A stretch of DNA of 64,000 nucleotides, from NCBI GenBank assembly GCA_030704615.1, contig CM060732.1, positions 22,444,001 to 22,508,000 of the forward strand, given 5' to 3'. A program made the translations under genes and the position numbers. Below the pieces are notes generated by a model that searched no databases, had not been told where the DNA came from, and saw only the letters and a program-made list of their open reading frames with translations. Positions 1 through 64,000 of this stretch are shown one piece after another (position 1 is the stretch's first letter; each line of letters starts with the position of its first letter). The stretch is from Takakia lepidozioides (Eukaryota; Plantae; Bryophyta).

Positions 1-2283
1 ATGTCTTCGGACAGAAATCCAAACACTTGGCATAGTTAAGACTTTGCCTACACGTCTGCAGAAACAATGGAGTAAGTCTCAATCCGGAAAAATGTACATT
101 TTGTGTGAATTCAGGATTACTGTTGGGACACATTGTGTGCCAACAGGGAATTTTGGTGGATCCAAATAAAGTGGATGTTATCTAGAAAATACCACCACCA
201 GAAAATCCCAAGAAACTCAAGAGATTTCTGGGACAGACAAGCTAGTACAGAAGGTACATGGCCAAATATGCTCACAGAGCAGCACCAGTCTATAGACTGC
301 TGAAGAAAGATGCCGAATACCGATGGTCTCCAGCTTGTCAGGAATCATTTGATTCACTAAAATGGCACTCACAGCAGCACCAATTCTAATAAATCCAAGA
401 TGGGATCTACTATTTCATGTACACAGTGATGCATCAGGCTTTGGGTTCTGGCCCAGAATGTGACAGGCACAATAGATTCACCTATCTATTATGCAAACAG
501 ATTGCTGACATCAGCTGAGAGGAACTATAGCACCACGGAAAGGGAAGCATTGGCAATGATTTATGCTGTTCAAAAGTTTCGGCATTATTTACTGGGCAAT
601 TGCTTTAAGTTTATTGTTGATCATCAGGCTCTAGTTCATTTAGCAAATCGACCACTAGCTAGTGGCAGGGTTGCTCGATGGTTATTACTTCTTCATGAGT
701 ATGATTTTGAAGTTGTTCATAAACCAGGAAGATTAAATGTTAAAATAGATCATCTGTCAAGAATTACTACAGGAGAACCAGCCACATGAGTAGAGGATCA
801 ACTTCCCGACGCATTTCTGTTTGCTGTTCAACCAGAAGCACAAGATGAAGAGACAGATCCTCTAGGCGCTCTGGGAGTGTTTCAAGGAGACTATGACCTC
901 CCAGATTCTCTTAAGCTCATGGATGACACTGATGATGAAGATGAACCTCTTGATGAAGGACCTATTATTGAGGAAGAGCCAGATCCAGAAGAAGATGATA
1001 AAGAAAACGAAGAGCCAAATAATCAAGAATTGGCCAATATCAGTATTGGAGCTTATACAGTTACAAAAGGAAGAATCAGAAGACATTCAGAATCAAGATC
1101 AAGATCCGGACGATTGGCAATGGCCAATCAAATACTATCTGAACACAGGAAAATTTCCTAAAGACTACACCAAAGATGACAGGAGAAAGCTTTCAATGAA
1201 AAGCAAGCCATACACAATAATCAAGGGAATTCTGTACAAAAGAGGAATTGACTCCATAATGAAAAGATGTGTGAACAAAGAACAAGCCAAAACAGTGATG
1301 CAAGAGCTACACGAAGGAATTGCAGGAGGACACTTCAGTTCTGACCTGACAGCAAAGAATATTATTAGCAGGTTACTGGTGGCCTACTGTATTTGGAGAG
1401 ACTTATGAACACTGTCAACAGTGTGATGTTTGCCAGAGGATGGGACCAGTAGAACGAACTGGAAGGGTACTATGCACCCAATACTACCAACAGAACCATT
1501 TCAACGCTGGGGACTAGACTTCGTGGGACCCATTAAACCTCCAGCAAGGTACACACAGAACCAATACATCCTCACAGCCACTGACTACACTACCAAATGG
1601 GTAGAGGCCAAACTAAGAGACAACACTGCCAGGTCGACAGCCAAATTCTTATATGAAAACATCATCACATGATTTGGTTGCCCACCGGAATTCGTCAGTG
1701 ATCAAGGATCGCATTTTATAAACGATGCCATAAAATGCTTGACGGAGGAGTTCATGATCGTACATCACAAGAGCACTGCTTACTATCCCCAAGGAAATGG
1801 CCAGGCTGAATCTACCAACAAGATATTATACACTATCTTAACCAAGATAGTAAATGCCAATCGTACAGATTGGGACACCAAAATGAACACAACGCTATGG
1901 GCATTCAGGACATCATACAAGGTGACCACAAAACATACACCATTTCAACTGGCCCTATGGAGCAGAGGCACTATTACCCATTGAATGCATGATACCCACA
2001 CTACGAACCGGAACTCATGAACGATGGGGTTTAGAGGAATCTCTACGAGTCAGGGAACATGAGTTATTTCATCTGGAAGAAGTTCGGGCAGACGCTGCAG
2101 ATAACATGGCACGAATTCAAGAACAGCGAAGAAAAAGAATATCCGAAGGGAAAGAAAAATCTTTCCAGGACGGGGAAGTTATTTTATGGTTACCAAAAAT
2201 CAAGAAGATCAAACTGGGAGGAAAATTGAAAATGCCATGGATGGGACCATTTCAAATCAAAAGGGTACATGACACAATGGAAC
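1..2283 (+). mobile_element. Degenerate Ty3/Gypsy pol (RT C-terminus, RNase H, integrase), truncated at 2283 by a Mutator-like insertion
   Basis: RNase H motif AERNYSTTEREALAMIYAVQKFRHYLLG (460-789); integrase Zn region LHEGIAGGHF; core [23 protein letters not shown]; GPF motif PWMGPFQIKRV. Multiple stops and frameshifts. Confidence 0.93.
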
Positions 2284-2350
2284 AAGGTTTACTATTTCAT
2301 GAGCAAAATGAGCCATGAGCCATGAGCCATGAGCCGCATGAGCGGTGAGC
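2284..2350. repeat. Left TIR and subterminal CATGAGC heptamer array
   Basis: CTATTTCATGAGC followed by (CATGAGC)n; matches the ends at 23540-23595 (inverted) and 60776-60826. Confidence 0.8.
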
Positions 2351-3188
2351 CGAAGTCTAAGACACGCGGATTTCATGAGCGGACTCCTCCAAATTTGGAA
2401 ATGTGGTAGATTACAAAAGTATTAAAATAATAGTTTTTTATTTGACCTTGCCGTTTTTGGAAGTTCCAGATCCTGTAATGCGGCGAAGATATGTCGTCAA
2501 TAACAACTCCGCTCATGGTTTTTTAGATCCGCTCATGGAAATGTGTGACTGTGCAACGAGAAATCCAGTATACCACGGCCAAAGGACGTCGCATACTGGC
2601 CTGTATAGAGTATTCCGCGGTTTTACATGCCTTAACATTGGAATGAAGCTGACCCTTCTGCCGCGATTGAACCAATAGAGTCTGCACCAATAGAGTCTGC
2701 AGTACTTCACAATTCTGTCATCTTCGGGTATTCGGCGGGAAAGGTTTGCGACTCAACTGGGAAATGCGGTGCCGCATTAGGGTTCGCACGTGCGAAATTT
2801 CTGGGGGGTTTGGTGTTGGCGACGGTCGGCCCCTAAAGGCTGGGTGCGACTATCTTGCTATGATGAAGGCCGCATCTACCAGTACCTATGATGTTACTTG
2901 GAAATGCGGCGCCGCATTTCCTTGACGGGGGTCAAATGAGGAAAACAAAGTTTGGGAGAGCAGAAAAACAGGAACCCTCCAACAAACAAAAATACAAGCA
3001 CGTGGAAACATAAGTGAATGACATAGTATTATCTTAGTTCAAGCAAAACAGGTTACTGGTAGGCAAGACATAAGTCGGACCTTTCTGTGGCCAGAGTCAG
3101 AGGTACTTGCAGCAGTACAGTTCTACCTACTATAACTGAAACTCCGAAAAGGATGGGCGTACCATTGTGTGGGGACCGCAAGCCAAGC

Positions 3189-6100
3189 TCACTGGTCCCC
3201 TGGATCCATATTCAGAAGAGTGCGCACCTCTTGGGGGCTCAACCCTGGTGCATGTATGAAGTGATGAGTTGTGGAATTACACCGGAGTCTCTTTAGGTAC
3301 ACGTAGTACAGATGCTTGCAAGGGCAGTATGATGCCCCCTTGTTCACCATCATCTGGAAGTCGGTGCAATTGCAGGTGGGTAATTCTGAAATGGTGATGG
3401 TGTACACCTCATTGCAAACAGCTGAGCCTGTCGTGGCCATCTGATACACACGCCTGAAGCTTGGTAGGTGCACTTCTGTCGAGCTCTGGATTGTACAGTT
3501 CATCTGAAGTGCATTCCCTATCCTTGTCTCGTTCACTTTTGAGGGAGGTCGCCGCCTCTTCGGTTTCCCCCAACGGTGCGTAGGATGCTTAGAGCTGTCG
3601 CGTCCCATTGTTCTTGCTCTCACAGAGGTCGGTGGTGGAGGCTGTGGAAGCGAAATGGTTGTCTGGGGACGTCAGTGCGCTGCACCATCCGAAAGCTGCG
3701 GCAGTAAGGGCGTCGGCCTCAACCTGACTCAGATCGCAGCCTGGTTCCACCGGCGGGGGGAGCCTCTGGCATTGTTTGTATGCCGTACTTGGGCTTTCCA
3801 TACACGCAAGTCATAAATGTCGTGCCTGCAAAACCAAAACTGGGTGGTTGTCGCCTCCGCAAACTTTGCATGGACAAATCTTCCTGTAAAAGTAGGAGCA
3901 GGGACAGCCCCATCAGGATTCCTCCTTATCATCTCTAAACAAAGTTGCCATGTATCCACTCGAATTGCGGAACACCTGCCTTGAAACGCCAGCTTTGTGC
4001 GAGCAATTCTCCACTGTGACGCAGACACAGTCGTCTCCACAATGGCTTGGCCATACTGCATAACAACGGGCGGAATCTGGGGCAAGCGAACGGTGGGAAT
4101 TTCTTGCACGGAATCCCCGCTTGAAGGCGATGGCGATCTGGAAACTCTTGGGCTTCCACTGCTGGAAGACACATTGTGCGGCAACATGACGGGACCTCGA
4201 GGTGCTGTCAGAATGTTCCTATCGGATCTCCAAGAATCCTCTTCGCACCCGGGTTCCTCTTCAATCCTCCGCCTCACAGGGCGAGTACGGACGTCCCCCT
4301 CTAGGTGTTCACCTCTGCGGGTGCAGAGGCGTCCCTTTGATCTTCTCTCGCAATGATGTCGCCCATTTCAGTGGATTCTTGGACCTCGAAGCTGTTCGTA
4401 CCAACAATTCCTCCTGTCCGGCCCAAAGCCCCATTGTTTCCCGCTCAGGAACTTGTAGTACGTGGCTTGCTGCATGATTGCTCTGTCGATGTCCTCCGTT
4501 GTGGCCATCACTACGTCCACCACATGTGCGGCAGAAGACGCTCGCTAGGAGGAGTGGACTGATTCTGCCATATTCGTGTTCGGCATGTCCGTGTCGAAAT
4601 CCAAGCACCGCTCCTACAAGGACAGAAACAATGGTGAGGGACCAATGGAAAGGTCCGTAATAGAACAACAATTGCACGAAAATGACAGCGTCATACCTCT
4701 CGCATGTACTGTCCGAACTGTCGATACCGGAAATGCCACCACCCCAACCAGCTGTGCAAGGCTCCCAGATTGGTTGTCTCTACTGCACTGCACCTGACGT
4801 GTTCCACCAAGCCTCGATGATAGCAAAACTTAACCTCCGCGTCATCAAATGTGGGTGCATCCTTCCACGCCATACAAATGACACGGTGTTTAGCCTGGAA
4901 TGAGCTAGCAACAAATCCGGTAGTGTAGTGAGATAGACTCTGCATCAAATGGAATCCACAAGATCTCTCTTTCCCCTCCATTGGAACATTGGGGTCCTCA
5001 CCATACACATGCCGCACTGCCCAGTTGCCGGTGAGCGTTGTCTGCCATGAATCCCCTGAAATTGGGCTCTGGCAAACCCGCCCTTGCCATCTACTCGTTT
5101 ATGCCCTCCCACAGATGCATCTCCGACTGTGTGTCCTCCCTTTCATCTCGCAGATTGCAATCGTCATGAACCTCTTGGAGTGATAGTCATAAACATGCGT
5201 ACCCATAGTCACCCACTGATGGTTTGTAATTTGCTTGATGTGGTCAAACATCACCCAAGCATTCGACAAGTTTCTAGTTGTCATGCGAGTGACCAAGTCG
5301 ATTCCACTCCCAAACCCACACGTCGACATTTTAAAAATGTAACAACGATCGGATTCGCTGCCTTGCCCTGGAAACCTGTTACCTTGGATGTAGTCATATC
5401 TAGTCCTTCGTTTCACCTCTAGGATTGAGTGCATGTCCGACCCCCGGCCGAACTCCTGCTTGCAAGATACGATGTGATTCCGCACATTCGGACTACAAAC
5501 GTGCGAGACGGACTCCAACAGGTCAAGCATCTCCTCTTCGTTCAAGGGCACTCGGTCTGAACCATCTTTAGACATGATTTTGCCAAGAGCAATCTTGTGG
5601 GCTGCCTTTAGCTGAATCTGCTTTGGTCTGGCTCCGGGACTCAATTTCACCTCCTCTTTTATGATGTCGTGTGCTTCCTGCACAACCTCCCGCATGTTGC
5701 CTCTCGCCAAGGGGTGGCAGTGGACCCCAACGTGTATGCAAGCTCTAGTCAAGTTCGGGAGCAAATGGATTACGTAATATTGCTTGGCTCTGTACATGGA
5801 CATGCACGTCGGTGGTTCTTTGCAATGTGCGCACTTGAAAGTACCTGCAGGAGCTTGGCTGGAGACAATGAATGGATGATGGGTTGTGCAGTCCAATCCG
5901 TCTCATTTCTCCGCCCTCGTTTGGAGAGAAAGTGGAAGCAGGCGGGATTGAGGCACCTCAACTTCCCGGCACAGAGGACGTATCGTACACGAACACCATC
6001 AGCAATTTTCGTGCTACTGGTCTTCGTCACACACCAGGGGTGTCCGTCATGCTTTCGATCCATGTCTGTTAACATCCCTGAGGCTTTGTTTGACGAAGTA

Positions 6101-6649
6101 ACAGGTGGAAACTCGAAGATGACATTGGCCATCGACTTCGGGAGGCAGATACGTTACCTTCCTGACTGGAATTTGGCATAGTCGAGAGCAGCCAGCTCGG
6201 AGCGAGAACCATCGAGGTGATGTTGCCGTAGGAGCTGCACAATGGACCGGGTTGGAGTTATGCTCGAGGGTACATGCGTAGCACCTGCAGAGACGTCCAT
6301 GTCGGATTTGAACAACCGTGTGGAGGACATGGGGACCTCAATGCACTCATCTTCCTCGTCGGAAATGTCGAATACCTCCACACGAGAAGCTATGGAGGGT
6401 CTTGACGGTCCAGGTCGGGAATGATTATCGTTGCATACCTCTCTGTTGGCAGTGGCCGCCTGTCGGTTTCCCGACTCCTTTGTGGATGGTGTCGGAAGCG
6501 ACTGATTCGGAAAGGGAATGGACAAGATGGTGTCTGATGGGGTAAGTGCCACTCGATTCCGCAACCTCCGTCGTTACCTAGCATGACAATGGTCTCGTCA
6601 ACCTGTCCAGGAACATCCTTCCTTTCTTCTTCCAAATAAACTGTGCCCG
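3189..6649 (-). pseudogene. MULE transposase A (WRKY/GCM1-like Zn domain, DDE, SWIM finger), frameshifted and 5'-interrupted
   Basis: CAGKLRCLNPAC...HVGVHCHP (GCM-like); WVMFDH; ERSCGFH (CxxH); C-terminal SWIM TCNCTDF...CPCKHLYYV (ORF 3189-3623). Confidence 0.82.
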
Positions 6650-7002
6650 TGTCAAGTTAAATAAGCACAGTGTGAAACTAACTAGAATAAAGCTAGTTAT
6701 TTGTATTTAACACTTGGATTTAGGTCAAGTGTTAAATCAGGTGTCAAGTTTAGTTTGACACCTAAACCGTCTTATCTTCACGAGAGCGTCAGTCGTGCAG
6801 CTCATCTCTCTCGAGTTGAGCCTGCACGACCGAGCTCCTTCATCGTTTAGAACTGAGTGTACTTATGATGGGAGGATAGGTTGTTGTGGGGTGGAGTCCC
6901 CATAGCTTGGGGTGCCCCTGACTCGACTATTATCTGAAAGAGTGATGATGAGATGGATTTCATGTTTCTTGTGTTAAGAGTGTGTTCTTAGTTTTCTTAT
7001 CA
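6650..7002 (+). repeat. 5' partial LTR (segment B) of copy 1
   Basis: Homologous to 51550-51904, 40177-40531 and 62572-62923 (reverse complement); ends TTATCA followed by CTCGAGAGAGAT. Confidence 0.9.
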
Positions 7003-7419
7003 CTCGAGAGAGATGACCTCTTACCTGTGAGTGCAAGGTAGGAGTTGAGGGTTAGCACTTGTATGATTACCTGTGTGTAAGTAGTGCTTAGTTTAAGAAG
7101 CTTAAAAAAAAAAAAAAAAACCATGCAGGTTTCGATCATCTTTGGTTTCTGGGTGGTGGGGGAGGAGATGGGAGCGGAACGAGCTCCGTTGACTGTGCAG
7201 CGATGAGCGCTGCGTGCTTGGTTGAACTCTTCCGTGGTTGACAATTGCAGGTTGCATGTGCTGCGGGCTTACCAAATAGATATGGCCAGTTCTGTAGCAG
7301 ACAAGTTCGCTGCAGAATTTTGAGAGCTCAAACGCGAAGAAAAGTTGTGATTTTGGATGGCGAGAGACTGAAGAAGTCGCAATGATTTGTACGCATGCGC
7401 TCCAAAAGCCAGAGAGATG

Positions 7420-7900
7420 CTAGGGTTCTTGCAGGTGATTAAGGCCATGCCGGTGTGTTTGGTTTTTTCTGTCGGAGCCACATTGCTAAAGCGAACTTGG
7501 AGGATGTTGGCTTGGCCCATGATGGAGTGCAGCGCCTCTGTAGTGGCAGGCTGTGAGTGGAGGGAGTTGAGGTGTTTGAGAACCAGTGTCAACGAGTCCC
7601 TTTCAGGTACGATCTCGTGAGCTGTGGCGGCAATCCCGATCGGGCTGGTCCGTAGAATCTTGAGTTGTGGTCGGATCAGCATATTTTCAACGCGAACTCC
7701 CTGCACTTGCATTCTTTGTTTGGTGTCCTCAGATGCAATGTAGATGAAGCAGAACTTAGAATCAGCCTTGGCGTTGTGTACATGGAGGATTTCAAACTCG
7801 TCTCCATGAAAATACGTTTCCATGATGAGGCGCTAGTGACAGCTACTTGACATTGTGATATCGACCACGGAGGGAGCAGATTCGTTGCCAGAGAGTGTTT
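7420..7900 (-). other. Captured coding fragment with RRM-like pattern (possibly LINE ORF1-like)
   Basis: Open frame containing KFCFIYIASED and HTGMALITC (RNP-like motifs), inside the variable leader and absent from copy 2. Confidence 0.3.
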
Positions 7901-8128
7901 TCTTGTGTACACGGGGATACTGTATCCTGCTACATGAATCCACCAGAAGGAAAGCTACACGCAGCAATGGCCTCTACTCACACAATGCTATGTAAATGTT
8001 TCTCAAGGAGAAAAGAAGAGAAGCAAGGTTGGGCGGCAGTTGTTACAGGAATCTGGCCTGCTTGGAGGACATGAGACTTCAAATTCGGAAGGAGCTTCCT
8101 CACGATATTTCGCGATGGAGAAAGCCAT

Positions 8129-8546
8129 CAGGTGAAGTTGTCGACAGTGCTGATGCTGCCGTAACAGAGCCTGCAGCTCCTGCTTTTGAACTCGAAGTAG
8201 TTTCTGCTGCAGCACCTGGAGCTGGCATACCAGAGACAGAAACCAAAGAAGTTGTGCCCACTGAGACTGAGACGAAGGAGGCGGTCTCTGCCAAGACAGG
8301 GCTTTCCAAGGAGACTGTAGTTGAAGAGCGAGATGAGAGTATCCCTGAAGATGTAGCTATGTGGGGCGTCCCTTTGCTCCACACCAAGGGGGATGAGCGA
8401 ACTCGGTGCAAATCACAGAGCTGAAGAACTTCCCATTTTTCTCCCCTACCAAGAAAGAACTGAGGATAGCTACAAATGAGGCTCGGGTGTTGTTGCAGGA
8501 TAATTACCCGGAACTGGTTGTGAAAAAGGTTTTCACCAACGTCCCG
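8129..8546 (+). pseudogene. PATL: Two non-contiguous captured fragments of a patellin (Sec14-GOLD) mRNA
   Basis: Acidic E/K-rich region ending PEDVAMWGVPLLHTKGDERT, joined to Sec14 segment QITELKN...KKELRIATNEARVLLQDNYPELVVKKVFTNVP; both match the plant patellin consensus. Confidence 0.85.
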
Positions 8547-8559
8547 TTTCATCAATTGC

Positions 8560-8811
8560 AAGCTTCCCTGCCGTTGTTGTTGTGCGAGCTCGCAGCTATG
8601 GCGTCACTCAGTTTCCTCAAGCATTCTGGCATCCGCTTCTTCGTTGGTGGGAACTTGTGTGGCTGTGCCGTCTTACCGTGCCGCTGTCTCTATCAAGATG
8701 GCTCCTGTGAGGTGCCAAGCAAAAACAGACGCTGAAGCCTTGCAGCGACGGGCTGTGATGGCTGCGGTCGTGGCCCCTGTGTTGACATTGGCTTCTCCTG
8801 CTTTAGCCTTG
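8560..8811 (+). pseudogene. Captured 5' UTR plus bipartite chloroplast/thylakoid presequence of an unidentified host gene
   Basis: ATG at 8598 (MAS...), S/A-rich transit peptide with one frameshift, VRCQA cleavage motif, then RRAVMAAVVAPVLTLASPALA (RR, hydrophobic core, AxA). Confidence 0.65.
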
Positions 8812-9197
8812 GAAAGCTATTATGAAGGTTTGAAGAAGGAGTCCAAGGAATTCTTAGGGAACCTGTACTGAATCGCAAAAAATGTGGGAACAGTTTTTAA
8901 TGGCGAGAACATGTTGGGTGTGAAAAATTAAAAGAAATTCGTTCTTTGATCTAATTTAAATTAGATAGAGCCTGTTTGGCCATAACTTTGGCCTACCAAG
9001 GCCGTTTGACCCAAAACTTGCGAAGGGACCTACAGAAAGGGGAAATCTACCTATCTAGACCTGGTTTTTGTTTTTGGGACTCTGCTAAAAATCTATGGAA
9101 TTTTTAGAGTGTGAGTGTGCCGTGAAAGATCCACAATTTTGTTTCTAGAACCTGTTCTGGTCTATATGAGAGACAAATCTGTGGATGTCCTCCTTGT

Positions 9198-9959
9198 ATG
9201 GCTGGGGGAAATGAGGACGTAATTGAAGGGCAGGTCTCGTCTCTTAGCCTGTGCACATAAGGGGACAAGATTTATGTTTCCCAAGGAACTCAGACTGATT
9301 TGAGTGGAGAACAGTTGGACGAGTTGATTGCATATTGGGAGTCAGGCATTAGCAGTAGACAACAAACTGCTGTAGTTGGCGTTGAGGGACTCAATATCGC
9401 TTTGGACAGTCAGAACTCTGTTGGAGCCAGCAGTTCTGCAGGTGTAGGTGAAATACCAAAGTGGGTGAAAGCTAGGCTTGGAACACAGCCAAAGACACCC
9501 CTGGGTACCAAGGTGTTCAGCCACAAGGCCGTGGTGTACTGGAGTAGAGGAGCAGGAGCTACACAAGTTTGTGCAATCAGACAGCGTTGCAGCCGGACAC
9601 GCTCTGCACAAGGCAACCACGAGCGGGGGTTCACTAACAAGGACAAGTTTGTTCTGTTTGAAGGAGATGCAGTCATTCGCAATGAGGACACCCGCAACCG
9701 TCTCAAAGCTTTCGAGTTGAGAGACTATCAGACCCTACCTTTGTTTTCTTTAGTGTTCAGTGAGCGGGAGATAGAGGAGTATTGCTTTGTCTCTACCTGG
9801 CAGAAAGAGGAGGAGGGTTGGTTAGAGCGAGCTACTGTAGCTTGGGACAAGGTTAGTGGCAGGTTTCTGGACATAGATATACCTACCTACACCTTACCAT
9901 CATGCAGAGCGAGGTACTTTGAGAGAAGTCTGGCAGTTGATAACATAGATCAGGATTAG
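9198..9959 (+). pseudogene. ORF0 upstream of gag, function unknown, with one premature stop
   Basis: Near-identical to ORF 48732-49481 (-) in copy 2; CAA>TAA stop near 9258. Confidence 0.6.
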
Positions 9960-10460
9960 ATCTTGCTTGGTCGGGCTTCTATTCTTCCCCTCCATCTCTG
10001 TACTATTTTCATTACCTTGTACTTGTAGTTGCCAAAGCCTCTCTTGGTGGAGGCCAGTCAGTCCGGGGTTTTGGGCTGGGATATTCTGCAGGTCAGCACT
10101 GCAGATGGATTTTGGTGTGGGGGTGTTGATGTTTTGATTTCTTGTGTTTGGATCCCCCCCAACACCTGCATGCTTGACTGTGCGCCATGTTGGTTTTGTG
10201 TGGGCGCTTGCTTTCATAGGGATTAGGCCGGATTTGATCACCTGTCAATCCTAGAGTATGCTGTCGGTGGTGAGGCTGGAGTGATGACCAGCAAGACCAC
10301 CAGTGTTTCTTCTATGGTGAGACTGGGTTGATGACCAGCCAACCATAGGAGTTCTTGCGGTGGATGCAGGTGCAGGTGCCCTGAGCCACTGGGATATGAC
10401 CCTTAAACTGCAACAAGTACCTACCCGTGTCACTATTAGAATTAGTAATAGAGCCTTAAA

Positions 10461-11561
10461 GTGTCACGTGGGGAGGTGCACATTGTGAGTGTCATCACGG
10501 AGTTACCCAGGGGTTCTGAGGGGAGCACGGCTACAGGCAGTAGCAGTGAGAGTGGGTTCACCAAACGAGGTGTTCATTTCAGACCACCTTCACCTCCACC
10601 TTCAACTAGTGCAGAGTCAGACATAGACTTGGAGGCTTCATCAACAGGTGTGCAGTTTCATTCGCCATTGTTGTGGGACGACATGGAGGAGATGTATGGA
10701 GCTACCAAGGGGCCTCGTAGGTACTCTCGAGCTGTGGGCACAATCGAGTTGGATGACTTTATCCAGGAGTTCGACAGCTGGTGTGATTTGCAGTAGATGC
10801 GCAATCCACAGCTATTCACCCCATTCATGGCGTGGAAGGGACTGTTCCAGCATTTGGAAGGCCCGGCTATGGACGATTACCACGAGTTCAGGCGAGGACA
10901 TGAAACAGAGATTGAGGAGTGGAGGATGTATTGGTCACCTGACTACGTCTCCATTACTCAAGGCAGGACGCGACCAATAGCTGCATCAGTACCAATATCT
11001 CCCACTGCCAGCACTAGTAGTGCCGGTACTTCTACAGGTGGTACCAGTTCAAAAGGTGCTACTACTCCTCCTGCCACGACTACAACACATGTGCCTAGAT
11101 TCAACCTGGTGGTGGAGTTCTTCCAGGAGTTGTGGAGGAATTACCAAGGTGTACGGACAAAGAAGCTGCGAAGTTTGCAAGACTTCCAGCGCAAACCCAA
11201 TGAGAGCCTGCGAGAGGCGTACACTCGTATGAGGCGCTTGATAAGTGTGACCCAAGGGGTTACTGAAGCTCAGGCAATCCAGTTCTGGTATGGAATTTTG
11301 GACAAGGAGCTCAGGAGAAGGGTGCGGGATGCAACCCTGTTACAAGTAGCCCAACCCACATTAGCAGATGTATTTCTGCTGGCTGAGCGGATTGAGCTTG
11401 AGCTTAACATAGTGGAGGAGCGAGTTGTTACCATTGGATTTGGCAAAGACATGCCTGCACGAGGCGCAGCTGCCAGCCCACAGGCACAAGGGACTGCCCA
11501 ACAGCGTGGTAAGGGGGGCAAGGTTTCCCAACGCAAGTTCCATGGAGCTTACAGGGGACCT
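10461..11561 (+). pseudogene. gag of copy 1, truncated
   Basis: Retrotransposon gag motif LQDFQRKPNESLREAYTRMRRL; in-frame stop at 10794-10796; matches 47061-48191 (-). Confidence 0.88.
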
Positions 11562-14330
11562 TGCGGTGCTCGACGAGACCTCCTCGGGCAACATCACAGG
11601 ACCACGAGGGAGCATGCGAATATTCTTGTCAGCTCGCCATGAATCCTCTTCTCCACCAGGTGCCTCGTCAAGTCTTCGTCTCACTGGACGGGTATGAACA
11701 TCTCCTTCCAAATGTTGGCCTCTTCGAAACAATGGCGTGTCCCGAAGGCCCTCTCGCAAGGCCGCCGCCCACTTCCGAGGATTCTTCGATCTGGAGGCAG
11801 TCCGCATCAGCATTTCCTGCCTATCCGCCCCAAAGCCCCACTGTTTCCCTTTCAAGAACTCGTTGTATCTGCTTTGCTGCATAATTGACCTCACAATGTC
11901 CTCCGTTGTGGCAGTGAGGATGTCCACCAGATGCGCCGCAGAGGAGGTACGCCAGGAAGAGTGCACTGATTCGGCCATGTTTGTCGTGGGCATGTCGGTG
12001 TCGGAGTCGAGACACATTTCCTGCACAAGCACATGTTGAGGTTACAAGCAAGTTACAAATAATGTCAAGAATAATATTCAACGGGACGCGAATTCGTGCA
12101 ACTCACCTCCCGCATATAGTCGCCGAACTGGAGGAAACGATAATGCCACCATGCTAGCCAACTGACCATTGCTCCCTCGTCTGATTTCTTTACAGCACCT
12201 GACGATGTCCACCAAGCCCGTATACATGCAAACTGTGTCTCTGCATCATCCAAGGTGAGAGCGCGCTTCCACGCAAGACACATGGAACGGTGCTCCTCTC
12301 TGAAATCTGGCGCCACGAGCCTGGTTGTGTACTGCGAAAGGCTCTGCAGAAAATGAACCCACAAGATCTCTCCTTGCCTTCCATGGGAACATTGGGGTCT
12401 TGCCCGTACACCCTTCGGATGGCAGCCCAATTTGCTTGTGCGTTGTCCGCCATGAAACCACGGAAATTGGGAGGGGGCAATCCCGCCTTGGCCATCTGTT
12501 CGTTTTATTCCCTGCCAAAGAAGCATCTCCGATTGTGTGTCCTCTCCTTTCATCTCACAAATAACAATTGTCATTAGCATCCTGCAATGGGTGTCATAGA
12601 CATGTGCACCCATTGTCACCCACTGGTGATTTGTAATTCACTTGATATGGTCGAACATGACCCAACTATTTGACAAGTCCCTACTCGTCATCCTGTCGAC
12701 CAGTTTGACGCCGCTGCCAGGTCCACACGTCGACATTTTGAATACGAAACAACGATCTGCCTCAGTCCCTTGTCCTGGAAACCGACTTCCATGAATGTAG
12801 TCATATCCACATCGTCGCTTCACCTCCAGAATTGAGTGTATATCCGAGCCATGCCCAATTTTCTGTTTGCATGACACAATTGGTTTTTCGGACATTCGGT
12901 GAACAGACGTGGGACACCGACTCCAGCATGCCTCCATTTCCTTGTCATCGAGAGGAACTCTGTCGGAGCCGTCTTCCGACATAATTCTGGCCAACGCCAT
13001 CTTATGGGTGGCTTGGAGCTGTATCTGTTTGGGTTTGGCACCCGGTCTCAACTTAACCTCCTCCTGAACGAGCTGCTCTGCTCGTGGGCAGCCTCCCGTG
13101 AGTTCCCCCTCGCCAATTTTAACAATGGGAACCAACGTTTATGCAAGCTCGGGTGAGGTCAGGGAAACGGTGCAACACATAGAACTGCTTGGCATTACAA
13201 ACAGACATGCAGTGTGGTGGTTCTTTGCAATGCGCACACTTAAATGTGGAGTTCGGAACCTCTCCTGAGCTCGAAATGGTTGATGAGCTGTGCCTGTCCA
13301 ATTCGGTCTCGTTCATGTGACCTCTGGATTTAAAGTGGAAGCAAGTTGGGGAGAAACACTGCAATGCGCCCGCACAAACAACGTAGCACACCCGCACACC
13401 ATCGAGCATCTTCATGCTGGTGGTTTTTGGTAACGCACCAAGGATGACCATTATGTTTTCTATCCATATCTGTCAACATTCCATCCAGACGCCCTCGAGT
13501 AGTCCGCCCAGGAGGGAACTCAAAGAGATATTACCGTCGACGTCTGCGGGAAGGCATGTAACCGATTTTTAAACTTGCGAACTTGCTGTAGTCCAGCCCG
13601 GCCAGCTCCGAGCGGTGTCCCTCCGTGTGAAGCCCTCGCAGAATTTCAAGAATAGATCGAACTGCGGTGCTCGTGCTGGGAATATGACTCCCTTTCCATT
13701 GACGTCCATTGAGGACTTGCCTGATCTCCAGGACGATCTCGGAACTTCCATGACCTCGTCTGAGTCGGACAGGTTGTGAATAACCCGTTTCTCGCTCGTC
13801 TTCATTGATGGTTTCGGCTCTGGATTTACTTTCGTTGCGGACTTCTCTCTTTGAGGTACCCACTCTCTGATTCGCGGATTGTTTCGTTGAAGGCGCCAAG
13901 ATAGAAGGTGCATTTGGGGGCAAATGAAGTCCCCAACAGCCCTGTATATGACGATGTCCGATGGTGAAACTCGCCATTTCCCTGCCATTGCCGAAATCAT
14001 CGGTGGAGCACAACAATACTCTCGACACAAACGTCGTTTGAGTCCCTTCCTTTCCTCCTCCAAAAAAACCGACCCCGGTTTCAGGTGGTATCGAACGCAC
14101 AGATATTTCTCCATCACCCGGCAGATGTCCCCTCTGCACAGAAATGAAGCTCTATGCTCGTGAGGAGGGCAGTACATTGTAGCGCTCGGGTTTTCCGCCA
14201 TGGGAGATGTGCACACAAGACTGCCAGGATGGCGTGCGGACAAGCTCCCTGGTAGAAGGGGGATGCAACAATGGGAAGGAATGCGGTGCCGATTTGTCCG
14301 AGCGACGAAGCCTGATCCAAATCCAGGGAG
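11562..14330 (-). pseudogene. MULE transposase B, 3'-truncated at 11562 and frameshifted
   Basis: CAGALQCFSPTC...INVGSHC; WVMFDHIK; GFMADNAQ; ERSCGF; TTNMAESVHSSW (catalytic E); colinear with transposase A. Confidence 0.85.
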
Positions 14331-14499
14331 CCAACTATCTCAAAAATCCACAGTCAGAGTGTTAATGAACCTTGTCTCCGGAATGCAGCCCCTGGTCTTT
14401 GCGCAATAACTGCCAACAGTATGCAGTCAGAAAGTGGGGGGCCGTCCGGATGATGTCGGCTGAAGGGGAGAAGCCGACACCGTGTCGTCACATTACTAC

Positions 14500-15600
14500 C
14501 CCTGAATGGTAATTCGGAACCGAATATCCAACCGGGGCCGCACGGATGAAGTCGCCTCGGGCAGAGAGGCCGACGCCTGTCCGACAGAGAGCATCCCCCG
14601 GATGGAAATTCAGCGCCGAATTTCCATCCGGATCCCCCCAAAAGAAGTCGTGTCGGGGGGTCATGCCGAAAACTGGTCGACATAAAAACCTCCCCGGATG
14701 GAAAAACGGCGCCGAATTTCCATCCGGGGCCGTTCGGAGGCAGTCGGGGAGGGGGGAGAGGCAGGCACCTGGCCGTCACATTTCAACCCCCGGACGGAAA
14801 TTCGGCACCGAATATCCAACAGGGGACGCCCGGATGAAGTCGCCTCGGGCGGAGAGGCCGGCACGTGTCCGACAGAGAGCATCCCCAGGATGGAGATTCG
14901 GCACCGAATTTCCATCCGGGCCCCCCCAAAGGAAGTCGTGTCGGGGGGTCAGGCCGAAAACTGGTCAACATAAAAACCTCCCCGGATGGAAAAACGGCGC
15001 CGAATTTCCATCCAAGGCCGTTCCGATGCAGTCAGGGAGGGGGGAGAGGCCGGCACCTGGCCGTCACATTTCAACCCCCGGACGGAAATTCGGCACCGAA
15101 TATCCAACAGGGGACGCCCGGATGAAGTCGCCTCGGGCGGAGAGGCCGGCACGTGTCCGACAGAGAGCATCCCCTGGATGGAGATTCGGCGCCGAATTTC
15201 CATCCGGCCCCCCCAAAGGAAGTCGTGTCGGGGGGTCAGGCCGAAAACTGGTTGACATAAAAACCTCCCCGGATGGAAAAACGGCGCCGAATTTCCATCC
15301 GGGGCCGTTCGGATGCAATCGGGGAGGGGGGAGACGCCGGCACCCGTCACATTTCAACCCCCGGACGGAAATTCGGCACCGAATATCCAACAGGGGACGC
15401 CCGGATGAAGTCGCCTCGGGCGGAGAGGAAGGCATCTGTCCGACAGAGAGCATCCCCCGGATGGAAATTCGGCGCCGAATTTCCATCCGGGCCCCATCAA
15501 TGGAAGTCCGGTCGGGTGGTGAGGCCGAAAACTGGACAATTTAAAAACCTCCCAGGATGGAAAAACGGCGCCGAATTTCCGTCCGGGGCCGTTCCGATTT
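14500..15600. repeat. Tandem array with about 288-bp unit (about 4 copies), three palindromic cores per unit
   Basis: ATGAAGTCGCCTCGGGC recurs at 14546, 14834, 15122 and 15405; cores are GGATGGAAATTCGGCGCCGAATTTCCATCC and variants. Confidence 0.95.
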
Positions 15601-15704
15601 CCCTTTAGCAGTCGAGGAGTCCATGAAAAACGTGTCTAAAAGTGGACTTCAGCCACAAAACTAACAGTTTACTGTGTTTTTCTCCGAAAAACCAAGCGGC
15701 CACT

Positions 15705-17030
15705 CTCAGAATTACCTGCAGGATGGTAATTCGGCGCTTAGACTTACCTGGCGGATGGAAATTCGGCGCCGAATTTCCATCCATCCGGGCTTCGAATTAC
15801 CTGCATGACGGAAATTCGGCGCTTGAAATTACCTGCAGGATTGAAATTCAGCGCCGAATTTCCATCCTGCGGCGCTCCAAATTACCTGCATGACGAAAAT
15901 TTGGTGCGCCGCCCTACCTGGCAGATGGAAATCCGGCGCCGGATTTCCATCCATCCGCGCGCAGAATTACCTGCGTGACGGAAATTTCGCGCGCCGCCCT
16001 ACCTGGCGGATGGAAATCCGGCCCTGAATTACCAGCATGACGAAAATTTGGTGCGCCGCCCTACCTGGCGGATGGAAATCCGGCGCCGGATTTCCATCCA
16101 TCCGCGCGTAGAATTACCTGCGTGACACAAATTTCGCGCGCCGACGTACGTGGCGGATGGAAATCCAGCACCGGATTTCCATCCATCCGGCTCCGAATTA
16201 CCAGCCTGACGAAAATTTGGCGCGCCGCCCTACCTGGCGGATGAAAATCCGGCGCCGGATTTCCATCCATCCGCACGCAGAATTACCTGCATGATGCGTG
16301 CCGCCCTACCTGGCGGATGGAAATCCGGCGCCTGATTTCCATCCATCCGTGCGCAGAATTACCTGCGTGACGGAAATTTCGCGCACCGTCCTACCTAGCG
16401 AATGGAAATCCGGCGCCGGATTTCCATCCATCCGGCCCTGAATTACCAGAATGACGAAAATTTGGTGCGCCGCCCTACCTGGCGGATGGAAATCCGGCGC
16501 CGGATTTCCATCCATCCGCGCGCAGAATTACCTACGTGACGGAAATTTCGCGCACCGCCCTACCTGGCGGATGGAAATCCGGCGCCGGATTTCCATCCAT
16601 CCGCGTGCAAAATTACCTGCGTGACGGAAATTTTGCGCGCCGCCCTACCTGGCGGATGGAAATCCGGCGCCGGATTTCCATCCATCCGGCTCCGAATTAC
16701 CAGCATGACGAAAATTTGGCGCGCCGCCCTACCTGGCGGATGGAAATCCGGCGCCGGATTTCCATCCATCCGCGCGCATAATTACCTGCGTGACGGAAAT
16801 TTCGCGCGCCGCCCTACGTAGCGGATGGAAATCCGGCGTCGGGATTTCCATCCATCCGCGCGCAGAATTACCTGCGTGACAAAAAATTTGCGCGCCGCCC
16901 TACCTGGCGGATGGAAATCCGGCGCCGGATTTCCATTTATCCGCGCTCCGAATTACCTACAGGATGGAAGTCTGGCGCCGGATTCCCATCCTGCAGCGCT
17001 CCGAATTACCTCTACGTTGGAAATTCGGGG
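15705..17030. repeat. Tandem array with about 85-bp unit, each holding a 30-bp perfect palindrome
   Basis: Repeated GGATGGAAATCCGGCGCCGGATTTCCATCC; AATTACC recurs at about 85-bp spacing across 16525-16870. Confidence 0.95.
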
Positions 17031-17949
17031 CCGAGTTGCGTCATATTTCATCCGACATAGAGGGCTTCATCCGACATTTAATTGCGTAGTTCAGCATTAA
17101 ATGTCCACCGCCGTCCGTTTTGATTCGGGCTGGCGATACAGGGATTCCGCGGTTGCTTCCTCGATACATACCCTAAATCTGATGCTAAACTTGGATTAAC
17201 TTCTATTCGAGGCATGTACCCCAAAAAACTGAGATCTTTTTTCTTTTTGGCTGGGACTTATGCCGCCTGAAGGGCGTGGGTCTCCTGAGAGAGACCCCAC
17301 ATCCAGACCGCGGCGGAAGTTGAGAGCTTTGTACTTTGGACGACGGCCAATCTCTCGCATGGCCAAACTTAAGCTCCAGTAGGAGATTCCAGTGTCTTGC
17401 TCACAACCCGCGCCAACTGAAGCCGAGTACTCTCAGGCAAGCCACTTCTGCTTTCGCTTTGTTGTTTCGCTTTGTTGTTTCGCTTTGTTTTCGCCTCTTC
17501 ATCCTGGCATCGCTGGAAGCGTATGGTTGCATCGCAAAAGCAGGAGCTATTGCGAAGAATGATCAAGGTCTGAGTGGTTAAAAATTAAGGAAATCCATGC
17601 TGAGCTGAGAAGAATGTCTGAGCAGATGAAGTGCCTTCAAAACATTTCACCCTGTTTTCCCGTCTTATGGAATTCCTGATCATTTGTTCATCGTGTTTCA
17701 TATTACCGGTTGAGTGAACCTTACATAGTTTGCAATGCGTGTGCAAAGCCGGCAGCTCTGGAGAAGGCTGCTTTGTGCATGTCATTCTTAGGCATTGGTT
17801 GGATTTGTTTTCATTGTTGTTCCATGGCACTCCATACTTCCTAAACTTGTTTTGTTTTCATTGTTGTTCCACGATTGTTGCTATGGTGGTTGCGTTGCTC
17901 GTTGCGATGCTGGTTTTGGCGCCGATGTTGGTTCTCACGATTTTTGGGA

Positions 17950-20900
17950 ATGACAGAGTGACGACGAGCCCGGCACGCTGGTGGTATCATCGACAGCTCC
18001 AACTCATCGCATGTTTGAATCGCCCAACTTGGGGCGAGAGGGCAAACTTAAACCTTTTGTTGGTAGACGGGAGGACCTGCAGCGAGAGTACGACAGAATA
18101 GGCATTGGGCAGGTTGGTGCAGGCGGCATGGCAGGTGAAGGGCGTGAGGACGTGAGGACAGCAGATCCGGCAATGGAGGTTGTTGATGCACATGCAGTAG
18201 GGCCCGCCCACGCAAAGAAGAAGAAGAAAGCTAAGCACATGCAATCCCCGGCGAGAGAGCCGTCACGGGCTGCGGAGGGGGGAGTGAGCAGTGCGCGCAA
18301 GGGTGTCAGTTCACCTCAATCAAAGGTGGTCGTCCTGGAGGGCTCCCTTGCTGCTAGCCCTAGTAAGAAACAGAAAGCCCATGAGAGGGCAAAAGAGAGG
18401 GCAAAAGAACAAGCGAGACAAAATGCTAGCAAGGAGGAAAGAGAAAAGGCCACTGAAGAGGCCAGGGGTGCCCAAATGACAGATGCCAATGTAAGCGAGG
18501 GACGCACAGAGACGGTGGATCCCTCCAAGACACCACAAAGAGGCAGTAACACACTGATTAGACCATCGCGGGCAAGAGCAGCCCCTGCAATTACCCATAC
18601 GGTGGAGAGTGGAGGAGAGGAAAGAACACCAGAAAGAGCACGGATTGTGCCAGTTCGAGGTGAAGCCGGGGAGAGGGCAGTACAGACGGGGAGAGTGCTC
18701 GAGGTGGTTTCGCCGGTGGCTGACCATGTTGAGGAGGACGACAGGGAGCTTTCTGACCAGGATGACATCCTCCCGGACATCCCCAGGCCCCAAACCCGCA
18801 GCATACAGGCTGGATTTGGCGGTCCTGGTGGGCTGCCGGAGAACCCCTCTGCAGCAGACGTCATGTCGGAGGCGGATATAAAGTTGGCCGCTGCCAAGAT
18901 GTCGGAGGCAACCCACAGCAACATTGGCAAGGTGCTGGGGGCATGGTGTACCCGGCCAAGCTTCGGATTCCCCTTTGCCGCTTGGTGTCATTGCAGGTGG
19001 TGAGACCTGCCCTCCCATGCGATATCGACAAGCTGAAATTCTCTTTCCGGGATGGATATCGAATGGGGTCTGCCGCGTTTTACGTTTCCATTGAGAACGA
19101 CCACGGAGCTTCCCGTGCCCACACTTCCGATGAGGTGGACAAATGGGGTCCCCATTGGCAAAGGCGAAATGAGGAGTTCGAGAGAACGATTGCTACTGAT
19201 CCTCTTTTCCAGCACTTGTCCGGTAAGATGTTTTACATGTGGGACGGCAATCATCGCCTCCTGGCATGGATGGAGCACATAGCCGAAGCCCACCCCAACG
19301 ACCTCGATTGGCATTTCGCCGTGGAGTGTGTTGTGCTGAAGGTTGCGGGGCCCAAAGATCGCAGTCTTCTCAAAGCTGCAATGGCGGACATCAACTCGTA
19401 AGTTACAACACCTCTTGCTTTTGGACCCATCCGATTGTAAGTCATTTCATTGCGAATCCTCATATTTGTTGAAAATTCCCATTTCAGTATTGTTTGATGG
19501 AAATGTGGCATTGCAGGGTGACTGAGAATGCCTTCATTGCCACCAACTTGTCCCATATGCTCTTCCGAGTGAAGGATGTCGGGAAGGAGGGGGTGCAAGA
19601 GTTTGCCAATTCGCTCAGTGCCGACCTCCTGCGCAAGTCAGAGGCAAAGGCAGACAGAACCTGGTATAGGCTGAGCATGGACGCCATGGTGGAGTACATA
19701 TTTCGGGTAAAGCTCCTCACTGTTTTGTTGAGCTAATGTGTCTCTCCTCCCCCAATAGAAGAAAAAGTGTTGAGCAGGATCTCTAATCTTATGTGCGCAT
19801 TCTTGACAAACGAAAATTCAGCAGGATTTGGCACATGCGCAGAGGTTCTACATGGAGTCAGAGGAGAAGAATCTAACCCTCCCGGCACTCGAATCGTATC
19901 TCAAAGTTGCGGAGGCCAGGGCCCGCATAAAGTACAAGTCGCGGATGGTAAAGTACGTGGCCATAGCTGATCCCGCCCTTGGTGCCGACTTTCTGGTGGA
20001 GGTGGGGAAGCACTACTCCCGCGCTCTGAGGCCCACGATGACATTGGAGAAGCTCCATCGTCTAGCCACATCCTGTGTGGATGCAACAGAAAAGGTGATA
20101 CATTCTTAACCAAATTGTGGTGGCAACAACTCGTTTTTGTGGTGTTTGGCGCTTACGAATATGCTGGGTGGTTGGACAGACCCGGTGGCTCCAAATCTGG
20201 AATGGTTCCCAAAGTACAAGGGACATGTGGAGCTTCCCCAAACCGGACAAACTGTCTGACCCCACATTCGACATGTGGATGAACCGCATGACATGGTGGT
20301 TTTAGGTACTTCCCCACGCTTCGTTTGGCACTTCTACTCTTGTAGGGGGTGGATTCATTGTATTTTTTGAGGAAAGCGATCTGATGGAGAATCTCCACAG
20401 GTGACGACGAATGCGCAAGAGCAGCTGGACACACAAGCACATCAGTTCAAGATGGAGATTTTTCCTGCAGCAGAGAGCCTACGCGACTATGTGACGAGGT
20501 ACTTTCTGCTCTACAAAACCGACCTATTCTTTCGGGAGATACCCCATGCCCGCCGGAGCCACGAGTTCACCGACCAGCCGAACGCGGACAAAGCAGCAAT
20601 GCGCCTTCTGTACAGGTACATACGCGATGTCTTCCTTTCAAGTCCTTACATTTCAGGATGTTAGAGGCCTCATGTGGCGCATGAAAATTGGTCTTTGGGA
20701 AAATGGCGCCAAATTTCCAGTTCAGGGCTCCGAAAATGGCTAAGTCCCTAGGGTGCCTGGCCCTAAACTGGAAATTCGGCGCCATTTTTCCAGTTCAAGG
20801 CCATATTACCGTTCTGGGACTTAGCCATTTTCGGGCGGGAAATGGGAAAATGGTGCCGAATTTCCAGTTCCGGGCTCCCAAGATGGCTAAGTCCCTAGGG

Positions 20901-22801
20901 TGGCAGTCACCGAAAACCGAAATTCGGCGTCATTTCTCCATTTCTAGGCCCAGTCAGATCCGCCCCAACCTGGGAAAATGGTGCCGAATTTGCAGTTCAG
21001 GGACCTCATTGTGTTTTTCATGAATGCAGGTACTGCAAGTTCTCCCTTTTGGAGAAAGGTCATCTGTCTTTCGAGCCACCATTCTTCCTGGCATGGAGGA
21101 ACCCTGGGGCTGACTCCATGTACACTGACGATATTGTGAAGGAGTGGCATCTGGAACATTTGCGTGATTGCCCTTGGTATGTGGACCTTCTGCCCGGCTC
21201 GCTCGACCCATCCGAGTTTCAATTGAAACTGGATGCTGAGGCCTGACGAAACTGGGCTCCGCTGCCTCCGCTGGGTGCAAAAGAGGCAAAAGCGCTTGCG
21301 AACTCCAGGAAAGCGGCAGAGCTTGCTCAGGCAGGAATTCAGGAGAAATTGAATGAAAAGAATAAAGGCCAAAGGAAAAGGACAAGGAAACAGGTGAGTA
21401 CAGTAACACCCAAAAAATAGAAAACCATTGGGGCATCGGAGGAGGCGCAGGAGGGGACCCAAGGGAGTGACTCGGACGACGACTTTGTTCAAGGTCCTGC
21501 GACTGCTGTTGCTGCTACCAAGTCACCGGTCGTCCGGGTTCCCAAGTCAGTTCGGGGTGGGACTGGCTCTGCCAAGAAGTTGGCATTTGAGGGTGAGCCT
21601 ACACGGCGGTATTCGGCGGTGATGTTTACGCACAGGCCAAAGCTAGAACCTCCAACCATCATCCAATGCGTCAATGAGAGCTTCCTTGACGCTCTCGCTG
21701 CCAAGGCGAAGAAGGTGGCACACAGCAAGTCTCTGGCGGAGCAGAAGGGGAAAGCCAAGAAGAGGGCTGCCGGTATAGAGCCTAAAGACACCCCTGGTTT
21801 TGAAGCCATGATGGAATTCTTCACGGCTGTGAGCACGGATTGCAAGAGCACTCGGGGGGGGGGGTTGAGGTGGAGAGAGCTTGCGATATGATTCTCCTCG
21901 ACATTCCAGATGGGGAGCTGCTGGAGGGCCTGGATGGTGTGCCCACCTGGAACAGGTTTACTGAGGACTACTGGAAAGCCGGGTTTGGGCTAGCAGGGAT
22001 GCTCCTGGATGACGGTGGATGTGTGGTTGTCCTTTCCACAAGAGGGAAGACCACAGAGAATGCGGTGGCAAGATGGACACCGAAAAGTGTCACCCCGGTC
22101 CTCCTCATAAAATGGTTCTGCATCAATACACAGGGGTTGCGAACAGAGGGCCAAAGTGTAAGTTATCAATCCATTGCATTCACCTCATATTGTGGTGTAT
22201 CTAAACTAGATCCCGGAGTTGATCCCTCTTTTGTTGGATGTGCAGACATTGGTGTTTGAGGCATATTGCTTTGTGAAGAGAGGGTCTACGTTCAAATTCT
22301 GCAATGACAGTCGTCTTGTTGATGCCGCTATGGACCCTGTTACCTACGATGTCCTCTACAACTATGTGCCCCACTTCAGTATGTCGAAGGACACAAAGAC
22401 AGGCAAACCGTGGCGGTACAGCCGGACCCGGGAGCCCTGCTTTCATCCAAACCCTCATGGAGACGTGCTCGGATGTCCAAGGGCGGATTCTGGACCTCAC
22501 ATGCGGCACGTGTAAGCCTTCACGTGCTCAGTTTGTCCCCTGGCCCGATTGCAATTGCATGCTGCAAGCTATTAACCGCCCGCTTTGTTCCTCAGGTGCT
22601 TCAATGTGGGCAGGGACGTTGTCCGACAGGCATGTGTTCGCCTTCGAGCCAGATACTGCCCTCCACAACCCGGAACTTGCAGCGGCTGAACGTCTGCCAA
22701 AAGAGGAAGAGGCATCCTCGGAGGATGAGGAAAAATCCGAGAAGGAGCAGGGGGAGGAACAAGTTGGGATCGAGGCCGAGGAGCCCCCGGTGTACGAGTG
22801 A
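17950..22801 (+). pseudogene. Multi-exon gene: disordered N-terminus, ParB/Srx-like domain, helical region, beta-class amino (N6A/N4C) methyltransferase-like domain
   Basis: FYMWDGNHRLLAW near 19243; CDMILLDIPD near 21900 (motif IV position); then AFIQTLMETCS..GRILDLTCGT/GASMWAGTLSDRHVFAFEPD (motifs X, I, II after IV, i.e. beta order); GT-AG introns such as 20616-21029 and 22511-22595; some frameshifts. Confidence 0.72.
20690..21000. repeat. Intronic cluster of GGAAATT-CGGCGCC-type imperfect palindromes
   Basis: GGAAAATGGCGCCAAATTTCCAG, CTGGAAATTCGGCGCCATTTTTCCAG, GGAAAATGGTGCCGAATTTCCAG and others within intron 20616-21029. Confidence 0.8.
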
Positions 22802-22927
22802 GTGGTCGCATTGTAAGTTGCCTCCAGATTTCGTGAGGCACCTCCCTTCGCTCTCTTATTTCATTGAAAACCCTTTCTGCTTCTGCTGGTATTGACATTC
22901 TTGAAGTGGATTTGTTCTTACTGTAGG

Positions 22928-23386
22928 ATGTCAAGTACGGCAGGAGGGACGTCTACACCGGAGTTCATGGGCAGGAAGAACGTGCCTTTTTTTGCCAGGG
23001 GGGATTTCATGCCTAGTCCAGAAAGGGACTACATCCTTCCTACTTATGCTGCCCGGCTTGCTTCAGTGTCCATTATGAGGTGTTCCGAACCTAGTCGTGT
23101 ACAGCAGATTTTAGATGAGGGAAGCCTCAAGAAAATGAAGATGAGGGAGGAGGCAGCAGCTATTAGAGCCCGTCAGGCTCGTAGATTTGTCTTGGATTCT
23201 GCTAAGGAAAGTGGGGGAGAAGAGGCAGAAGATTCCCAGGAGGTGAGGTGGACAGTCCCCCAAGGAGAGGACGGCATTTTTGAGAGGCATACTGCAACCG
23301 ATGCATCACAGAGCTCGGAGGATGGGGGGGATGAGGGGGATGAGGAAGAAGGAGGGCCAAGTTCCTCGGAAGGTGTAGGAGAGTAG
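22928..23386 (+). CDS. Small accessory ORF of the Mutator-like element, function unknown
   Basis: NVPFFARGDFM...EVRWTVPQGEDG is conserved in a diverged paralog at 62108-62485. Confidence 0.6.
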   Translation: MSSTAGGTSTPEFMGRKNVPFFARGDFMPSPERDYILPTYAARLASVSIMRCSEPSRVQQILDEGSLKKMKMREEAAAIRARQARRFVLDSAKESGGEEAEDSQEVRWTVPQGEDGIFERHTATDASQSSEDGGDEGDEEEGGPSSSEGVGE

Positions 23387-23539
23387 TTCCCATTCTTGCT
23401 ATGACAGTTAGGACACACTTGTATAGACGTGGCTTGCCACAAAATTTGCAATAAAATGTTGCATTTCATTGCTATGACGAGTCCACATGACCCTATTTCC
23501 GTGCCTCATAACCCTATTTCCGTGGATAGACAATGGCCC

Positions 23540-23595
23540 GCTCATGCTTTTTTTTTTCCCGCTCATGCTCATGCCGCTCATGAAATAGCAGCCCC
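23540..23595. repeat. Right TIR and subterminal GCTCATG repeats of MULE copy B
   Basis: Reverse complement is GGGGCTGCTATTTCATGAGC, identical to 60776-60795. Confidence 0.85.
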
Positions 23596-25139
23596 CATTT
23601 AAAGTAGATGGGAATGAACCCTTGCATTGAATGTCGATCTATGTTTCAGGAATTCTCATTGTTGTACTATGTCCTGACCTTGGAAAAGTAGTTCCCAAAC
23701 AAGGCCTTGGTGATAGTCAGGACATTCATTTCAGGTCCCGTGTTCCAAAGACAAACGGCAAACTTCTTGACGACCCATTTCAGGAAGTCGTCAAGACCAT
23801 TTCGTGTGGCTAACTTGAATTTGTCTGCGGAGATACAAGGCTAGGTTGCGATAGGGGATCTCGACCTATCTTTTAGGTAAACCTCACAAAGGTAACCAAT
23901 GTCCATAACCAGGATAAGAATAAACTTAACATTCACAGGATAAATGGCTGTGATGTTGCACCTGTGGGAAAGGGTGGGCCTAAACTGAATGTGTACCCTG
24001 TTTTTGGAAAGGGGCAAAGGCACATCATGGAGGTTGTTCTTAGTAAGCACACGATAAAGCCTCATTCCTGCAAGTTGATGAAGACGAGGGTAGAACGTGA
24101 GGAGACGACGGTAGAAGAGACTACACGAGAACCTAAGCGCAGGAAGCACACATGAGTCTTCGGAAGGAGCCGAGAATGGACCCTGACAGTGACGATGACG
24201 ATTTCCAGTTGTTGGACGCACCTCCTGTGCTGCCACAGCAGAGAGGGAGGTCAAAAACAATTGTTGAGGTAATTTTCAAGACCATTATGTTTCTTTACAA
24301 GAAAATTACCTCAACAATAGTTTTTGAGGGAGATCAAAAACATATCCTGGCCGACATCCTTTCGGTCCCCAAGGAAGGCCCAGAAAAATCTTCTGGAATA
24401 ACAGCTTTAGAATGGTCGAAAGGAGGGACCAGGGTAGATCATATCATCATGTGTAATAACACAGCAGTTAATTCCTATCACAATTATACAAAGGACAATG
24501 AAGAGAATTGGCAAAAGAGCTGTTAAGGTTTTACCAGCTTCGGAGACGGCTGCTAGGTTCGTTGATTGGGCTGCTCGATCTCTTTTCCTTCTCTCCAGGA
24601 AACGATCTCCTTCGACTCTTTCTCTCCGGATGGCAACGTCGACTGTGCAATGGAGGTTAGGCTTGTAGAACCGGCTTAGGTGAGCTGACCATGATTGTCA
24701 AATCTACAGGTTGTCTCTTCACCATTTGAGTCTCGATGGAGTCAGTTCGTGTGTGTGTGATTTCCTCCGATTTGGATTCATGGATCTACAGAAAATTATT
24801 GAAACAGTTAGTGGATGACCAGAGTCGATTTAATTTATGATGTGACGAAATTCTGGATGGGAAAATGAGTACGTTTGATTTAAGAGAAAATAATGCAGGA
24901 AAAGGCAACACATTCGGATTCTTCCATTCACAATTTTGTATGAATAAAACATTCTTAATATATCAGTTGTTACCTACATCCAGAGTGACCTGTTAGGTGA
25001 CATTTTGGGAGTCATCCAGGGTCACTCTGTTGTCCCTCTCGCGCGTTTTGTTTGCGGGAGACGGGGACATTCGCAACGGCTCGTCACCTTCCATAGGTTT
25101 GAACACATCATCTAAATTTTCAACTCCATCCACGCCAAG

Positions 25140-27960
25140 GGCCATCGAGCTCCCCTCCTAGCCCCGTGATGGAGAAGGGTGATTACGATTCATTCTCTCA
25201 TCGGAACTCGAGGAGCTCTCCAAATGCCACCCAGGTGCACGACCTTCTGTCTTGCAATGCCTTCTTGGGGATTCTGAGTACTCTCATGTGTCTCCTCCAC
25301 CAAAAGGTCATATTCGTCTATTGCTCCTCTCCAAAACTGTGGCCCCTCTTCCTCGTCTTCATTTATGATGTCCATGTTCCGATCTCTAACCTGTTCTTTG
25401 TCTTTTTCCATTTCATCATCCTCTTCCTCATCTTGTTCCGAGTCTTCTTCATCTTCCCCTCCGGCAAGAGTATCATTATCAATTTGAAGCGTTTTAAAAT
25501 TCGCTTCAACCTTGTTTCTACAAAAGTTATTTTACGTTGACTGGTTGATGTCAAGCACTCGAATGTTTCTAGCCTGCATCGAAAATCAACCATGAAATCA
25601 GAAATAAACCGATGAAATTCAAGGTTCGACAAATGGAAAGGGATACGCGAATCTACTTACATGCATAACGTATGTCAACATTACGCCTCTGAAAATATTA
25701 ACACATGACATCCCGTCTCTACAAAAGAGGGAGACCAGGTAATCGTATGTGTCCCCCCGAAGCTCATGAATGTAGGTCATGCAGTCCTTCTCCTGCTCAG
25801 TCGGCTCTATGTCTGGCCCTTCAATTATCGGATTTATTGGGTCAATTAAGAGCACTGTCTGGATGTGATCGTCCGGATTCATCATCTCCTCATGTGTCGC
25901 TGGAAAAACGTAATCGAGGCAGAGGACCGTCTAAGAGAATGTCTTTGTGCAGTTCTTGTAAGGATTTTCAAATTCGCCCGGAATATAATATCCCTACCAT
26001 ACTTGTTCCACGGATTTATTTCCAAAGTTCAGATACATTTTTGATCCCAGACCGTTCCGGATGTATGCGACAAGATTGGCTGACAACGCTTGCGTGGAGA
26101 AAAACACAAAAGCACTGGAGATCTAAGCTTATGAGCCACATAAGCTTCCAAGATGTTGGAGTAGTCCTTGGCCTGGAAGACAACAGAGTCATCGTTGCAA
26201 ATAGTATTGACAAACACCATTGCTACGTTGTCAAACCATTTCTTTAGAGCAAGTCCCAACCGAGATCTGGCATCAACAAATTTTTCGCCTCCCCCTAGTT
26301 GTGCGTAATGAGACTTGAAGCTGGATCCAAGAATCGCCATGGCATTCTGATTATCCTCAAATGTTGTCTTGCATGATAAGACGTACTTTCTAAACGCAGT
26401 AGTGAGGGGCTTTGTCTCCATGTTCATCTTCTGCTTGCTTTGAATGTACTCTGTGCCAAGACGTTCTTGAAAAGTCTCAAACTCTGCTTTATTGAAGTTG
26501 TACTTTTTCTTCACTTCCAGCCACTCCCCCTTGGTGTATGGATCCGGGCATTGTTTGCTCCTCCGAGCCCACCCTAATACTTCCATTACGTCGTGATAAT
26601 AAACCTGCGCAATTCCATCTAGTCAATGTACATGTTCGTGCTGAGCTTGGATTTATCTTCCCCCTTATATGGACCCCGAACGCTCAAATCCCAGTTCAGG
26701 ATTTTCTCTGCTACTTTTTTCAACTGCTTGCTGTTCAATCCCTGCAGTTTCGCGATAGCGGATTTGTTAGTGGTCGTTGTTCACCCTTGTACTGTATCCC
26801 AAAGATGTCAATAAGCTTTCGCTATTCCCACTGTTTGAACACCTCTTCCCAGAGCTTCCAGACGTCTTCGTCACAGAGGACCATAACCATTGCCTCCTTA
26901 ATACTACTCATTTCCATAATGAGTTGACAAGCTTGCATAAACTCCTGCGAATACTTCCAGGGCCAAAGTTAGAAAGAGTTCGAGAATGATGGTATTAGTG
27001 ATGGAATACAAAGGACGCGAACGCAAAATGAATCCTTTACCTTCCATTGTTTCGTCTCCGACTTGGTTGTGTGATCGTTGAATTTCTTCGGCCTGTCCCA
27101 CAGCTCATAAAACATTCGCGCATGTGCAACTTTCTCAGGGAATGTTGTGTCAAACTTCTGTACCTTAATGGGGTCGCTGAGGAGCTTCGATATCTTCACG
27201 AGCCTCAAAAGATCCTTTGACCATATAATCTTCGAGGGCCACTCACAGTAGTATTTCTTGAGGTCATCGTTGTCCAGCTCTTCGACAAGTTCCTGGGACA
27301 GAATGGAAGACGGTCAGAAATCCGAGAGACCTAACAAGTGCAACGTACAAGGAATATCAACCTCCACTGTCCAGTGGAGGTTCATGTGATTTCAACATTG
27401 GTAGTTTCGGGAGAAGTTACCTTAGCAGCCATAATCGTGTGTTGTCCACCGATGACGAAAAAACTGGAAGTGTCAATTTCCTTCCAATGCCGCGGTTTCG
27501 ATGCACAAACCTCGTCATGATTTGATGGGTTGATCGGCACCAAATAAACATGATGCTTGCAGTCGAATACCGTGAGCTGGTATAGACGCGCTTTGACTTC
27601 GTCTTTATGCTTAATATTAAATGGCATGTACAGCATGTCCCTTGTCCAACAAGCTCCATCATGGAAACTTTGACGTCAAAGGTCATCTCAAAGCCAAAAA
27701 GAAACATGTCCTTATAATTTCTCTCCAGCCGAGTTCCTGCATCTTCTCACACTTGTCTTTGTCAAATATCTCGCCAGCCTTGGGTTTTCTGTTATCTGTC
27801 ATGAACGGGGGAACGATCTGCTCCTTTTGTTTCTTTCCCCCGGAAGTCTCGGCTTCATTCTCATCCGGAGAAGGGCCGTCAGAGGATTTTTGTTTTCTCT
27901 TCTTTGGCCTGGATCGTGATGCTTCCTCCTCCCGTGTCTTGGTATTCTCCTTCCCTTTTA
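25140..27960 (-). pseudogene. Multi-exon, frameshifted gene with a second, divergent ParB-like motif; probable transposon accessory gene
   Basis: ORF pieces 25190-27707; motif HVYLVP...FFVIGGQHTIMAAK; acidic C-terminal tail; its intron shares a palindrome with the Sola-like transposase locus. Confidence 0.45.
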
Positions 27961-28399
27961 AGTAAAAACACTATTTTAATTAATTATGGACTTTTGGCTT
28001 AAATCTGGACTAAATTTAATATATATTTGCATTAAAATTAATTGAAATATTAATAATATCATGGTGTAATGTGTGATTGAACTTTGTGAAATTACAGGTG
28101 ATGTCATACTTGTTTCAAAATGTGTCATATAACAGGTCCATTTGACATTGAAGTGCTCAATGTGAAGTAGCAGTATTGAACAATTCATTGAACGTCCACT
28201 TAATGGAAGTCGAATAAAGTAATATTCCATTGTAGGATCATGATAAACAAATGGGTCGCATCGAACATGGACCAGACTCCTACTCTACCATACTCGATAC
28301 AACTTGCTAGTAATTTTATTGATTGAATCTTCATATCAAGCACAATGTTCACATACCACGCCATTGGAATGAATCATGTTTTGGATGTGACAATGGCAG

Positions 28400-31250
28400 T
28401 AAAATATTAGAATAGCATGAAACATTCGGAAGAGGTACTAGGGTAGTACAATAAGGTTTGGGGTGTAACTAGAGAGAAGTATAATAAGGTTTGGGTTTAC
28501 AGTAAGGGTAAGGTTTAGGGTTTGGATTTAAGGTACAAAAGGACAAACAAATATGATGGACTCACACTCGGTAGAATTAAGGAATTTGATATCCCTGTAA
28601 TCATTCTAGCATACCTTATCCAACAAAAGAAAATATTAAAAGAGCATGAAACATTGAGAAGAGGTAACATGGTAGTACAATAAGGTTTGGAGTGTAACTA
28701 GGGTAGTACACTAAAGTTATTGGTTTATGGTAAGATTAATGGTTTAGGGGTGATGGTAAAGGTAGGGTTTTCAGTTTGGGTTTAAGGTACAAATGGACAA
28801 ACAACTATGGAAGACTCACAGTCGCTAGAACTTGGTGTGTGTTAGTAGAATATAAAATAAAATAAAAATGGAGAAACAAATATTATGGAAGAATCATTGG
28901 GCCGGAGAAATATTTAGATTGAGGATTTGTCCTTGGAACCTAGTATTAAGATATATATGGTTATGGTATGGATACTTCATTCCCATTTGCAGGGGAATGG
29001 TAAGGGTTTAGACGTAACAATGGCATAGGGTTTTGTTTAGGGTTCCCGACGAGGGTTTAGGGTTTGGGTTGAAGGCAGAAATGGTGAGCATACATGCCGG
29101 AAGACTCGCATTCACTACAACTTAGTGTTGTTAGTAAGGTAGTAAGCAAAATAAAAATGAAGAACCTAATATTATGGAAGTGTAGTCATTGCATCGGATA
29201 AGTGTTTAAATGAAAGACTCATCCTTGGAACCTGGAATCCAGATACATAGAAAGCAAAGTTCGATAAAAAATGTAAGTGCACGTCAATCCAAACCAAAGG
29301 AAAAACCTTGCACAAAGTGAACGGCGAAGAGATTTGAATAACCATAATAGTTATGGTTATGGTATGGATACTTCATTCCCATTTGCAGGGGAAGGGTAAG
29401 GGTTTAGACGTAACAATGGCATAGGGTTTTGTTTAGGGTTTTCGACAAGGGTGTAGGATTTGGGTTGAAGGCAGAAATGGTGAGCATACATGCCGGAAGA
29501 CTCGCATTCGCTACAACTTAGTGTTGTTAGTAAGGTAGTAAGCAAAATAAAAATGAAGAACCTAATATTATGGAAGTGTAGTCATTGCATCGGATAAGTG
29601 TTTAAATGAAAGAATTATCCTTGGAACCTGGTGTTAAGATACATAGAAAGCAAAGTTCGATAAAAAAATGTAAGTGCATGTCAATCCAAACCAAAGGAAA
29701 AACCTTGCGCAAAGTGAAGGGCGAAGAGATTTGAATAACCATAATAGTCATGGTTATGGTATGGATACTTCATTCCCATTTGCAGGGGAAGGGTAAGGGT
29801 TTAGACGTAACAATGGCGTAGGGTTTTGCTTAGGGTTTTCGACAAGGGTGTAGGATTTGGGTTGAAGGCAGAAATGGTGAGCATACATGCCGGAAGACTC
29901 GCATTCACTACAACTTAGTATTGTTAGTAAGGTAGTAAGCAAAATAAAAATGAAGAACCTAGTATTATGGAAGTGTAGTCATTGCATCGGATAAGTGTTT
30001 AAATGAAAGACTCATCCTTAGAACCTGGTGTTAAGATACATAGAAAGCAAAGTTCGATAAAAAAATGTAAGTGCATGTCAATCCAAACCAAAGGAAAAAC
30101 CTTGCGCAAAGTGAAGGGCGAAGAGATTTGAATAACCATAATAGTCATGGTTATGGTATGGATACTTCATTCCCATTTGCAGGGGAAGGGTAAGGGTTTA
30201 GACGTAACAATGGCGTAGGGTTTTGCTTAGGGTTTTCGACAAGGGTGTAGGATTTGGGTTGAAGGCAAAAATGGTGAGCATACATGCCGGAAGACTCGCA
30301 TTCGCTACAACTTAGTATTGTTAGTAAGGTAGTAAGCAAAATAAAAATGAAGAACCTAATATTATGGAAGTGTAGTCATTGCATCGGATAAGTGTTTAAA
30401 TGAAAGACTCATCCTTAGAACCTGGTGTTAAGATACATAGAAAGCAAAGTTCGATAAAAAATGTAAGTGCATGTCAATCCAAACCAAAGGAAAAACCTTG
30501 CGCAAAGTGAAGGGCGAAGAGATTTGAATAACCATAATAGTCATGGTTATGGTATGGATACTTCATTCCCATTTGCAGGGGAAGGGTAAGGGTTTAGACG
30601 TAACAATGGCGTAGGGTTTTGCTTAGGGTTTTTGACAAGGGTTTAGGATTTGGGTTGAAGGCAGAAATGGTGAGCATACATGCTGGAAGACTCGCACTCG
30701 CTACAACTTAGTGTGTGTTAGTAGGGTACAAAATGGAAATTTGGATACATTGAAGAGATTTGGATAACCAAAATGGTTATGGTTATGGTATGGATAGTTG
30801 ATTCCCATTTGCAAAGGGAAGGGAAAGGGTTCTGGGGTATTGGGTTAAGGGTAAATATTTAGGGTTTTATAGTAAGGGTTTAGGGTAGGGGTTTAGGATT
30901 TTTGTTTAAGTTACAAAATAGACAAACACTTATGGAAGACTCTAGTCGCTAGAACTTAGTGTTGTTAGTAGGGTACTAGTAAAAAATGAAGAACCTAATA
31001 TTATGGACAAGTATTTAAATGAAAGACTCGTCCTTGGAACCTGGTATTAAGATGTAACATAGAAAGCAAATTGTAACATGCCTAAATGCATGTCAATCCA
31101 AAACAAATGAAAAAGCTAGCGCAAATGTGAAGGGATAAGACATTTCAATAACCATAATTTATGGTTATGGCTATAGTTGTGGTATGAATAGTTCATGGGC
31201 CATTTGCAGAAAAGGGTAAGGGTTAGAGGTAATGCTAACATAAAAAGCAA
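28400..31250. repeat. 397-bp satellite (about 4-5 well-conserved units at 28960-30720, with degenerate flanks) rich in TTTAGGG-like words
   Basis: Near-identical spurious ORFs at 29357, 29754 and 30151 give period 397; GGTTTAGGG variants are frequent. Confidence 0.93.
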
Positions 31251-32039
31251 GGTACTATAAAAAAGGTATGTCAATCCTAAATCCTAAATTGCCAAAAAAA
31301 AAAGAGGAAAGTACACCCTATGAGATTTGGAAAGAAAATGGCATTATATAACGACTTTGGGAAGCGCCTAGATCTGGAGAAAATGGATCTGAAGAAAACA
31401 TGAGAGAGGATAAAAAGTCAGACCACCAAATAAAAACTAAGAGAAATGAAAATTGCTTAAAATTTGAACAACGGAAAAGGACGTGAAATTCCCTCTTAAA
31501 CCAGGGCCAAAGATGAGAAGTATGAAAATGAAATGAAATGAAAATTTGGTGCAGAAAAGTCGTAGAGCTTAGAGGGAAAAGGAGGAAAACCTCAGAGAAA
31601 AAACTTCAGGATTGGCAAGTTGAAAAGTGTGTCAACAACGATTGGGTAAGGCTCCTCCTAGTGGGAGACTTCAGTGGGAGAATTGGTTATGCGAAAAGCA
31701 AGTTCAATCTTTGAGAGAAGGACTGGAAATGGACTATTTTCTTTCCTTGTTAAAAACCTCTTTGATCGAATTTGAAGACTCCAGTGGTCGTGCCCGCCAT
31801 TTTTGTTCTTGTGATCTATATGTTATGTAGGCGAAACTCCCCCACAGGGTTTTCTTTGTTGACCAGAACGTACAGCAGGCCAGAATCCAGCACACCAGAA
31901 ACAAAGGACGAGAACGTCCACTGGACATTCGAGGTTCAGTGCGACATAAGAAGATAACAAAAATGATCCCCCAACGCAAACAAGAAGGGCAATAAAGAGA
32001 AGAAAAACTTTATTTCTTAAATCGAAGTACTGGAGTTGA

Positions 32040-35000
32040 CCTCAACAATATGTCATTGGTCTGGAACTCGCTCGCATGACTCGCTTTCTGACTGATGATT
32101 AGTCTCCTCCAATTTAGCGCGCGCCTTCATTGCTTCGGCGGCAGTAATTCTCTTAGTGCTATTCCTTGTCGTATTTTTTCGTGGAGGCATTGTCCACACA
32201 ACATTGTTCATGTGGATCTATTTAGGAGGATTTGACGAGTTATACTCCCAAAGTTTTGACCAACAGTCCCTATACCTTTCCAAGTCTGTTCGGTTACCAC
32301 CTTTTCTCGGTCTCCACCACTCCACGTTCACCTTCTTAAAATTAGGATCCTCCCCTTCGTGGATCACGTTAGATATTGCCCCCCTTATCCAGACTGGCCA
32401 CGTACTTGGGTCATGAGGGCGAACGAGCACAAAAAATCCTTTCTCAATATCCTTGAACGGATTCAAGGATATTCTTGGTCGCTCACACCTCGGGTCACAG
32501 TAAGGTTCTAGGATTTCATCCTCTTCTTCCACATCTGGCACTATATCTCCTTCAGGGAGCTTGGGAGTCCCTTCAGGATTGGACTTCCACATCTTCAGGC
32601 TATTGTTTGTTGGAAGCCAATCCGAATCAGTAGCGGACTTCTTGTACTTCATGACGGGCCAGCCCTCCGCATCCTTAAAAAAGCGGAAGACGTGCATCTG
32701 CAAAATCCCGACCAACGCCTCCTTTCCATCCAGAATACAGCCCTTTACAAAATTCTTGAAGTCGGGAACCTCCTGAATAATCTGTGGAATGAACTACAGA
32801 TCTTGCGAGGTCATAAATGACCTCATCAAATCCGAAAGAATGTAGGTGCTTCGTTCCTTTAGCTTCTTCAAAAGGTAGCTGAAGAACCCGTCGATGTCCT
32901 CATGGGTGTGTCCGACCATTAGAAACCCTAGCTGGATCTCTTCAAAAACATCTTTGGCAGTCAGGAGGGATAGAAAAGCAAGCATCCATTTGTTCTTATT
33001 GTCATTCGCGGAGTTGTCCATTTGCAAGTACAGTCTTCTCGGAAGTGGACGAACACCATGTTTGTCTTCCGGCCTGCAGGGTTTAAGAGCATCCAAACAT
33101 CTCGATTTACCTCTTAAAAGTGATTCGAAAAACTTGTTTTGAAGTCGGTAATCGAAAATGTTCCTGGACTCGCGACAGGTTGGCTTCTCCAGCTGGCGCA
33201 GGCAACGTGCCAAAGAACCAATTGTAAAGTTTGAATTTCCCTTCCACAACTCAAGATAATACTGACCGTAAGCTCCATCACCGTGTCCGTGCGTGACCAT
33301 TCCCGTTAATGAAACTGGAAGCTGACCAAATCCAGAAATCATCTTGTTTGGAGTCTGGAGCCTTGGAATAGCTATTTTCCTATGATCCATTTTGTCGTGA
33401 ATAATACAGAGAAACTCCTCCGGAATCATAACAGACTCATTCCTCCAGCTATGGTACAGTCTTCTGCATGACTCTTGGTGCCTCAAATGTTTATCAAGCG
33501 CTCGTTTGTGTGTCACATGTTCTGCACTTCTCTTGACAGACTTTTTGATCAGGTCCTTTAACATCTCACACTCCGTGCACTTCGCAAATGTGCTCCCAGT
33601 TTTATGAACCTCCACATTAGGAAATATCCGACTCCAGATGCGGCTAACAGCCGACTGCGAGACTCCTTCCAACCCGAAAAGTCTGTTCGTCTGTTACAAT
33701 AAGGAAGGGTCAAGAAATGAACATCCATTGGATAGTGGAGGTTCATGAAACTAGAACCATAGTCGAAAGAGACAAAATCGAAGGGTGGGTCATCCACATT
33801 AAATCAGAAAAAACTTCTAAGAATGAAATTGAAGAATGGAGATTTCATACCTTGTTGGATTCGTCTCGTATTCGCTTCCAGTTCATTTCAGGTGGTAAGA
33901 CTCTCAAAGTATCCCTCATTCCCTCCCCAATGCATCTTGTCTTATGGGGCATGAGGTCAGTATTTCCGTTGATAATGGACATAATGTTACCCTTTGCCTA
34001 AAGCGTCCGTGGGCGTGGCGGCCTCTTCACTCCACGGTTTCCATGGAGACTTGACAACCAACCCTGTTTACTCAACTTTTTTGTACTCCATGTATGTAGA
34101 CCTGCCAATTCCATGAATTGTCCACCAAGCAGTCTCACAAACATCTACACCCTCAATCGTAACGTATGCCCTGCGAGAGGTCCCTTCCAGCATGTGAAGT
34201 CGTTTTGAAACATTTAGTCCATGTTCTCTCCTCTCATCAAAAGTGGATCCCCAAAACGAAGTACGGATAGCCAAGGTTTTCACCAATCAAAATATTGACA
34301 GCAGTGAAGTCTACAGCAAGGTTTGCTGCTCACGGACCGGACTTCTTCCAGAGTAAGATTCTTCATTCTTTTTTTGGAGTGTTCCAAATCTCAATCCCTC
34401 TACTTCCTCGTAAAATGCCGATATGCCGCTTTCTTCACACCTGCCTCGTGATCTTCATACAAGATACTGTCAGAAGATCTAATAAAATTCTATCATTTGA
34501 GAGTAGTCTCCCACTTTCCAAAAGTCGTGTTTTTATTAAAGGCCATTTTACAAGAGACATCAAAGATCCAGATCCTCCAGAAAGTATTCTAGTGACAAGA
34601 ACTCCAACATCGTCCTCTCCCAGTTTGTCATTGAGGATCACCTCGTCCGGAATGCAGGCTTGAATCCTCCCCTCAAACAGTGCACCCCCATCATTACCCA
34701 ACAGTACGCACTGCAAGTTTCTCCAGTTGTTTCTTCCAAGTCCTCCGCTCGGATTCTCGGAACTCTTCGATGGTATGTGGTTTGATTCATCCTCGTCAAC
34801 GTCAGAATTTTTGGTAGTATACCTTCTCTCCGGCGTAAAATCAGGATTCATGTCATGCCCTCCTTGATACTCGTTATTCTCCGCATGAACTTCGCCAACA
34901 TTCCACACTACCGGGGTCCCAATGGCCTCCTTCAAGGTGTTAGCATCCATATGTCCATAAGGAAGAGGACATAATGAGTTTGCTTCATCACAGGAGATGA

Positions 35001-35202
35001 GAATCACTGAAATGGTTGAGGAAGATAATTGGTGTCCATGACAGGTCCCAACCCCAGAGACATTAAGGCAGCCCCCAGTTACTACTGGAGATGAAGACCC
35101 GGGAAGAGTAAGAAACACTATTTGACCAGTCTCTAAGCTCATGATCACCGGAACCTCCAATGCACATGCGAGGTTCAAGAAACTGAAAACCCCTCGTAAC
35201 AA
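32040..35202 (-). pseudogene. Sola-like DDD transposase with N-terminal Tnp1/En-Spm-like domain, introns and frameshifts
   Basis: FAKCTEC; IIHDKMD; LYLQMDNSANDNKNKW; FLMVGHTHEDIDGFFS; upstream GVDVCETAWWTIHGIGRSTY; N-terminal CHGHQL...LPYG..TLKEAIGTPVVW. Confidence 0.75.
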
Positions 35203-36419
35203 CCTTACTCACAGTAATAAGCAGTATGAGTTATTCAGAGATGAATCAATACAAAAAAAAGAAATACCCTCGCATTTGAACATTTCAGAGAAGTAGAATA
35301 GAAATGGAATTACTGTTTGGTCTGGAACATGTCACGGTGAAGATTGAGTCTAATTATATAACCTCCATTGTACAGTGGAGGTTGCATGAGATACAGATGA
35401 AAAAAGTCGGACGGATGAATACTAGTGGATGAATATGGTTACGTGGATGAATAATTGTAATGACGGATGAATGTGAGCATTGACGCGACTGTCCAGTGGA
35501 GGTCCACGACTTGATGGATGATGGAATACGGAAATTGGAGAGATGGACAAATATAGCGAAAGGAGAGTATTGGACTGTAATTTCTAAACGTGCAGATGAG
35601 AAATAAGTAGATTTTCCTGTAGACTATCGAAAACACACAGATGTCATAACATTGCCTACGGGAGAAAATGCAGGGATGCCTCGGCATGAGCCTGGTCACG
35701 TGAGCGCGTGAGCGCAACTGCGCTCACGCCACGTCACCTTGCGCAAATGCCACGTCACGGGGCTCACTCCACGTCATCACACGTGAAGGCCGCGTCACCA
35801 CACGCCCAGAAAGAAGTGGAGTGTATTCCCGCGGATTGGCACCCTTTACCGCGGAAACAAGCTGGACGACATAATAAAAGGCATTGAATAAAGGATGGAT
35901 GAATGTACAGTTGGATGATAAACAAATGGATGAGTGTGAAAAATGAATGTAGATGGATGAATGAGGGATGGATAAGAGTAAAATGGATGAATGTATAATG
36001 GATGTTGAGCAATGACAAAAAATCATGACAGGAAGATGCATGACCAAATCTTTTGACGAATGCACAACGTATATGAAATGAGTGTGGAAGGTTTGTGGGG
36101 TGGATTAAAGAGTATAGAGGATGAATGTACAATGGATGTTGTACAAAGGAAAAAATTCATGAATGGAGCACGCATGAATACAGTGTAGATGAATGCACAA
36201 TGGATATGAGAAGAGTCAGGGAGGTTTGTGAGATGGATTCATACATATTGCAATTTAAATGAAAGTTGATTCTGTGATTATTATTTGTTCTAAAGGAACA
36301 ACTACGGTGGAGGAAGGGGATTCAACGTTTTCCAGATAATATGAAAATGAATATTAAAAGAATACAGTTCAGTCTGACTCAGAGTCAGTACAATGTATCC
36401 CCGCTTCCTCTGCATCTAA

Positions 36420-39400
36420 GTCTAAGTATTTTAGAACACCGGATCCACGCTGGATACACCTACGGCTGGCCACTAAAAAGTCAGGGGATATGGACTCGGC
36501 CGCGTGAAGTGCCATTGCTTCGGCATAAACAGGCAGCAGAAAATTGGAAAGGGGGCTGTCGAAAACAGACTCGCCAGAAATGATTGTATCTCCTGAAGAT
36601 CCACCACTGCCTTTCCTGAAAGACAGCCTGAAAAAGTTATTACTGTAGCTTTGATGTTATCGAGAAATTGAGTATGACTCCCAAAGAGGGTTTAGCACTT
36701 ACTCACATGAAAAGTCGTTGTCGACCTGCTTATCTTCGGGATCGTCATCATTTTGAATTTGAATCCGATCAGTCTGTGTGCCTGAAGTGGAGCCAGACAA
36801 AAGGGGGAGGAGCACTGTGTTGTAGAGGTCAGAATCACCCTCCATGCCAAAAATGTTTCTTCCGCCTGCCTTGCATGCATGGTAAGTTGCTCCTGCACCA
36901 GACAGGAGAACATGAACAGTTTGGAGGGGGGGATTTAAGCAGATGAAACTGTTGAAAGGAAACCAATTCGGAAGGGAAAAAACGAACCTGTGGACACAGA
37001 AAGATCGACCACCCGTGCAGAGCGGTGGCTGCATGACTCCAGCAGTATTTGCATGAACGCTGGGGACTTTTCCTTTGCACCTCTCCAGGGAGTGCCATCT
37101 GGTCTCTTCAGAGTCTGACTGGACTGCATGAAGTTGTACAAAATGTCATCGACATGGGGCTCATAGGGGGGGTTGACGAAACAACCCTGGTCAGAAATCT
37201 CAAAGCTGCGGATGGAGGATGGTGTCTTTGAGGTGCGAATCCTCCGCAGGCAGATCGCCTCGAACATCCTCGTCTGCCAAAGATAGCAGGTTAGTGTGGT
37301 AAACACAATCTATAGTGGAAGTGTGTACATCGGCTATTCAGAACTCAGACACAAAAAAATCATAAATCGGTGATGATCGGTGTCGATCATAACACATTCT
37401 ACTAGAGTGGAGCTGCAGAGAAAATTGAAACTCATGATCAAAGCACAAGCAGAAGGGAGATGACATACCAGCTGACCAGGGAAACCCCCTTTCACAAGGT
37501 AGAGGCTGTTCACACAATTCCATGTGCGCAAAACTTCAAACCCTGAAGACTTGAGGTATGATGCCAATGCCCGACGACTATCATTGTCACATGACTGAAA
37601 AAGCAGAAGTGTCCCTGCATCAGAGAGGAAGTTGTTACAGAACCCGAACACCCAACTCCAGTAGTTGTCCTCGAATTTGTTCCAGCCTGGCGTCTTGCCC
37701 TTTGGAAGAACTTCTGGCACAGCCTGGCTATCCGGGATGTCGAGAATGACAATGTCGGCCGCATAAGTTTTCTGCACACCGCACACGGAGGTGGGACCTG
37801 TGCTCACCTGCAACAGACATGTTTTTTATAAGAACGATGGCAAGATTGTTTTCAAAGAACGAGACTGAAATACTGCCAACGAAACTTTCAGAGAAAAAGG
37901 AAAGAAACTGGAATTCTCACCAGATTGAGGAATGAGATTATATTGTCCCAGGTAGGGGATGGCACCCCAGTGTATCCTCTCTTTCGACTCTGCATCATCG
38001 AAAGCCAACCCTCATTAACAATTTTCATCTCTCCTGCTGAATCAGAATGGGAAGGGTGTGGCTTGGCATGGAACACGCACTGAAGAGTGCGGGTATATCT
38101 TCCAGCAGTAAAGTCCTGCCCACTCTCCATCTCTTTTTCATTCTCCTTCCCCTTGTCTTTTTCCTTCTCTTTGGACTTGTCTTTGTCCTTTGGCTTTGCT
38201 GGTGAGATGGCTATGACATCAACAGCCTTGTCTTTTGGTTTGCGGCCCGCCTTCTTTCCCTTCTGCGGCGTTCCCTGAGCATCAGGCTCCTTGGCAGCCA
38301 ATGTTGCTATGTTTTGTTGATACTCTTCGTCAGTCAAAGGCGCCAGCATCTCAGCGTTATTGTTCAAGTATTTCATATGCTGTTCTTGAAAGGTCGTGTG
38401 CTCAGGTGGGCAGTCAAGGTACCACCCACAGTCTCTGAAGTGAGAAGGACTCCAGTCCTTCAATATCCCTGCAGTATACATGGTTGGATCGTTTGCAGGG
38501 TCCGACCACATGTCAAGATAGTCGGGAATTCCGCTCAGGTGATTTCCTTCCATAAGCACATATTTCGTGTACCTGGAAAAAGGAGATAAATCCCAACCCA
38601 CAAAAGCGCTCAGTGAGTAAGATGCAAGTAGAACAGAATGAAAAAAACATAGATTGAAATGGCTCTGAGAACTGCTCCAAGGACCTTTCAGGACCACACT
38701 ACTGCTCTAGATATGAATGTCGTCAACGCCATTCAAAACATTCCATTCAATGATACTGTAAATACACCCTAATCCAGGTGAATGCAAATTATCGTTTAGG
38801 AATGACACAGACATAGAAGTGAATGTCGTCAACGACATTCACTAATGAAGCCAAATTATTACTTAAATGAAGCAAAATCACAGGATGGAAATCAAAAAAT
38901 CGAGTAAGGAACCCTCCAGGAAAACTCAATGCACATTCATAACGAACATATCACTGAGGACCTCACAACATCACTGTATGTGAATGGCGTCAACGCCATT
39001 CACAAAAATACCAAAACGAAACCAATTACTTAGCTCCCAATCCATGTAAATTCAATTTGTCGCTGTTGAATAATACAGACACAGCAGTGAATGTTGTCAA
39101 CGACATTCACTTTGGATTTTTCATAACAGAGCTTATCAAGCCTCCAGATTCCTCGCAAGAGGCAAAAACAATGCAGAACAACTGAATGTCTGCATTGACA
39201 TTCAGCAAAATGAAGTGAGGAACCCTCACTGTAACCTCTATGGACATTACAAAAATTTACATAACTCTGAGGACCTCTCAACAACTCCGTATGTGAATGT
39301 CGTCAACGCCATTCAAGGACATTATCAATTCTAATCAGGGACACTATAATTGCACCCTTAGATCCTAACCAGGTGAATTCATATACTCGCTTAAGAATGA

Positions 39401-40087
39401 CTCAGACAAAGAAGTGAATATCGTCAACGACATTCAATCTGGATCTAAGATTGCAATCCATATGAAGCCACATTTTTTCCCAAAAAAAACAGTAGAGTTT
39501 CAAGTATGACATTGCACCTCTCGCATCATGGCCCACTCTCCTCCAACCTGACTGTCAAAGTCGTTGGACCGTAAAATGTTACCATCTTTGGAGAACTCCC
39601 GGAAAAAACAGTATCTCCATGTGAGACCTCTCCACTTCCTTATGTATGCCTCCAATGACATTTGGGGAGGGGAAACAATCGAAATGTTCAGGTCCTTCAA
39701 AGTCTAATCCAGCACAATGACGGCGCGCTTTTCGAGCTGCAAATAGTATATTTGTCAGAATTGCAAATAAGATACTCATCACATACTTGAAGAGAAGAAA
39801 ACAACATGTTTGAATACACACCTGACTCCAAAATGTAGCCTTGTGGAGCCAGTTATCAAACACCAAATCACTGATTCCTTCCACCTTTGTGCCAGGCTGT
39901 ATGGTGCTCTTTGGGAACTGATTCAAGTCCTTTACTGTTTGATCTGAGTTCCATATCTCCAGCCACCTTATTTTTGTTTGTGGGTCGACCATCGATATGG
40001 CCAGCCGGTGCAATTTCTCCTGCTGCATCTTCCGGATGCACATGCTTGTCATAGTGTGTTTTGATTTGCTGAAGGAACTCAGGACCA
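36420..40087 (-). pseudogene. 3' half of second ParB-MTase gene (amino-methyltransferase-like domain)
   Basis: ADIVILDIPD near 37735; PWRGAKEKSPAFMQILLESCS..ARVVDLSVSTG/ATYHACKAGGRNIFGMEGD; exon-by-exon similarity to 19830-22800 (EKLHRLA, RYTKY..GNHLS, RDCGWY). Confidence 0.72.
38714..39437. repeat. Intronic dispersed array of palindrome TGAATGTCGT-CA-ACGACATTCA
   Basis: About 7 copies near 38714, 38820, 38981, 39088, 39183, 39294 and 39415. Confidence 0.85.
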
Positions 40088-40172
40088 TGTCGTGCGCATA
40101 CGTATCGCAACACAACTACATCGCTGTCCAAACCACACCACACATACATGCACAATAAAGTAGTCTACCACA
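40088..40172 (-). repeat. Terminal 85-bp segment A (copy of the LTR U3 start)
   Basis: Identical to 40534-40618. Confidence 0.95.
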
Positions 40173-40176
40173 ATAG

Positions 40177-40618
40177 TGATAAGAAAGCTAAAAGGACACA
40201 CACTCCCAACACAAGAAATATGAAATCCATCGCTATCACTCTTTAAAACAGAAGTCGAGCCAGGGGCACCCCAAGCTGTGGGGACTCCACCCCACAACAA
40301 CCTACACTCCCATCATGAGCACACTCAGTCCTAAACGATGCAGGAGCTCGGTCGCGCAGGCTCAACTCGAGAGAGATGAGCTGCGCGACTGCCGCTCTCG
40401 TGAAGATAAGACGGGTCAGGTGTCAAACTAAACTTGACACCTGATTTAACACTTGACCTAAATCCAAGTGTTAAATACAAATAACTAGCTTTATTCTAGC
40501 TAGTTTCACACTGTGCTTATTTAACTTGACAGCTGTCGTGCGCATACGTATCGCAACACAACTACATCGCTGTCCAAACCACACCACACATACATGCACA
40601 ATAAAGTAGTCTACCACA
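40177..40618 (-). repeat. Full 442-bp LTR (A + GC + B), preceded by a polypurine tract
   Basis: Minus strand reads TAGGGGGGCG-AT-TGTGG...TTATCA; internal palindrome GACAGCTGTC at 40528-40537; B part matches 51550-51904 with about 2 mismatches. Confidence 0.92.
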
Positions 40619-40877
40619 ATCGCCCCCCTAGCTGGTGGATAGGTCCCTCTACCTCCAGATAGCTACAAGACGTAATAGCCATAGCCGTACTAAGTCCTCT
40701 ATCACTGTCCCTATCGTACTCAAACTCTATAGACCAAGAGGCCGGGTACAAGAGTAGCCCCATCGTTAGTCGCCGTCTTGCAATCTGTGAACTTGAGCCA
40801 GGACTTTGTGTATTCAAGGTCTCCTGTAGCTGGGCCTTGCGTTGCTTGTTAGCCTTCCATGGTTGTATCCACTCCCA

Positions 40878-42188
40878 CTATCCAATGCATCGTGGACATA
40901 ACCAATCCCCATCCAGAACCATCTCAAGAGGTGGAGTCAAGCATCCCATATGCCAACCTCTAGAGCATCGATCACACAGCAGCATGGTGGTTGCCCCTTT
41001 AGCAGACCCACACAACATGCACCTCAAACCTGCAAATACCACTGCCAGGTTTGGGTCAATCCTGCCATCGACATTCGGAAGGTGACATGGCGCACAATTA
41101 CGCACATGGTCCTTCCAAGTTATGCCATCCCGACCCTCCAAGACCAAGACGCTTGAGGGCAAGACCTCTCGAACCCTCAAAATAACACGTCCTGCAGTCA
41201 CATCCAGGGTCGTAGGAGCAGTCTGCTGCAGATAGACATAGTCACCAGGGTTGAATCTCCGAACCCCAGGACGATAGCCCCCACCACGTATGGTAGCATA
41301 CCTCAACGTATCACGGTGTTGTGCAATGGCAAGGTTCTCGAAAGCCATGGGCATGACTCTCTTGAACAACTCTGCACGCTGCTCACATGCACGTGCCCAC
41401 ACGTCCGGATCGTCAAGGTTAAGAACTGTAGCAGCTTCTCTGCGAATGGATGTAGGCAAATCCGGCTCTCGGCCAAAGAGAAGAAAGTATGGTGAGAAGG
41501 AGGCAAGTGATGCTTGCTTGCTGAACCTGTAGCCCATGGCTAACCAGGGTAACTGAAGGTCCCAATCTCCTAGGTGTCCCTTCTGCAAGCCATACTTGCG
41601 CAAACCCCTCTTTACTGTCTGAACAACTCTCTCTGCCAAGCCATCGGCCTCAGGATGATCCCGAGAAGTGGTGCGGTGGTCTATCAAGGCCTTGTCACAC
41701 AAAGCCTGAAACTCCCCCAAGAACTCTCTCCCTTGGTCCGTGAGTACCTCAGCTGGAGCACCGAATCGGCTAAGCACACAATCCAGGAATGCATACGCAG
41801 CTCCCTCACTAGCCTTATCAGGCAATGGAACCAATTCAATCCACTTGGAGAAGTGCTCCACCATCACCAACACGTACTTGTTGTGGCGCATGGTCAGTGG
41901 CAACGGCCCTGCGAAGTCAAGACTCCACCTGTAGCCCAATCCCATGATGGGAAGAGGGTGCAATTGTGGAGTAGGGGCGTTGAATGAAGCACGCACCCTG
42001 TCACACACCATGCACCTAGCCACAAATTGTTGCACCTCTGTGTGCATACCACGCCACCAATACTGCCCCTGCAGTAGACTATGAGTGCGTCGCACCCCAA
42101 AATGCCCCAACTCCTCATGGGCATGGCGCACTAACCGTGCCCGCTGTGTTGGGTGAGGCACAATCCTCACTCGACCATCCTCCCACAC
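40878..42188 (-). CDS. Integrase with C-terminal PHD finger (pol C-terminus, separated from RT by one TGA)
   Basis: HEELGH...CMVC; DFAGP/TDQG/GLAER DDE core; CMLC...LLCDRCSRGWHMGCLTPPL...WLCPRC (C4HC3). Confidence 0.96.
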   Translation of the reverse strand: MWEDGRVRIVPHPTQRARLVRHAHEELGHFGVRRTHSLLQGQYWWRGMHTEVQQFVARCMVCDRVRASFNAPTPQLHPLPIMGLGYRWSLDFAGPLPLTMRHNKYVLVMVEHFSKWIELVPLPDKASEGAAYAFLDCVLSRFGAPAEVLTDQGREFLGEFQALCDKALIDHRTTSRDHPEADGLAERVVQTVKRGLRKYGLQKGHLGDWDLQLPWLAMGYRFSKQASLASFSPYFLLFGREPDLPTSIRREAATVLNLDDPDVWARACEQRAELFKRVMPMAFENLAIAQHRDTLRYATIRGGGYRPGVRRFNPGDYVYLQQTAPTTLDVTAGRVILRVREVLPSSVLVLEGRDGITWKDHVRNCAPCHLPNVDGRIDPNLAVVFAGLRCMLCGSAKGATTMLLCDRCSRGWHMGCLTPPLEMVLDGDWLCPRCIG

Positions 42189-43853
42189 TCAGAGCAGGTG
42201 TGTCCCTTCCCACTTGAACCTCTTGGCTCGTTGTAGGATCCGATCCCTCTCCTTGGCAGTCACAGTGGCTGCCGTGTCTCCAGTGCGGAGGTAGTCCAAC
42301 ACAACTGAATCCTCATGTATATCTTTGGCGCCACCTTGCTCATTGCTGGCCTCAGGGTCCTCAGACACTTGATCTACAGTCATCCCTGTTGCAGGTCCAA
42401 CCTGGCCTTCCGCTGCCAAGATACACAGAAATGCAGATGCATGCCATCCGGGCACCATCTCCTCGTCCGTCTCACCATGCCACCGAGCTCCAGTGTCATC
42501 CTGCTGGCTCGTGCATGGATTGCGACTCAACCCATCTGCATTGCGATTGACCAAACCCGGTCGATGCACCACCTGAAAGTCATACTCTTGAAGGATGAGT
42601 GCCCACCGTGCAAGCTTCCCCGTAAGCTTGTCTGACTCCATCAACCACTTGAGTGGTTGGTGATCCGTGACAAGGGTGAAGAGATTGCCATATAGATAGC
42701 ACCTGAAGTGTGCCACGGCCCACACTGCAGCTAAGCATTCTCCCTCATATGAGCTATACTTAGACTCTGCAGCATTGTTCGAGCGGCTAGCATAAGCCAC
42801 TACGAACTCTCTTCCCTCATCATCCACCTGTGTGAGCACCGCTCCAAGCCCCAGCATGCTCCAATCTGTATGCAGCTGAAAAGGACGCCCCCTGATAGGT
42901 CGTCTCAAGATGGGCGCCGAGGTCAACCTCGCCTTGAGCTCTTGAAAAGCTTGTTCTTGCTCATCTTCCCACTGCCACTCCTGGTCCACCTTGGTCAGCT
43001 TGGTTAGAGCCTTTGCAATGGCACTGAATCCCTTAACAAACCGTCTGTAATAGTTTGCTAACCCCATGAAAGCTCGAACTCGGCTCACATCCGTGGGGCG
43101 TGGAACCTGTGCAATGGACTCTACCTTAGTCTGCTGTACCCCCAATCCTCCAGGATATATCATGTGACCCAGATACTCAATCTGGTTGTGGAAAAACTTG
43201 CACTTGCCCGGATGTAACTTCAATCCGTGCGTCCTTAAGCGCTCAAATACCCCCTGAAGGTGTCTCTCATGCTCCTCCACCGTAGCACTAAAGATGATGA
43301 TGTCATCTATGTAGCACCGAGCAAACTCCACCCCTGCTAGAATCCTGTCCATGACTCTTTGAAACTCAGCGGGAGCGTTTTTAAGCCCAAATGGTAAGAA
43401 CCGCCACTGGTATAGGCAATCCTTCCCGTGCTCATTGATCCCCCAGAATGCCGTCTTTTGCTTATCCGCCTCCTTGATCGGCAACTGGTGATATCCGGAT
43501 CGTAAATCCAACGTGCTAAAGACCTTGGAATGCCCAATGGCATCAAAGATCTCCTCTGGTGTTGGCATGGCATACCTATCGGACTTGGTCTGACGATTTA
43601 CAGGCCGGTAATCACCGCACATACGTCTCTCCGTCCAATTGCCATAGACATCCTTCTTAGCTGGCATCACTGTGGCTGAAGCATACTCTCCACCAGAGAG
43701 CTCCACCAAACCTGCCTCCCAGAGATCTTGAGTCCTCATCTGAATCAAAGACCTCTCCATGTCACTGTATCTATAGGGTCTCCGAAAGATTGGCGTGTCA
43801 GTGGCCAACTCAATACGGATCTCTTGACCCTTCAGTGCTCCCAAGTCCTTCAA
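42189..43853 (-). CDS. Reverse transcriptase and RNase H
   Basis: RMCGDYRPVN, LDLRSGYHQ, LPFGLKNAP, YIDD, LHTDWS, YSSYEGECLA. Confidence 0.97.
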   Translation of the reverse strand: MKDLGALKGQEIRIELATDTPIFRRPYRYSDMERSLIQMRTQDLWEAGLVELSGGEYASATVMPAKKDVYGNWTERRMCGDYRPVNRQTKSDRYAMPTPEEIFDAIGHSKVFSTLDLRSGYHQLPIKEADKQKTAFWGINEHGKDCLYQWRFLPFGLKNAPAEFQRVMDRILAGVEFARCYIDDIIIFSATVEEHERHLQGVFERLRTHGLKLHPGKCKFFHNQIEYLGHMIYPGGLGVQQTKVESIAQVPRPTDVSRVRAFMGLANYYRRFVKGFSAIAKALTKLTKVDQEWQWEDEQEQAFQELKARLTSAPILRRPIRGRPFQLHTDWSMLGLGAVLTQVDDEGREFVVAYASRSNNAAESKYSSYEGECLAAVWAVAHFRCYLYGNLFTLVTDHQPLKWLMESDKLTGKLARWALILQEYDFQVVHRPGLVNRNADGLSRNPCTSQQDDTGARWHGETDEEMVPGWHASAFLCILAAEGQVGPATGMTVDQVSEDPEASNEQGGAKDIHEDSVVLDYLRTGDTAATVTAKERDRILQRAKRFKWEGTHLL

Positions 43854-44309
43854 ACTGAAAGCAAAGCAATTCCTGTAAGCCCTCAGGAACCGCCGTATAC
43901 GTCATCTCTCTCCTCCGGTGACAATGGGTCCAATGTCAGGCTCCCAATTGTCCTCCGTAACTGCAATCTTAAGTCCAGTGGGCTTAGAGGTAGAGGACGC
44001 GTCCCGTGGTTGCTATGCTGCAACCTCTTGAGCAGTACCCCCTTCCTGCTCAGTCAATGACAAGGCCTCATCCTGCCCCATCATCTCATCATTGAGAACC
44101 TCCTCAACCCGAGAAAAATCCCCAACCTCATCCATCACAGCTGCCTTGGCTGCCAACTCCCTTGGACCTCGAGCACCTCCCACGTGTGCCATGGATGTCT
44201 ACACCCCGTGGTCCTCACCGGCTCGCCCCCACTCGCTGCCTGTACCGTCTCGGTAGGCAGAGAGACCATGAAGGGGAGTGCACTCCGCACTCTACGTTGC
44301 TCAGCCATA

Positions 44310-45260
44310 GCCAAGCTGATAATCCAGGTCAAGCAATTGAGATCCATTGCTTGCCCCAACACCTGACGCCGTGATGCCTCAGAAAGAGAAGGCACCGCCG
44401 TGGTCCCAGTGGAAAACCCCATAGCCCGCTCTCGCTCGTCGGCATTAGGCTCCACTAACTGCTGCAACTGAGCATCCCACAAGAGGCCAGGTCCACCATC
44501 CCGAAAAGCATGGGATCCTGGGAAGCTGAGCAGTGTAGGTAATGCTGCTCGTGGTTGACCCACCCTGTTGACCACTGCCAAAGGCGAACGGTCATCGTGT
44601 CTCACACGTTGAGACTGCCTCCCTGTGTCCAAAATGCCATCCACGGTGAGGTGTGCTGGCCGCTGCACCCCATCAAATGCACGCTTGAGCAGTGCGGGTG
44701 GCATCAAGTTAGTCCACCATAGCCGTGGACGATGAGCCCGTGATCCCACTGCAGCTGCATCCAGCAGCACTGCTGACCCAAGCCATGATCGGACTTGATG
44801 CACACTGGCCATCACCCTGGCCCGAGAATCGCCCATCAGTGGCACATTCTCCAAGATGTATGCTGGCGATACAGCTTGATGAAGCTGCAAGTGGCGCAAA
44901 ATCCGCACCATCTCCCAAAACAGACCCGTCCTCAAGTCTCGCAATCCATTGCCATGCCGGCTGATGAATGCCCTTGGCAGGGCCAACCTGCCACTACCAG
45001 ATCAATGGAGCCAACCCGCTCCAAATCCTGCGCCCCCAGCAACGCAATGTCTGCTGGCAAGGCCTGCTGATATCCACGAACTGCAGACACCGGCAACAAC
45101 TCAGGGTACTGCTGCAGCATCTGAGCAACATGGCGCAGTGAGACGCGTCGTGCAGTCTCATCCCTCTCCACATACAGGTAACGTCGAACTCGTACACCTG
45201 CCTGCAGCACTGCAGCCAATCCAGTGCTGATCCCGCCAAATAAGTCCAGAAGGCATATGC
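44310..45260 (-). CDS. C5 cytosine DNA methyltransferase domain (DNMT3-like motif style) inside pol, with a 1-nt frameshift near 44957
   Basis: Motif I LLDLFGGISTG, II YVERD, IV DLVVAGWPCQGHS, VI YILENV, VIII AHRPRLWWTN, IX ERERAMGF, X RRQVLGQAMD. Confidence 0.93.
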
Positions 45261-48191
45261 CTTCATCCGGCCGCTGCCACACAAGAGGTGTGGTGTCCAA
45301 TGGCGACAACTGAGGTTTCCCTGGTGCAATCACTGCACTCTCCTCCTCTCCTGACGGTACAAAAGCTTCTACCCAAGCTTGTTGCACCCGTTTATCAGCA
45401 GGTTGCTGCAAATCCTTGCTCGTACCCCACAATGGAGTGTGAGCAACCATGGCAGGCAACTCCGCCATACCATGCATATCATCCTGCTCTGCTGGAGGTG
45501 GCACATCCTCTGCATGGGCATTGCCTTCCAGCAACTCTCCAGGCCAACTAACTGCAGCTGTAAAGGCGGCTAGTGTTGGCATCTTGCCCCGCTGGGCAGC
45601 CGCTATACCCCCAATGAATGTCACAGGGAGCTGTGCACGGCGACCATCGTCTGACTGCCATCCAGGCCTGTAGGATGCTGACTCCTCCCAAAAGTCCAGG
45701 GTGAAGCCCATGGGATATAATACTGCCCCACCAACGAGGACATCGTAAGAGATCGCGTCTGTCACAATGGCCTTGGCTCGCATCACTGAGCCATCTCTAG
45801 GATGATCCGGCTGCAGTCTAATGGCCAACTGATGCCGTGTCATGCCCCGAGCCTGCTCTGATCCTCCCAGAGATGTCTGTATCTGGAAAGGACAAGGCTC
45901 CATATCCGCCTCCATGAGGCCCAAACCTGCAATAGCAGCTCTGCCCAACATCAGTGGCTGGGCTCCCGAGTCCAACAAGAGCCGCAGTGGCCGGTACTTC
46001 TTGCCTGCCGGTCCACTCAAAGTGAAAATGCCTCCCTGGTTGTCTAACAAGACAACTCCAGGTGTCACTGTGGCGCGCTCAAAGGCTGGCCTAGCTGGCA
46101 GCTCCGTCAATCTGGCAGCTGCAGCTTGCCAGGGCGCTGCCGTGGCAGTCTTGACCCTCAAATCCGAGGATCCCTCTGCCACTACACCTTCCACTAACTC
46201 CGCAGAAGATGAAGTGACCTCCCCACTCTCACAGAGTGTTGCTGCTAGTCTGAACACTGCAGCTGGTCTCACTCTCGGCGTCGCAATCATGGTTGCCGAG
46301 AACAGTGGGGCTTGACACACAGAGGTGGCTGCCCCCAACAACACACCGGCTGCACTAGCCTTGGTAGCAGGTGTCAGTGCTGCACGTGTAGCTCTCCCCA
46401 ATGGCATAGAAACCTCCGCCTCGGTAACAGTCGGGCGAGAACTAGGTGCCATGGATGGCGTTGACACTATCTCTGCCAAGGTGAATGACTGAGGCAGCCT
46501 CGCCTGACGGCTTGCCTCCCCACGTTGTGGATCCAACTCCACCTCTGCACCTCGTGGCTCAGGAACTCGTGCTGCTCCTCGAGTCACGGCTGCAGCAGAC
46601 TCCACCTGCACTAGTGGTAGTGCTGCTCCGCACATGAATCCCATACCTCCCATATCTCCTCCCTCAGGATCAGGAGGTGGACCATCCCGCCTGGGAGCCG
46701 GTACCGCCTGAGCTATAGCCATGGCAGCGAGCCTCTGCTCTAGCTGCTGAAGCCGATTGGCCATGCCTTGGTCAACACCCTGAACTCCGCGTCCTTGGCC
46801 ATGTGGAGCTTGCCCTTGGCCTGCACCTCGTGCCCGACCACCTCGTCCTCTTTGGGCTAGTCCACCTCGCCCCCGGCCACCATTGTTCCCTTGGAACTGG
46901 CCTGGGCGCAACTCAGGATGCAAGTCATAACACTGGGCATCTCCATGCCCATACTTGCCGCAATGCCCACACTGCAACTGTGCAGGCTGTGCTTGTGCCG
47001 GCCTTTTGCCACTCTCTGGGCAATCTCTCTTGACATGGGGTCCTCCACATGTCCAACATATCACCCCTGGTTGCTGTTGGCCTGCAAAAGATGCCACGGG
47101 CCTCTGCACCTGAGGTCCCCTGTAAGCTCCATGGAACTTGGGCTGGGCAACCTTGCCCCCTGACCACGCTGTTGGGTAGTACCTTGTGCCTGTGGGCTGG
47201 CAGCTGCGCCTCGTGCAGGCATGTCCTTGCCAAATCCAATGGTAACAACTCGCTCCTCCACCATGTTGAGCTCATTCCGCTCAGCCAGCAGAAACACATC
47301 TGCTAATGTGGGTTGGGCTGCTTGTAACAGGGTTGCATCTCGCACCCTTCTCTTGAGCTCCTTGTCCAGAATTCCATACCAAAACTGGATTGCCTGAGCT
47401 TCAGTAACCCCTTGGGTCACACTTATCAAGCGCCTCATACGAGTGTACGCCTCTCGCAGGCTCTCACTGGGTTTGCGCTGGAAGTCTTGCAAACTTCGCA
47501 GCTTCTCTGTCCGTACACCTTGGTAGTTCCTCCGCAACTCCTGGAAGAACTCCACCACCGGGTTGAATCTAGGCACATGTGTTGTAGTCGTGGCAGGAGG
47601 AGTAGTAGCACCTTTTGAACTGGTACCACCTGCAGAAGTACCAGCACTACTTGCTCCACTACTAGTGCTGGCAGTGGGAGCTATTGGTACTGATGCAGCT
47701 ACTGGTCGCGTCGTGCCTCGAGTAATGGAGACGTAGTCAGGTGACCAATACATCCTCCACTCCTCAATCTCTGGTTCATGTCCTCGCCTGAACTCGTGGT
47801 AATCGTCCATAGGCGGGCCTTCCAAATGCTGGAACAGTCCCTTCCACGCCATGAATGGGGTAAATAGCTGTGGATTGCGCATCTGCTGCAAATCACACCA
47901 GCTGTCGAACTCCTGGATAAAGTCATCCAACTCGATTGTGCCCACAGCTCCAGAGTACCTACGAGGCCCCTTGGTAGCTCCATACATCTCCTCCATGTCG
48001 TCCCACAACAATGGCGAATGAAACTGCACACCTGTTGATGAAGCCTCCGAGTCTGTGTCTGACTCTGCACTAGTTGAAGGGTGGAGGTGAAGGTGGTCTG
48101 AAATGAACACCTCGTCTGGTGAACCCACTCTCACTGCTACTGCCTGTAGCCGTACTCCCCTCAGAACCCCTGGGTAACTCCGTGATGACAC
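45261..48191 (-). CDS. gag (two Zn knuckles) and aspartic protease, frameshift near 47100-47160
   Basis: gag motif QRKPSESLREAY; CWTCGGPHVKRDC and CGHCGKYGHGDAQC; LLLDSGAQ...DVLVG. Confidence 0.92.
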
Positions 48192-48731
48192 TCACAATGT
48201 GCACCTCCCCCACGTGACACTATAAGGCTCTATTACTAATTCTAATAGTGACACGGGTAGGCACCTGTTGCAGTTTAAGGGTCATATCCCAGTGGCTCAG
48301 GGCACCTGCACCTGCATCCACCGCAAGAACTCCTATGGTTGGCTGGTCATCAACCCAGCCTCACCATAGAAGAAACACTGGTGGTCTTGCTGGTCATCAC
48401 TCCAGCCTCACCACCAACAGCATACTCTAGGATTGACCGGTGATCAAATCCGGCCTAATCCCTATGAAAGCAAGCGCCCACACAAAACCAACATGGTGCA
48501 CAGTCAAGCATGCAGGTGTTGGGGGGATCCAAACACAAGAAATCAAAACATCAACACCCCCACACCAAAATCTAGCTGCAATGCTGATCCTGCAGAATAG
48601 CCCAGCCCAAGACCCGGACTGACTGGCCTCCACCAAGAGAGGCTTTGGCAACTACGAGTACAAGGTAATGAAAATAGTACAGAGATGGAGGGGAAGAATA
48701 GAAGCCCGCCCAAGCAAGATCTAATCCTGAT

Positions 48732-49481
48732 CTATGCTATCAACTTCCAGACTTCTCTCAAAGTGCCTCGCTCTGCATGATGGTAAGGTGTAGGAGGTAT
48801 ATCTATGTCCAGAAACCTGCCACTAACCTTGTCCCAAGCTACAGTAGCTCGCTCTAACCAACCCTCCTCCTCTTTCTGCCAGGTAGAGACAAAGCAATAC
48901 TCCCCTATCTCCCGCTCACTGAACACTAAAGAAAACAAAGGTAGGGTCTGATAGTCTCTCAACTCGAAAGCTTTGAGACGGTTGCGGGTGTCCTCATTGC
49001 GAATGACTGCATCTCCTTCACACACAACAAACACGTCATTGCTGATGAACCCCCGCTCGTGGTTGCCCTGTGCAGAGCGTATCCAGCTGCAACCATGTCT
49101 GATTGCACAAACTTGTGTAGCTCCTGCTCCTCTGCTCCAGTACACCACGGCCTTGTGGCTGAACACCTTGGTCCCCGGGGCTGTCTTTGGCTGTGTTCCA
49201 AGCCTAGCTTTCACCCACTTTGGTATTTCACCTACAGCTGCAGAACTGCTGGCTCCAACAGAGTTCTGACTGTCCAAGGCGATATTGAGGCCCTCAATGC
49301 CAACTACAGCAGTCTGTTGTCTACTGCTAATGCCTGACTCCCAGTATGCAATCAACTCGTCCAACTGTTCTCCACTCAAATCAGTCTGAGTTCCTTGGGA
49401 AACATAAATCCTGTCCCCTTGTGTGCACAGGCTAAGAGAAGAGACCTGCCCTTCAATTACGTCCTCATTTCCCCCAGCCAT
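48732..49481 (-). CDS. ORF0 upstream of gag, function unknown
   Basis: 249-aa ATG-initiated ORF conserved in copy 1. Confidence 0.6.
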   Translation of the reverse strand: MAGGNEDVIEGQVSSLSLCTQGDRIYVSQGTQTDLSGEQLDELIAYWESGISSRQQTAVVGIEGLNIALDSQNSVGASSSAAVGEIPKWVKARLGTQPKTAPGTKVFSHKAVVYWSRGAGATQVCAIRHGCSWIRSAQGNHERGFISNDVFVVCEGDAVIRNEDTRNRLKAFELRDYQTLPLFSLVFSEREIGEYCFVSTWQKEEEGWLERATVAWDKVSGRFLDIDIPPTPYHHAERGTLREVWKLIA

Positions 49482-49904
49482 GCAAAGAGTACATCCACAG
49501 ATTTGTCTCTCATATAGACCAGCACAGGTTCCAGAGACAGGATTGTGGCTCTTTCATGGCACACTCACACTCTAAAAAATTCCATAGATTTTTAGCAGAG
49601 TCCCAAAAACTAAAACTAGGTGAAGATAGGTAGATTTCCCCTTTCTGCAGCTATTCCCCCAAAAACTGAGTCAAACGGAGCTCATTTAACAAAGATATGA
49701 CCAACCAGGCTCTTTAAACATTTAAATTAGATCAAAAAGGCCCCCCCTTTTTTTTTTAACACCAAAACGTTTTTGCCATTACAACCTGTTCCCAGGTTAT
49801 CTACGGGTTCCCGAGGCCGTTCCCCTCCAGGGTTCTCCAGGCACCAAGAGCTCATTAACTCCAAAACTCGACCTCAGTTGGGTGGGGTATCACACCCTGG
49901 AGGC

Positions 49905-50069
49905 GATTTGCTTTTCTCTGCGTGTGGGCCTGCCTCCTCGAGCTTTCAGGACGGCAAGGCAGCAGCCATGTTTACGGCACGAAGGAAGATTCAGAAGGAG
50001 AAGGGGCTCGAGCCTGATGAGTTCGAAGAGGCTGTAGCCCAGGCCTTATTCGACCTAGAGACTACAAAC
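49905..50069 (+). pseudogene. RPS7: Captured 5' UTR and N-terminus of 40S ribosomal protein S7 (eS7)
   Basis: ATG 49968: [34 protein letters not shown]. Confidence 0.92.
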
Positions 50070-50097
50070 AACATGCTTCGGCATCTCTCGGGAATCC

Positions 50098-50442
50098 ATG
50101 GCGCATGCGTTGCTTGTGAAGCCTTTGGTTCTGGTTAGTCCTGGGATTTGCAGCTCAATTCAGCACCAGCTCCGACAAACCGCCTTCTTGCCTCTCCCTC
50201 TGAGATCTGCAAGGACGAAATGTGTCGCTTCCAAACCATCAGCAAGCTTGACTTCTGAAGGATTCTGGACTCCTTCATCCAGTGACAGTCACCAAGTCTG
50301 GTCCATGAGGAGTGATCTGGAGTTACCCACCTCAGCTTATGCTTATGAGGGGTCAATTGCTCAGGGAGGGCAGGGCCCATCACCCATGTTGGCTGAGCGA
50401 TTCCAAAGCGTGATCACTCAGCTTTTTCAACAACGAATCATT
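50098..50442 (+). pseudogene. CLPP5: Captured N-terminal part of plastid Clp protease subunit ClpP5
   Basis: MAHA... transit peptide, then VWSMRSDLELP...GQGPSPMLAERFQSVITQLFQQRII. Confidence 0.88.
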
Positions 50443-50808
50443 CCACCTTGGCTGGCCGATACTGCCCGTTCTAGCTGGAGTCGGCATTTTGTGTCTTCAC
50501 AAAACCAAACAAAACCAAACTGCAGGAATTTGCGATTGCCTCAGTAAAGTGGAACTCAATCTGCAGCCGCTGGTGCAATGGGACCTTGCCAAGCAGCCCC
50601 TTCTTGATGTCAATCTGCAGCTCGCGCAAAGGAAGCGCAGCAAGAAAAACTCCTTCACAAATTGACGGCAGGCACCTCTTCCAACATGCACCACATCAGC
50701 AGCAGCAAGGTCCAAGCCATTGGGTTTTTCATCAAAGGCGACAAGTGCAGTTACTGGGGAAATCTGCTCACCCTCAGCCTGCAGGTCCCCCTTTCTATAT
50801 CAATTGCT

Positions 50809-51040
50809 CATACAACCCTTCTTAGAACCCTGTGTAGGAGCTTTCCGGATGTTTTTCCCTGCAGCCATGACGGACACTGTGAACGGGAGCTTGGCCTTCA
50901 ACGCTACTACCTGTTTGCGCTTCGAACATACGATTGTGATCTGCCCACCAAGCCAAGGTGTCTGCCACCGTACTCCCCCGCTGCACGGATGGCATGCAGC
51001 TCAGTCTTTCAACCCGTTTTCTTCTGGTGGAATTCCGGCT
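50809..51040 (-). pseudogene. DREB2: Captured N-terminal fragment of a DREB2-type AP2/ERF factor
   Basis: RRKR...GSTVADTLAWWADHN then, after a frameshift, IRKAPTQGSKKGCM, matching the DREB2 motif RKxPAKGSKKGCM. Confidence 0.75.
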
Positions 51041-51386
51041 CAAGCGGGGAGCTATTTCTGGAGCTCGTGCTTACCACCCTCCTACAACTGGCAATGAGAG
51101 AAACCCTACCAGCTGCTATACGACAGTGGTTTCAGGACCTTCGTCCAAGTAGCTATGGATCCTTTACCCTGCACAGCCTTTCGACAAGATCATTGTGATC
51201 GAGGTCTGTCCTCAGAACCTCGCACTCGAACTAGATCGCAGCTTGCTTCTGCAGGTAGCTTGCAAGCGTGGAATCCCGTCTTCCCCTTTCAATCATAGGT
51301 TATGGTGAACACATTCTTCTGCTCCCCCCCCAAATCAACTTCCTCCAAAATACATCGCTCCTGTGCAACAACAACAAAACGGAAAA

Positions 51387-51473
51387 CACTTCTTGGACGA
51401 GCTTGGTATGGCTTATAACGAGTTGGAGAACCACGTTGTCATCAAGCATGCCGCTCTCTTCACCTCGACCATC
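51387..51473 (+). pseudogene. THI1: Captured internal fragment of thiamine thiazole synthase
   Basis: [29 protein letters not shown], matching the plant THI1 segment FLDE.G.AY.E...[13 protein letters not shown]. Confidence 0.85.
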
Positions 51474-51549
51474 GACATAGTGCTAACATAAAAGAACTCT
51501 ATCTAGCTTAGCACTACAAGAAAACTAGATACAGCTGATCTCTCTCGAG

Positions 51550-51904
51550 TGATAAGAAAGCTAAAAGGACACACACTCCCAACACAAGAAATATGAAATC
51601 CATCGCTATCACTCTTTAAAACAGAAGTCGAGCCAGGGGCACCCCAAGCTGTGGGGACTCCACCCCACAACAACCTACACTCCCATCATGAGCACACTCA
51701 GTCCTAAACGATGCAGGAGCTCAGTCGCGCAGGCTCAACTCGAGAGAGATGAGCTGCGCGACTGCCGCTCTCGTGAGGATAAGACGGGTCAGGTGTCAAA
51801 CTAAACTTGACACCTGATTTAACACTTGACCTAAATCCAAGTGTTAAATACAAATAACTAGCTTTATTCTAGCTAGTTTCACACTGTGCTTATTTAACTT
51901 GACA
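51550..51904 (-). repeat. 5' partial LTR (segment B only) of copy 2
   Basis: 355 bp matching 40177-40531; lacks the 85-bp A segment. Confidence 0.93.
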
Positions 51905-53990
51905 ACCAAGTCCAGGATCTACTATTCTAAGCTGCTTTCCGAAGGTGGACATCAATTTGGTTCTTCGCATTTCAAACTCCTTCTTTATTGCAGCTTCCAC
52001 ACCCTTTGATGTCCTTAGTTCTTCTGGTGTAGTGCGGTAATATTCGGATTTTCCCTTCTCAGCTGCCTCTGCCAGTTCTTGCTGCATTGATTCAAGTAGT
52101 GATTAGCTCCGAAGGGACTACAAACATGTATTCGAAAAGTAAACAGAGTACAGACTCGGGCTTACCGCATACATGTACTCCAGAAACGCCTCTCGTGTCA
52201 AAGAATACCAAGTGCCTGCAGCTCTTCCTGTTTCGCACTTCTTGATGATATTGGGTGGTAGTACTGTCCGAAAATCATCCAGCTTCATCAGACCAATCCT
52301 CTGAATTTGGAATAGTGTGTGAACCAAGCTTGTTGTCACATGCGATTTCTCTGTCGATCTGCAAAAACATTGGAAACATTGCATTCCTTAACACTGTTTT
52401 TTGAGGATTAATAAGACACTATAGAGGGAATGAAATCTCCTGGATGACTTACTTGTTCACGTTGTGCATAGCTGTAAGAAGCCTAGCGATGTCGTTTCCA
52501 GGATCCAAAACCATTGCCTCCACAGCAACATGCTTGTCTTTGTCTTTCGCATGGTGTTTTTGAATGTATCCCATCCATGCCAGCAATCGGTGGTTGCCGT
52601 CCCAGACGTAGAACATGTGGTTGCAGAATTGCTGGATGTTCTTTCCCATCATGAGGCCCAGCTCGAACTCCTCATTGGCATCTTTCCAGCACTCATCCCA
52701 GTTATCACTGATCTCTGGAGACACTAATGTGCTTTTCCCATTTATATCCGTCAGTGACACATAAAAAACTTGTGCACCAAGTCTATATCCATGCACAAAA
52801 TCACTCTCCAATTTTGTTATGTCATGGGAAAGAGGTGGACGCACAACAAACATTGATATCATCCGGCACAGAGGTATGTCCAGACGCCCTCCAGATACGA
52901 GCATGTCCCTTATAACCTCCTGAGAGTTTACCTTCTGGAATGACATGAGTTCTTTCACCTTGTCAAGGTAGTGCACTTCAGATTCATCTGCTTCATCTGT
53001 ATTCTCTGAGCTTTTTGCGGACTTGTCCCCATCTCTTGATCCTTTCCCCTCTGATCCTGTAGGCCTCGACCTCACAGTTTTCTGCACGATGCCATTCAGT
53101 TCTGACTGAGTGATTTGCAAATAGTGAATGGCGGTAACGACCATCACTCTGTCTCAAGGAAACTCACCATGAATGGTGTGAAAGAATTCAGCACGATCTA
53201 CACAAGCAAAGCTGATACTGCCGTATTCAAAACAAAAGCGAGAGCGATAGCGAACGGCGTTAACGACAATCACAAAAGATAACGACCTGCCGGATCGGTG
53301 TTGTGTAATGACATATATGTGCAACTGATTGGCGGCAACGACATTCAGTGTAGTTTAGGGTGGATAGTAAGTGCAGACTCTCTCTTCAAACACATAGGTA
53401 CATAAATCTCATGAGGAGAATCGAATGGCATTAACGACGCTCGCAATTCAGTAGTTCCTGCTAAAGAAGGGAAGAGGAAGGACTCCTTGAAAGGCAATCA
53501 GACAGACTGTATGATCTGAACACCAGTGAATGACTGTACTGATAGTCACCAACTCATTGTGCGGTAAACCCTTCGCAGAGGAGTAGAAAGCAAATCACCT
53601 TTGTGATGGTCGGTAGCGACAATCCCTGTCTGGGACATTCCACTCAATCTCTACGCATATCTTCAACAATGAAATGTAAGTTAGATAAAACTTACTGGCA
53701 CCTTCTTAGGTTTTGAAATTTGATCCCCTTCTGCAGCTTTCCTCTTCCCTCTCACATCTGCTGGAATTTTTGTCTGCGCTAGGGTTTCTTGACCTTCTCC
53801 CGGTTCGGCGTTCCGCGTGCTTCCACCTCCTTCAGTGTCCCTGTGAATCATCTCTGCCTCCACAGGCTGGCGCACTCTTATCGCCGACTGTGTCACAGCC
53901 GCTGCCTCAGTCTTCGTCTGTTCTTGTGAATCAGTCTCCGCGTTCACCTGCTGCCTTGGCCTTGTGTTCTCCAACAAACGACGCCTCGTC
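51905..53990 (-). pseudogene. 5' half of second ParB-MTase gene (ParB/Srx-like domain)
   Basis: RLDIPLCRMISMFVVRP...FYVWDGNHRLLAW (52449-53147), homologous to 18943-19401; frame continues at 40087. Confidence 0.78.
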
Positions 53991-56900
53991 ATTTTCTCTC
54001 TTGCTCTGCGTCTCTCTCTAAGGGAAGTAAAATAAAGAGACTTTCTTCTCTTTTGTATTCTAGAAGGAACCCTCTCCAGCTTGACTACCACTCTCCCTCT
54101 AAGCGCGAAAAGTAGAAAACGCAGTGACTCCCAATTTCTTGCGGGATTGCCTGCGTTCTTGCGTGTCTCTAGAAGCATCGGATTCCCTCCCGCGTGACCG
54201 TTACACATAGTCGTTCCCTTATTAGTGCACATGCCAACAATTGGTGTACAGCTGTTCGTATTCAGTTATGGATGTCTGACGTGTGTCGCCCAAAAAAAAC
54301 GGCGTGTTCTTTATTAGAACGGTTTCAATATTTAAAAATAACAGCGAATCCCAGAAATTTTGGCGCAGTCTTACACAAATAAATGTAAATGAACGAGAGT
54401 TTGATGACAAATCTTGGAATATCATACACGGTCATCCTTGTTAGCAAAACCCCACATTCGTTTCACATTTGGAACTTTCCAGGTGCGCATGATCATTGGT
54501 AGTAGTATATAGATACATTTACTTAATCTGCAATCCCATTCTCAGATCCTGTGGCATGCTTCCAGGAAGTCGGCTTTGTTTTTGGGTTTATTGATGAGGT
54601 TCTGGTTAACGGTTTTAATTCTGTCCTACTGTCCGCCTAGGTTTAAAGCGCAGTTAGCTTCAATTGCTGGGCCCGTGCTTACTAAGAAGCATTTAGCTTC
54701 TGGTAACGGTTTTGAGTAGACCTCATCCCTTTTCTGGATGTGCCTGATTTTCTTCTGTTGGTGTTTTCTTCGTGGTTCGTCTTGGATTGGACTGATGGTT
54801 GTTGATGATTGTCCGATTTCGGTTAGGTTACGTTCATCCATTTTGGTATGTGGTCTGTTTTTAGATGAGCGGCATGTGCGCAGTACTTACAGATTGGTTT
54901 AATGGCTTTGCCCTTATCGTCCGTCGTCTTTTGGCAATCCATTGGATTGCGCCGTCGTTCTTTCTCCGTGTTATGCGATGGTTAGTGGTGTATGATTACC
55001 ACGGTCAGTGGGGTCATTTGGAGCGTACATCTCGGAGTTTAACACAAGCAGTGACTCGTTGGCTGCTTTGTATTTGTTCACGGTTCTGTAGGGCATATGT
55101 GCTAGCCACGGTTCACCATACGGTATACGGGGTGGTAATGTTGTCCTCCAAATCACTACAATAGATTGCGGCTTTTACGTCTCTGTGTTATGACTGCAAA
55201 TGCAGTTATGGAAGCCATTTACGACTTCCTGACTCTGAAGACATAAAAGCCTAGTCAGTTGTGACATGGCAGATATGACTCTCCAGGCTAGCTGTGACGT
55301 GGCGTCTAAGTAGCTGTGGGGGTAGTCATACACGCTGGCTTTACTGAATGACTAAATGGACAGTGTAGTCCATGTCAGCGGCTGTGCCAGAGTGACACGT
55401 GCTCGATACAGAGAATGACACGTGGCAGAGTGTTCGCTCTCCATGACTATGACTACGGGCGTGCTAATCTGGTTGCAACACGCGTTGCAGTTTTTACATG
55501 TGGTCCCTCAGCAGATTGACATGTGTTATGATGGGTGAATTTTTGGGTATATTGCTATTTTTTTTACATATTTGTATTTCCACCACGTGGTGTAGTACCA
55601 TTGGAGAGTGAAAATAGATGTAGTCATTATTATGACTATGATAGAAGTCATATACATGTCTATTACAACAATGAAATATAATATATAATACAAACAGAAC
55701 AAGGCAGCAAGACATAACTGCGCCGAGCTGAGCAAACCCAAGAGATTGTACACCATTTCTATTTATCAATCTATTTATCATTATCATTTTTGTCGCGATC
55801 TAAAAATACATAAAATAGTCACATGTTCTCATTTGAATTATATTGTCTAACTATAACACTTTGACAAGTGTTCACCCGAATCTTCTAACTACTCATGTAT
55901 TCCATCAATCTGCAACCCATCAGAAACTAAGGCTTGCATGGCTTTAAGAATCACTACAGCAAGGACATCTGTTTGTTTTCCAAGTTCTAGCATAAGATGC
56001 ACCAACCAACATTGCATTGTGAGACACTCACTCACTATACTCCAAAGTGTCCAAGGAAGGTCACTGAGCAACCTGCCAAGGTGGAAACACTTAAGATAAT
56101 TATCTAATACCATATATGAAAAACCAATGCCAATGTTGTTTATGGTAACTTCTATCCCATGGACTCATAAACAAACCAAAGCAAACAGGTTGGTGTGTGT
56201 TGGCGAAGTCAGATACTTCACAAAGAAACATGCACTAAAAATGAGGGCCAGGAGGATAGGAAGGTCACTCACATTTATACAAAGACGTCTTGCCCACTGC
56301 CCAGCACCCTGCGTCACCCACACTCTATCTCTACTCCTTAAGCTATCCATGCCTCTGCACAAATCAAGCATTCATCCTTGCCTTGCTACTAGCAGCTGAC
56401 AATGACAGCCTAGAATTGTCAAAGCAAACAATAGCAGGGAAAACAGGGTGAAATATGTTGAAGAAGGTACCTTCACCCCTTTCCCCATCATTTGCTTTCA
56501 GGTCTCCAAAGCCCCATCCCGCGCTCCTGCTCTGCACACCCTGCAAGCATTGCATTCCACGACATCACATCTCGTTCAGCCATACTCCCTTGGCATCCTC
56601 AATGCTCCCACATTTAGCATACATGGCCACCAGAGCAATGTTCAGGATGACATCTCGTGCTCTCTCTTTTTATGTCTCTCTAGTCATTCACAGCCAAAGA
56701 AACAGCAGGATTGCGCACCTGATTGTGCAGAGGTTCAGAAAACCATCCCTCTGAACATCCAAAAATCCAGCAAATTTTTTACTGGTAAACCAATGGCCTG
56801 GAGTTCTGAGTTGGTTTACATCACTTCTTTGTTATTGCCATTTGTGCTGAAGTCCAAAGGTTAACTGCAGGTAGACCCCAACAGCAAAGCATGGAGCATC

Positions 56901-57939
56901 CATTTCCCAACCATTGACTGTTATAACCTGCAAAGGAGCCCAAAATTGTAAAAATGAACCCCCGAGACTCATCCTAAGTTCCTGTGGCTGAATGGCTGGG
57001 GACCATAAAAATACCTGAATCAATGGCTTCAACAACAGCTGCTGTTGCTGGGAAGTAAGGAACGGACTGCACCGCCATAGTCCCTCCACCTCCTCCACAC
57101 TCTTCCATAGCTGAATTACGTCTCCCACCATCTGACACGCATAATGACACGCATAAAAAATTACCCTCACATGAAATAATTACCCTCATAACCTGGTAAA
57201 AATCCACAGGCCACGCGGCCAGACCAGATGTTTTGCTCACCCTTGCATTCCACCCTTGCTCCAGCCTACCATCAAAATCAAACTCATAGCAATCAGCTTA
57301 CAAATACCCAGCCCACATATATTTGGACAGAAACTTAAACAACCAGACGACCATACTGCACATTGAACCCTTGGCCACAAAACGACACGACACACCCTCC
57401 TCACCAACACTGCCTCACCATAGATACAAATCCTCGTATACAATGCCACCAAGTAATTCACCCCCACACTATTTATTCCTGGCAGCAGTCACTCTACCCC
57501 TGCTCCTTCAGCTATCCATGCCTATGCACAATCATGCATTCATCCTTGCCTTGCTGCTAGCATCTGACAATGACAACCTAGATTTGTTCTAGGAAACACC
57601 CAACTCAGCTTATCACACTAGTTCCTATGCTGAATTGCGTCTGCTACTCTCTGCAATCCAACATGCATTCACCTTTTTGCCTCGATTGTCCCACCATTGA
57701 CTGGGGTCAGAGCTTCGCCTCGTCTCTGTTACCTGTTTCTGGATACTTTCCAAGTGTCACGTTGGCAGTATCATGTCAAAGTCACTCCAATCTATCAAAG
57801 ATCCACTCAAGTTAACTTGCAGAATTCAACATGAAAATTTAGGGCCGAAAAACAGGGTGAAATGTGTTGAACAAGGTACCTTGATTAGCAGTGTTTGATT
57901 TTATCAATTGTGCCGCTGCTTCTGCAGCTTCCAGTTGAC

Positions 57940-58690
57940 CATCTACCCATGCAGGACCAATGATGGACTTCTGTGCCCTTTCCCAGAACTGCCAGGCTCG
58001 CATTGGGCATACATGTCCACCTGGGCATAGTTCAAATGACATCTGGTACAATTCCAGCTTTGACACTGACACCATGGATCTGCTCCATTTTCCAGGGCTG
58101 CCAGGCTCGCATTTGGCATAGATGTCCACCAGAGCAGAGTTCAGAATGACATCTGGTACATTTCAGCTTTGACAATATCACCGAGGACCTGTCCGTCCAT
58201 TCCACAACTATCAGACTCACATTTGGCATACATGTCACCAAGGCAGTGTTCAAAATCAGATTTGGTGTACAGTTCCAGCTTTGACAATGTCACCATGGAC
58301 CTCTACTCCCTTTTCCAGGGCTGCCATGCTCACCTAAACTTGTGTTCAGAATCACATATGGTACGTTCTAGCTAATTTGACGATGTCACCATGGCCTCTG
58401 TTCTCTTTTCCAAGGCTGTTAGGCTCACATTTGGCATACATGTCCACGAGGGCAGTGCTCAGAATCACATCTGGTACAATTCCAGCTTTGACGATGTCAC
58501 CATGGACCTCTTTACCCAGTTCTAGGGCTGCCAAGCAAAGTGCCAATTGTACCAGGCACTGCCCTGGTGGACATGTATGCCAAATGCGAGCATGCTACCT
58601 CTGAAGGCGCAAAATTCCTAGGTGACATCGTCAAAGCTGGAATTGTACTAGATATCATTCTGAGCACTGCCATGCAGCACATGTATGCCT
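57940..58690 (-). pseudogene. Tandem degenerate PLS-class PPR motif fragments, the last copy inverted
   Basis: ALELGKEVHGDIVKAGIVPDVILSTALVDMYAKC and about 5 degenerate repeats; 58550-58690 is a reverse-complement copy; a further relic lies near 56540-56650. Confidence 0.8.
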
Positions 58691-59844
58691 TGGGAGAGTT
58701 AGCTTGGTCTTAGCAAGCCATGTTTCAATCTCTGCCCACTCAGCTGCACCGTGGTGGTTCTCACTGACCAATCCAACATTACCTAACTACAGACACAAGC
58801 AGCACACACAAGAGGTCCTCTTGGGTTCATGGTCAGTCAAATCCTCCATGGGTCATGACACAAGGTCGAGGACAATGTGGGCACCTTCTTCTTCGACCTA
58901 TTTCAGCCTATTTTGCCCTCTCATCAGAGGAAGCCCTGAATTTGCATATTGAAGTCTGTAAGTTAGCTTGTTGGGTGGATCTGTGGTAGTTTGGAGTGAC
59001 TTTGATGTTACTCAGGCATTGTATCAGAGAACGGATATCGTCTTCAGGCCGTTGGCATGTTGGACATTTACTATCTCCTTTACCTCTCTACATCTGTGCA
59101 AAGATAGACTCCCCAACTTCAGTTTAAATTTCAGGTCTGGTGTCAAGGGTAGAGGTAGGCCCTTCAGATCATCCTCAAGGTCCTCTATGTGCCCCTATAA
59201 TCAGGTACGGGGAGAGGTGTACTTCAACCTGACCACATCACGTTGGTTTGTGGGGGCAAAGCATGTGCGAGCATGGCAGCGGGCTGGAAAAGGGCAAAGA
59301 CTTCCATGGTGACATCAGGAAGAATACCAAATCATGGTACTAACAGGAGCCAACAACCCACATTTGCAGGATGGACAAACTTCTTCACATCGTACACTAA
59401 GAAAAAGCCACATCTTGCGATTGCGGTTGTCCCACCATCGTGAAGGATCTTTAAGAAACTCATGCCAGCTCTGCTCCGTGCTGTAAAATCAGGGCCGAGC
59501 GGGTAGAGATTGAAACACGGCCTGCTAAGACGAAGCTGACTCTCCCAAGAACTGCGAGCTCCCAGCCGAAACCTCCTCGCACACATACCCTAGCGTTTCT
59601 AGGGTTGCTTGCTTCAGATGCGAAGGTTGCTCCAACTACGGGCCTCCCATGCATGTTTGCCCTCCCTCCCGCTCGCTCGCTCGCTCTAAGTCCCAGCCCT
59701 CTCTCTCCCTCCCTCCCTCCCTCTCGCTCGCTCTATGTCCCAGACCTCTCTCTCTCCCTCCCGCTCACTCTAAGTCTGTTCACGGCTATCGTGATGGGCA
59801 ACTTTTTAAGTTTTTAAACCTTTTTACAAACCCTATAAGCAACT

Positions 59845-60060
59845 TTTTGATTTTCTTTTTCTTTTTTTCTTTCTTTTAAGGAAACCTCAGGCCCTTGAGG
59901 AGGGGGAAAAATTAACCCCCTTTCATTTATGGGCCATGAGACCTACAGAACGATCAGCCTAGACATACCGGCACGAACAATCCCACACATGGGGTAGGGC
60001 AGCGGGTTTGAACCTCGAACCACCAGGGTGACACAATGTGCACTTACCGGCCGATGTGCC
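59845..60060 (-). mobile_element. Possible tRNA-derived SINE
   Basis: Minus strand GGCACATCGGCCGGTAAG...GGTTCGAGGTTCAAACCC (A/B-box-like), short body, A-rich tail; no clear TSD. Confidence 0.4.
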
Positions 60061-60435
60061 TTTTTTAAATCTTTTGCACTTTGATTTTTTTTTGTTTTTT
60101 TTTAAAATTCATTCTAGTGGTCAGAGTCTTTGTTTTTTCCAAATATAAATACTCATATATTATATATATAACCAGAAAAGCATACACGTGCAGTCACGTA
60201 GTGATTCTTCCATGTGATGATTTGGCAGAATGCATTAGAGTGAGAGTCATAAAGTCATATGTCCATCTAGCAATATGCACACGTCATTCCAGTGTAGCCA
60301 TGAACGTGACTGATAGTCATATCCGCCATGCCAATATTCGTGGTCAAACATGTTTGACCTGTTTTGCGCAGAGTCCGGAGTCATGCTGTCGCACATACGC
60401 CTTTCCCCAGACCAGTTTTATGACTTCAAAGGCAT

Positions 60436-60775
60436 TTACGACTGTAAATGGCATTTTTGCCACAAATCTGTCATGACTGCGCATCCATGGGAGTCATAAA
60501 AGCCGTAATCTGTTGTAGTGAATGGTGGTCTAAACGTAGCGGTGCCCTGAACTCGTATTGCCATCTGTCTTAGTACATGCCGATTCACCGTGTCCTGATG
60601 AATGTAGTATGCAGTGGCGGTTTCACGCTCCTCATCTGCGGTTTGGTCTTCCTCGTTGGCGTATAAGTCATGTATAAGGGCTCTGTCATGTATCCCTTTG
60701 TAGCCTTTTAACTTGTTAATATTTATTCGTCCCACGAATTCTTGTTCCAAGGTCTGCAAATCAACAGTTCCATTG
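60436..60775 (-). mobile_element. Gypsy integrase tail, probable continuation of the element at 1-2283
   Basis: NGTVDLQTLEQEFVGRININKLKGY completes GPFQIKRVHD-NGT; shares the 9-mer CAATGGAAC at the MULE junction. Confidence 0.72.
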
Positions 60776-62485
60776 GGGGCTGCTATTTCATGAGCCATGA
60801 GCCATGAGCGGCATGAGCCATGAGCAGAGTCGTAAGTGTCGAAAAAAACATGAGCAAGACTATTTTCCGGAAATGAGTGTCCGCGGGAATAGGGTTGAGG
60901 GTGTCACGGTCATAGGGGGAGAAGGACCTCCCGACGAAGGAGGTTCGACAATGTTTTTTAGAATTACATATTGAAAGGCAATGTTTCGCGAATGGTAGGG
61001 TGGTACTGCTCTGTACAATGGGGGCCCATTTCAGCCTACCTGCCACTTGCAAAATCCACCCACACTCCCAATCCCAAACGAAATGAGGAATGATGCATTC
61101 TGGGAACGATGGATACAGAATAGAACAAAAAGAGGGCACAATGGGGTTTTTATTGATCCACATGAATTGCATTTGAAGCACGTCTACTGTGCTGATTGTG
61201 CAAACAAATCTTTAGCCCTGTGCCTTCTGAATACAAGTCACGTTGTCAATGGGACTTTGACTGCTCTGAAAACAAGCTCACGAGTCATCGTGCTCCTCCA
61301 GGTAAACTAGATTGCAGCCGTTGTACCGCCGGTGTTGATGTTCATCACAATGTCGTGCCCTTCAATGGTACCACCATCGTATATGGAAAGCTTCACGTTT
61401 TCGTCGTCCACACCAATGCGAATGTCCCCATACAATGGAGAAGAGGAGCGCACTCCTTCAGGAGTATACGTCTCTCCGATGGAGTCCACCCACGTCCACT
61501 GGCAGCAGTTCCACCGCAACAGCATAGCAGTGCGCATTCTTCTGCATGGTTGCCCGTCGTAGCTGGGAAAAGCGGAATCAAGGATGCGCAGGAGCCACAG
61601 ACTCCTCAGACCAAGATCGTCACCCCGCTTGAAGGCGTAGTGGCCTGGGATATATCAAAAGCGAACAATGTTTCCACATTCGAACCAGTATCTTCTGTGT
61701 AAACTGTGTACCAGATAACGATGTCTCCCGATGTGGCCGAATACATTGCATAATCGAAGCCTCCATAAGGGCAGTCGTCCCGGTTCTGGAAGCGCAGCAT
61801 CCTTGCAAAGGAGGACCTGAGGACGTCTTTGATGCCGATGACAATGACCTTGCGGACAGCAACGAAGCCCTTAGATTTTCGAAATGATGAGAAGCGGAAG
61901 AGCAGTGCAGGCTCCAATAATGGAGCATTTGGGTCCCACGTACCTACCAATCATCATGTAACGTGTTCATCACGCCAGCGGTGGATGAACCGATACCTCT
62001 TTCTCATCCACGGGGTATAGTTTGAAATCTGCCACTGAAGTCCATCCCCCGGATGGAAATTCGGCGCCGCATTTACATCGAAGGGGGGATGGACTTCGTC
62101 GTCTCGAGTGGCTATAGGCCCACATATGTGCAGGATTCCAGGATCCGGGTCGAAACATGTAGGGCCTACACTTCTTGCCAAGACGAATGTCTCGTTCTTT
62201 GCGAGGGCCGACTTCATGACGAGCCCGGTGAAGGACTACTCCCTTCCTAGTTATGCAGCTAAACTCGCAAATACAACAATTAGACGATGTGAGAATCCCA
62301 GTAAAGTAGAGCAGATTATGGAGAGGGCTAGGGAGGACAGAAGGATAAGGAAACAGTTGGCAGCAGCTGAGATAGGTAGACGGGTGCGAAAGTTCATATG
62401 TGATTCAGCAGAAGAGAGCGATGCAGACAGGGAGGACGACGACCCAACGGAGGTGAGATGGTCGGTTCCGCAAGGGGAAGATGGG
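60776..62485. mobile_element. Mutator-like element end (TIR, CATGAGC repeats, unknown ORF relics, accessory ORF)
   Basis: GGGGCTGCTATTTCATGAGC at 60776; family palindrome GGATGGAAATTCGGCGCCG near 62051; paralog of the 22928 ORF. Confidence 0.75.
62108..62485 (+). pseudogene. Paralog of the MULE accessory ORF, interrupted by DNMT-Gypsy copy 3
   Basis: NVSFFARADFMTSPVKDYSLPSYAAKL...EVRWSVPQGEDG. Confidence 0.65.
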
Positions 62486-64000
62486 TGTCGTGCGCATACA
62501 TATCGCTACACAACTACATCGCTGTCCAAACCACACCACACATATATGCACAATAAAGTAGTCTAGCACAATGATAGAAAGACTCTTTAACACACTGTTG
62601 ACACAAAACATGGAAACCAAAATCATCACTCTTTGAAATAGAAGTCGAGCCAGGGGCACCCCAAGCTATGGGGACTCCACCCCACAACAACCTACACTCC
62701 CATCATAAACACACACAGCTTCTAAACGCAGGAAGGAGCTCGGTCGCGCAGGCTCAACTCGAGAGAGATGAGCCGCGCGACTGTCGCTCTCGTGAAGATA
62801 AGACAGACCAGGTGTCAAACTAAACTTGACACCTGATTTAACACTTGACCTAAATCCAAGTGTTAAATACAAATAACTAGTTTTATTCTAGCTGTTTTCA
62901 CACTGTGCTTATTTAACTTGACAGCTGTCGTGCGCATACATATCGCTACACAACTACATCGCTGTCCAAACCACACCACACATATATGCACAATAAAGTA
63001 GTCTAGCACAATCGCCCCCCTAGCTGGTGGATAGGTCCCCCTACCTCCAGATAGCTACAAGATGTAATAGCCACAGCCGTACTAAGTCCTCTATCACTGT
63101 CTTTATCGAGCTCAAACTCTATCAACCAAGAGGCCGGGTACAAGAGTAGCCCCATCGTTAGTCGCCGTCTTGCAATCTATGAACTTGAGCCAAGATCTCG
63201 TGTGTTCAAGGTCTCCTAGTAGCTGGGCCTTGCATTTCTTGTTAGCCTCCCATGGTTGTATCCACTCCCACTATCCAATGCAATGTGGACATAACCAATC
63301 CCCATCCGGAACCATCTCAAGAGGTGGAGTTAAGCATCCCATATGCCAACCTCTAGAGCACCGATCACATACCAGCATGGTGGCTGCCCCTTTAGCAGAC
63401 CCACACAACATGCACCTCAAACCTGCAGATACCACTGCCAAGTTTGGGTCAATCCTGCCATCGACATTCGGAAGGTGACATGGTGCACAATTACGCACAT
63501 GGTCCTTCCAAGTGATGCCATCCCGACCCTCCAAGACCAAGACGCCTGAGGGCAAGACCTCTCGAACCCTCAAAATAACACGTCCTGCAGTCACATCCAG
63601 GGTCGTAGGAGCAGTCTGCTGCAGATAGACATAGTCACCAGGGTTGAATCTCCGAACCCCAGGACGATAGCCCCCACCACGTATGGTAGCATACCTCAAC
63701 GTATCACGGTGTTGTGCAATGGCAAGGTTCTCGAAAGCCATAGGCATGACTCTCTTGAACAACTCTGCACGCTGCTCACATGCACGTGCCCACACGTCCG
63801 GATCGTCAAGGTTAAGAACTGTAACAGCTTCTCTGCGAATGGATGTAGGCAAATCCGGCTCTCGGCCAAAGAGAAGAAAGTATGGTGAGAAGGAGGCAAG
63901 TGATGCTTGCTTGCTGAACCTGTAGCCCATGGCTAACCAGGGTAACTGAAGGTCCCAATCTCCTAGGTGTCCCTTCTGCAAGCCATACTTGCGCAAACCC
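62486..64000 (-). mobile_element. DNMT-Gypsy family copy 3, 3' end (integrase-PHD, PPT, full LTR 62572-63010, extra A segment 62486-62570)
   Basis: ORF 63271-63996 is nearly identical to the integrase-PHD of copy 2; same A-B-A terminal layout. Confidence 0.95.

Follow-up and report, generated by a model that had tools for sequence, protein, structure and literature searches.

Two decayed copies of a putative ParB-methyltransferase accessory gene with an altered catalytic loop beside putative transposase genes in Takakia lepidozioides

An accessory protein that joins a ParB-like domain to an N4C/N6A methyltransferase has been described in the Sola1-1_Ec32 transposon of Ectocarpus (Genome Biol 2025, PMC12477816), where green-algal cases are cited from Iyer, Abhiman and Aravind 2011. 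In the red alga Bostrychia, Plavaka transposons carry the accessory genes PAG2 and PAG3, which have homologues in Mutator elements of Chondrus (bioRxiv 10.1101/2025.02.11.637652; Curr Biol 2025), so that transposon superfamilies share this cargo (bioRxiv 10.1101/2025.02.11.637652). That such a module acts on its own transposon has already been proposed for algae (PMC12477816; bioRxiv 10.1101/2025.02.11.637652).

The window analysed here, a stretch of 64,000 nucleotides, holds two homologous but diverged spliced genes that share 30-44% protein identity in an exon-by-exon comparison. Copy 1 lies at 17981-23386 on the + strand, as defined by ORFs, splice sites and spliced contigs of other copies, and copy 2 at 36702-40087 plus 51905-53147 on the - strand, as defined by ORFs and by tblastn against copy 1. 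Compared by description, they resemble the gene of Ectocarpus Sola1-1_Ec32 in that a ParB-like domain and a bacterial-type amino-methyltransferase are found in one gene of a large DNA transposon, in that a transposase gene adjoins (in the case of copy 1 on the other strand), and in the role proposed, which is to bind and modify the element itself. They differ from it in their host, a seed-free land plant, in the Mutator-like transposase that partners copy 1, and in the loop, which here is D-[I/V]-P-[E/D]. With Bostrychia PAG2/PAG3 they share a ParB-like N-terminal domain in transposon cargo and adjoining arrays of tandem inverted repeats; in Bostrychia, however, the fusion partner of the ParB-like domain, in PAG3, is a 2OG oxygenase, and an N6A methylase occurs with a SET domain in PAG2, whereas here ParB and methyltransferase are in one gene. 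Because the same design has been reported in algal transposons, the window genes represent a land-plant variant of it rather than a system of a new type. No recognisable algal protein was found among the 48 exon-size relatives of the ParB exon (alignment A1) or among the 132 relatives that an exhaustive search returned for the methyltransferase part, the longest protein among these 132 matches having at most 758 aa. On balance, we lean towards reading both copies as decayed remnants of an accessory gene carried by large cut-and-paste transposons in seed-free land plants; the product of this gene would recognise palindromes through its ParB-like domain and mark or shield the DNA.

With the reading frames of copy 1 as query, tblastn matched copy 2 colinearly over the ParB exon (E 1e-36, 44% identity), exon 2, exons 3/4, exon 6, the exon with DIPD and the exon with motifs X and I, a similarity that, judged by sequence comparison, is far above chance. 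An earlier note on this DNA had described a spliced gene with a strongly diverged homolog, and these matches and the splice sites bear it out; the motifs and the exon series that it listed were found in their places in both copies, and the motif order that it gave, IV...X-I-II, is correct. In copy 1 the motifs are DGNHRLLAW at 19243-19269, DIPD at 21900-21911 and DLTCGT closing the exon that stops at 22511, and on the - strand of copy 2 they are DGNHR at 52587-52601, DIPD at 37730-37741 and DLSVSTG within 36956-37276. The exon order from ParB to methyltransferase is colinear in seven loci; ORF P0031 spans ParB to exon 3, and Ceratodon gene models span exon 3 to the end.

Exon 1 of copy 1 (17981-19397, + strand as all that follow) was delimited by its ORFs and by the donor GTAAGT at 19398. 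It begins with a low-complexity N-terminus rich in K, E and A and contains the ParB/Srx-like domain, placed at 18943-19397 by the ParB fold model (DGNHR at 19243-19257). The exon is one base short at 18936, and DNA contigs of other copies have an extra G after this position, which joins the two exon 1 reading frames. Exon 2 (19517-19706) is homologous to 52363-52163 of copy 2 (E 5e-13) and exon 3 (19822-20094, with ..VAIADPALGADFLVEVGKHY..) matches loci L005 and L006 and the start of the Ceratodon gene models, the splice sites of both having been read directly. Exon 4 (20180-20305, TRWLQIWNGS..) was placed by tblastn to 40013-39828 of copy 2, and at its joint with exon 5 a spliced contig of run X4 connects ~20302 to ~20398, skipping 95 nt. 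Exon 5 (20401-20615) was placed by a spliced contig of run X1, in which 414 nt, bounded by GT..AG, are missing between 20612/20615 and 21027/21030 and intron 5 (20616-21029) is removed; this intron contains short repeats related to the upstream palindrome, with direct repeats at 20696-20950 and a palindrome match at 20770. Exon 6 (21030-22157), in three-frame translation, combines a conserved block with a linker rich in K and E and with the first half of the methyltransferase domain. An X1 contig is unbroken over 21027-21820 and has CGA where copy 1 has TGA at 21244, and the poly-G run at 21853-21863 of copy 1 is one or two bases shorter in other copies. An X1 contig with joints from 22157 to 22246 (88 nt, GT..AG) and from 22510 to 22595 (84 nt) defines exon 7 (22246-22511). 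This exon encodes motif X (the PWR..SPAF block) and motif I (DLTCGT) along with the part for target recognition, and it has an extra base near 22430, one base at 22430 being missing in runs X1, X2 and X3. Exon 8 (22596-22812) encodes motif II (RHVFAFEPD) and an acidic tail; it was placed by contigs and by its frame, which the 22812-to-22927 joint (GT..AG) connects to that of the conserved last exon. This exon 9 (22927-23386, an ORF) carries a conserved C-terminal block (..YILPTYAARLA..) that is also present in L003, L005, L007 and P0085. A third partial copy lies at 62165-62530 of the window.

In copy 2, all of it on the - strand, the ParB/Srx-like exon occupies 52455-53147 (ORF and fold model) and exon 2 occupies 52163-52363 (tblastn). 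The 5' half of exon 3 runs from ~52100 down to 51905, where the reverse-strand reading ..FGKQLRIVDPGLG ends at the border of a Gypsy LTR retrotransposon. This element (40088-51904, - strand) has RT, RNase H, integrase and PHD domains, a pair of LTRs (40175-40531 and 51548-51904) that are 99.4% alike, and a 4-bp target duplication, ACCA, read in its flanks; its insertion inside exon 3 is what divides copy 2 in two. By tblastn the rest of exon 3, its 3' half, is found joined to exon 4 at 39828-40087 as two overlapping ORFs in different frames, with a frameshift in exon 3 after ..THYDKH. In the methyltransferase-like half (36702-38577; ORFs, tblastn and rows of alignment A4), a conserved block (38404-38577) is followed by the exons that carry DIPD (37505-37780), motifs X and I (36956-37276) and motif II (36702-36899, GRNIFGMEGD).

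Both window copies are dead, and neither is able to make an intact protein. Three frameshifts disrupt copy 1 (the base missing at 18936, the poly-G run and the additional base near 22430), as do at least three stops in frame (TGA at 21244, TAG at 21418 and TGA at 22799-22801), and copy 2 is broken by the Gypsy insertion and the exon 3 frameshift. Elsewhere in the genome, nearly identical copies give rise to spliced transcripts, five introns being absent from contigs of runs X1 and X4 and retained in those of X2 and X3. No single RNA or contig linking the ParB exon with the methyltransferase exons was found, and three Ceratodon gene models have their start in exon 3 and do not include the ParB exons; that one gene encodes both domains is suggested by overlapping ORFs and gene models. 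The intact protein would consist, in order, of the low-complexity N-terminus, the ParB/Srx-fold domain, a conserved middle region and the circularly permuted beta-class domain.

A structure model of the ParB exon of copy 2 (window 52449-53147, - strand; pLDDT 82) was used to search for related folds with Foldseek, and the top ~40 matches all belong to the ParB/Srx superfamily (ParB, Noc, KorB, PadC, Srx, SbnI, SerK). VIA-align against residues 42-137 of Caulobacter ParB gave a Z of 9.3 (rmsd 2.1 A over 94 residues), and sulfiredoxins scored below it, with Z 5.3-6.5; the closest structures are the CTP-binding N-domains of bacterial ParB, Noc and KorB. The ParB fold proposed from the letters is thus supported, as a ParB/Srx fold, by structure prediction and structure search. 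PF02195, and Pfam as a whole, gave no match at E up to 1 with either window exon or any of the 50 A1 members, NCBIfam gave no match to the ParB-like domain, and the A1 profile found no ParB among PDB sequences. The D-G-N-H-R residues are at least 90% conserved in A1, and in the model they span the end of strand 179-183 and the beginning of helix 185-198; compared as patterns with the GERR of ParB, a phosphate-binding G-x-x-R motif at a strand-to-helix turn, they have N for E and H for the first R. DG-x-HR motifs occur in ParB-like nuclease domains too. This fact, together with the head-to-head pairing with a transposase gene in four loci, would agree with a nuclease or transposition cofactor that helps to cut or pair the ends of the element and has no epigenetic role, an explanation that we consider improbable, given that the best structural matches are the CTP-binding ParB, Noc and KorB and not nucleases, and that it offers no role for the conserved methyltransferase-like domain.

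The methyltransferase fold was tested on relatives, and the window exons entered alignment A4 as separate rows. The best PF01555 score, 25.9 bits (E 1.1e-5) on the uninterrupted ORF L007:14270-14887 (E 1e-5 to 2e-5), does not reach the gathering threshold of 26.7 bits; other scores were 25.1, 20.8, 19.3 and 15.7 bits, P0063 and P0085 gave E values of 4e-4 and 0.015, and single window exons were without match to this family. The family profile matched CcrM over the whole domain (E 1.2e-5), with motif IV on DPPY column for column, and matched DpnA as well (E about 1e-5); all ten of its matches in the PDB are beta-class amino-methyltransferases. A model of P0063:312-565, a relative from a moss sample (pLDDT 90.1), found CcrM first in Foldseek (E 5e-13, TM 0.69), and the next ~45 matches, headed by M.BceJIV, MboIIA, M1.HpyAVI, RsrI, rotifer N4CMT and PvuII, are all beta-class or Type III Mod. 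Profile and structure searches therefore support the Rossmann methyltransferase fold that had been suspected, predicted here as a beta-class amino-methyltransferase in the permuted order.

Bacterial and phage ParB-methyltransferase fusions, and CcrM, DpnA/M1.HpyAVI, M.RsrI and M.MboIIA, are like the window genes in fold, in the order IV...X-I-II and in the ParB-type N-terminus. Unlike these enzymes, the genes described here are spliced, eukaryotic and in a transposon, have DPPY and DPFxGSGTT replaced, and stay just below the Pfam threshold. Marchantia MpDN4MT1 and rotifer N4CMT are also beta-class enzymes of bacterial origin in eukaryotes, the latter being among our structural matches, but both belong to the host, their motif is a canonical (T)SPPY, and their activity has been demonstrated (PMC8885841). 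The Marchantia preprint on MpDN4MT1 does not mention a ParB domain, and no sign of transposon cargo was found for MpDN4MT1 or N4CMT.

Motif IV in about 50 relatives is D-[I/V]-P-[E/D] and never DPPY, which makes methyl transfer doubtful. In the 51 sequences counted, D is present in 42 and followed by I, V, Y or L, P is present in 46, and the last position holds E (27) or D (18) in 45; the position of the Y is occupied once by F and once by H. The catalytic loop, D-[I/V]-P-[E/D]-G-L-P-V-P in place of (D/S/N)PPY, lacks two residues that every matched solved beta-class enzyme uses, the second proline and the aromatic one, and the window copies, with DIPD, do not show the canonical (D/S/N)-P-P-(Y/F/W). 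The earlier note had seen DIPD at the DPPY/SPPY site of both copies, where it is indeed present, and the alteration proves to be family-wide. Its description of motif I as non-canonical also holds across the family, in which the motif is D-x-[T/S]-A-[S/A/G]-T-G and retains only the second glycine of DPFxGSGTT, and for the DLSVSTG of copy 2, but not in the last letter given for copy 1, which reads DLTCGT followed by C; a G occupies this position in spliced contigs of other copies. Motif II keeps its acidic residue (E in 8 of 12 rows; FEPD in copy 1, MEGD in copy 2), and the cofactor-side motifs X, I and II are retained, in altered form.

These observations bear on the possibility, which we regard as unlikely, that the protein works as an active DNA amino-methyltransferase and deposits 6mA or 4mC on the transposon, with D-[I/V]-P-[E/D] as a working variant of DPPY and with ParB serving only to target it. 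In its favour, the altered loop is strongly conserved and not randomly decayed, conservation extends to motif X, to the region of motif I and to the acidic residue closing motif II, the nearest structures are all DNA N6A/N4C enzymes, and the published reading of the algal proteins is N4C/N6A methylation. Yet the aromatic residue is present in all matched solved enzymes and the first glycine of motif I is lost. METTL14 and the partner subunits of ciliate MTA1c have degenerate loops and are inactive, and by analogy with such partners of the same fold class the present domain may be inactive as well.

Head to head with copy 1 lies a putative Mutator-like transposase gene (11604-13660, - strand), the 3' end of which is cut by another Gypsy copy. 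It is homologous to an intact ORF of 1229 aa in L007 (E 5e-71), whose language-model neighbours are SWIM/MULE clusters (0.92-0.85) and which has a weak IS256 match (E 0.015); Pfam, MULE included, gave no match with the transposase pieces of the window or with the intact 1229-aa relative. The head-to-head arrangement of the ParB-methyltransferase gene with a Mutator-like ORF is found in window copy 1, L006, L007 and L008. Copy 2 is followed downstream, on its own strand, by a DUF7869 gene (32602-33672, - strand; PF25273, E 3.8e-35), which is 42% identical to the DUF7869 ORF that comes after the ParB-methyltransferase gene in L007. It had been called Sola-like, but no tie to Sola was found, nor any mention of DUF7869 in the literature searched. 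Since in L007 a Mutator-like ORF and a DUF7869 ORF both flank one ParB-methyltransferase gene, the claim that two different superfamilies carry the gene is only partly supported: the neighbours of the two copies do differ (Mutator-like and DUF7869), but one locus has both and Pfam does not identify a MULE. It is quite possible, although we lean slightly against it, that nesting creates the two-superfamily picture as an artefact, with the gene belonging to one Mutator-like lineage only and the DUF7869 genes being separate elements that adjoin by chance, as the three genes together in L007 and a window that is itself a nest of insertions would suggest. Such nesting would have to accommodate the same order and strand from the methyltransferase end to DUF7869 in two loci whose proteins are only ~42% identical, a copy 2 with no Mutator-like ORF within 9 kb upstream, and a gene of this kind in the Sola1 element of Ectocarpus (PMC12477816).

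Between the transposase gene and copy 1, at 14438-16969, we found arrays of palindromes of 22-30 bp (GGAAATTCGGCGCCGAATTTCC and the GGAAATCCGGCGCCGGATTTCC variant), with 24 matches observed against 0 expected and tandem periods of 96/288 and 85 nt. L007 contains a different palindrome (core CTCGGATCCGAG) in seven occurrences, five of them inside an intron of its ParB-methyltransferase gene, and no arrays passed the screen (18 bp, at most one mismatch, the same core at least three times) in L006 and L008. In bacterial ParB a palindrome is read by the HTH domain. As an accessory gene of the transposon, the reading towards which we lean, the protein is predicted to recognise the element's own palindromes, which lie in arrays beside the gene and in its intron and differ between lineages, and may do so, by analogy, as an NTP-gated clamp of the ParB type. 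Recognition would concentrate the methyltransferase-like domain on the element, where it would then either mark the DNA or occupy and shield it without ordinary N6A/N4C transfer. We consider shielding slightly more likely than marking, given that the aromatic residue of motif IV is lost. Either outcome would blunt host silencing or aid transposition.

Accessory genes that combine a ParB-like domain with an N4/N6-methyltransferase were already published for algal transposons in 2025; on the evidence of sequence, the genes described here would extend this known kind to a land plant, with an altered loop that makes methyl transfer by them doubtful.

The window is eukaryotic in content and packed with transposons. 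On its plus strand, the interval 17981-23386 (copy 1) holds a string of open stretches, one of which encodes WDGNHRLLAW; farther along come LLDIPDG, then PWR..SPAFIQTLMETCSDVQGRILDLTCGT, and then RHVFAFEPD. Copy 2 is split between 51905-53147 and 36702-40087 on the minus strand. Probing with the copy 1 frames by tblastn showed that the two copies are colinear, with 30-44% identity and E values of 1e-36 for the ParB exon and 1e-12 for the exon carrying DIPD. The earlier note had described two related ParB-like plus methyltransferase-like genes, and both the observation and its coordinates were borne out, since the motifs lie where it placed them and the tblastn matches are colinear. Splice sites of copy 1 were taken from the window sequence plus public contigs, and place its plus-strand exons 1 to 9 at 17981-19397, 19517-19706, 19822-20094, 20180-20305, 20401-20615, 21030-22157, 22246-22511, 22596-22812 and 22927-23386.

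Both copies in the window are dead. Scored against public contigs of other family copies, copy 1 lacks a G after 18936, the base that would link its long N-terminal frame with the ParB frame, while its poly-G stretch (21853-21863) exceeds that of the contigs by one or two bases and a single surplus base is found at 22430. It also carries a TGA at 21244, where a spliced contig reads CGA, a TAG at 21418, and a further TGA at 22799 that shares its frame with the conserved last exon. We considered the frameshifts as splicing or programmed events and rejected this, because they are absent from the other copies, in DNA and spliced contigs alike. In copy 2, exon 3 is interrupted by a Gypsy insertion of 11.8 kb that encodes RT, RNase H and an integrase with a PHD finger; the coding sequence to either side of it reads ..IVDPGLG and GPEFLQQIKTHYDKH. 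The element shows a 4-bp duplication (ACCA) and LTRs that are 99.4% alike, and a frameshift follows the insertion. The same Gypsy family, whose integrase ends in the PHD finger, is present as three copies or parts (40088-51904, 6650-11561 and 62486-64000). Two of its ORFs, between gag and RT, gave weak matches to C5 DNA-methylases (PF00145, E 0.0085 and 0.049), and in the copy at 40088-51904 an extra 87-bp repeat flanks the LTR (40088-40174 and 40534-40620).

Contigs from four public sequencing runs (X1-X4, of which X1 and X4 are from the same organism) show 90-99% similarity to the window and therefore derive from other family copies. In those of X1 and X4, the contigs skip about 95 nt past 20302-20305, 414 nt (GT..AG) past 20612-20615, 88 nt (GT..AG) past 22157, 84 nt past 22510 and 114 nt (GT..AG) past 22812. 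These five skipped stretches fall exactly on modelled introns of copy 1, and introns are retained in the X2 and X3 contigs. Taking X1 and X4 as RNA, a reading based only on the tool label 'RNA?' and on the missing introns, these contigs show transcription of further family copies, with splicing that agrees with the copy 1 model.

The ParB and methyltransferase exons are likely to form a single gene, as four observations indicate. The ParB domain, exons 2-5 and the methyltransferase keep the same order on one strand in seven loci whose protein sequences have diverged by 45-75%; in the lineage of the related locus L006 a single ORF (P0031) spans the ParB domain into exon 3; gene models of Ceratodon purpureus cover exon 3 through to the C-terminal end; and spliced contigs connect exon 5 with exon 6, and also exons 6, 7, 8 and 9. 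None of the public contigs carries the whole gene, from ParB to methyltransferase, on one molecule. A search for an annotated full-length protein with both domains led to three Ceratodon models that begin in exon 3, so that annotation leaves the one-gene question unsettled; these models omit the ParB exons, found 0.5-1.3 kb ahead of the point where the annotation starts. The three 'hypothetical proteins' in question (M758_9G084500, 1G310400 and 6G158200) are members of the family. At the Ceratodon locus L008 (GCA_014871845.1; 8730-9541 and 10001-14794), the unannotated ParB exons lie directly upstream and adjoin a Mutator-like ORF. For genome annotation, this means that these proteins are products of transposon genes, modelled without their upstream ParB exons.

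No curated sequence model matches the ParB-like domain, either in Pfam (single exons of both copies, and each of the 50 sequences in the ParB alignment) or in NCBIfam, and PDB sequence searches gave nothing, whether run with single exons or with the profile of the ParB alignment. A word search with the ParB exon found 48 relatives of exon size, nearly all in unnamed metagenome or read-archive contigs but including a protein of the liverwort Riccia sorocarpa. When these sequences are aligned, conservation reaches at least 90% at D-G-N-H-R, IPLCR and further positions. One of our two predicted structures, that of the first exon of copy 2, was built with this alignment and reached a pLDDT of 82, and above 90 across residues 80-230. 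Its best 40 or so Foldseek matches all belong to the ParB/Srx superfamily. A second structural aligner ranked CTP-binding N-domains highest, namely those of ParB from Caulobacter, Myxococcus and Bacillus, of Noc and of KorB (Z 9.3-8.1, rmsd 2.1-2.7 A over about 90 residues), with sulfiredoxins and serine kinases ranking below (Z 5.3-6.6). The ParB fold proposed from the sequence is thus upheld by the predicted structure and its matches. In a language-model search the nearest neighbours of 52449-53147 (minus strand) were fungal clusters carrying DUF3723 (score 0.95), which may be distant relatives of the ParB-like domain; Pfam gives no confirmation of this lead.

For the methyltransferase-like part, exons of the window were searched singly, and whole domains came from relatives, either as uninterrupted ORFs or as database proteins. 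The single exons, too short to score alone, had no match in Pfam or in the PDB sequence search, and a word search with the copy 2 exon carrying motifs X and I returned nothing. The related locus L007, an ENA contig, has an unbroken frame spanning motifs IV to I that matches PF01555 with E 1e-5 to 2e-5 (25-26 bits against a cut-off of 26.7). In L006, motifs X-I-II stand in a single ORF (PF01555, E 1e-3; DpnA in PDB, E 0.007). An exhaustive search with the L007 frame collected 132 members of the family, none of them a bacterial enzyme. Two of these hits, P0063 (596 aa) and P0085 (758 aa, Ceratodon purpureus), each contain the whole domain. A family profile of 92 aligned pieces, in which the window exons were entered as separate rows, matched CcrM over the full domain length with E 1.2e-5; its other matches were DpnA, EcoP15I Mod, MboIIA, RsrI and N4C enzymes, and nothing else. 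The second predicted structure, P0063:312-565 (pLDDT 90.1, pTM 0.88), matched CcrM with E 5e-13, and the next 45 or so matching chains belong to beta-class and Type III enzymes. The methyltransferase fold claimed in the earlier note, and the permuted order of motifs, are thereby established for the family, and the window exons align into it.

The catalytic loop of this domain is altered. In the alignment of the profile with CcrM, DLiIaDiPeglp sits on DLIFADPPYNLQ. Across 51 sequences, motif IV has D at its first position (42 of 51), I (22), V (11), Y (6) or L (5) at the second, P at the third (46 of 51) and E (27) or D (18) at the fourth. A conserved G-L-P-V-P comes next, and F and H each occur once at the stacking position. 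Motif I reads D-x-T-A-S-T-G, keeping one glycine of two, and conservation extends to a PWRG-REK block ahead of motif X and to the acidic end of motif II. A loop so conserved is under selection, so the domain has some role. Ordinary N6A/N4C chemistry is doubtful, and with a loop altered in this way yet conserved in about 50 diverged sequences the domain is either a new kind of methyl-transfer site or a conserved pseudo-enzyme.

The head-to-head neighbour of copy 1 is a gene at 11604-13660 (minus strand), whose homologues, an intact 1229-aa ORF in L007 and ORFs in L006 and the Ceratodon locus, show the same arrangement. The 1229-aa ORF has no Pfam match; its nearest language-model neighbours are SWIM/MULE clusters and its match to IS256 is weak. 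We call this neighbour Mutator-like, its Mutator identity not being proven. After copy 2, on the same strand, comes a DUF7869 gene (a putative transposase, described earlier as Sola-like), as also after the L007 gene, and no Mutator-like ORF was found within 9 kb upstream of copy 2. The proposal that two transposon superfamilies carry the gene is only partly supported: the two copies have different neighbours, but L007 has both, so the picture may reflect either two carriers or nested elements. Comparison of the window with itself gave no usable terminal inverted repeats around either copy amid the nested insertions. A second Mutator-like transposase gene at 3207-6270 (minus strand; 72% DNA identity to 11587-13063) has no adjoining ParB-methyltransferase gene, and a Gypsy copy separates it from 11587-13063. 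Elsewhere, 28956-30728 is a tandem array with a 397-bp period and copies 95-97% alike, set in an A+T-rich stretch of strong GC skew.

Between copy 1 and the transposase gene we found 24 copies of a 22-30 bp palindrome (0 expected by chance), and one further copy inside intron 5. Copy 2 has a different palindrome in the matching intron. When L006, L007 and L008 were screened for repeated palindromes, L007 alone passed. Its own palindrome (core CTCGGATCCGAG) occurs in seven copies (3836, 11485-12209 and 15783), five within one intron of the ParB-methyltransferase gene, one past the transposase ORF and one downstream of the methyltransferase exons; the intron concerned is not the one that holds the repeats in the window's copies. 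Such lineage-specific palindromes, beside or within the gene, are ready substrates for binding tests. The copy 1 palindrome also occurs once at 2900, near the Mutator-like gene at 3207-6270, and once at 62055, beside a third, partial copy of the family (62108-62566, plus strand) that abuts a Gypsy border and in which the last conserved exon alone is recognisable (47% identity to 22927-23386).

Cargo genes acting on an element's own chromatin include the C5 methyltransferases of retrotransposons and the TET/JBP proteins of fungal KDZ elements. ParB-like proteins acting in algal DNA transposons have been known since 2025 (PMC12477816; bioRxiv 10.1101/2025.02.11.637652). In Ectocarpus, a 1104-aa ParB-like plus N4C/N6A-methyltransferase protein is encoded opposite the transposase within a 21.5-kb Sola1 element (PMC12477816), and in the Bostrychia genome ParB-like cargo adjoins inverted-repeat arrays, and Plavaka and Mutator elements have cargo in common (bioRxiv 10.1101/2025.02.11.637652). 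The family has the same design as the published algal one, in a land-plant host. In their survey of adenine methylases in eukaryotes, Iyer and colleagues list no land-plant clade of this kind, and we found no published account of a ParB-methyltransferase transposon gene in land plants. Marchantia DN4MT1 was considered as a family member and rejected, as it has a canonical TSPPY and its preprint mentions no ParB domain.

The observation is thus sound and the family is a real family of transposon cargo, which carries the ParB-plus-methyltransferase design into mosses, liverworts and relatives. The functional reading in the earlier note, a shuttled module that writes 6mA/4mC or shields TE DNA, stays a proposal. 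New are the occurrence in land plants, the altered yet conserved catalytic loop and the evidence of continuing expression of the family. A speculative and rather improbable reading is that land-plant transposons encode a re-tooled amino-methyltransferase (D-[I/V]-P-[E/D] instead of DPPY), which a ParB-type nucleotide-switch clamp would load at element-specific palindromes and which would then write a non-5mC mark on the element or block host silencing by 5mC and histones. If true, this would amount to transposon-encoded self-marking in embryophytes, with protein and sites co-evolving in each lineage.
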